A DNA stretch of 32,000 nt from an archaeon (GTDB lineage Archaea; Asgardarchaeota; Thorarchaeia; Thorarchaeales; Thorarchaeaceae). Position numbers and translations under genes: made by a program. Below the pieces are notes generated by a model. It was not told the DNA's origin and made no database searches. It saw nothing but the letters and a program-made list of their open reading frames with translations. Location of the stretch: the NCBI GenBank assembly GCA_024275415.1, contig JAJRZD010000081.1, forward strand, positions 1 through 32,000, written 5' to 3'. This document shows positions 1-32,000 of the stretch, piece by piece; the first letter of the stretch is position 1, and each line of letters opens with the position of its first letter.

Positions 1-7111: not shown

Positions 7112-9307
7112 TTACGTACCTCCGTGCGATCCCGAACGAGATCGGCTTTTTCCTCTGGCTCTCCTTCCACGGCGTCTCGCCTCCTTCTTCAGGATGCGCT
7201 GCTGTTCGTTCGCGTATCTGCGACGCGACCAAATGTATGCAAAGCCGAACCCAGGAGCTGCAATCAGACCAACCATAGCCAGGATTTGCCATGTGACAAG
7301 TGGCGTCACAAAATCGGTCTGACCAAGAATTTTAAGTCTATAGAAAGGACTCGTTCCAAAATTCCCACTCTCATCCAGCGCCTCAGCATAATACGAGATG
7401 ACATCCCCACCTCCGAAGACGCCAAGATCCACCTGCCAAACGAGTTCATTGCCATCCACTGAAACCCAAGTCATGTTCACCTTTGTGAAAGAGCCATCAT
7501 TGACCTTCCAGTTCAGGGCACATGTGACTAGTGAGCTGTGCAACGGGAACTCGTATGTCGTGAATTCAAGAATGATTTCGTCTCCGCTCTTCGGTTCACT
7601 TGGGTAGATGTTCCTCAGGGTAAGGATGGGTTCGAAGATGTCGGCCCTCACGATGAAATAGTATGACCCCGCCACAAAATCCACGCCCTTCGTGTCGTTT
7701 GCATAGACAAGGAAATTGACCCTTGCAGAGTCATTCAAACAGCCAAAGGTGCTGTTGTAAATCCCACCTACTTCGGGATTGGGGGATAGAACGATTATTC
7801 CCTGTGTTATGGTTCCATTGATATCACAAGTATAGTTCACCCATACACAGTCGATGCCATCCGAATCAAGTGCTATGCATGATACAAGTATCTCATCGGT
7901 GGGGCGTGGGGAAACAGGGTTGATACGGACGCTGGATATAATAGGCAGACCATACGACCAGACTCGTTCAAGGGCGATGATACCAACACCTTGAACCAAC
8001 GTATGATGCATCTTCCATGAATCAGTCAGACATTGCCATTCTTGGTTCCCGTTCTGCCAGAACCCGCCGTTCTCAGTGTCCCACAGGCGAGATAATACCA
8101 ACTCAAGGATGTCAATGGTCATCTGGACATAGAATGTGAGGTCAGTAATCTCATACATCTTCTGGAGAACGAGAACCATCTGGAATTGAATCTCGGTGTA
8201 CTTGTAGTACTTGACATCTTTATCGTCCAACGAGTCATACGGCTCTCCTTCTAATACCTCTGCAAACCAACCACCTTTCTCTGTATCCCAATTATATTTC
8301 AAGAGGGCCTTCATTGTGCTCTCTGCCAGTGACAGATAGGTAGAGTCTCCTGTGTAGTTATAAGCTGTCAAAAGAGCGCTGATTGCATATGCATTCAGGT
8401 CAGATACGACAACCTCAGCAGACCGTTCATTTACCCCGACCTCGACGCTCCCTCCAGTTCGATTAACGGCCAATTTGAATCCGTAATATTCTCCTTGAAA
8501 GTCCTTCCTCATATTGTCAATCATAAAGCGTAGTGATGCATTCGCTATTGCAGTGTAAGTCGAATTTCCAAACTCTTCTCCTGCATTGTACAGTGCGATA
8601 ATCCCAAGTGCAAGATGGTCAAGCCGTTTTCCGTCATTCGGATAGACCTCATACATATAGTCGGGGGTCTTCAGTGAACCGTTCCTGAGTGTGTAGAAAT
8701 ACAGACCACCGTTCTCAGGGTCATATAACATATCTGTCAGACAACGGATGGCGCTCAGTTTCTCGTTAGTAAAGTCGAGAGAAGAATTGACTTTCTCGGC
8801 AATCCGCAATGCATCATAAGCATAGCTTTGGACTCCCGCTCGCTTTGTGGTTCTTGCCTCATAAGGCGAAAACAGGTTGACTCCATATCCCGGATAGTCA
8901 GAATCAAGGAATAGCTCGACCATCCGATTTGCAGCACGGCTAACCATAATGGACAATGTGCTGTTAGGAGTTCCCTCCTTCTTGGAAACCTCATATAGTC
9001 GGGCCAGTCCACAGATTGCCCAGTAATAGTCGGCAAGGCTTGGTAATAACGTGATCATTTCGTACATTGAATCAGCCGAACGAAATATCGACCCATCGCT
9101 GTAGTTGCACAAGTGCTCGAGTATGATGTTTCCGGCGGCCTTTGAAAAGTCCAGATAGCTGCTGATGTTGTATTCCTGCGAGGTGTAGAAACCACCGTTC
9201 ACTTGTTCTAGATTAGCCACTCTACCTCCCAGATCATGCGAAGGTATGGCCAAGCCAATGATGAAAGTCGATAGTATTATTCCTAGTAGTACTTTGTTAC
9301 GCATCAT
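7112..9307 (-). CDS. Exported, membrane-anchored protein with a six-hairpin glycosidase-like (AGE/YyaL-type) helical barrel and beta-rich C-terminal domains
   Basis: N-terminal signal-like segment; repeated barrel motifs (LTAYNYTGDSTYLSLA, NWDTEKGGWF, LWDTENGGFW, LYDPENGGLY); C-terminal TM helix with an Arg-rich tail. Its stop abuts the ccmF start. Confidence 0.6.
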   Translation of the reverse strand: MMRNKVLLGIILSTFIIGLAIPSHDLGGRVANLEQVNGGFYTSQEYNISSYLDFSKAAGNIILEHLCNYSDGSIFRSADSMYEMITLLPSLADYYWAICGLARLYEVSKKEGTPNSTLSIMVSRAANRMVELFLDSDYPGYGVNLFSPYEARTTKRAGVQSYAYDALRIAEKVNSSLDFTNEKLSAIRCLTDMLYDPENGGLYFYTLRNGSLKTPDYMYEVYPNDGKRLDHLALGIIALYNAGEEFGNSTYTAIANASLRFMIDNMRKDFQGEYYGFKLAVNRTGGSVEVGVNERSAEVVVSDLNAYAISALLTAYNYTGDSTYLSLAESTMKALLKYNWDTEKGGWFAEVLEGEPYDSLDDKDVKYYKYTEIQFQMVLVLQKMYEITDLTFYVQMTIDILELVLSRLWDTENGGFWQNGNQEWQCLTDSWKMHHTLVQGVGIIALERVWSYGLPIISSVRINPVSPRPTDEILVSCIALDSDGIDCVWVNYTCDINGTITQGIIVLSPNPEVGGIYNSTFGCLNDSARVNFLVYANDTKGVDFVAGSYYFIVRADIFEPILTLRNIYPSEPKSGDEIILEFTTYEFPLHSSLVTCALNWKVNDGSFTKVNMTWVSVDGNELVWQVDLGVFGGGDVISYYAEALDESGNFGTSPFYRLKILGQTDFVTPLVTWQILAMVGLIAAPGFGFAYIWSRRRYANEQQRILKKEARRRGRRARGKSRSRSGSHGGT

Positions 9308-9460
9308 GACATGTTGCTACTCCTTTTGATTGGTGCTTTGAACGTTTCGCAATGTAAGGTCATATCCTATATTTGCAATCCACCGACGAACGTTTTGGAG
9401 AAAAATATCCGGCGGGATGATTAACATCCCACCTTCTCAATTCTCCGTCCTCTCCGCTAC

Positions 9461-9640
9461 CTACCGGCGTCTGCCAACTAGGAGTCCCATGATCATCCCG
9501 ATGAAGATTCCACCCACAGCGGCACCAGCCAACGTGAGCGAATCATATGCGGTCGGACCAAAGGCAGCCACTGCCAAAGTGACTGCTCCTATGATGGAAG
9601 CGGACAGTATTATTCCCAGAATTACATTGTTGTGTTTCAT
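9461..9640 (-). CDS. Small two-TM membrane protein, 59 aa (not in ORF track)
   Basis: Hand-translated: MKHNNVILGIILSASIIGAVTLAVAAFGPTAYDSLTLAGAAVGGIFIGMIMGLLVGRRR. GAAGGAG lies upstream and an in-frame TAG precedes the ATG. The C-terminus is nearly identical to that of the cytochrome. Confidence 0.75.
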   Translation of the reverse strand: MKHNNVILGIILSASIIGAVTLAVAAFGPTAYDSLTLAGAAVGGIFIGMIMGLLVGRRR

Positions 9641-9736
9641 AATCTATTGATACTCCTTCAATCAAATTGCTTTGATCGGTTCACAAAAGCAGGATACATT
9701 CCGTATTCGGTATGTCTACTGCAGGACTCATCGGAG

Positions 9737-9780
9737 AAAAAAAGTTGAGGGGGGGATACACGTCCCCACCTTTTGTTTTC
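9737..9780 (-). terminator. GC hairpin flanked by T-tracts after the cytochrome gene
   Basis: GGGGA-TACACG-TCCCC stem, with AAAAAAA on the left (U-tract on the minus strand) and TTTTGTTTT on the right. Confidence 0.6.
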
Positions 9781-9798
9781 CCCATTCTCATTCGCTGC

Positions 9799-11184
9799 CT
9801 AGCGGCGTCTGCCTACTAGGAGACCTAGGATCAAACCGATGAAGATTCCACCTACAGCGCCACCAGCCAACGTTAGAGTATCGTATCCAGCGGGCAGAGG
9901 TGTTGTTGGAGTTACTGTTACGGTTTCGGTTACAGTAACGGTTTCCGCTGGAACATTCGCGTGGAAGTATGCGATCGTGTCTAGCAACTTCGTGTATGCA
10001 GCTGTGACATCAGCGTACATATTCAGAGGATCGTGGAAACCGTGTGAACGATCATTTACCTGAAGGTCAACGGCATCCGCTGCCTCTGTAATGTTGGCAT
10101 ACACTTCAGCAACTAGTTCATGATCAGCACCATCAGTCGCATTGTATGCAAGAAGCTCTGCTTCAAAATCGTTGTATGTCGCTTCGAATTCTTCAACTAG
10201 GGCGTCGAAGGTGTTTTGAATCGACTCCAGTTGATTGACAGCCCACTCCTCCATTCCCTGATGACATTCTTCAGCCTGGCCACAAGCAAGGTCGGGCTTG
10301 ACAACGAATGTATGGTTCAGGAAGTAAGTGGTGTTATCACCAGGAATCGCAAGATCGTAGCCGTGACAATCGATACATTCGACACCTGCAAGGTGGTGTG
10401 GACCACCATACCAGATGTTGTAGGTATCATGGTGCGATCCAACGTGGCAAAGCGCACACAGTTGAGTCGCGTTCACAGCACGGATCATCCCAGGTCCTAC
10501 ATCCGTCCAATTGCCATGCACAGAGTGACAGGCTGGACAAGAAACAGGGTTATAATCTCCTGAAGGATCAGGGTTGTCCTGATGAATGAATCCTTCTGTT
10601 GACATACAGTGCATACAGAACGACTGCGCGTAAGCACTAGCGCGTAGGTCGGTCAACGAGTTTGCATGAGCCGAGTTCTGCCATGGGACATACTGATGTG
10701 GATGTTCCTCACCAGAGGGTCTGTGACAGTTTGAACACACCTCACCAGAGTAGTCCACGTATCCTGTGGAATTGTGACAGGCAAAGCAGTTGACTCCTAG
10801 GGAATCGTACGTAGGTGTACCCGTGGAGTTATCCCAACCGCTCGTGTGACACTGTGCACAGGACGAGTTGAAGTACGCCTGCGAGATGTTAAGGTAAGCT
10901 CCAATCTGTACATGAGTGGAGTTGACCTTTTTCATGTGAGTGGCATGTTCAGACAGGCTCCAATTGCCGTACTCGTCAGCATGACAGGTCTGACAATCAG
11001 ACGGGTCAGTACCGTAAGTCGGCAATGCAAGCTCGTGTTCTCGTCCGTCAGTCCCGACTATAGTAATCGGGATGCCGGCACCGGTTGGTCCTAGAAGAAC
11101 AGCGAATCCGATCAAGCAGAGGAACAGGTAGTATCCTGACACCATCCGCTTGCTCATCCTTGGCGAATCGGTATAGTATACCAT
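9799..11184 (-). CDS. Membrane-anchored multiheme cytochrome c (7 CxxCH plus one CxxCM and one Cx5CH) with a NrfA/HAO-like C-terminal helical region
   Basis: CQTCH, CAQCH, CFACH, CSNCH, CPACH, CALCH, CIDCH; also CMHCM and CGQAEECH. Long helices ending in DRSHGFHDP, a Thr-rich linker, a TM helix and RRR. Start placed at ATG 11184 after GGAG (ORF track 11220). Confidence 0.92.
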   Translation of the reverse strand: MVYYTDSPRMSKRMVSGYYLFLCLIGFAVLLGPTGAGIPITIVGTDGREHELALPTYGTDPSDCQTCHADEYGNWSLSEHATHMKKVNSTHVQIGAYLNISQAYFNSSCAQCHTSGWDNSTGTPTYDSLGVNCFACHNSTGYVDYSGEVCSNCHRPSGEEHPHQYVPWQNSAHANSLTDLRASAYAQSFCMHCMSTEGFIHQDNPDPSGDYNPVSCPACHSVHGNWTDVGPGMIRAVNATQLCALCHVGSHHDTYNIWYGGPHHLAGVECIDCHGYDLAIPGDNTTYFLNHTFVVKPDLACGQAEECHQGMEEWAVNQLESIQNTFDALVEEFEATYNDFEAELLAYNATDGADHELVAEVYANITEAADAVDLQVNDRSHGFHDPLNMYADVTAAYTKLLDTIAYFHANVPAETVTVTETVTVTPTTPLPAGYDTLTLAGGAVGGIFIGLILGLLVGRRR

Positions 11185-11848
11185 TGTTGATTCTCCATGT
11201 TCTTCGTGGATTACGGTCATAATAATAGAATTTGCAGGGATTTAAGTCTGTTCATCAATTAGTGGGATTAATCACAGAATAGGATGTTCTCGCGACTACT
11301 TTATTTTTGTACACCTTAATTTTGAAACCTGTTTTGCTAAAAAGTAAGCAGATTGTATGCACTACTGAAAAAATAGTAATAATCTCAAAACAATATAGGA
11401 CATGATGCTACAGGTACACGAAGAAGTACGACATTCAGCTAAAATGTTCGATATCGATAGAAACCCTGTTAGCGAGCGTCCTGTTTCATACATCACTTTA
11501 GTATAGGAACAGGAGCATGTCATCATTTTTGTCTTCCATATGCATAGATTTCTAGCATTCTTGAATGTCCTCGTTTATTGTCTGCCTTGTGGACAAAATT
11601 GCAAAATAAAAGGAGAGGAAGAAAAGAGATCTTCTTCCCTAAACTAGTTCTATCTCTTACGAGTCAGTGCTATCACAACAATGACAACAACATACCAATT
11701 ACGGCCAAGAAAATAACCTCCGTTGGAATCCACTCCATGCTGAGGTTCAGCGACGGCCTGTTCGAGAAACATACCTTTGTTATAGTCGTCAATATGAAGA
11801 CCGACTGTAATGGCTCCACCTGCTGCATCTGTAAAGGTAGAAAGAACC

Positions 11849-12130
11849 TTAGAACTCATGGACGACCCTGATGGCATCCAAGAGGACTTCATTGCGCTTC
11901 ATTTGTCCTTTAGAGGTAAAAGAGTATACACGCTTCCGTGGGCCTGCGCTGCTCGATTCCCATCGTGCTGAAAGCAAACCTTCATTTTTCATCTCATCAG
12001 GGATACGATATAATCGGCTTGTCCCAATTTTGATTTCCTGATTCTCGAGCAACCTGTGAAGTTCGTATCCATGTAATTCAGCCTTTGAGAAGAACTTTAG
12101 GATTTCTAATTTGAGATCACAGGTCCTCAA
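11849..12130 (-). pseudogene. PadR-family transcriptional regulator, possibly truncated or decaying
   Basis: HGYEL, SRLYRI and WESSSAGPRKRVYSFTSKG winged-helix motifs. Pro sits in the recognition helix (RIPDEM), and the TAA falls at HEF*G. The PadR call is good; pseudogene status is uncertain. Confidence 0.55.
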
Positions 12131-12295
12131 TCATTTCACCCTTCTGTACAGTATTGCAACCTAGCAGCTCTTTCAGGTTTCATAGTGAAGACATTACCTG
12201 CAAGAGAAACTACGTTTTTCATGTTCCTGTATCGTCACCATATATTAGTTTTCATATTTGATTACAATTGTGTTGTAATTCTCTACGTCAATGTT

Positions 12296-13795
12296 TCAGG
12301 GAATGAGAAGTGCAGCTGCTGCATTTGCCAGATTGGTGATAGGGGCAGGAAACCAGAACAGGACAAGTACCAGAATTGCACAGATGCCTACTATGGATAC
12401 GGGAATTCTTGGGAGTGATAGTGGACCTTCTTCACTGGCAGTCCTAAAGTACATGGCACGCACAACTCTGAAATAGTAACCTAATGAGAATGTGACATTA
12501 AGGAAAGCAAACAGACCAAGCCACCAGAGCCCAACCTCCACGGTACTCATGAAGAGTACGAACTTTGGTGTGAATCCTGCCGTGAATGGGATTCCCATGA
12601 GAGATATCATGATAATAGCAAGGAATGCTGCTGCAAGCGGATGTCTTACACTCAAACCATTCAGTTGTTCGTATGTGATCCTCTTCTGAAGCTTGATGGA
12701 CATTGCAAAGACCAAGACGAAAGCGCCTGTCTTCATAATCGCGTGTATGAAAGCAAGGAAGAACGCTGCGGATATCGCGAATTGCGTGTCTACTGCAAAC
12801 CCCACAAAGACGTAACCCATCATCGCGATGCTCGAAAAAGCAAGCATCTTGAGAATGTCCTTCTGTGCCAGAGCAAGAAAGTTGCCAATCACCATCGTGA
12901 GGATTGCAATCACCACGATGAGGGGATACCACTCGAACCTAGCTGCTATGAAACCTACCAGAAGGATCCGCGCTAATGCGCTGATACCAGTCTTCTTCGT
13001 CGCCCCTGCAAGGTAGGCTGTAACACTACCATCAGCGGCAGCATAAGTATCAGGAACCCACATCCAGCCGGGAAATATCCCGATTTTGAAACCAAACGCG
13101 ATGACGAAAAGGGCCATCGCCAATAGGAGTGTATATGCCTGTGATTCCAATGACGCGGGCGCAGCCCAGATAGCAGCTACTCCCACACCGACCTCTGCTA
13201 TCACTGTAGTGCCAAGAGCACCAAAGACCAGAGCAATCCCAAACAGCATGAATATGGTTGAGATGAGTCCCATGACGAAGTACTTTGTTGCACCGTCGAG
13301 CCCCAGCCTATCAGGACTGAGAGCAACAAGGATGTATGTAGGGGTACTCATCAACTCCCATGCCATGAATAATGCTACGAGGTCAGTGGCCATAACTACC
13401 CAAATTGCTCCAGCGAATGAGATGAGGAACAGGAAATTGTATGGCCCCTTGTCCCCACCATACTGAGTGGCGGAAATCATCACAAGAATCGCCACGAGAA
13501 GCACCAGATAGATGAAGAAATCTGCAAATGCATCACGGACGAACAAGCCTCCGAATGACACGCCGTATGTGCTTGAATCAAGCGCAGCTACTTCCAGTAT
13601 GGCCAGAATAACCCCGATGATACTGACTGGCAACGGATTATATCGAAGACCGATGATCAGAGAGAGGATAGAAAACAGGATAAGGGTTAGGACTGGAATC
13701 GAACCGTACCAGTCTGCCGGAAGCTGTACTAATACATCTCTCAGGGGTACTAACATGGCTGCAAGGATATCAGTGAATATGTTGCTTTGTATCAT
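12296..13795 (-). CDS. nuoN: Complex I-like antiporter subunit N
   Basis: AWELMS, GATKYFVMG, FGFKIG, WVPDTY, KMLAFSSIA, FTPKF and YYFRVVRAMY motifs. Confidence 0.92.
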   Translation of the reverse strand: MIQSNIFTDILAAMLVPLRDVLVQLPADWYGSIPVLTLILFSILSLIIGLRYNPLPVSIIGVILAILEVAALDSSTYGVSFGGLFVRDAFADFFIYLVLLVAILVMISATQYGGDKGPYNFLFLISFAGAIWVVMATDLVALFMAWELMSTPTYILVALSPDRLGLDGATKYFVMGLISTIFMLFGIALVFGALGTTVIAEVGVGVAAIWAAPASLESQAYTLLLAMALFVIAFGFKIGIFPGWMWVPDTYAAADGSVTAYLAGATKKTGISALARILLVGFIAARFEWYPLIVVIAILTMVIGNFLALAQKDILKMLAFSSIAMMGYVFVGFAVDTQFAISAAFFLAFIHAIMKTGAFVLVFAMSIKLQKRITYEQLNGLSVRHPLAAAFLAIIMISLMGIPFTAGFTPKFVLFMSTVEVGLWWLGLFAFLNVTFSLGYYFRVVRAMYFRTASEEGPLSLPRIPVSIVGICAILVLVLFWFPAPITNLANAAAALLIP

Positions 13796-15352
13796 TTAGG
13801 GTGAACCTCCTAGCATAAAGGCCACAACACTTTGAGTGAAGTTTAAGACTAGATCAGGCCAGAACCCAAGCAGTATGACAGGAATCATCATGAGTACCGG
13901 CGCTATTAGGTCACTCCGGGATGCCTCATGAATCTCCATCTCGGGATCAGGATCACTAAAGACCATTCGATTCAGTGTCCAAAGTATATACCCGACCGTG
14001 AGAAAGATTCCGAATCCAATAATGCCAGCCCAGATATAGATCGTGACTGCGCCGAACAGTATTAGAGCCTCAGCAATGAATCCGCTGAAACCAGGAAGCC
14101 CAAACGCAGCCAGTGCGGCGAGGATGAAGACAGAGGTCATGTGCGGGGCCTTTGCAAGTAGACCCTTGATCTTAGTGATCTCACGGGTGCCTGCGGCATA
14201 TTTGAGCTGTCCGGCCATGATAAACATCACAGAGATGATGGTTCCATGAGAGAACATCATGAATATGGCACCTTGAATTGCAAGATGTGCAGCACTCTGA
14301 AGAACAGGATCGGAGCTAGCTAGACCAGCGGCCCCAACTGACACACCCAGAAGAACCCAAGACATGTGATTGATTGAGGTATATGCTACCATGGATTTCA
14401 TGTCGGTCTGAGCCATAGCTGTGAATGCCGCATAGATACAGGTGAATACTGCCAGAATCGCAAGAGGAATGCTCAAACGAGCGAACCCTCCAGGAATCAT
14501 CCAGAGACCTAACCTGATGAACGCATAGCCTCCCATCTTCAGCAGGATGCCAGCAAGAATGACAGAACCTGGAGTGGGTGCTTTGACATGCGCCCACGGG
14601 AGCCAATTGTGAAGTGGAAACACGGGGAGCTTGACTCCAGCACCCATGAACACAGCCAGCGCGAACCCGATTTGAATCTCAGGAGAGAGTCCCATGTTCC
14701 GCAGGAGAACCATATTGAAAGTGGGCGTTGGTGCCACGAAGAATAGCACAAAGAATGAGATGACCATGATTGCTGAGCCGAAATGGGTATAGATGACAAA
14801 CTTGACAGCTGCATGCTGTGCTCCTTCCTCACCCCATTTGCCAATGATGAAGAACATGGGTATCAGGACAAGCTCCCAAAAGACAAAGAAGCTGAAAAGG
14901 TCGATGGACATGAAAACCCCCAAGAGTCCTGATTGGAGCATCAGGAAGAACCCGTAGTACATGGACTTGGATTCCTTGATGTGATTGGAGCTTATGGCAG
15001 CAATCAAGACGACCAGATTTGAGAGGATGATCATGACTATCGAAAGTCCATCCACACCAAGCAGGATTTGTAACACTGGGGGATTCTCACCTGTTGCAAG
15101 AGCCGTGATAGTGAACTGCCAGCCCAATGCACCACCAGTGGGGTCATCAAGTTGGATTGCTGGATCGACTATCAGCCCCAGAATGATGGACAGGACGAAC
15201 TCGATGATAACGATGACCATGGTGATAGCTCTTGCTGTCCTTGAACCGAGGATAATCACAGCAAACGCTGCAATCAATGGTAGGAACAGCATAAATGGAA
15301 GGATGCCCAAGGGCAACGCGGAAACGATTGATTGAATGATATCCATCTGCAT
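13796..15352 (-). CDS. nuoM: Complex I-like antiporter subunit M (canonical copy)
   Basis: GVDGLS, FWELVLIPMFF, VKLPVFPLHNWLP, GILLKMGGY, AYTSINHM and GFIAE motifs. Confidence 0.93.
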   Translation of the reverse strand: MQMDIIQSIVSALPLGILPFMLFLPLIAAFAVIILGSRTARAITMVIVIIEFVLSIILGLIVDPAIQLDDPTGGALGWQFTITALATGENPPVLQILLGVDGLSIVMIILSNLVVLIAAISSNHIKESKSMYYGFFLMLQSGLLGVFMSIDLFSFFVFWELVLIPMFFIIGKWGEEGAQHAAVKFVIYTHFGSAIMVISFFVLFFVAPTPTFNMVLLRNMGLSPEIQIGFALAVFMGAGVKLPVFPLHNWLPWAHVKAPTPGSVILAGILLKMGGYAFIRLGLWMIPGGFARLSIPLAILAVFTCIYAAFTAMAQTDMKSMVAYTSINHMSWVLLGVSVGAAGLASSDPVLQSAAHLAIQGAIFMMFSHGTIISVMFIMAGQLKYAAGTREITKIKGLLAKAPHMTSVFILAALAAFGLPGFSGFIAEALILFGAVTIYIWAGIIGFGIFLTVGYILWTLNRMVFSDPDPEMEIHEASRSDLIAPVLMMIPVILLGFWPDLVLNFTQSVVAFMLGGSP

Positions 15353-15353
15353 T

Positions 15354-17675
15354 TTACAGAACCCCCATTGTTATGAGAATCACCAGTATCATTATTCCCA
15401 GACCGAAGATGATGACAGAAACATAGTCATTGATGCGTCCTGTCTGAACGGCTTGACCTGATTCTGAGGCGCCAACACTATGGGTTGATACACCTTCCGC
15501 GAAGCCATCAACGATATGGTCATCAAACCAGCGGACACGCCGCGAGATTTCCTTGGCAGTATCAGCAGACTTGAAGTCAATCCCGTCAATTATCTTGTTA
15601 TCAACCCGGACACGCCACCACTCGGCAGAGTTCAGGTACTTGTTGAGGATCCAGTAATAGAACTCGTTGATATACCACCTGTGTCGCAGGAAATTGTAGA
15701 CCTTGCGCCGTATCCCAGTTTCAGGAACGAATGTGTTGGGCCTGTCAGCATTCTTAATGTAAATGATGTAACCAGGTATGCCACCAAGTGCAAGAGCACC
15801 CAGTGTGATCATGAACGGGACGATGCCAGCCTCACTGAACTTTACAAAAATCATCTCTTGCAAGATGACACCCCATTCTTCCTCAGTCCTGAGAAGGAAG
15901 TTCTGGATGAATGGGAAGACTAGAAATGCGATGATAGTGAACGCCGCCAAAAGATACAGGGGAACCATCATGGCTGGACCCGGATCATGTGGCGTCGAGT
16001 GATGCTCCTCTTCCTCATGTCCTTTGGAGTGATCATCTTCATCAGACCCATCATGATGACCAGACTCGTGACTTTCATGTTCAGTCTTCTCAGGACCATA
16101 GAAGGTCAGTCCCATCAATCTGAAGCTATAGAAGATCGTACATGCAGCTGCGAGAACCGAGAAAAGGAACACTAACCATCCAACAGATATGAACAATGTT
16201 CCTCCGTGAGAGGTAATCTCTTGTTCGACGATCATCAATTCATACGAGTATTCGATGATTGAATCCTTTGACCAGAACCCTGAGAATGGAGGTATCCCAG
16301 CAAGCGCAAGAATGCCAATCCACATGACAGCAAACGTCTTTTTCATGTGCTTTTTCAGACCACCCATTTTCGACACGTACTTCGTGTGGATAGCATGGAT
16401 GACCCCACCAGAAGCAAGAAAGAGAAGTGCCTTGAACGCACCATGTGAAATGATATGCAAGATACTTGATAGATATGCCTTGTCATATGCGATATGAAGC
16501 TCGGTCAGATTCAAGACTTCATGAGCATAAATCCCGTAAAACGCAAGCAGCCCTGCGGCGCCAAGTCCCAACATCATGTAACCTAGTTGACTCAGGGTCG
16601 AGAACGCCAGGATCTGCTTTAGCTCGTTCGAGGCGATACCCATAGTTGCAGTCAGCAAAGCTGTGACCGCACCAATAACAGCTACAACGATGAAGAAGAA
16701 TGTGATCACATCTGCCCCGGAAAGCTGTAGAAGGGATAGTCCGTGCTCTCCACCACCGCCATCTCCTGCTGAAACAGCTTGAGCACTGACTATGGTCAGA
16801 AGGAATCGTGCAGTGATGTAGATACCAGCCTTGACCATCGTTGCTGCGTGGATGAGGGCTGAAACTGAGGTTGGACCAGCCATTGCTTCTGGTAGCCATA
16901 CTTGCAAGGGGGCTTGTCCGGACTTGCCAATCGCTCCCATGAAGATGAGGAGGAATGTAGGAACAAGCATTCCAATCCCAGCCATGACACCCCACCAGTT
17001 TTGAAAGTTCTCGGACATAAGGCTGAAAGAGAAAGTACCTGTGAATGTGAAGAGCAAGAGGATTCCGCCAAGCATGAAAGCATCACCAATCCTTGTGACG
17101 ATGAATGCTTTCGTACCAGAATGCGTGTTGTATTGCCCCTCTGTTTCGAACTGGAGAAGAGGGTTCTTGTATTCTATTGGGTCAGGCTCGACCTCCGGTG
17201 GATTACGCTTGTCATTCCAGAAACCGATGAGTCCATAGGAGCAGAAGCCCATTATCTCCCAGCCGATGAATGCAATGAGAAGGTTATTGCTCAGCACAAG
17301 TGTAAGCATTCCTCCACCAAATGCAAGCATGAGGAAGAAGAATCTGTCGCGGTCCTCTTCATGCGCCATGTATTCGGTGGAGTAGACATAGATGAGAAAA
17401 CTCAGTGTGCTGGCAAGTACTGCCATAATAATGGAAAGAGGGTCAAGGAGCATCTCAAAGTTGATGCCAAGATATTCAATCCAGACCCACGAAGTAGTGC
17501 CAGTAGGATTGTCTGCTTCAGCAAGGAGTGACCAGGATAGTACCATAGTGATTCCCATGATAATCGCAGGAGTCCAGTCTCTGAGCTTCTCACTGAATTT
17601 TCCAACCACTGGAACTAGTAAGGAACCGGCAAGAGGGAGCACCAAGATGAGATAGTAGGGTAAGCCAAATATCAT
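15354..17675 (-). CDS. nuoL: Complex I-like antiporter subunit L with an extended lateral helix
   Basis: GWEIMG, TRIGD, GKSGQAPLQVWLPEAMAGPTSVSALIHAATMVKAG, FSTLSQLGYM, HGAFKALLFL, FWSKD, and C-terminal QTG..DY with a final TM helix; 773 aa. Confidence 0.95.
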   Translation of the reverse strand: MIFGLPYYLILVLPLAGSLLVPVVGKFSEKLRDWTPAIIMGITMVLSWSLLAEADNPTGTTSWVWIEYLGINFEMLLDPLSIIMAVLASTLSFLIYVYSTEYMAHEEDRDRFFFLMLAFGGGMLTLVLSNNLLIAFIGWEIMGFCSYGLIGFWNDKRNPPEVEPDPIEYKNPLLQFETEGQYNTHSGTKAFIVTRIGDAFMLGGILLLFTFTGTFSFSLMSENFQNWWGVMAGIGMLVPTFLLIFMGAIGKSGQAPLQVWLPEAMAGPTSVSALIHAATMVKAGIYITARFLLTIVSAQAVSAGDGGGGEHGLSLLQLSGADVITFFFIVVAVIGAVTALLTATMGIASNELKQILAFSTLSQLGYMMLGLGAAGLLAFYGIYAHEVLNLTELHIAYDKAYLSSILHIISHGAFKALLFLASGGVIHAIHTKYVSKMGGLKKHMKKTFAVMWIGILALAGIPPFSGFWSKDSIIEYSYELMIVEQEITSHGGTLFISVGWLVFLFSVLAAACTIFYSFRLMGLTFYGPEKTEHESHESGHHDGSDEDDHSKGHEEEEHHSTPHDPGPAMMVPLYLLAAFTIIAFLVFPFIQNFLLRTEEEWGVILQEMIFVKFSEAGIVPFMITLGALALGGIPGYIIYIKNADRPNTFVPETGIRRKVYNFLRHRWYINEFYYWILNKYLNSAEWWRVRVDNKIIDGIDFKSADTAKEISRRVRWFDDHIVDGFAEGVSTHSVGASESGQAVQTGRINDYVSVIIFGLGIMILVILITMGVL

Positions 17676-17687
17676 TTCATGATCACC

Positions 17688-19241
17688 TCATGGAGTTGGG
17701 GCTTGGAATGGTATGATGTTCGCAATTTCACTGACAACCGGCACAATGACATCTAGTGCAACACCCGGGAATATCCCAAAGAATACGATAAGGAATCCCA
17801 GAATGATCATCGGGACTGTCATGGAACGCGGCCCTTCGACAACATCCGCAAGTTCTTGAGGGTGCGGGCCTAAGAATACCTTCCATAGGAATCTGAGCAT
17901 GTAGCCTGCACTCAATATCGAACTTAGTACAGCCAGTATACTGAGACCCAGCATCAATGGCTGCACAATGGCTTCACTTCCTGGAGGTGCGGCAGCATGG
18001 AACCCTCCAACGAACATCATCCACTCACTCGCAAATCCAGACAGCGGTGGACTACCTGCAATGCTCATCGCACCGATTGCAGCCATGAATGCCGTAATGG
18101 GCATCTTGTTAGAAAGGCCTCCCATCTCGTCGATGTTACGTAGTCCGGTCTGGTGCATCACTGCTCCAGCAGTCATGAATAGCAAGCCCTTTGAGAATGC
18201 GTGGTTTATTAGATGGAAGAGACCTCCTGATACGCCATAGACCGAGAAGACACCCAGAGCAAAAAGGACATAGCCCATCTGGCTCACAGATGAATACGCA
18301 AGCAATCTCTTGATGTCTTTCTGAACGAGTGCCATGAACCCACCGTAGAACATGGTAATTACACCAATCGCAGCAACATATACCGAAAGGTCAAATGCGG
18401 CAGAACCGAGGGTAATGGTGCCGAACCGTACGAGCGCATATGCGCCAGTTTCAATCATAGCACCTGACAGGAGGACCGAAATGGGCGTAGGAGCCTCAGC
18501 ATGAACGGGAGGGAGCCACCAGTGAATCGGGAACACAGCTAGCTTCACCAGAAATCCTGCAGCGAGTAAGATGAATATGATCTTCAATAGCTCCGATGCA
18601 CCGACATATGACGCAATCATTCCTTGGATGACTGCCAGCTCGAATGTCGTGGCGCCACTGAGGAAATAGAGAAGACCGAAGCCGATAAGGATACAGACAG
18701 CTCCACTCTGAGTGTATAACCAGAACTTGAGAGCGGTTCGTTTCCGGGTTTCAGGAAGTCCCCAGAACAGAATCAGGAAGTAAGAGGGCACCAGCATGAG
18801 TTCCCATGCGATGAAGAACTCGATGAGGTTTGTCGCAAGGGTGACCCATTGCATACCCATAATGAAAAAGAGCTGGTTTGCAAAGAACGTCGGGCGACTG
18901 TGCTCGTGGGATGTATAACCCACTGCATAAACAACTGAAAGGAATCCCAGAATGACTACTGCAAAAGTGATTGGGAACGCGATCCCATCGAGCCTGAGAC
19001 CGAATGCCCCTAAGATGTCGGACCATGCAAGGGTCTCTTGAGCAATGTTATACAAGCGCTCTTCGAACATGACACGGTAGAACGGAGGTAGCATCAGAAC
19101 TACTGCGAGCCCCGATACCAACGCAGCAATCTTTCCTGCGCTTTTTTCCAGCCTGCCTCTCATAAGGTAGATGGCAAGAGCTCCAATAAAGAGCACAGCG
19201 AGAGATGTGCCCATGAATGGAAATTCAAACGCAGTCTGCAT
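17688..19241 (-). CDS. nuoM: Second NuoM-like antiporter subunit (M')
   Basis: AWELMLVPSYFLI, VKLAVFPIHWWLPPVHAEAPTPISVLLSG, KRLLAYSSVSQMGY and GFASEW motifs. An MrpD/HyfF-type origin is not excluded. Confidence 0.75.
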   Translation of the reverse strand: MQTAFEFPFMGTSLAVLFIGALAIYLMRGRLEKSAGKIAALVSGLAVVLMLPPFYRVMFEERLYNIAQETLAWSDILGAFGLRLDGIAFPITFAVVILGFLSVVYAVGYTSHEHSRPTFFANQLFFIMGMQWVTLATNLIEFFIAWELMLVPSYFLILFWGLPETRKRTALKFWLYTQSGAVCILIGFGLLYFLSGATTFELAVIQGMIASYVGASELLKIIFILLAAGFLVKLAVFPIHWWLPPVHAEAPTPISVLLSGAMIETGAYALVRFGTITLGSAAFDLSVYVAAIGVITMFYGGFMALVQKDIKRLLAYSSVSQMGYVLFALGVFSVYGVSGGLFHLINHAFSKGLLFMTAGAVMHQTGLRNIDEMGGLSNKMPITAFMAAIGAMSIAGSPPLSGFASEWMMFVGGFHAAAPPGSEAIVQPLMLGLSILAVLSSILSAGYMLRFLWKVFLGPHPQELADVVEGPRSMTVPMIILGFLIVFFGIFPGVALDVIVPVVSEIANIIPFQAPTP

Positions 19242-19673
19242 CTAACGAAACCTCCTTCCTCTCCACTCCAAAGGCTCTCTGTCGAGCGTTGTAATCTTTT
19301 CAGGGCCATAGATCAGGTCTTCTCGCTCTCCCTCTGCCATATCGACAATTGGAGTGTGGTAGAGGGCATCGAACCTGCAAGCGTCCACACAGAGCCCACA
19401 GAATATACAGCGGGTATAGTCAAAGTAGAGTGCAGCATCCTTCTCGTACATCTTATCTGCCTTGTCAATTCGGATGGCAAGAACTGGACAGGCACGCACA
19501 CATTGAGCACAAGCTGTACAATTCTGACGGACATGTATGTGTCGCCCGCGAGTACGTTCAGGGTAGGGTCTATCCTCGAAGGGGTAGAGGCTAGTAAACG
19601 GTCTCTTGAAGATTTGTCGGAAGATATGCTTCAGTATGGTAAAGACTTCGCCAAGATTTCTAAGGAATCCCAT
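19242..19673 (-). CDS. nuoI: Complex I-like 2x[4Fe-4S] subunit I
   Basis: CTACAQCVRACP and CIFCGLCVDAC; also T.LYPFE and R.RGRH. Confidence 0.93.
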   Translation of the reverse strand: MGFLRNLGEVFTILKHIFRQIFKRPFTSLYPFEDRPYPERTRGRHIHVRQNCTACAQCVRACPVLAIRIDKADKMYEKDAALYFDYTRCIFCGLCVDACRFDALYHTPIVDMAEGEREDLIYGPEKITTLDREPLEWRGRRFR

Positions 19674-19679
19674 CTCATT

Positions 19680-20822
19680 CTAACCTCCCACAAGCAAAAG
19701 TGCCAGTCCAGGCACATAGACAATGGCAAGCATTGCTATTATGACATTCAACATTGATAACGGCAGCAGGTACTTCCAGCAGTATCTCACAATTTGATCC
19801 TGCCTGAGCCTGTGAAACGATGAGCTCACTGTCACAAAGACAAAGAGCATGATCAAGAACTTGATGATGAAGTTCACTGCCCCAGGTAGCCATGGAACCC
19901 CATAGAAGCCTCCAAAGAAGAAGGTCACCATGAGGGCTGAATAGAGCATCTGCTCAGCAAACTCCGCAAAATAGGTAAGTGTGAAATAGACTCCTGAGAA
20001 TTCCGTGCGCCACCCAAAGATGATCTCAGAATCTGCAACAGGAGCATCGAATGGGAACACACCTACAGAGATTATAGATGCAGTCAAGAACGTCGCGAAG
20101 TTGATTGGTAGCAGAAAGATGAACCAGACCGAACTTTGAGCTAGGGCAATACCCATGATGCTGAGAGACCCAGCCAGCATAGCAGGACCCACTGACGACA
20201 TGATCATCGGAATTTCAGCGGCAAATTGATTGTTAGCAGCCCTGAATCCTCCAATAAGTGAGTATTTGGATCCACTTATCCATCCGGCAAGCAAAGCTAT
20301 CACAGGTACTGCTGCAAGGAATGCGAATACGAGCACCAGACTGACAGATAGATCTGCAATGAACCAGACCGTGTCCCAAGGAATGAAAGCGAATGGAACC
20401 AACACCACCACTAAGAGCAGAGATGGCAAGAACCGGTATGCCCACCGATGCGCTTTGTCTGGAATGATGATCTCCTTGGATATCAACTTGATCGCATCAG
20501 CAAAAAGCTGGACTCCACCGTACTTGCCCATGTGCATCGGGCCCCGACGCATCTGGATACGTCCCCAGAGCTTTCGTGTGAACCAGACAAAAAAGATGAG
20601 CCCCATCACAACGAAGATGAGCCCTGGAAATATGACAGCTTTGAACAAGAAGAAGATATTGTCGATGACAAGCGTCCATAGAAGATTGATCACGACCCAT
20701 AGCCAATCATATATCCCATAGATGATTCCTCTAATCACCTCGATGATATTGAATACCCATTGTGGGAGTCCCCTTAGCCAATCTACGAACCATTCGAATT
20801 GCAAGACTGCGCCTCCTGTCAT
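19680..20822 (-). CDS. nuoH: Complex I-like membrane subunit H
   Basis: RKLWGRIQMRRGP, ADAIKLISKE, PFDAPVADSEIIFG, TEFSG and RLRQDQ motifs. Start placed at ATG 20822, overlapping the nuoD stop as TAATG (ORF track 20837). Confidence 0.93.
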   Translation of the reverse strand: MTGGAVLQFEWFVDWLRGLPQWVFNIIEVIRGIIYGIYDWLWVVINLLWTLVIDNIFFLFKAVIFPGLIFVVMGLIFFVWFTRKLWGRIQMRRGPMHMGKYGGVQLFADAIKLISKEIIIPDKAHRWAYRFLPSLLLVVVLVPFAFIPWDTVWFIADLSVSLVLVFAFLAAVPVIALLAGWISGSKYSLIGGFRAANNQFAAEIPMIMSSVGPAMLAGSLSIMGIALAQSSVWFIFLLPINFATFLTASIISVGVFPFDAPVADSEIIFGWRTEFSGVYFTLTYFAEFAEQMLYSALMVTFFFGGFYGVPWLPGAVNFIIKFLIMLFVFVTVSSSFHRLRQDQIVRYCWKYLLPLSMLNVIIAMLAIVYVPGLALLLVGG

Positions 20823-21958
20823 TATCTGTCCCACCACCCCGGATACGGGTCTAGACTTCCGAATATCACAATGAAGTCAGCAAACCTCGCACTTGGAACC
20901 AAGTGCTTCAATGCATAATATGAATGGAAACACGGCCCACGGATCTTGGCTCGATAAGGAGTCTGCGCCTTTTCCAATGTCTTTAACCAAAGCGAAGTGA
21001 TGCCTCTTGCGCCCTCGACTCGGCCATATGCCTCTCCTTCTGGCAAGCGGTTAGCCTTGGCGCGTGCCTTGGGGTCAATAATCGGACCATCGGGAATCTG
21101 TGGAATAAGCTGTTTAATTATGTCCACTGAGGTCTTCACTTCGTTGAATCGCTGAACCATCCTGTCATAGGCATCACTCTCTCCTGGGTGGTCGGGGTGC
21201 TCTAGGATCGGAACCTCCCAGTCCACCATATCATATGCCAGATTCGGATCCGGCTGATCCTTTCTCAAATCCATTGGGATGCCACATGCCTTGATGTTGG
21301 GTCCTGAAAGACCCCAGCGCAAAGCCTCTTTAGCCGAATATTGTCCTACGCCTTCAGTACGCATCCTGAAAAGTGGGCTTTTCATCAACATATCCTCGAA
21401 TTTTGGCATGTTATATTCTAGCACTTGAATGGCTTTCTCCAGTTTTGCCAGAACTTTCTCAGTAAAGTCGAATCGTAATCCTCCAGGAGTGCTAAAATGC
21501 GGCGAGTGTCGCACACCTGTGAGTTCCTCGAAGGTATCCAGAAAGAACTCCCTGTCAACCCAGGGCCAGAGTGTCATCGCAAAGAATCCCATTTCAGCAG
21601 ACAGCTGTCCCCACCAGAATTGATAGGAATGTATCCTGCTGGCCTCCATCATGATCGTCCGGAGCACCTTTGCTCGTTCAGGTACTACTAACCCGGCGAT
21701 CTGCTCTACAGCGCTGATATATGGGTACTCCGCAAGGAAAGCTTCGAGCATACATAATCGCTCAAGGATTGGTGAACCCTGTCGAAAGTTACGATACTCG
21801 AGGCATTTCTCTGCAGACCTGTGAAAATACCCGGCATGAGGATCACACTCCACTATGAAGTCGCCTACAAGTTTCAACTTGGTGGCCCAGCCATGGGCAG
21901 ATACGTGCTGAGGTCCAAACCAGACCTCCACTGTTTCATCAAGGATGTCAGGTGTCAT
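20822..21958 (-). CDS. nuoD: Complex I-like subunit D (no NiFe site)
   Basis: GPQHVSAHG, GYFHRSAEK, GEAYGRVEGARG and PYRAKIRGP motifs, ending DPYPGWWDR. No RxCxxC/DPCxxC pairs. Confidence 0.92.
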   Translation of the reverse strand: MTPDILDETVEVWFGPQHVSAHGWATKLKLVGDFIVECDPHAGYFHRSAEKCLEYRNFRQGSPILERLCMLEAFLAEYPYISAVEQIAGLVVPERAKVLRTIMMEASRIHSYQFWWGQLSAEMGFFAMTLWPWVDREFFLDTFEELTGVRHSPHFSTPGGLRFDFTEKVLAKLEKAIQVLEYNMPKFEDMLMKSPLFRMRTEGVGQYSAKEALRWGLSGPNIKACGIPMDLRKDQPDPNLAYDMVDWEVPILEHPDHPGESDAYDRMVQRFNEVKTSVDIIKQLIPQIPDGPIIDPKARAKANRLPEGEAYGRVEGARGITSLWLKTLEKAQTPYRAKIRGPCFHSYYALKHLVPSARFADFIVIFGSLDPYPGWWDR

Positions 21959-22461
21959 TTCTTAGCACCTCCTTCAGGTCTGGGTTTCCTGACTGGAAGA
22001 CCGGTTTCTGCTTGTCTGCTGCGGTCGGTCTGGAAGCTCTTACGCATCGGGTATTTGCCTACGAGCTCGTCCGGTAAAAGAAGCGGACGCAGGTCAGGAT
22101 GACCCGTGAACATAATTCCGAACATCTCGTGTGTTTCACGTTCGTGCCATTCTAAACCAGAAAAGATGTCACAGCATGCTGGGAGTGAAGGGTTCGAGCC
22201 CTCCAAGTTCACCTTGAGTTGGATGATCATCCGGTCTTTGTGCGACCAGAACATGTAGTTGACCTGGTACTTGTCATCACCCAGATCAACACCGAACGCG
22301 GATTCGGGAATAACCTCTGGGAAAGTTTCATCGACCAAAGTGATGACATCGCGAATTATGTCCTTGCCCACTGTGAACTCGATGTGATGTTCGTTTATCG
22401 TCTTGACATCTATGTCAGGAAATTTGGTGGTGAATGTCCGCACAATCCCTGCTGCATCCAT
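21955..22461 (-). CDS. nuoC: Complex I-like subunit C
   Basis: WHERETHEMFGIMFTGHPDLRPLLLP and YPMRK motifs; overlaps the nuoD start by 4 nt. Confidence 0.93.
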   Translation of the reverse strand: MDAAGIVRTFTTKFPDIDVKTINEHHIEFTVGKDIIRDVITLVDETFPEVIPESAFGVDLGDDKYQVNYMFWSHKDRMIIQLKVNLEGSNPSLPACCDIFSGLEWHERETHEMFGIMFTGHPDLRPLLLPDELVGKYPMRKSFQTDRSRQAETGLPVRKPRPEGGAKK

Positions 22462-22462
22462 C

Positions 22463-22774
22463 TCATTTCACCTCTGCTTGTACTGGACTGCCAAGATCCA
22501 CATGTCCGTACCTGCGGTTGTACAATAGCATAAGAACCAAAGCAAGGGCTGTGTGTGCAGCTGCTATTGCGATCACTAGGATGACAAGTCCTTGAGGAGT
22601 GTAGGAGAAGACTCCGCCGTAGACTGCAAAAGCTACAAGGGCGATGTTCACACCATTCCCCATTATCTCAGCCCCGATAAGGATACGAATCAGGTTCCTT
22701 TTCACTATCATGCCATAAGCACCTAGACCGATGAGCATGAATGCCACAACCAGATACCAACTCAGTGGAACCAT
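22463..22774 (-). CDS. nuoK: Complex I-like subunit K
   Basis: KRNLIRILIGAEIMGNGVN and AIAAAH; 3 TM helices. Confidence 0.9.
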   Translation of the reverse strand: MVPLSWYLVVAFMLIGLGAYGMIVKRNLIRILIGAEIMGNGVNIALVAFAVYGGVFSYTPQGLVILVIAIAAAHTALALVLMLLYNRRYGHVDLGSPVQAEVK

Positions 22775-23394
22775 CAGTTCGTTGCCTCCTCTGTCTTCTC
22801 ATCATCGGGCATTGGGGCCGCCTCGACTCCGAACTCGGCTGTGATGTCCTTCAAGGTCTCTGCCTTTTCCATCTTCATCAGAGCGAGTGTCCCAACCAGT
22901 GTAGTAAGGATGATCAAAGCAATAATTTGAACGTAGAGCCCGTGGGATTGCCAGAGCCATTCCGCCAGTCCTTGTAGACTCTGGGCATATTCCGGCATTC
23001 CTTGAGGGATGTCTGTTGACCATGGAAATACCAAAGCAAGCCCTCCAGACATTGCCATGACGAAAGCAGAAAGAAGCAGCCCTATTTTCCGTGCACGCGG
23101 CGAGGGAAGCACTTCCAGTGTCCGATCCTGTGCTCTGGGAAGAAGCAACACTCCAAATATGATCAATGCACTGATACCACCAGTGTATACCGCTATCTGC
23201 ATCCCTGCTATGAAAGGCGCTTCAAGTAATAGGAAAAGTCCTGCAACGAAGCTTGCCATGACGCCAAAGAAGAAAGCAGCATATACTATGTCCTTGTGCT
23301 CAAGGGCCAGATATCCAAATACCAAGATAATGCCAGCCAATAGGAGGAATTCGACTTGCTCGAATAGCTGCAGGAGTGGGTCTAGTTCTTGCAT
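22774..23394 (-). CDS. nuoJ: Complex I-like subunit J
   Basis: LLEAPFIAGMQIAVYTGGISALIIFGVLL; 5 TM helices. Confidence 0.9.
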   Translation of the reverse strand: MQELDPLLQLFEQVEFLLLAGIILVFGYLALEHKDIVYAAFFFGVMASFVAGLFLLLEAPFIAGMQIAVYTGGISALIIFGVLLLPRAQDRTLEVLPSPRARKIGLLLSAFVMAMSGGLALVFPWSTDIPQGMPEYAQSLQGLAEWLWQSHGLYVQIIALIILTTLVGTLALMKMEKAETLKDITAEFGVEAAPMPDDEKTEEATN

Positions 23395-23405
23395 CTCATT
23401 TCACC

Positions 23406-23837
23406 TCAATGCATGTGCTTAGTTTTCTGGGCTTTCTTGGCTTCATGATAGAGTTCCAGTGTTTCTTTCCCGTCCAGTGCTGCCTGCGGCAGAATCCTCA
23501 TTGAAAAGCTGATGGCTCCCATGATGAGAGCAATGAAGATCAGTGCCTGCCAGAGAATAAGTGCCTCTAGCCTTAGGGTCGAGGCAGAGAGAAGCCAGAG
23601 AAAGGCGCCCATCACGTCGATCACCACGAACAATATCGTATAGACGATGTAGTTGTAAGGGTAGGAAATACGGGCAGGGCCGATTGGATCCTCACCACAT
23701 TCGTACGGGGATGTCTTTGAAGAGTTCTGAAGGACATGCGGTCGTAACACCCAAGAAGCCAGAAGCATCACAATGACAAGAACCACAGCCAGAAGGGCCC
23801 ACACAACTACAGGAATAAAATCCACAAATAGCCTCAT
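23406..23837 (-). CDS. nuoA: Complex I-like subunit A
   Basis: KTSPYECGEDP and FVVIDV motifs; 3 TM helices. Start placed at ATG 23837 after GAGGAGG (ORF track 23879). Confidence 0.92.
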   Translation of the reverse strand: MRLFVDFIPVVVWALLAVVLVIVMLLASWVLRPHVLQNSSKTSPYECGEDPIGPARISYPYNYIVYTILFVVIDVMGAFLWLLSASTLRLEALILWQALIFIALIMGAISFSMRILPQAALDGKETLELYHEAKKAQKTKHMH

Positions 23838-23921
23838 AATCCAGATTCCTCCTCGCTCAGATGAAGGGGTTGATAGCATCTGCGAATAACCTTGGCAATC
23901 CTAGACAGTTTGGAATAGGTG

Positions 23922-23930
23922 CTTATATAC
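23922..23930 (-). promoter_or_regulatory. Putative TATA box of the nuo operon
   Basis: GTATATAAGC on the minus strand, about 85-90 nt upstream of the nuoA ATG. The orientation is ambiguous because the plus strand reads TTATATA. Confidence 0.35.
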
Positions 23931-24330
23931 GACTGGACAGGACTATGACACAAGGTCGAACGACACGCGATGCTGACCACACAGAATCGTTCCCAGTGCC
24001 GTTTCTGGGAGGACAAAACTCTGGTGTCCGGATTTGCCCCGATTACAATTAACGGTAGGTAACTCATCGCTTGACCAGTGAAATCAATGATCGACGTTTG
24101 AAGCATTATTAGTCCTTCTCTTAATGTTTCCATGTGATCGATTGCGAGCGACAGGAATAGTAACCAAATGATAAACTTCTCGTTCATCTTTGGAACAAGC
24201 CCTGTAGCTTGAGAATGGCGACATGCACTGCCCTATTAAAAACTCTTCGCAGGACGGGGTCTTTCTCGGAGAAGTTAAATATCCCAGTTATTCCTTACAG
24301 GCTTGGTTCAAAACCGTTAGGAGAAAGATA

Positions 24331-24681
24331 ATGTTGAATCGAGACGAAGGAGGTTTCTTCTACTATGTTGCCCTACTGGCTGGAATGTTTCTCATCGGCA
24401 CGTACCTATGGCATATCCTAGTCACACCTACTGGATATCAAGGATTCCATTTCATCATGTATGCCACTGGGTTCCTGTTACCTGTTTCAGCATTTGGATT
24501 TGCATTCGCAAAAGCAAGAACTTCGCGGGTGGGGTTAACTGTCATCACAGGGGTAATTGCAGGCATTCATTTCTTCTTAGAAATCACACTATTTGGGTCA
24601 TTCGTGGGTGTGATACTGTTCGCGTGGATGTCGTTTGGCTTACTCCTCGCTTTTGCAGCTTTCAGTTGGTTGCTTGAGTGA
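24331..24681 (+). CDS. Hypothetical 4-TM membrane protein
   Basis: Four hydrophobic segments. Start placed at ATG 24331 after AGGAG (ORF track 24223). Confidence 0.7.
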   Translation: MLNRDEGGFFYYVALLAGMFLIGTYLWHILVTPTGYQGFHFIMYATGFLLPVSAFGFAFAKARTSRVGLTVITGVIAGIHFFLEITLFGSFVGVILFAWMSFGLLLAFAAFSWLLE

Positions 24682-24702
24682 AACTGGGCGACATGCTCAG
24701 TT

Positions 24703-25194
24703 TTACTCTTTTTCAGTTTCTACCGTTGTAGCTTCTAATTCAAATTCGACATCAGGAGCAACAGGACCATAATGGAGCTTGCTCACATCCATTATCCCTT
24801 CGGTGTATGCTTCGTCATCACGCGTCATCTTCAACATTGCTGCACCACCAGATGCGACGATAGCAGAACCGATTCCCCACGAGGCATACCAGATCGTGTC
24901 AGCTACGTCCCATTGGAATGACACAAGAGTCAGGATAATGAACATGACTGACACAAAAGATGCGATAGATAGAAACAGGTTCTTCATCTTCCCTCGATCG
25001 GGTACGAAATAGCCAAGTAGCAACACCGACAACAGAATGGGGCCACCAAGTAGAAAGGCCAGATTGGAAGTTTCGAAGGCCGCTGACCCTGTGGTCATCT
25101 TGAAGATGAACTCAACAAAATATGCGGTCATCATCACGACTCCAATCCAGAACATGCAATACCTATCTGCGTCCTCATTCAACCTGCGATTCAT
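24703..25194 (-). CDS. Hypothetical 4-TM membrane protein with an acidic tail
   Basis: Four hydrophobic segments. Its start overlaps the stop of the FAD-NuoB gene (ATGA). Confidence 0.8.
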   Translation of the reverse strand: MNRRLNEDADRYCMFWIGVVMMTAYFVEFIFKMTTGSAAFETSNLAFLLGGPILLSVLLLGYFVPDRGKMKNLFLSIASFVSVMFIILTLVSFQWDVADTIWYASWGIGSAIVASGGAAMLKMTRDDEAYTEGIMDVSKLHYGPVAPDVEFELEATTVETEKE

Positions 25195-27146
25195 TGGATC
25201 ATCCCCATTGCATCTTGATTCTCGTATTTCCTCTGCCAGTGCGTTGTACCGGCACGAATCTTGTTCTGAAGGATAAGATGGGCTCTAATGAAATCTACGG
25301 GCTTGGGGGGGCATCCTGGCAGGTATACATCTACAGGCACGACCTTCTCAGGGGGAGTCATCAAGGAATATCCATCCCAGAACAACCCGCCACTGGCCGC
25401 ACATTGCCCGAAGCTTATGACGTATTTTGGTTCGGGCATCTGTTCATAGATACGGCGTAGTCGGGGAGCCATCTTCTTCGTGAGGGAGCCCGCAATCCAC
25501 AGCACATCTGCCTGCCTTGGACCAAATAGAGGAAGCATTCCAAAGCGCTCTATGTCCCAACGGGATGCTACTGCTGCTGCACCGTCCACCATGCAACACC
25601 CAATACCGTACTGTACTGGCCACGGACTATGTGCACGGCCCCATCTCAGCATCCATTTGAGTGGCGGAAGGTTCTGCAACCATTTCAACAGGATAGGTGC
25701 AATTCGCCCAAACCCATTTCGGAAGAGATCATAGCCAATCCACATGAAGTACTTCCCAATTTTAAGGATGAACGGTAACCAGTAGGCAAAGATCTTCCCT
25801 GGATTAGCAATCTCGTTTTTATCGAGTTTCAATTTCGCAGCCCGTATCTTTGCAAGTCTGCGCTCGCCAAAGTATTGCGGAGCATAGTTTGCAAACCAAA
25901 TCCCAATCCCATGGGGGTGTCCACCGTGTCGTTGTGCAATCTTGAATATGACAAAACTCTGGGACCATGAAAGCATGAAGAATCTGCGCCGCTCGTCTTC
26001 AAGGAAGTAGCCCATGATTGTGACACCGTTCTTTGAGGTCACATACCCGTCAATGCCGGCCCTTGCTGACGCCTGCTCGAACTGAAAGTCAGAAAGCACA
26101 GCCTCCAGATTCTCTAATGGAGCAAAGGCCTGCCCGACGACCAATGTGGGCCCTGCCTTCTTCACGCGCATCGGATAGAATCGATCCTTCCATTCGTGGG
26201 CAGCAACATGCTCATCATATACTGTGCCATGATATTGTTCTGTGATGTTGCGAACGACCTCAAAGCCTTCTTCAATCTCCTCCTCTGTCCCTTCGTAAGC
26301 GATGAGGACAGTACCATGATGCACTGGGAATGGAAACGGCTCATCTGAGTCCCAAATCTGCTTCTTGAGGTCAGTGTATTTGGACTCCTCGAACTTGATC
26401 GTATAGGGTAGGGGTCCTTCTTCAATCATCTTCTCCATCGCAAGAACCATTTGATAGTTCTCAGGAAAGCTTACCACGATAGGCTTGACTGGCATAAGGG
26501 GCTTGACCCTAAGGCGAATCTTCGTAATGATGCCCAAGATGCCCTCGGTATCGCAAAAGAGGTCTGTGTCAGTACTGGTTATTATCTTGCCATCAGGCAG
26601 AACCACTTCGAAGCTTAGAACATTGTCATTGATCTTCCCGTATTTCAAGGAGCCAATCCCATCGCCTCCTTGAGCCACCCATCCACCGATAGTGGCTGAC
26701 AACCCAGACGACGGATAGCATCGGAGATCCAGTCCAACTCGGTTCAGTTCGAATTGAAGATTTGCCCAGGAAATGCCTGGTTCCACAAGAACCGTCTGGT
26801 TCGCTTCGTCAATTTCGAGAACATTATCCATCCTGCGCATATCAACAATGACCCCTCCCTTACGAGGGATCGCGCCTCCATACCCACTTGTTCCCGCACC
26901 TCTGGGAATGATAGGAATTTTCTCTTCGTTGGCAATCCTGTATAAAGATTGTATTTCTTCAGGAGTTTCTGGTTGAACAGCTGCATCAGGGTTGTTATTC
27001 ATCATGTAGCCGACCTGTTTGGGTAGTGCACCTACATCAGTAGAGAAAATGACTAACTCATGCTTTGATGTGATCAGCCGGTCGCCAAAAACGTGTGATA
27101 GTTTCTCGAATTGCTTTTTCTTGAGTCCCATCGGAGATGTCTCCAT
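25191..27146 (-). CDS. Fusion of an FAD-binding oxidoreductase (GlcD/D-LDH/VAO fold) to complex I subunit NuoB
   Basis: N-terminal part: PRGAGTSGYGGAIP, ATIGGWVAQGG..SLKYG, EGILGIIT, HGIG and NPGK. C-terminal part: WGRAHSPWP..GCC, PRQADVL..AG, MPEPKYVISFGQCAASGG and VDVYLPGCPP. One continuous ORF; the start may be ATG 27131. Confidence 0.92.
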   Translation of the reverse strand: METSPMGLKKKQFEKLSHVFGDRLITSKHELVIFSTDVGALPKQVGYMMNNNPDAAVQPETPEEIQSLYRIANEEKIPIIPRGAGTSGYGGAIPRKGGVIVDMRRMDNVLEIDEANQTVLVEPGISWANLQFELNRVGLDLRCYPSSGLSATIGGWVAQGGDGIGSLKYGKINDNVLSFEVVLPDGKIITSTDTDLFCDTEGILGIITKIRLRVKPLMPVKPIVVSFPENYQMVLAMEKMIEEGPLPYTIKFEESKYTDLKKQIWDSDEPFPFPVHHGTVLIAYEGTEEEIEEGFEVVRNITEQYHGTVYDEHVAAHEWKDRFYPMRVKKAGPTLVVGQAFAPLENLEAVLSDFQFEQASARAGIDGYVTSKNGVTIMGYFLEDERRRFFMLSWSQSFVIFKIAQRHGGHPHGIGIWFANYAPQYFGERRLAKIRAAKLKLDKNEIANPGKIFAYWLPFILKIGKYFMWIGYDLFRNGFGRIAPILLKWLQNLPPLKWMLRWGRAHSPWPVQYGIGCCMVDGAAAVASRWDIERFGMLPLFGPRQADVLWIAGSLTKKMAPRLRRIYEQMPEPKYVISFGQCAASGGLFWDGYSLMTPPEKVVPVDVYLPGCPPKPVDFIRAHLILQNKIRAGTTHWQRKYENQDAMGMIQ

Positions 27147-27191
27147 CAGGTTGTCCAGACACCACTTGCTTTGCGATTGACTTCATGCCTG

Positions 27192-27199
27192 CATAAAAA
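27192..27199 (-). promoter_or_regulatory. Putative TATA box of the FAD-NuoB gene in a divergent promoter region
   Basis: TTTTTATG on the minus strand, 45-60 nt upstream of the candidate starts. A plus-strand TTTAAG near 27255 could serve the divergent gene. Confidence 0.4.
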
Positions 27200-27332
27200 C
27201 CTAGCGAGTGACCTACATCTTAGCGTAGACTTGAATGGGAAGGTATTTGTGGACTTTAAGCTTGGTTCTGATAGCAAGAAAAAGGAATTCGATGCGATAC
27301 ACATTTCAACGCAAAACAGTGAGGTAAGAAAC

Positions 27333-28556
27333 ATGGAATTTCCTAGTCTCAAAGCATACGGACTCCAAGATATGCCTTTTACATGCGCCCAATGCAGCTT
27401 TTGCCAGGTTGGCAATGGAGCGTGTCCCACATACAAAGTGAAACGCCTTGATAGCTACTCCGGTAAGGGGAAGATGGTGATTGCCCGTAACCTGTTGCAA
27501 GGACGCCTTAGACCATCTGAGGGGCTCGAAGGGCTAAGGGATGCTATCTTCAATTGTACACTGTGTGGTGGGTGTGAAGAAATATGTCAGGTAGATATCC
27601 CCTTTGTGAAGATCTATCAGCTGTTACGACACGAGTTCCTAAAGAGAGACATGTGGCCTCATGGACTTATGATGGCTAGGGACACTCTTCTAAAGACAAA
27701 CAACATCCAGGGACAATCCCAGATGGATCGCATCGAAGGCTGGTCCTATTGGCATCCTGATGAAGATATGGTACTAGACCTCCAAGGAAAGAAAGCCAAG
27801 ACCGCTTTCTTCGTTGGATGTACCTCGTCATTCAAAGGAGTGTCAATTCAGGCAACCATCGCTTCCACTCTCGTTTATGACAAGGCCGGAGTCGATTTTA
27901 CACTTCTGGGCGAGGAGGAATGGTGCTGTGGCGCACCGATGATAATGACGGGAGATTTTGACACTGCTAGGAAGTATGCCATGCACAACATCGAGAAGTT
28001 CCATGAGCTCGGTGTTGAGAGAGTTGTCACAAATTGCCCAGGCTGTTACAAAATGTGGGCTCACGAATATCACGAGTTCTTGGATATTGACCACGGTCTT
28101 GAGATTCTGTACGGTGCCGAATTTCTGATGGAAATCCTTGATGAGAACAAGCTGGATTTCAATACCCCCTTGGATAAGGGCATCACGTTCCATGATGGAT
28201 GTGATGCTGGTAGAAATGCTGGATTCTATGAGGAACCTCGGAAGGTCTTGGAGTACATTCCAGGAATCGAGTTCGAGGAGTTACCGCACAACAAGGCCAA
28301 TAGTTACTGCTGTGGTTCAGGGGGCGTCCTTAGAGCTGTAGACAATGACTTTGCAGTCAAGATAAACGAGCTTAAGGTGAAGGACATTGAAGCCACAAAT
28401 GCTGAAATCGTCGTATCACACTGTCCCTCCTGCGTTGACTTCATGCATAACCAATTGCCCGGTGCGGGCTCAAGCAAGACCTCGAAGGATCTAGTCGTAC
28501 TGGTTGCACAGGCATTGGGACTAGAGTGGGAAGGTCTTGAGGAAATCTATGGCTAG
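27333..28556 (+). CDS. Fe-S oxidoreductase with 2x[4Fe-4S] and two CCG domains (GlcF/HdrD-like)
   Basis: CAQCSFC..CP and CTLCGGCEEIC; FVGC, CCGAP, NCPGC, HDGC, CCGSGG and HCPSC. Start placed at ATG 27333 after GAGGT (the ORF-track start at 27111 overlaps the opposite gene). Confidence 0.9.
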   Translation: MEFPSLKAYGLQDMPFTCAQCSFCQVGNGACPTYKVKRLDSYSGKGKMVIARNLLQGRLRPSEGLEGLRDAIFNCTLCGGCEEICQVDIPFVKIYQLLRHEFLKRDMWPHGLMMARDTLLKTNNIQGQSQMDRIEGWSYWHPDEDMVLDLQGKKAKTAFFVGCTSSFKGVSIQATIASTLVYDKAGVDFTLLGEEEWCCGAPMIMTGDFDTARKYAMHNIEKFHELGVERVVTNCPGCYKMWAHEYHEFLDIDHGLEILYGAEFLMEILDENKLDFNTPLDKGITFHDGCDAGRNAGFYEEPRKVLEYIPGIEFEELPHNKANSYCCGSGGVLRAVDNDFAVKINELKVKDIEATNAEIVVSHCPSCVDFMHNQLPGAGSSKTSKDLVVLVAQALGLEWEGLEEIYG

Positions 28557-28603
28557 TACTGGACAGGCACACACACCGGCAGTAGGTAATCAAATAAGCC
28601 AGT

Positions 28604-29875
28604 GTGCATGTTATAGAAATAATGCCATTGCGCAAGGATGAACTAGAGGATAGGTGGCTATACGAGCAGATTGTCGAAAGAGTGCCTCCGTTCAAATGGT
28701 TACCGCCCACATTCGATGTGATGACTCAGCTGTTGTTAGTCGAAGCTGGGGGGATTCTCGCATTCCTGTACTTCCGTTTGCCAAATGAGGCTATCTTCTT
28801 AGGCACGTTGGCGATACTCTATACGGTCGTCTGGTCCGCTGGCTGTCTCTATGTCATCCCTTTTTTGAGGAAACTACGGGATCCTACGAACGAAGAGGAA
28901 CGCCGTGTCCTTACAAAGTACAAACACGACCTTCTTGAGGATAAGATGCTCGAGCTGATTGGAAGCATCGCATGTTACATCGCAATCACGTCGTATCTGT
29001 TATATGACCAAGAATTGCTTCACCGGTTCCTTGGTCAGGGCTACGGAAATCTCATTCTTTATGGACTCCTGCTAATCCTCTCATGGGATATTGCATACAG
29101 GTTATGGCTTTCTTTCTTCACGGCATTCTCATCGGCACGCAGATCCATAAGCTTAGCGAGAGCAGCAAGAAAGAGAAGAGGTCTCAAATACACAGCTTAT
29201 TCAGAAGTGCAAACGCTAAAATCACTAGATATGATCAATCTCTACTGGGCCGCTTCTGCAGTCCTGCTAGTCCCAATTGCCATTTCCACTGAGATATTGC
29301 TCTATTCAATCGTTGCATTCTTTCTTTCCATTGTGATCCTGTCATTCGTGAGCCTGCTGGCGATGGAAACGATACCCTGGTTCCCACCGGATGTCGAGGA
29401 CATCCTCTTGAGAGAAAGGTTTGCCTATGTGGCTGCATACAACAAGTCAACCCTTCACACAACTCCAGTGATCTTCGTCTACGACGGGAAATACATCTAT
29501 TTCGCAATCAGCGTGAAATCAGCAAAATACCGGTTGATAAAGAAGAACAATAGGATTGCAGTTCTTGTAGATATGAGGGACGCCAAGAACGCAATGAATA
29601 ACAGGTCAATACTAATGCGTGGGAAAGGACTTGTCCTCGGACAGGTCAGCCCCTTCGGACTTATCCGGTTGTTCCTGTACGGCCTGTGGATGTTGAGAGT
29701 AAGATCCCTGTTCTGGAAAAAATACCCCATGTATATGCGATATTATAAAGAAGAGGCTGACTCAATCCCGCTGGCATGGCAGGATAAGCCCTTCGTGTCA
29801 CGGGTTCTCGTAAGGCTCCAAGTAGAGAAAGCGACATACTGGAGAGAGGCGTTGCCGACATTCCTAAGGGTGTGA
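28604..29875 (+). CDS. Membrane protein fused to a C-terminal PNPOx-like (FMN/F420-binding split-barrel) domain
   Basis: Several TM helices in the N-terminal half, then ERFAYVAA..HTTPVIFVYDGKYIYF..SAKYRLIKKNNRIAVLVD. The start could be ATG 28622. Confidence 0.65.
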   Translation: MHVIEIMPLRKDELEDRWLYEQIVERVPPFKWLPPTFDVMTQLLLVEAGGILAFLYFRLPNEAIFLGTLAILYTVVWSAGCLYVIPFLRKLRDPTNEEERRVLTKYKHDLLEDKMLELIGSIACYIAITSYLLYDQELLHRFLGQGYGNLILYGLLLILSWDIAYRLWLSFFTAFSSARRSISLARAARKRRGLKYTAYSEVQTLKSLDMINLYWAASAVLLVPIAISTEILLYSIVAFFLSIVILSFVSLLAMETIPWFPPDVEDILLRERFAYVAAYNKSTLHTTPVIFVYDGKYIYFAISVKSAKYRLIKKNNRIAVLVDMRDAKNAMNNRSILMRGKGLVLGQVSPFGLIRLFLYGLWMLRVRSLFWKKYPMYMRYYKEEADSIPLAWQDKPFVSRVLVRLQVEKATYWREALPTFLRV

Positions 29876-29901
29876 TCTAATGAGTCTAACAATAAGAGTC
29901 G

Positions 29902-30387
29902 TTGGAGGGATATAAGAACGTGACAGCAAAGCATTGTATGATGCGACTGCATACAGGAGCCAGAAAGATATTGCGTGAAGGGTTCTTCGCGTACTTCACA
30001 ACTGGGAATCCAAGATCGTTCCCACACATCACAACAATGTTCTATATCTGGGACGAGGAATCATGTACATTCTATGTGATCACATCTGAATCGACAAAGA
30101 AGGTGAAGAATATCCAGCAGAACCCAAATGTCGCCCTCACCATTGATGAGCGTGACCCGCTGTCGCCTGCTGGTAACTGTGGTGTCTTGGTTCGTGGAAA
30201 GGCAAGAGTAATCCCCATCGAGGAGATGGGTGACATCCTCATGAACAAATACTGGGCAAAATACCTTAACGTCCTCGGACAGGGTTTTCCTATGGGCTCA
30301 CGCTTGGCGATAGAAATCACTCCTCGTGTGATTCACTATTGGAGCGGAATACACTTCTTCAAGTGGGTTGACCACAGACACGCATGA
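29902..30387 (+). CDS. Pyridoxamine 5'-phosphate oxidase-like split-barrel protein
   Basis: PHITTMFY, STKKVKNIQQNPNVALTID and GVLVRGKA motifs. The true start may be ATG 29938 or 29941. Confidence 0.8.
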   Translation: MEGYKNVTAKHCMMRLHTGARKILREGFFAYFTTGNPRSFPHITTMFYIWDEESCTFYVITSESTKKVKNIQQNPNVALTIDERDPLSPAGNCGVLVRGKARVIPIEEMGDILMNKYWAKYLNVLGQGFPMGSRLAIEITPRVIHYWSGIHFFKWVDHRHA

Positions 30388-30557
30388 CATGAACAATATC
30401 GTACATAGACTGAATCGTTATTCGAAAGGCCTTACTATAGACGCTTACTTGTAGATAGTGAAACGGGAGCCTGAGATTCACTTGATACAATCCTGCTGCC
30501 CCCCTCAGAGCTCACCAATCGCTGCATCATAAGACGACAGCATATCTTAGATATGTG

Positions 30558-31604
30558 TTACATTGCCGGAGGAGGTCGCGTCAGGTTACGGTACTGGATA
30601 GCACAAATCACGACTAGGACTATTCCCGCAATGGCCAGATAGATCAGATTTGATGTAAAACCCTTGAGGATATACCCTGCTGTGAGGCTCAGTGTAATGA
30701 GAAGATGTAGCATGATAGTCGCGGCGTTGGCGGGAACCAACCGATTCGGAGCCTCATACTCTCGCATCATGATTCGTACTCCCAAATAGCCCAACGGAAT
30801 TAACGTCAGAGCGAGGAGCGATTCAAACGCAATCAGCCCACTCACGACACAAACGACAATCCATACGAACACAGCTGCTATAAGAACAGCATAGCCCTTC
30901 GCAGCTTTCTCGCGTCCAAGCCGCACCACAACCGTTCTTTTTCCAGAATCCCTGTCTGCTGCATAGTCCTGAAATTCATTGATATAGAGAATCCCAGCAA
31001 CAAGAAGTGCTGTAGGTATCGACGCAAGTATTGGCTCAAGAAGGATGTTCTGAGCTTGAACGTAGTAGGATCCGAGTACCATCAGAACGCCAAAATTAAG
31101 GCCGATAAATATCTCCCCAATGCCACGCTTCACCAATCTGAACGGAGGTGCGGAGTAGAACAGCCCAGACGCAGCACCTATCATGCCAAAAACAAGGATC
31201 AGGATGCCTCGAGTCAGAGCGAGATATACACCTATCAAACCAGTGATTGCAAAGAAGACCATAGATTCAGCCAGCACCTCACGAGGTGTTAGAAGACCAA
31301 GCTGAATCATCCGACTCCCACCAGTGAAAGGACGGACGAATTCCGTGTTTATATCATCCGAACCCGTGTTCTCTGGAGTGTGGTCGAAATAATCGTTCGA
31401 CACATTGGCTGCAATGTGAAGAAATGCTCCTGCAATGACCGTCAAGAGAAAGACATCAAGCAGGAAAACCCCAGTCGTAGCCCAAGCTATCGCTGTGCCC
31501 AGAAAGACAGGTGAGATAGACGCGGTCAAGAATGGTGCTCTCAATTCCAGAAAGAACGCCTTCTTCTTAGATATTTGCATTGGCTCCTGAATGATTTCCG
31601 TCAT
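30558..31604 (-). CDS. menA: 1,4-dihydroxy-2-naphthoate polyprenyltransferase (UbiA family)
   Basis: ELRAPFLTAS, NVSNDYFD, GGSRMI, YSAPPFRL...GIGE and INEFQDYAADRDSGKRTVVVRLG motifs. Confidence 0.88.
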   Translation of the reverse strand: MTEIIQEPMQISKKKAFFLELRAPFLTASISPVFLGTAIAWATTGVFLLDVFLLTVIAGAFLHIAANVSNDYFDHTPENTGSDDINTEFVRPFTGGSRMIQLGLLTPREVLAESMVFFAITGLIGVYLALTRGILILVFGMIGAASGLFYSAPPFRLVKRGIGEIFIGLNFGVLMVLGSYYVQAQNILLEPILASIPTALLVAGILYINEFQDYAADRDSGKRTVVVRLGREKAAKGYAVLIAAVFVWIVVCVVSGLIAFESLLALTLIPLGYLGVRIMMREYEAPNRLVPANAATIMLHLLITLSLTAGYILKGFTSNLIYLAIAGIVLVVICAIQYRNLTRPPPAM

Positions 31605-31755
31605 CAGCTCTATGCCTCAATATGCAGTTTCGTAGATAGTCCATTCAAAACCTTTGCGGTGAGTTTTCAGAATTCCTTAAATGTAGAAAGTGTATCTGCG
31701 GAGCAACGCCAATACGAAGGCAAACCTTTTGAACTGATACGAGAAGGTCGCAAAC

Positions 31756-32000
31756 ATGGATACATTGGATTACCTTTCCGACAGACTCGACAAAACGTCG
31801 GACAGCATTTTTCTCACAGACCTTCTCAAGAATGAAGATATCAAATCACGATTAGAGATGATCAATTCAGAGATAGATATCCATCTAGGAAAGGATGGAG
31901 AACCAAAGATTCTGTACGAAACGGCAAAGCATCTCCTCAAGGCAGGCGGGAAGAGACTACGTTCGTTGTTAGTAGTGCTCTGTTGTGAAGCGGTCGGAGG
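31756..32000 (+). CDS. Polyprenyl diphosphate synthase, 3'-truncated by the window edge (not in ORF track)
   Basis: Hand-translated: MDTLDYLSDRLDK...EPKILYETAKHLLKAGGKRLRSLLVVLCCEAVG. GGKRxR is the trans-prenyltransferase N-terminal motif, and GAAGGT lies upstream. Confidence 0.85.
   Translation, partial: MDTLDYLSDRLDKTSDSIFLTDLLKNEDIKSRLEMINSEIDIHLGKDGEPKILYETAKHLLKAGGKRLRSLLVVLCCEAVG

Follow-up and report, generated by a model that had tools for sequence, protein, structure and literature searches.

A complex I-like operon with four antiporter-like subunits in a Thorarchaeota genome, with its NuoB predicted as a domain of an upstream flavoprotein

Operon layout and gene content

Does a cluster of complex I-like genes from an archaeal genome, unusual in its gene order and in its number of antiporter-like subunits, encode an ion pump of the 2M type, and from where would such a pump obtain its NuoB and its electrons? 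2M complex I is known from the work of Chadwick, Hemp, Fischer and Orphan (2018, ISME J 12:2668), used here as represented in PMC6606698, PMC7117926 and PMC7300363, in which its marks are a second M-type subunit and a NuoL lateral helix longer by approximately one subunit width. Heterotrophic marine Thaumarchaea have been placed in a 2M 'clade 2' (PMC7300363).

The window is a stretch of 32,000 nucleotides (GCA_024275415.1 JAJRZD010000081.1:1-32000), the best matches of which were to Candidatus Thorarchaeota, in agreement with the archaeal host recognised in an earlier reading made from the DNA alone (the sequence-only reading). ORF calling identified an operon of eleven minus-strand genes at 12296-23837 in the order A-J-K-C-D-H-I-M'-L-M-N, as that reading had described, adjacent genes being separated by 0-12 nt or overlapping by 1-16 nt (from ORF coordinates). 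All eleven ORFs matched their expected Pfam/NCBIfam family in profile searches, and the identical gene order was found in at least 12 Thor loci. The count of four antiporter-like subunits also held, the four PF00361 proteins of the operon being the only antiporter-like genes of the 92.9%-complete genome. For nuoA, the start at 23837 was preferred to the longest-ORF start at 23879; orthologues are mostly 142-155 aa, and the longer start would fall within a dispersed repeat. The features of the operon are as follows.

12296..13795, minus strand: nuoN-type antiporter-like subunit, 499 aa (PF00361; TIGR01770 NDH_I_N best family)
13796..15352, minus strand: nuoM, canonical NuoM type, 518 aa (TIGR01972, 400 bits against a cut-off of 264)
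15354..17675, minus strand: nuoL, 773 aa, lengthened lateral helix (NuoL families best matches)
15489..15566, minus strand: extra module of the NuoL lateral helix, 26 residues, L 704-729 (alignment, motif spacing)
17688..19241, minus strand: M', second M-type antiporter-like subunit, archaeal M type, 517 aa (TIGR01972, 309 against a cut-off of 264)
19242..19673, minus strand: nuoI, 143 aa, 2x[4Fe-4S] (Fer4 families, TIGR01971)
19680..20837, minus strand: nuoH, 385 aa (PF00146, 282 bits)
20822..21958, minus strand: nuoD, 378 aa (PF00346)
21955..22461, minus strand: nuoC, 168 aa (PF00329, 96 bits)
22463..22774, minus strand: nuoK, 103 aa (PF00420)
22774..23394, minus strand: nuoJ, 206 aa (PF00499)
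23406..23837, minus strand: nuoA (PF00507)

Direct evidence covers gene content, order and conservation, the type of the subunits, the helix insert and the cofactor ligands.

Antiporter-like subunits and the NuoL lateral helix

Both published marks of the 2M class were found, namely a second NuoM-type subunit in the cassette, giving four antiporter-like subunits in all, and a lengthened NuoL lateral helix; the 2M-type assignment of the sequence-only reading is thereby upheld by an M' of M type together with a matching 26-residue NuoL insert. M' carries the residue pattern of NuoM at TM5 (Glu), TM7 (Lys) and TM12 (Glu), with Glu instead of Lys at the central TM8 position, while TM12 is Lys in L, N, MrpA and MrpD of the alignment. 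In trees inferred with IQ-TREE (LG+C20), the comparison with NuoM, MrpD and Hyf that the sequence-only reading had suggested, M' fell in the M-type clade (SH-aLRT 100) with MrpA+L, MrpD, N and Hyf outside it, and the grouping with Mrp named there as contrary to a 2M reading was not found. A forced M'+MrpD clade was rejected (delta lnL 32.5, p-AU 0.004). A stand-alone Mrp antiporter was likewise rejected, as M' lies outside the MrpA and MrpD clades, has TM12 Glu and not Lys, and is surrounded by Nuo-type genes only.

The M subunit encoded at 13796..15352 had E. coli NuoM as its best PDB match (218 bits), grouped in the canonical NuoM clade (SH-aLRT 100) and possesses the key residues E/K/K/E; the nuoN product grouped with E. 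coli NuoN and has Lys at TM12. Archaeal M subunits all fell in one clade. The M' type was identified as the sole NuoM of ammonia-oxidising archaea, where it always directly precedes L, and the canonical-type M, situated between L and N, was missing from 3-pump archaeal relatives. Since M' is the ordinary archaeal M type, the added fourth subunit is predicted to be the canonical-type M, not M'.

Given the TM8 Glu, M' may not be a working fourth pump: the longer helix could be a surplus strap, or M' could serve assembly or structure, with the usual stoichiometry of four or fewer. That only two independent co-transitions of helix and subunit number were seen on the L tree is compatible with such a role, but we regard it as very unlikely, as TM5 Glu, TM7 Lys and TM12 Glu are kept and the identity of M' reaches 69% or more in over 120 Thorarchaeota protein clusters and in 32 of the 43 sampled genomes of the Thor family. 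In most Thor loci compared, none of the other three antiporter-like subunits is as well conserved. In addition, ammonia-oxidiser complex I has this protein type as its sole M subunit, so that it must be functional there.

The lateral helix of NuoL carries D..I.DG motifs at residues 692 and 718; every 4-pump locus has the 26-residue module, and none of the 3-pump archaeal loci does. Spacing from NRWYxN to QTG, measured in 19 four-pump loci, was 78-80 residues in the majority of them (outliers of 73 in one and 107 in two), against 51-55 in 42 three-pump loci. The AF2 model of NuoL is helical at 655-740, with TM16 at 748-769, at a pLDDT below 50 in this region. Compared with 3-pump archaeal relatives, the extra module is predicted to lengthen the helix by ~39 A, or the width of one subunit, and a helix longer by one such module argues that all four antiporter-like subunits are probably strapped into one arm. 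The perfect concordance of helix and pump number across 59 loci has little statistical weight, because on the L tree the fourth subunit was gained or lost independently no more than twice, each time with a helix change. Furthermore, a Rhodococcus plasmid NuoL with a single nuoM aligned across the same insert region, in a stretch that is possibly misaligned, so that helix length alone is no proof of a fourth pump.

Cofactor ligands and electron input

Alignment showed every Fe-S ligand to be conserved, along with the coupling residues of H, A, J and K. All eight cluster cysteines of NuoI align with those of E. coli NuoI, NuoH retains E. coli NuoH E157, D213, E220, E228, K274 and K303, NuoJ retains the equivalents of Y59 and E80, and NuoK retains E36, with E72 replaced by His. 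Of the marks of a canonical Nuo enzyme, the eight NuoI cysteines, the E-channel residues and the four N2 cysteines of NuoB (in a fusion protein described below) were all found, while only the His of the quinone-ligand pair His38/Tyr87 of Nqo4/NuoD was present: the Asp86-Tyr87 equivalents of NuoD are Cys-Met. The Tyr87 equivalent was missing in all archaeal relatives examined, ammonia oxidisers included.

The best PDB match of NuoD was MbsL (6u8y_L, 212 bits), followed by Nqo4 (194). The RxCGxC and DPCxxC motifs were absent from the NuoD alignment row and present in 3-pump Asgard and Bathyarchaeia relatives of the same alignment; a Group 4 [NiFe] hydrogenase (MBH, Hyf, Ech) was rejected on the lack of these nickel-iron ligands.

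[quoted passage not shown] A canonical 14-subunit NADH:quinone oxidoreductase was rejected on the missing NADH module NuoE/F/G and the replaced NuoD Tyr87. The same reading had noted no fpoF, which is correct for the operon; in the genome, an orphan FrhB/FpoF-type gene was found on contig C66, encoding 356 aa with 2x[4Fe-4S], FrhB_N and FrhB_C and not lying beside hydrogenase genes. This orphan protein could serve as the input module of an F420H2 dehydrogenase of the Fpo/Fqo type, and in Methanosarcina, too, fpoF is unlinked from the fpo operon. We nevertheless consider an F420H2 dehydrogenase highly improbable, as cofH (F420 biosynthesis) was not found in the genome and the FpoL, FpoD and FpoH models scored far under their cut-offs and below the Nuo models.

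The displaced NuoB and neighbouring genes

Upstream of the operon, the following features were identified.

24223..24681, plus strand: small membrane protein, ~4 TM, orthologues 117-131 aa (hydropathy, synteny)
24703..25194, minus strand: membrane protein, 163 aa, 3-4 TM (hydropathy, synteny)
25191..27146, minus strand: GlcD-like FAD flavoprotein::NuoB fusion, 651 aa (PF01565 + PF02913 + PF01058)
27111..28556, plus strand (divergent): HdrD/GlcF/TfrB-like Fe-S protein, Fer4_8 and 2 CCG (Pfam, NCBIfam)
30558..31604, minus strand: MenA-like DHNA polyprenyltransferase (TIGR00751 menA, 113 against a cut-off of 102)

The fusion gene, 1.3 kb upstream of the operon, combines FAD_binding_4 and FAD-oxidase_C with a C-terminal Oxidored_q6 domain, which is NuoB (NF005012, 180 bits; cut-off 116) and in which the four N2 cysteines are all conserved, at residues 517, 518, 582 and 612. 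The other four PF01058 matches in the genome adjoin [NiFe] large subunits. The fusion was also found in all nine other Thor genomes checked for it (in the neighbourhood of the 2M operon or in the whole genome), including those where it is not linked to the operon. The position of B varies: it lies between K and C in a sister family and in Ca. Heimdallarchaeum aukensis, is an unlinked gene of its own in the relative genome G025, and is fused in the Thor family; these positions form an evolutionary series from in-operon (K-B-C) to unlinked stand-alone to fused. The absence of nuoB claimed in the sequence-only reading is thus overturned by a NuoB domain on the same strand as the operon: present as a displaced fusion domain, it means that the complex is not B-less, and the NuoB of the complex is predicted to be this C-terminal domain, supplied in trans.

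The two small membrane proteins had no family match among Pfam/NCBIfam profiles. That at 24223..24681 has the same place in Thor loci (27-55% identity), and that at 24703..25194, the start of which shares 4 nt with the end of the fusion gene, adjoins the fusion gene in Thor loci (36-40% identity). The HdrD-like gene is syntenic in Thor loci at 72-81% identity. Of 45 other genomes of the Thor family, 34 have a MenA-like gene, which often shares a contig with the operon at a distance of 10-30 kb; its product is a candidate maker of the membrane acceptor. A membrane-anchored multihaem cytochrome with its Ccm maturation genes also neighbours the locus.

The divergently adjacent HdrD/TfrB-like gene raises the question of whether the acceptor is a quinone at all. 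Its CCG protein might bind to the peripheral arm and pass electrons to a soluble disulfide or a comparable compound, as has been proposed for the head-less Fpo-like complex and HdrD of Methanomassiliicoccales. The conserved synteny of this gene, another HdrD-like gene adjoining an independent Asgard 2M cluster (L057, L069), the loss of the quinone Tyr from NuoD and the failure to find MenD, MqnA/D or MqnC of naphthoquinone head-group synthesis in the 92.9%-complete genome are consistent with such an acceptor. Against this, the syntenic MenA-like prenyltransferase scores above its curated cut-off, NuoH and E-channel residues lining the quinone cavity are kept, and ammonia-oxidising archaea, which use menaquinone, also lack Tyr87. 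Moreover, GlcD with an HdrD-like protein is a known two-subunit D-lactate dehydrogenase pairing, which would put the HdrD-like protein on the donor side; a non-quinone acceptor is considered quite unlikely.

Proposed electron transfer and direction

We infer the assembly, donor, acceptor, direction and stoichiometry of the complex as follows. The reading that we favour, and hold to be rather probable as a whole, is a redox-driven four-pump 2M complex that lacks an NADH module, takes its NuoB in trans and transfers electrons from ferredoxin or a hydroxyacid to a membrane carrier. Of this complex I-like ion pump, the eleven genes would supply the membrane arm together with the greater part of the peripheral arm. 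Electrons would enter from reduced ferredoxin docking at NuoI, from a 2-hydroxyacid that the flavoprotein module oxidises, or from both, and would pass the NuoI clusters and then N2 to a membrane carrier in the NuoD/NuoB/NuoH pocket, probably a prenylated naphthoquinone made with the syntenic MenA. The E-channel and four antiporter-like subunits could then move up to five ions per electron pair, a number that would fit the energy of ferredoxin to menaquinone (~70-80 kJ per 2 e-) and would not fit that of NADH or lactate to menaquinone.

The same architecture might instead run in reverse, with ion influx through the four-pump arm driving electrons uphill to ferredoxin from quinol or from a 2-hydroxyacid (such as D-lactate, about -190 mV) that the GlcD-like/HdrD-like module would oxidise. 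Reverse operation has been proposed for the Nitrospira 2M complex, and PMC6606698 reports the proposal of reverse electron transport for 2M complexes without an NADH module. The fusion of NuoB to a member of the lactate/glycolate dehydrogenase flavoproteins, with an HdrD-like protein as its partner, would suit this direction, as would the ~50-60 kJ per 2 e- from lactate to ferredoxin, equal to approximately four to five ions (calculated from textbook potentials). However, the flavoprotein scores only 154 with the GlcD equivalog, of which the cut-off is 568, and complex I-type enzymes are reversible, so that direction is not readable from sequence; reverse operation is judged unlikely.

It may tentatively be suggested, with rather low confidence, that the four-pump arm, flavoenzyme::NuoB, HdrD-like protein, MenA-like protein and multihaem cytochrome with Ccm constitute a respiratory chain of Thorarchaeia with a 2-hydroxyacid dehydrogenase built into the pump. 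Such a chain would be one not yet described for Asgard archaea, with the dehydrogenase as a second electron entry beside ferredoxin; alternatively, the dehydrogenase would be the low-energy end of a gradient-driven lactate:ferredoxin oxidoreductase needing the fifth ion.

Relation to known complexes

The M'-L-M-N module was also found in Heimdallarchaeia, other Asgard archaea, Bathyarchaeia and 12 of 201 sampled Nitrososphaeria. Because of these occurrences and of the published 'clade 2' (PMC7300363), the design is not new for archaea, and the Thor operon is assigned, on sequence grounds, to the archaeal branch of the known 2M design, with a lineage-specific twist. 2M complex I, archaeal 'clade 2' in particular, shares with Thor four antiporter-like subunits (two of them M-type), a helix module of ~26 residues and the lack of NuoEFG, and the 2M-type clusters of Nitrososphaeria and Bathyarchaeia have the same M'-L-M-N order. 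In trees of all four subunits, however, the 2M complexes of Thaumarchaeota and Bathyarchaeia form a branch separate from that of Thor, the relative genomes G025 and G112 and the Heimdallarchaeum lineage, and Thor differs from them in having J-K before C-D-H-I and in a NuoB encoded outside the operon, which the Thor family has fused to the flavoprotein.

The NDH-1 of ammonia-oxidising archaea (order A-B-C-D-H-I-J-K-M-L-N) resembles that of Thor in lacking NuoEFG, in an M' type directly before L and in a NuoD without Tyr87, but it has three pumps, a short helix (spacing 54-55), no canonical-type M and a stand-alone B inside the operon. Methanomassiliicoccales possess a head-less Fpo-like complex with HdrD, and Methanothrix an Fpo-like complex, each with three antiporter-like subunits and a free FpoB. 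These resemble the Thor complex as pumps without a dedicated NADH or F420 module that are thought to take ferredoxin, and in Methanomassiliicoccales also in the associated HdrD-type protein; unlike them, Thor has four pumps, the NuoB::GlcD-like fusion and a MenA-like gene nearby. The Methanothrix complex is cited in PMC9723677.

The MBS sulfane reductase of Pyrococcus furiosus (PDB 6U8Y, PMC7684303) contains, in MbsL, the best solved-structure match of Thor NuoD; in both proteins the Cys85 equivalent, a relic of the [NiFe] site, is preserved and Tyr87 is missing. In MBS, which has two H subunits and a Na+ module of the Mrp type, Cys385 is present and His38 is not, whereas Thor has no Mrp-module genes, retains His38, has lost the Cys385 equivalent and encodes a complex I-type membrane arm with A, H, J and K.

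Gene content of the operon

Eleven consecutive ORFs on the minus strand were identified between positions 12296 and 23837, with coordinates that place them 0-12 nt apart or overlapping by 1-16 nt. Family assignment with Pfam and NCBIfam gave the gene order A-J-K-C-D-H-I-M'-L-M-N, where M' is the antiporter-like gene before nuoL and M is the canonical NuoM-type gene between nuoL and nuoN. The order, tight packing and four antiporter-like subunits described in the sequence-only reading were thus matched by the coordinates and assignments. The top protein matches of the operon were all from Candidatus Thorarchaeota.

Features of the operon (assigned with Pfam and NCBIfam)
23406-23837, minus strand, NuoA
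22774-23394, minus strand, NuoJ
22463-22774, minus strand, NuoK
21955-22461, minus strand, NuoC
20822-21958, minus strand, NuoD
19680-20837, minus strand, NuoH
19242-19673, minus strand, NuoI
17688-19241, minus strand, M', antiporter-like
15354-17675, minus strand, NuoL
13796-15352, minus strand, NuoM
12296-13795, minus strand, NuoN

Using tblastn and a PF00361 scan, the four antiporter-like genes of the operon were found to be the only ones in the genome assembly (3.5 Mb), and none of NuoA, C, D, H, J and K was found there a second time. The proposed absence of nuoEFG was upheld, as none of the three was found in the window and NuoF was also not found in the 92.9%-complete genome.

A dispersed repeat of approximately 190 bp with a MITE-like look is located just upstream of nuoA (23866-24056), with at least 25 further matches in the genome on approximately 20 contigs (72-92% identity). 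A 117-aa ORF (23834-24187) was rejected as a gene, being not conserved in Thor-family loci and overlying this repeat.

Phylogenetic placement of M' and M

Comparison of M' to solved structures gave best matches to MrpA (198 bits), MbhH (190 bits), MbsH' (183 bits), NdhD (171 bits) and E. coli NuoM (159 bits), and by raw similarity it was roughly equidistant from several families, while M clearly matched the NuoM structure (218 bits). M' passed the NuoM subfamily model (309 bits, cut-off 264) and possesses Glu in TM12 like NuoM, at a position that is Lys in NuoL, NuoN, MrpA and MrpD. The Glu of TM5 and Lys of TM7 are kept, and the central TM8 residue is Glu where NuoM has Lys (K265). The TM8 Glu (M' residue ~267, motif MIETGAYA) was also observed in Asgard M' and in most M'-type subunits of hydrogenase clusters; the position is Gly in M' of ammonia oxidisers, Bathyarchaeia and Promethearchaeota.

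A tree of 97 sequences was built with IQ-TREE (LG+C20+F+G4), with E. coli NuoL/M/N and HyfB/D/F, three Mrp operons, and S. meliloti and Rhodococcus Nuo as named references. M' was placed with canonical NuoM inside a 35-row M-type clade (SH-aLRT 100) that leaves out the MrpA+NuoL, MrpD and NuoN clades and the Hyf subunits, and FastTree with 45 database representatives agreed on this placement. Constraining the M' group, which was defined after inspection of the tree, to join MrpD cost 32.5 log-likelihood units (p-AU 0.004). With the MrpD constraint rejected, the refuting outcome named in the sequence-only reading did not arise, and its proposed tree comparison with NuoM, MrpD and Hyf subunits places M' as M-type.

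[quoted passage not shown] The M of the window grouped with bacterial NuoM, as did M from every other archaeal four-pump cluster, and archaeal M subunits all fell in one clade. These groupings indicate that M' is the ordinary archaeal M type. In complex I-type archaeal clusters, M' stands directly before L, and the subunit absent from three-pump relatives is the M of canonical type that lies between L and N. The pre-L M is a single old archaeal type, found in common in 2M complexes, ammonia oxidisers and group-4 hydrogenases. To this the 2M state adds one helix module and an M of canonical type, a view that clarifies the evolution of archaeal complex I.

The lateral helix of NuoL

Alignment of NuoL C-termini from 29 loci revealed a 26-residue insert in every four-pump L and in no archaeal three-pump L.

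15489-15566, minus strand (in nuoL), 26-residue insert, L residues 704-729 (C-terminal alignment)

D..I.DG motifs were found to recur at L residues 692 and 718. The spacing between NRWYxN and QTG was 78-80 residues in 16 of 19 four-pump loci (73 in one and 107 in two), compared to 51-55 in 42 three-pump loci. For each neighbouring subunit this amounts to approximately 27 residues, which at 1.5 Å per residue is similar to the ~39 Å width of one subunit. Just two independent changes in pump number were identified on the L tree, both with a change in the helix; as the independent-pairs test thus gave two pairs, no statistical claim is made on this concordance. The NuoL of a Rhodococcus plasmid with one nuoM aligned across the insert region, in what may be a spurious alignment. 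The AF2 model of NuoL has a helix at 655-740 and TM16 at 748-769, with pLDDT below 50 there (mean 71), and is used here only to the extent that the lateral region is predicted to be helical.

The 2M form is defined as having a second NuoM together with a longer NuoL (PMC6606698), criteria that were taken from papers citing the original 2M study. Both a second M-type subunit and the NuoL helix insert were found, which bears out the earlier 2M-type designation, and the locus clearly represents the known 2M design in an Asgard archaeon.

The 107-residue spacing was observed in two Promethearchaeota loci, L057 (NuoL at L057:6946-9246) and L069, equivalent to about two extra modules, with just four antiporter-like genes in the cassette. 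On a different contig, the genome of these 2M clusters has two more antiporter-like genes side by side; in the clusters, nuoN is adjoined by an HdrD-like gene. Hodarchaeota-type loci L016 and L040 possess a long NuoL helix (spacing 81), L and one M'-type gene being seen in the fetched stretch. Even without the insert, NuoL of the Thor family exceeds other archaeal NuoL proteins by 40-100 residues, due to loops that break the PF00361 match into pieces (low AF2 confidence at 301-318 and 532-559).

Distribution among archaea

Of the 43 sampled Thor-family genomes, 32 encode an M' orthologue with 69% identity or more, and the complete gene order was repeated in all Thor loci fetched. Given this conservation, and as the only antiporter-type pump of the genome, the complex is probably central to energy conservation in these archaea, which are related to the eukaryotic host lineage. 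The M'-L-M-N module was also found in Ca. Heimdallarchaeum aukensis, other Promethearchaeota (B-C-D-H-I-J-K-M'-L-M-N), Bathyarchaeia (A-H-J-K-M'-L-M-N) and 12 of the 201 Nitrososphaeria sampled, some of which have ~1.2 Mb genomes. The Thor family, Heimdallarchaeum, G112 (from a sister family) and a further genome, G025, formed a separate branch in all four subunit trees. Among published systems, clade 2 of the 2M form is described as carried by heterotrophic marine Thaumarchaea (PMC7300363), and an Asgard survey discusses shorter hydrogenase-like complexes in Heimdallarchaeia (10.1101/2024.07.04.601786); our literature search found no paper on the Thor complex.

Membrane genes A-H-J-K-M'-L-M-N alone make up the Bathyarchaeia clusters L052-L056 and L067 and the Nitrososphaeria cluster L115, the last with B, I and C divergent and upstream. 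The second nuo cluster of Sinorhizobium meliloti pSymA (L031, NZ_CP021819.1 577886-592313) also has four antiporter-like genes, in the order J-K-(MrpD-family, 487 aa)-(84-aa hypothetical)-(MrpD-like, 586 aa)-M-N-A-B-C-D-E-F-G, with L looking replaced or split.

Relocation and fusion of NuoB

nuoB had been listed as missing from the locus, which proved incorrect: a NuoB domain with all four N2 cysteines, each aligning with E. coli NuoB, forms the C-terminus of a GlcD-like flavoprotein encoded upstream. This 651-aa protein (25191-27146, same strand, 1.3 kb upstream of the operon) consists of FAD_binding_4, FAD-oxidase_C and C-terminal Oxidored_q6 domains, and scored 173-180 bits with NuoB models, above cut-offs. 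The remaining four PF01058 matches in the genome adjoin [NiFe]-hydrogenase large subunits, making the fusion the sole complex I-type NuoB of the genome.

In G112 and Ca. Heimdallarchaeum aukensis, a free NuoB is situated between K and C (J-K-B-C-D-H-I-M'-L-M-N). The operon of G025 is without B, and a free 186-aa NuoB with 63% identity to the NuoB domain of the fusion is encoded elsewhere, next to hypD. The fusion was found in nine other Thor-family genomes, namely those checked for NuoB; NuoB is still fused in G128, where the distance upstream is greater by 6.7 kb, and in G075, where the gene is on a separate contig. The fusion shares conserved synteny with three further genes in most Thor loci with upstream flank fetched: one for a 163-aa membrane protein, one for a small membrane protein on the opposite strand, and a divergent one for an HdrD-like Fe-S protein. 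The relocation and fusion of NuoB are lineage-specific, and its stepwise path from in-operon to free to flavoprotein-fused provides a dated series showing how a new input module arose.

As to other input modules, the reported lack of fpoF applies to the operon but not to the genome, where an orphan FrhB/FpoF-like gene (contig C66:30691-31761, 356 aa) encodes 2x[4Fe-4S], FrhB_N and FrhB_C. Its neighbours are unrelated genes for a CLC channel, GTP cyclohydrolase II and an NTPase, and none of them is a hydrogenase gene. A genome search for the F420 gene cofH found nothing.

Redox chemistry and energetics

All eight cluster cysteines of NuoI are kept, as are most E-channel residues in H, A, J and K. 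NuoD, for which MbsL was the best solved match, keeps the His38 equivalent and has Cys-Met in place of Nqo4 Asp86-Tyr87. A hydrogenase was rejected on the absence of NiFe motifs from NuoD. Membership of the MBS-like sulfur reductases was also rejected, there being no Mrp module, with His38 kept and the Cys385 equivalent lost; the cysteines in question are not catalytic (PMC7684303). Tyr is absent at the Tyr87 column in all archaeal relatives aligned, ammonia oxidisers included, and its loss is therefore not read against a quinone acceptor.

A MenA-like prenyltransferase (30558-31604, above the curated cut-off) is syntenic with the complex in most of the family, and the genome yielded no MenD, MqnA/D or MqnC. 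A MenA-like gene without the naphthoquinone head-group pathway suggests scavenging or an unknown route. From textbook potentials, we calculated that ferredoxin to menaquinone yields ~70-80 kJ per electron pair, covering five ions at ~150 mV, and that NADH (~47 kJ) or lactate (~22 kJ) to menaquinone yields too little for five ions. Donor, acceptor, direction and stoichiometry are features that we infer for the complex; on these yields, the four-pump arm would fit a ferredoxin-level donor or reverse operation.

Models of Thorarchaeia usually portray them as fermenters or acetogens. The region next to the operon (window 1-11220) encodes Ccm proteins for cytochrome c maturation (CcmA, B, C, E and F-like) and a multihaem cytochrome of 473 aa that bears a TM segment or segments at each end, which is unusual for a lineage with a fermentative model.

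Follow-up and report, generated by a model that had tools for sequence, protein, structure and literature searches.

The window analysed here, a stretch of 32,000 nucleotides, carries on its minus strand a run of open reading frames (ORFs) that Pfam assignment identifies as a complex-I-like operon. The Thor-type operon opens with a NuoB-flavoprotein fusion, followed by an unknown gene and then by the genes in the order A-J-K-C-D-H-I-M'-L-M-N. The fusion ORF lies upstream of the rest and points in the same direction. The genes are as follows:

25191..27146, minus strand: NuoB and an FAD-linked oxidase domain in one 651-aa ORF (PF01565, PF02913, PF01058)
23406-23879, minus strand: nuoA (Pfam)
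22774-23394, minus strand: nuoJ (Pfam)
22463-22774, minus strand: nuoK (Pfam)
21955-22461, minus strand: nuoC (Pfam)
20822-21958, minus strand: nuoD (Pfam)
19680-20837, minus strand: nuoH (Pfam)
19242-19673, minus strand: nuoI (Pfam)
17688..19241, minus strand: M' (P0005, 517 aa), second M-type antiporter-like subunit (PF00361, 8.4e-71)
15354..17675, minus strand: nuoL (P0001, 773 aa), antiporter-like subunit bearing the lateral helix (PF00361, 1.9e-55; PF00662, 1.9e-14)
13796..15352, minus strand: nuoM (P0002, 518 aa; PF00361, 8.9e-59)
12296..13795, minus strand: nuoN (P0003, 499 aa; PF00361, 3.8e-57)

The operon is tightly packed, with intergenic gaps of 0-12 nt; M' follows directly after nuoI and ends 12 nt before nuoL. 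M', L, M and N are thus four PF00361 genes in tandem, and they are the only PF00361 genes found genome-wide (the genome is 92.9% complete). Pfam assignment detected no NuoEFG genes in the operon or elsewhere in the window.

M' keeps E147 (the TM5 Glu), K233 (the TM7 Lys), H347 and the M-type TM12 Glu, E406, and the nuoM product shows the same pattern (E160, K241, K272, H329, H369 and E428). In TM12, Glu is found in both M' and M, and Lys in L and N (K411 in N). A quick maximum-likelihood tree grouped M' with NuoM of Asgard clusters that have a single nuoM (one-M clusters), and both M' and M fell within the NuoM part of the tree. Furthermore, M' immediately precedes nuoL in 36 of 36 Thor-type loci whose upstream DNA is available, and both copies of the motif described below are present in each of their NuoLs; the same M'-nuoL arrangement was found in 14 same-family operons.

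NuoL has all the features of NuoL/ND5/MrpA-type subunits, namely PF00662 together with PF00361, the conserved charges (channel residues E140, K251 and K470, which are the TM5 Glu, the TM7 Lys and the TM12 Lys) and the succession TM15, lateral helix (HL) and TM16, of which HL and TM16 were seen in a structure model predicted by AF2 from a 54-row alignment (pTM 0.85). The features of its C-terminal part are the following:

15447..15713, minus strand: lateral helix HL, residues 655-743 (about 89 residues; DSSP on the AF2 model)
15582..15602, minus strand: motif copy 1, DNKIIDG, NuoL residues 692-698
15504..15524, minus strand: motif copy 2, DDHIVDG, NuoL residues 718-724
15474..15554, minus strand: extra module as placed by MAFFT, about residues 708-734, at a 27-column gap in one-M Asgard NuoLs
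15369..15434, minus strand: TM16, residues 748-769, the anchor at the far end of HL (AF2 helix)

DSSP divided the predicted HL into helices at residues 655-664, 666-721 and 723-743. The pLDDT of the AF2 monomer is below 50 at residues 717-746, the distal half of HL, as expected because the strap was modelled without its partner subunits. By VIA-align the model matched E. coli NuoL (7p64_L) with a Z of about 43 over residues 1-722, and model residues 1-688 superposed on E. coli residues 1-561 with an rmsd of 2.2-2.5 A. Because residue 688 of the model falls on residue 561 of E. coli, copy 1 (from D692) corresponds to the E. coli kink at D563-M569, where P564, L565 and N566 come nearest to NuoM (Belevich et al., PMC3274701). 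The repeated unit thus contains the NuoM-docking site.

To compare helices, we took the HL core to run from the start motif (RWY type) as far as the QTG-type motif that precedes TM16. The core is 81 aa in this NuoL and 52 aa in E. coli NuoL; it is 55-56 aa in canonical Cytophagales operons and 52-56 aa in 18 three-pump clusters, nearly all from Asgard, some of which are paralogous J-K-L-M-N clusters in same-family genomes. In addition, every one-M Asgard NuoL has a gap of 27 columns opposite roughly residues 708-734 in the MAFFT alignment, the exact placement of an indel within a tandem repeat being arbitrary. On alignment, HL shows a net gain of about 26 aa over single-M NuoL, and not the lack of a net insertion against which the original prediction had asked to be checked. 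The spacing of copy 1 from the RWY start equals that of the single motif in one-M NuoLs, and the spacing of copy 2 to the QTG before TM16 (about 20 residues) equals the canonical single-copy spacing. Copy 1 has therefore kept the N-side spacing and copy 2 the C-side spacing, as an internal tandem duplication predicts.

A second NuoM together with a NuoL that has a 26-aa HL insertion defines the 2M complex I found, for example, in Nitrospira (PMC9040806, PMC6606698), so that the pairing which the original prediction took to be an established design agrees with the literature. The design goes back to Chadwick, Hemp, Fischer and Orphan (2018, ISME J 12:2668), whose work we draw on through the papers citing it; these give Nitrospira CI_1, Chloroflexota and Thaumarchaeota as examples (PMC9040806, PMC6606698, PMC7117926, PMC7300363, PMC9038741). 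According to the citing papers, the HL insertion is postulated to fit four pumps and is convergent in origin, and a fifth ion translocated per cycle by 2M complex I is a hypothesis. The change in HL is called an 'insertion' and never a duplication in these papers, and none of them describes a Thor-type 2M example; both statements concern the citing papers and not the original. A full-text literature search for NuoL with tandem or internal duplication returned nothing relevant, and the solved NuoL homologues listed include no structure of a 2M complex. Six close relatives were all that a word-indexed search returned when it was run with the C-terminal 142 aa of NuoL from another Asgard genome (G039) to reach bacterial 2M NuoLs such as that of Nitrospira. 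The present locus resembles 2M complex I in its second NuoM-type gene, in a NuoL HL that is longer by about 26 aa and in having no NuoEFG. It differs from the known cases in its Thor-type Asgard host, in the gene order A-J-K-C-D-H-I-M'-L-M-N and in its NuoB, which lies outside the operon core and is fused to a flavoprotein. Since it has both of the sequence-level hallmarks, the locus belongs to the 2M kind, and it is a clear new example of the published 2M design rather than a new machine.

DNKIIDG and DDHIVDG follow each other in NuoL with a period of exactly 26 residues, adjacent and in phase, and the translation bears out both the position (15504-15602) and the period originally claimed for a recurring DxxIxDG motif. 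The likeness around the motifs reaches slightly upstream, with a one-residue indel (RVRV-D compared to RVRWF-D). In register, the two units are identical at 5 of 26 residues, concentrated in the motif; their DNA identity is 39/120, which is the random level and leaves no trace of a repeat in the DNA. The best internal local alignment of HL scored 27, a score reached by 31 of 300 shuffles (p about 0.1). Taken alone, the repeat within this NuoL is weak evidence of duplication. Across 48 distinct Thor-type NuoL orthologues both motifs are nearly invariant, and an hhalign alignment of first unit against second unit of these orthologues gave P = 3.2e-4 over 9 columns. The single motif copy of cyanobacterial NdhF1 (6hum_F) matched both NuoL copies in a phmmer search. 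With hhalign, each unit aligned with a one-M HL profile over only 5-7 columns and in the wrong place, the segments being very short, and hydrophobic-moment profiles of HL added nothing clear. As originally described, the motif is single in E. coli, in canonical Cytophagales operons and in Asgard one-M clusters; some other NuoL lineages depart from this.

These other lineages repeat the unit more clearly. Hod-type NuoLs L123 and L127 and the NuoL of G039 (L064) have a duplicated unit, and their self-alignment scores were reached by 0 of 300 shuffles; the same was found for Cytophagales L154 and L155 and for G035:C25 (L060), which has three copies of the unit. In G025 (L062), a 25-residue self-match was reached by 5 of 300 shuffles. 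The duplications of the 26-27-aa unit in other Asgard and Cytophagales NuoLs are thus clear, and they are independent of one another. The length of the core and the number of units also go with the number of pump genes in the Asgard sample. Three clusters with L plus one other pump gene only (G031, G027 and G028) have cores of 28-29 aa and lack the motif unit; one-M clusters with three pump genes have cores of 52-56 aa and a single unit; and the Thor clade, L118 (Heimdall-labelled) and G025 (L062), with four pump genes, have cores of 81-82 aa and a double unit. In a tree of 44 NuoL sequences from which the HL columns were left out, module number needs at least eight changes, including one apparent loss (L057 beside L058), and the clearly duplicated lineages have one-module sisters. 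In this tree the two-module state is common to the Thor clade and L118, with full support; the NuoL clades related to them are one-module and one-M, and the Thor/L118 clade gained both features. L062 groups with the Thor clade when the HL columns are included, its placement being unsettled when they are left out.

The reading that we favour, with a probability of about 0.65, is that the strap grew by the width of one subunit when its NuoM-docking module was duplicated in tandem long ago, and that M' was gained in step with this change. HL would then be composed of an N-terminal cap, repeated modules of 26-27 residues and a C-terminal cap leading into TM16. Each module would carry a kink motif of the form acidic-x-x-hydrophobic-hydrophobic-D-G and would be the counterpart of the part of the E. 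coli HL that touches NuoM (D563-M569), present here twice instead of once. A helix rises 1.5 A per residue, so that 26 residues correspond to about 39 A. The second module would add about this length, roughly the width of one antiporter-like subunit, and the strap could therefore span L, two M-type subunits and N. Most likely, the second module came from the first by an ancient in-frame tandem duplication in a Thor-type ancestor, and both copies would since have been kept by selection as docking sites. M' would be physically built into the membrane arm, and the complex containing it may pump an extra ion. The original prediction had also proposed that duplication was the route by which the helix grew; this proposal is supported, mainly by the clearer independent duplications in other lineages and also by the profile of 48 orthologues, whereas this sequence alone supports it weakly.

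It is unlikely that the extra 26 residues were inserted in some other way, for example by expansion of a loop that turned helical, with the second D-x-x-I-x-D-G arising by convergence for M-type docking. Such an origin would fit the 5/26 in-register identities, which are mostly in the motif, the non-significant self-alignment (31/300) and the DNA identity of 39/120; moreover, the motif sits at a functional contact point, so selection could have made it twice. However, several other lineages have unmistakable duplications of this unit that reach beyond the motif, and the insertion here comprises one complete 26-27-aa unit that keeps the phase and lies between flanks with the single-copy spacing. 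The 2M NuoL L062, which joins the Thor clade when HL columns are included, also argues for duplication by its self-match (5/300 shuffles).

The original prediction had further held that the repeat matches the extra NuoM. The longer HL and M' do co-occur in every Thor-type locus examined, but coupling is not strict elsewhere. Genome G039 (89% complete) encodes a two-module NuoL with L, M and N only. A decayed M' was considered for its 1.08-kb nuoL-nuoM gap and rejected, as tblastn found no antiporter remnant there (the best match, an unrelated one, had an E of 0.011), and the ORFs in this gap had no Pfam match. G023:C12 (L070) has three pump genes and an 81-aa HL core, the Cytophagales H-I-J-K-L-M-N clusters have 81-aa HL cores with one M in the operon, and G035:C25 has three modules with four pump genes. 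According to PMC9040806, Ca. Manganitrophaceae likewise have the HL insertion in complexes with one NuoM. One-M operons with this repeat, which had been named beforehand as the finding that would count against a match between repeat and extra NuoM, are therefore present in G039, in G023:C12 and in Cytophagales, all of them lineages other than the Thor clade. Since two modules occur with a single nuoM, a two-module helix alone is no proof of a fourth pump, and because of the exceptions with surplus modules HL length alone is unusable for calling a hidden pump.

These same cases (two modules with a single nuoM in G039, G023:C12 and the Cytophagales clusters, three modules with four pump genes in G035:C25, and the insertion in one-NuoM complexes of Ca. 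Manganitrophaceae, PMC9040806) would also fit a two-module helix that is functionally untied to M', the long strap being surplus or serving some other use or partner, with M' added independently or lying outside the complex. We consider this improbable, since in the Asgard sample the series of 28-29, 52-56 and 81-82 aa goes with 2, 3 and 4 pump genes, both features arose in the Thor/L118 clade among one-module, one-M relatives, and in 36/36 loci M' lies between nuoI and nuoL, translationally packed, with its channel residues kept. A more speculative idea, which we regard as doubtful, is that HL module number, and not nuoM gene number, reports the count of M-type positions in the membrane arm. 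One-nuoM operons with two modules would then place one NuoM product twice or recruit a pump from elsewhere, the four-pump operon with three modules would likewise reuse its NuoM product or recruit a pump, the Thor-type operon, with one gene for each position, would represent the 'resolved' state, and tandem duplication and deletion would have added and removed modules time and again. Mere chance recurrence of the motif, with no real repeat, is hardly credible: the motif has four fixed positions only and 31/300 HL shuffles reach the self-score, but the 25-29 aa by which one-M NuoLs are shorter do not depend on the motif, and 48 orthologues conserve the two copies.

Taken with its relatives, the locus suggests a rule of thumb, one strap module of 26-27 residues per M-type subunit, as reflected in cores of 28-29, 52-56 and 81-82 aa, and it points to tandem duplication of the docking module as the likely route by which straps grow. 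Surplus modules pose the structural question of what sits beneath them. How many ions complex I moves per electron pair is believed to be fixed by how many pumping subunits it has. The present locus is a complete and conserved four-pump version from the Asgard archaea, to which, among archaea, eukaryotes are most closely related.

In its fold and in the arrangement TM15-HL-TM16, this NuoL is like canonical NuoL/Nqo12/ND5 (E. coli 3RKO and 7P64; T. thermophilus 4HE8), and it shares with canonical NuoL the acidic kink motif where HL touches NuoM. Unlike E. coli NuoL, which has one module and a core of 52 aa, it has two modules and 81 aa. With the Asgard one-M J-K-L-M-N clusters it shares an archaeal-type NuoL clade and an HL with an RWYIN start and a QTG end, whereas the one-M paralogues from the same family (G009, G010, G013, G014, G016 and G021) have a single module, a core of 55-56 aa and three pump genes. 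The extra 26-27-aa module at the same place in HL is also found in the one-nuoM long-HL clusters, that is, Complex_I_1 and Complex_I_2 of Ca. Manganitrophaceae (PMC9040806), the Cytophagales H-I-J-K-L-M-N clusters, Asgard G039 and G023:C12. In contrast to these clusters, which have L, M and N only, the present operon adds the matching fourth pump gene.

In the Cytophagales clusters, a conserved 630-aa gene after nuoN was considered as an extra membrane subunit and set aside, as it encodes a glutamine-amidotransferase-type protein instead. Of the three Cytophagales genomes checked, each carries, away from the cluster, one more PF00361 gene that stands alone.

Module number was compared with pump-gene number in relatives of the window's operon; one NuoL carries more modules than the window's own:

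8579-10876, minus strand of G035:C25: NuoL L060

This NuoL contains three of the 26-27-aa motif-bearing units of the lateral helix, with a helix core (RWY-to-QTG length) of 109 aa. Its operon has the order B-C-D-H-I-J-K-M'-L-M-N and holds only four pump genes; thus, L060 has one module above expectation. In addition, L057 (G031), L063 (G027) and L069 (G028) belong to complex-I-like clusters in which NuoL is accompanied by a single N-like pump, and their helix cores measure only 28-29 aa and are entirely without a motif-bearing module. The L057 NuoL is the sister of a one-module NuoL, which suggests that the module was lost in the L057 lineage.

Two-module helices also occur in NuoL-like genes that stand alone in Cytophagales genomes (L149, L150, L156, L157 and L158), with no other nuo genes found within about 9 kb on both sides. 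In the Hodarchaeota-labelled genome G041 (L133 and L134), the NuoL with the clearest duplication belongs to an L-M unit of two genes on one contig; a separate contig carries J-K-N-like genes, together with another pump gene beside D-H-I-B. The pump genes of this genome, four in total, are dispersed.

In a quick maximum-likelihood tree of the antiporter-like subunits, the M and N genes 3' of nuoL (window 12296-15352) clustered with E. coli-type NuoM and NuoN, M' (window 17688-19241) clustered with NuoM of Asgard one-M clusters, and the window's L clustered with archaeal NuoL. The four-pump operon could accordingly be chimeric in origin, or these split affinities could reflect a long-branch effect.

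Length differences among the NuoL orthologues (728 to 844 aa) fall mostly within loops of the following type:

Window 15981-16088: His/Asp/Glu-rich NuoL loop between two transmembrane helices (residues about 530-565)

Residues 535-558 of this loop were predicted with pLDDT below 50; metal binding and pure disorder are candidate roles.

Further genes of the locus were as follows:

Window 25191-27146, minus strand: NuoB and FAD_binding_4/FAD-oxidase_C domains in a single 651-aa protein
Window 27111-28556, plus strand: CCG-domain Fe-S protein, adjoining the NuoB fusion gene and divergently transcribed
Window 9799-11220, minus strand: multihaem c-type cytochrome with a membrane anchor at the C-terminal end, the operon lying just upstream
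Window 5057-7111, minus strand: cytochrome c assembly protein, the operon again just upstream

The same NuoB fusion was also carried by same-family operons, and a multihaem c-type cytochrome also follows nuoN in the same-genus locus L032.

Follow-up and report, generated by a model that had tools for sequence, protein, structure and literature searches.

The window analysed here, a 32,000-nucleotide stretch of a thorarchaeal contig, encodes a protein in which a GlcD-type flavoprotein is joined to NuoB, the subunit that carries cluster N2 of complex I-like ion pumps. The fusion is real, complete, conserved and under constraint; it is the sole NuoB of its genome, alongside a sole nuo operon, and has apparently gone undescribed until now. 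A sequence-only reading had taken it for a new type of electron-input module, hard-wired to cluster N2. What we tentatively propose instead, with somewhat less than even confidence, is that an enzyme containing FAD, iron–sulfur and CCG centers is tethered to NuoB and coupled at the quinone level to a pump that is driven by a low-potential donor or runs in reverse. The arrangement is of interest for two reasons: it places a redox enzyme covalently on the very subunit that carries the final cluster and shapes the acceptor site, whereas known modules dock at the far end of the chain, and it occurs in a widespread Asgard group whose energy metabolism is known from genomes only.

The fusion gene and its conservation

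The fusion gene occupies positions 25191–27146 of the minus strand as an uninterrupted open reading frame (ORF) of 651 codons counted from the first ATG, encoding a protein of 72 kDa; because all homologues begin at the equivalent of Met6, translation probably starts at position 27131, giving a product of 646 residues. The N-terminal part comprises an FAD_binding_4 domain (26577–26990, minus strand; residues 53–190; Pfam 139.8 bits over profile positions 1–137 of 139), in which the FAD-binding motifs are intact, PRGxGTSGYGGA and GGWxxQGGDGIGSLKYG being invariant in the ortholog alignment, and a FAD-oxidase_C cap or substrate domain (25791–26480, minus strand; residues 223–452; Pfam 52.1 bits) that terminates in N448-P449-G450-K451. 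This is followed by a tail of 47 residues (25650–25790, minus strand; residues 453–499) with two amphipathic stretches, whose hydrophobic moment of 0.5–0.58 exceeds the 95th percentile of the whole protein (0.45); a hydrophobicity check of the tail found no stretch of transmembrane grade. The NuoB domain (25194–25649, minus strand; residues 500–651) provides the N2 ligands C517, C518, C582, and C612, which, tandem CC included, align with those of NdhK and Nqo6 and are conserved among orthologues. It is matched by Oxidored_q6 (PF01058; residues 518–622, 84.2 bits against a cut-off of 27), by the NCBIfam model nuoB_fam TIGR01957 (residues 498–632, 172.9 against 142.7 bits), and by NF005012 (180.2 against 116 bits), and its best solved relatives are true NuoB, NdhK, and Nqo6 proteins (E 1e-43), as compared with 5e-27 for MbhJ and 4e-24 for HycG among the hydrogenase-type subunits. 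These comparisons identify the C-terminal part as an ordinary NuoB, for which cluster binding and docking on NuoD and NuoH would be expected. The Pfam, NCBIfam, and alignment results confirm in full the domain content first read from the letters, namely an NPGK-ending FAD domain, an amphipathic linker, and a NuoB with its CC, C, and C ligands. An AlphaFold2 model of the whole fusion, built with 29 orthologues, folded the FAD domain well, with the NuoB part at pLDDT 26–49, too low to read domain orientation or the distance from FAD to N2. The stop codon of the fusion overlaps the start of a gene for a 163-residue membrane protein of no known family (24703–25194, minus strand), which is kept after the fusion in other thorarchaeal genomes and is absent beside the unfused flavoprotein described below.

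An architecture of this kind could in principle arise from an assembly or gene-calling error, or represent a gene in decay, and in a few species genomes (G017, G022, G024, and G023) the ORF is in fact split or interrupted by a stop codon. Against this stands the recurrence of the combination FAD_binding_4, FAD-oxidase_C, and Oxidored_q6 as an intact, full-length ORF, at 74–88% identity, in about 50 independent species genomes from genera g1–g12 of the class, among them G010, in which a single contig carries the fusion; the same architecture appears in database clusters, on contigs of up to 3.16 Mb. Misassembly is excluded by this conservation. Among the orthologues, mean pairwise identity rises from 72–74% in the FAD domain through 80% in the tail to 89% in NuoB, the junction region being the second most conserved section of the protein, and no other NuoB was found in the genome. 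On these three grounds the artefact reading is refuted in practice, and we assign it almost no probability.

The search for a stand-alone nuoB covered the source genome, which is 93% complete, and found no second NuoB-type gene: the four further Oxidored_q6 genes are small subunits of group-3 hydrogenases, which carry CxxC motifs and do not have the CC pair. Genome-wide, there was likewise no Complex1_51K (NuoF) match and no second nuoC, nuoD, or nuoH, and the orthologous NuoD is present in the same genera, g1–g12, as the fusion. The earlier statement that no described example was known is in keeping with our literature search, which turned up no paper on NuoB in Thorarchaeota and no account of a NuoB–flavoprotein fusion within its coverage, many subscription papers lying outside it.

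The flavoprotein, its relatives, and its predicted CCG partner

The nearest solved relatives of the FAD part are mouse LDHD and LctD (E 2e-27). The metal triad of the D-2-hydroxyacid dehydrogenases, which we take to be numbered H398, H405, and E442 in mouse LDHD (the PDB pair 8jdb/8jdc differs at H405), is replaced in the fusion by Y368, V375, and P411, with the following histidine, H412, being kept. Neither of the relevant family models is satisfied, as TIGR00387 (glcD) scores 154 bits, short of its equivalog cut-off of 567.9, and the YdiJ profile scores 95 bits against a cut-off of 1350. Fusions to Fer4-CCG domains occur among the relatives of this FAD subfamily, including P0054, one of the nearest relatives outside the Thorarchaeota with both halves in one chain, in which the FAD domain is 40% identical to that of the fusion and the metal-binding residues are absent too; in other relatives, FAD and CCG genes are adjacent. 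One archaeal relative has the FAD subfamily fused to an NrfD/PsrC quinone anchor, and genes for UbiE, a CCG protein, an NrfC-like protein, and multihaem cytochromes lie beside it. Respiratory dehydrogenases typically show fusions of these two kinds, with Fer4-CCG and with NrfD. In the present subfamily they indicate coupling at the quinone level; CCG proteins may also act on disulfides instead of quinones.

The thorarchaeal counterpart of such a CCG half is encoded divergently from the fusion gene, at 27333–28556 of the plus strand, by a gene for an HdrD/GlcF-like protein of 407 residues (counted from Met75 of the ORF that begins at 27111). The protein has two ferredoxin-type cysteine motifs and two complete CCG domains, all 18 of its cysteines are invariant among orthologues, and it is 30% identical (E 3e-53) to the C-terminal half of P0054; the CCG protein of another locus, L034, is a paralogue with 25% identity. 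Complex prediction supports a pairing of the FAD domain with this neighbor: residues 1–500 of the fusion and the CCG protein gave an ipSAE of 0.91 in three of three runs, the best control reaching 0.00. In calibration, the mark set by this pair was reached by 58 of the 80 solved complexes and by 2 of the 110 mismatched pairs, counts that hold only roughly here given the use of custom alignments and a riding FAD ligand. At least 95% of the contacts agree between runs, and the partner has a pLDDT of 91. The predicted interface brings loops 84–86, 147–151, and 323–335 of the FAD domain onto residues 13–30 and 84–88 of the CCG protein, which hold ferredoxin-type cysteines, and leaves the tail of the fusion free, outside the interface. 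The modelled electron route leads from the flavin to the CCG protein and not to NuoB.

The flavoprotein also occurs on its own. In genus g14 an unfused orthologue of 498–503 residues, 57% identical, keeps the tail and ends right after it ('PPLKW'), a terminus in which no NuoB origin is recognizable. It adjoins MenA and an orthologue of the CCG protein (64–66% identity), in the co-directional order MenA-CCG-FAD, and in one related assembly a polyprenyl synthase and GGR are seen nearby. We found no orthologous complex I or NuoD in g14, the NuoD homologue aligned from one of its genomes being a true large subunit of a NiFe group-4 enzyme. The flavoprotein is thus found in the absence of the complex, and its presence there points to a function of the flavoprotein/CCG pair of its own, so that the pair can, by this comparison, work alone. 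As for the history of the gene, by fusion or by fission, the closest NuoB that stands free is encoded in an operon of the same unusual type, which suggests that the fusion may be the derived state; the FAD-domain tree unites fused and unfused thorarchaeal proteins in one clade (100/100) and supports the monophyly of the fused set by 78/85 only.

Taken together with the genomic context, these results do not support the notion of a new input module hard-wired to N2 as it was written. Besides the occurrence of the unfused orthologue in a genus without complex I, the CCG protein, in the prediction, covers the partner surface of the FAD domain with its ferredoxin-type part, the join is made at the NuoB N-terminus via a conserved amphipathic element, the fusions within the subfamily indicate the quinone level, and an orphan FpoF-like gene is present in the genome, albeit one that does not track the complex.

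The pump, its quinone context, and the proposed flow of electrons

The complex served by the fused NuoB is encoded at 12296–23879 of the minus strand, in the order A-J-K-C-D-H-I-M'-L-M-N, where the four antiporter-like proteins (all Proton_antipo_M) have 517, 773, 518, and 499 residues. The operon contains no B, E, F, or G genes, so this part of the original description stands; the lack of FpoF holds for the neighborhood, while an FpoF-like gene of 356 residues (Fer4, FrhB_N, and FrhB_C) is present as an orphan on another contig. Its candidacy as pump input receives no support, since each of the 17 genera has it, whether or not the complex is present, and its distribution does not track that of the pump. 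Among the F420 genes, CofE is present twice, and CofH was not found in the genome. NuoD (20822–21958, minus strand) keeps His38 and has Glu in place of Asp139, while the quinone-binding Tyr87 is replaced by Met, the position being Met or Leu in eight of eight aligned thorarchaeal orthologues; the canonical quinone site is consequently not assured. A cysteine at the Asp86 position (ERLCMLE) is present in every aligned sequence. The relative with the free NuoB likewise has Met87, so the substitution is independent of the fusion.

Several observations bring a prenylquinone into the picture. A MenA-type 1,4-dihydroxy-2-naphthoate prenyltransferase (30558–31604, minus strand; TIGR00751 113.4 bits against a cut-off of 102.15) shares synteny with the fusion and the CCG gene in different genera, at 2–9 kb from the fusion in at least 20 genomes, a polyprenyl synthase and GGR are also among the thorarchaeal neighbors of the flavoprotein, and a UbiE/MenG gene is present in the genome. 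The search for head-group routes in this 93%-complete genome found no MqnA/D and no MenD, with MenB matches below cut-off. Energetics bear on the direction of flow: with the 2-hydroxyacid/2-oxoacid couples near −190 mV and menaquinone near −75 mV, the transfer of an electron pair from a 2-hydroxyacid to menaquinone yields about 22 kJ by arithmetic from established potentials, which is too little for a pump with four antiporter modules, whereas the same transfer from ferredoxin gives about 75 kJ.

In the explanation that we tentatively favor, the C-terminal part of the fusion would serve as the N2-cluster subunit of a NuoEFG-less, four-antiporter complex I-like pump, and the N-terminal part, joined by the HdrD/GlcF-like product of the divergent gene, would constitute a self-contained enzyme of split YdiJ-type architecture, in which electrons pass from FAD through two [4Fe-4S] clusters to a CCG cluster. 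The conserved amphipathic tail would attach the enzyme at the NuoB N-terminus, and the enzyme would exchange electrons with a putative MenA-made prenylquinone at or beside the quinone site of the pump, cluster N2 not being fed directly by the flavoenzyme. The pump would draw its power from ferredoxin or another low-potential donor; alternatively, the ion gradient would run it backwards and lift the electrons of the enzyme to ferredoxin. What we infer in this proposal is that coupling takes place at the quinone level, which way the electrons flow, and what donor feeds the pump.

The input-module idea can also be put in a direction-neutral form, in which the iron–sulfur chain of the pump would connect directly with the FAD-FeS-CCG head. 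As an input, electrons would run from the substrate through FAD and the CCG protein to N6/N2 and on to the carrier; as an output, they would run from ferredoxin through NuoI, N2, and the CCG protein to the FAD or CCG site and a soluble acceptor, an arrangement akin to the pairing of an Fpo-like complex with HdrD that has been put forward for the Methanomassiliicoccales. This would account for an operon that has no input module of its own and for the predicted linkage of an HdrD-like protein, through the FAD domain, to the N2 subunit; the loss of Tyr87 from NuoD, combined with the cysteine always kept beside the N2 site, suggests a non-canonical acceptor site, and a ferredoxin-driven output is energetically suited to a pump of high stoichiometry. 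The unfused orthologue that functions without complex I argues the other way, as do the presence of Met87 in the free-NuoB relative, the lipid carrier indicated by the MenA synteny, and, for the input version, the inability of a lactate-level donor to pay for four pump modules. We therefore regard wiring of the head into the chain as unlikely, albeit worth retaining, and a direct exchange of electrons with N2 or the acceptor site, bypassing any free quinone pool, as more doubtful still. Were this direct exchange real, the complex would be an oxidoreductase that links ferredoxin by fixed wiring to an organic or thiol substrate and couples the reaction to ions, acting as a terminal reductase in the forward direction and in reverse electron transport in the backward one. 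Energy converters of the complex I type would then have gained a new class, found in archaeal relatives of the eukaryotes, and the docking of HdrD-like proteins on a head-less complex I would have its first genetic proof.

A further alternative is that the flavoprotein/CCG pair makes, modifies, or maintains the prenylquinone, or aids assembly of the complex, and that NuoB provides no more than proximity. The nearby genes lend themselves to such a role, with MenA, polyprenyl synthase, and GGR in the Thorarchaeota, UbiE in context L029, and UbiD plus a 4HBT thioesterase in context L030; the genome search recovered none of the known head-group pathways, and the metal triad of the 2-hydroxyacid dehydrogenases is missing. 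Conversely, the Fer4-CCG and NrfD fusions speak for respiratory dehydrogenases, quinone genes occur in four of the seven sampled contexts of the FAD subfamily and are absent from the other three, and genera g13 and g15 possess MenA and have no flavoprotein orthologue, so that quinone synthesis does not need the flavoprotein. There is also a precedent to be weighed in the plant complex I assembly intermediate with GLDH (PDB 7a24, PMC7447434), which, like the thorarchaeal fusion, has a FAD_binding_4 flavoenzyme physically attached to complex I. GLDH (7a24_z) is a distant relative (E 1e-10); it is an unfused assembly factor that binds to the membrane arm from the opposite face of the membrane. 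We consider a biosynthetic or assembly role improbable.

Relation to known redox modules

The attachment of a flavin redox module to a complex I core is shared with Fpo and Fqo, which carry FpoF or FqoF, and with the NuoEFG-containing enzymes. These input modules are always separate subunits at the NuoI/NuoG end of the chain, and we know of none that is fused to NuoB. Canonical NuoB, Nqo6, PSST, and NdhK correspond to the same C-terminal 150 residues, with the tandem-Cys ligands, and are encoded near nuoA-N, whereas the thorarchaeal protein has a 500-residue N-terminal flavoprotein and tail, its gene is transcribed apart from nuoA and divergently from the CCG gene, and its NuoD partner has no Tyr87.

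On the side of the flavoprotein, E. coli YdiJ, a D-2-hydroxyglutarate dehydrogenase (PMC9504171), and the Dld and GlcDF types share with it FAD_binding_4 and FAD-oxidase_C domains, a ferredoxin-type dicluster, and two CCG domains; the thorarchaeal enzyme differs in being split between two genes, in the change from His/His/Glu to Tyr/Val/Pro, and in its fusion to NuoB. A further parallel is the proposal for the Methanomassiliicoccales of an Fpo-like "head-less" complex that works with HdrD (summarised in PMC4758237), which likewise combines a complex I homologue, an operon that has no NuoEFG or FpoF, and an HdrD-like CCG protein. That proposal is a hypothesis without genetic linkage, whereas in the Thorarchaeota the CCG protein is predicted to sit on a domain covalently joined to NuoB, and a flavoprotein and adjacent quinone-synthesis genes are added. 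The fusion is hard genetic evidence for a flavoprotein/HdrD-like enzyme on a head-less complex I, previously only proposed, in methanogens, and together with the predicted CCG partner and the 163-residue protein it could show how anaerobes couple organic redox chemistry to ion pumping or reverse electron flow.

The membrane arm has its own counterpart in the 2M-type complex I, which has a second NuoM and a lengthened NuoL (PMC9040806, PMC6606698). The thorarchaeal operon resembles it in its four Proton_antipo_M proteins and its 773-residue NuoL; the 2M-type cases described are bacterial and have an ordinary NuoB, and the thorarchaeal complex differs from them in this respect and in its gene order.

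The fused gene and its conservation

Nucleotides 25191-27146 of the window hold, on the minus strand, a single open frame of 651 codons that the sequence-only reading had described as a FAD domain ending in NPGK, a linker and a full NuoB, and the domain searches bear this out: Pfam places FAD_binding_4 at residues 53-190 (139.8 bits), FAD-oxidase_C at residues 223-452, with NPGK at its end, and Oxidored_q6 at residues 518-622. The fusion satisfies nuoB_fam (NCBIfam; 172.9 bits against a cut-off of 142.7) and carries the NuoB ligand cysteines as the tandem pair C517-C518 plus C582 and C612, and against solved chains its last 150 residues score far better with NuoB/NdhK/Nqo6 (E 1e-43) than with hydrogenase-type relatives (MbhJ 5e-27, HycG 4e-24). 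The gene probably starts at 27131, giving a product of 646 residues, because all database homologues begin at the equivalent of Met6. The tail that joins the two parts comprises 47 residues (453-499) with two strongly amphipathic stretches and no hydrophobicity of transmembrane grade; among fused orthologues its mean pairwise identity is 80%, against 72-74% for the FAD domain, which marks it as a functional element rather than a spacer.

Conservation settles the fusion as real. The earlier reading had named misassembly of the junction as something that would refute it and had proposed a search for the three-domain architecture; that search found 47 database clusters at 74-100% identity, on contigs of up to 3.16 Mb, all named clusters but one bearing the label Thorarchaeota, and of 87 species genomes in the class about 50, belonging to genera g1-g12, have the fusion full-length and uninterrupted, so that an artefact can be all but excluded. 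Exactly one entry in a library of 1.84 billion cluster representatives has the fusion, and no second, independent FAD-NuoB fusion is among the best 150 matches, where such a protein should rank, which makes this a lineage-specific invention. We regard the complex as a complex I homologue to which a new redox module has been covalently joined. Our literature search found no published description of a NuoB-flavoprotein fusion, in keeping with the earlier reading, which knew of none, nor any paper in the library searched that joins 'Thorarchaeota' with 'NuoB'; Appler et al. (bioRxiv 2024.07.04.601786) modelled Heimdall complex I-like enzymes without NuoEFG and do not mention this fusion. In Sif- and Jordarchaeia, according to Sun et al. 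(PMC9723677), Dld genes neighbour HdrD.

The pump and candidate input modules

The fusion stop is overlapped by the start of a gene (24703-25194, minus strand) whose 163-aa product, a membrane protein with 3-4 hydrophobic helices and an acidic tail, belongs to no known family and has no match in Pfam or NCBIfam. It follows the fusion in 12 of 12 other Thor loci examined (30-56% identity), was not found beside the unfused flavoprotein orthologue of genus g14, and may be a further subunit of the complex. After a short gap, which holds a membrane ORF on the opposite strand, the same strand continues with nuoA, J, K, C, D, H and I and then four antiporter-like genes (517, 773, 518 and 499 aa, within 12296-19241, minus strand), the 773-aa one being NuoL. 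The resulting order, here in an archaeon, is A-J-K-C-D-H-I-M'-L-M-N. Its four antiporter-like subunits with the 773-aa NuoL correspond to the 2M-type layout of complex I, for which a 26-residue duplication in NuoL has been reported.

In the source genome (3.5 Mb, 92.9% complete) a genome-wide check revealed no stand-alone nuoB: the four remaining Oxidored_q6 genes are group-3 hydrogenase small subunits, and there is no second nuoC, nuoD or nuoH and no NuoF match, which leaves the fused gene as the only possible NuoB of the genome's only complex I-like enzyme. The earlier claim that the adjacent operon lacks nuoB and any EFG/FpoF module needs one correction at the level of the genome: an orphan FpoF/FqoF-like gene (356 aa; 2x[4Fe-4S] (Fer4), FrhB_N and FrhB_C) lies on contig C66 at 30691-31761 (L033:4692-5762). 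This gene adjoins neither hydrogenase nor formate dehydrogenase and is found in 17 of 17 genera of the class, including genera without the complex, and so does not track the complex. CofE occurs twice in the source genome, where CofH was not found.

The flavoprotein, its predicted partner and the acceptor site

Among solved structures the FAD part is closest to mouse D-lactate dehydrogenase and LctD (E 2e-27). Its FAD-binding motifs are invariant, and aligned to mouse LDHD, whose metal-binding residues we take to be His398, His405 and Glu442, it has Tyr368, Val375 and Pro411 at the metal-binding positions, only the following His being retained; the PDB pair 8jdb/8jdc differs at H405. Since these residues are replaced and the scores fall far beneath both the GlcD and the YdiJ equivalog cut-offs, a canonical 2-hydroxyacid dehydrogenase is ruled out. 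The closest relatives outside Thorarchaeia (about 40% identity, 870-1050 residues) continue from the same FAD domain into Fer4 and CCG domains, and the C-terminal half of database protein P0054 is 30% identical to the CCG neighbour of the fusion (E 3e-53); in other relatives FAD and CCG genes are adjacent. As a separate observation, the distant relative P0251 (1391 aa, 29% identity) combines FAD, Fer4 and CCG domains with three glycine-cleavage H-protein (lipoyl carrier) domains, a hint that some enzymes of such architecture act on a protein-bound disulfide.

The CCG neighbour itself (407 aa; 27333-28556, plus strand) lies upstream of and divergent from the fusion and carries a pair of ferredoxin-type Cys motifs along with two complete CCG domains; its orthologues in Thor genomes (68-85% identity) either diverge directly from the fusion or lie about 4 kb off, with all cluster cysteines invariant. 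Complex prediction from FAD domain plus tail (residues 1-500, alignment of 29), FAD ligand and CCG protein (alignment of 7) gave an ipSAE of 0.91 in each of three runs, while three controls gave 0.00 at best. Of 80 solved complexes 58 attain this mark, and of 110 mismatched pairs 2 do, these counts being rough (own alignments, riding ligand). The runs share at least 95% of contacts, with a partner pLDDT of 91, and the predicted interface brings FAD-domain loops 84-86, 147-151 and 323-335 to CCG-protein residues 13-30 and 84-88, with the tail outside it. Because the latter residues are the two ferredoxin-type Cys motifs, the model supports, though it does not prove, a two-protein enzyme in which electrons are wired from FAD to the CCG clusters by way of 2x[4Fe-4S]. 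The source genome has 15 CCG-protein loci in all.

Several contexts point to a membrane carrier. Beyond the CCG gene and two PNPOx-like genes (a DUF7530 + PNPOx-like fusion protein of 423 aa and a PNPOx/F420-type protein of 161 aa; 28604-30387, plus strand) lies a MenA-type prenyltransferase that passes TIGR00751; in at least 20 genomes, spread over many genera, the distance between MenA and the fusion is 2-9 kb. Past the window the same contig carries a polyprenyl synthase, a geranylgeranyl-reductase-like gene (GGR), mutS and a second flavoprotein/CCG set of GlcD/GlcE/GlcF-like layout (C62:34098-38934, L020:2098-6934; FAD proteins of 581 and 502 aa, a 125-aa ORF and a 405-aa CCG protein). A UbiE/MenG-type methyltransferase gene is present in the source genome (93% complete), where neither the futalosine route (MqnA/D) nor the classical head-group route (MenB, MenD) was found. 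UbiD and a 4HBT thioesterase flank a 43%-identical relative of the flavoprotein; three further sampled contexts of the subfamily have the CCG partner and lack quinone genes. That the flavoprotein/CCG pair serves quinone biosynthesis or assembly is improbable in our judgement, and we rank it below direct wiring into the pump. In another archaeon (L029:5758-12657) the same FAD subfamily, 40% identical over a stretch that takes in the first tail helix, forms one 867-aa chain with an NrfD/PsrC quinone-anchor subunit; its gene cluster also encodes two multihaem cytochromes, an NrfC-like Fe-S protein, a CCG protein and UbiE. This is a second, independent joining of this flavoprotein to a quinone-interacting membrane complex.

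NuoD (20822-21958, minus strand) retains His38 and has Glu for Asp139, Met at Tyr87 and Cys at Asp86 (ERLCMLE). The quinone-binding Tyr87 position is Met or Leu in 8 of 8 Thor NuoD orthologues aligned, and the Cys occurs in every sequence aligned; Met is also found in NuoD of a relative with free NuoB, so the Tyr87 change is a feature of the clade rather than of the fusion. According to PMC4758237, Fpo has Y87, Mbx-type complexes lack it and Sulfolobus NuoD has it replaced. Among solved structures NuoD matches MbsL of the sulfane-reducing MBS complex best (1.6e-61 versus 2.9e-56 for Nqo4), and the acceptor of this complex I may be something other than a standard quinone.

The reading we tentatively favour, at somewhat under even chances, is a self-contained FAD-FeS-CCG enzyme tethered to NuoB that exchanges electrons with prenylquinone by the pump's acceptor site. 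The enzyme would be held through the amphipathic tail at the NuoB N-terminus, which in the Thermus structure sits close to where the Q module meets the membrane, and electrons would be traded with prenylquinone at or beside the acceptor site. By our arithmetic from established potentials, a lactate-level donor reducing menaquinone yields about 22 kJ per electron pair and ferredoxin about 75 kJ, the reverse direction costing an equal amount; because 22 kJ is too little for a four-antiporter pump, the pump would be powered by a low-potential donor or would operate in reverse. The earlier claim of a flavoenzyme hard-wired to the N2 subunit stands as regards covalent joining to NuoB; wiring of the head directly into the Fe-S chain, as input or terminal reductase, as proposed for Fpo-like plus HdrD, ranks below exchange at the quinone level and we consider it unlikely.

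Origin of the fusion and further genes of the window

An unfused orthologue (498-503 residues, 57% identity) occurs in genus g14, in two species genomes and as the database proteins P0051 and P0052; it retains the whole tail and ends just past 'PPLKW'. It adjoins the CCG orthologue and MenA (in G076 co-directionally, as MenA-CCG-FAD), with polyprenyl synthase and GGR also at the locus in the related assembly of P0051. The g14 genomes contain no orthologue of this NuoD, only homologues of ~31% identity, one of which, when aligned, has intact CxxC motifs and is a true NiFe group-4 large subunit; orthologous NuoD occurs in g1-g12, the same genera as the fusion. The flavoprotein can thus, judging from gene content, exist without the pump. 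The FAD-domain tree leaves both polarities standing, fission in g14 and fusion in g1-g12. The nearest free-standing NuoB (58% identity) lies on a metagenomic contig of the same unusual layout, with nuoA-nuoB divergent from nuoJ-K-C-D-H-I-antiporter and GGR, polyprenyl synthase and UbiA nearby, which suggests that free NuoB is the older state for this complex type.

The left part of the window encodes ccmABCE and ccmF-like genes (4-7111), followed by a 473-aa multihaem cytochrome c with NrfA/c554-like motifs (9799-11220, minus strand) that ends in a PGF-CTERM-like membrane anchor; the anchor sequence is repeated in a 59-aa ORF just downstream (9461-9640, minus strand). Because the anchored cytochrome and the ccm genes occur together, this Asgard archaeon appears to export c-type cytochromes. 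At 3345-5000 (plus strand) lies a 551-aa HEAT/armadillo-repeat protein that resembles the adaptin N-terminal and importin repeat families weakly, below threshold, and may be one of the Asgard eukaryote-like repeat proteins.
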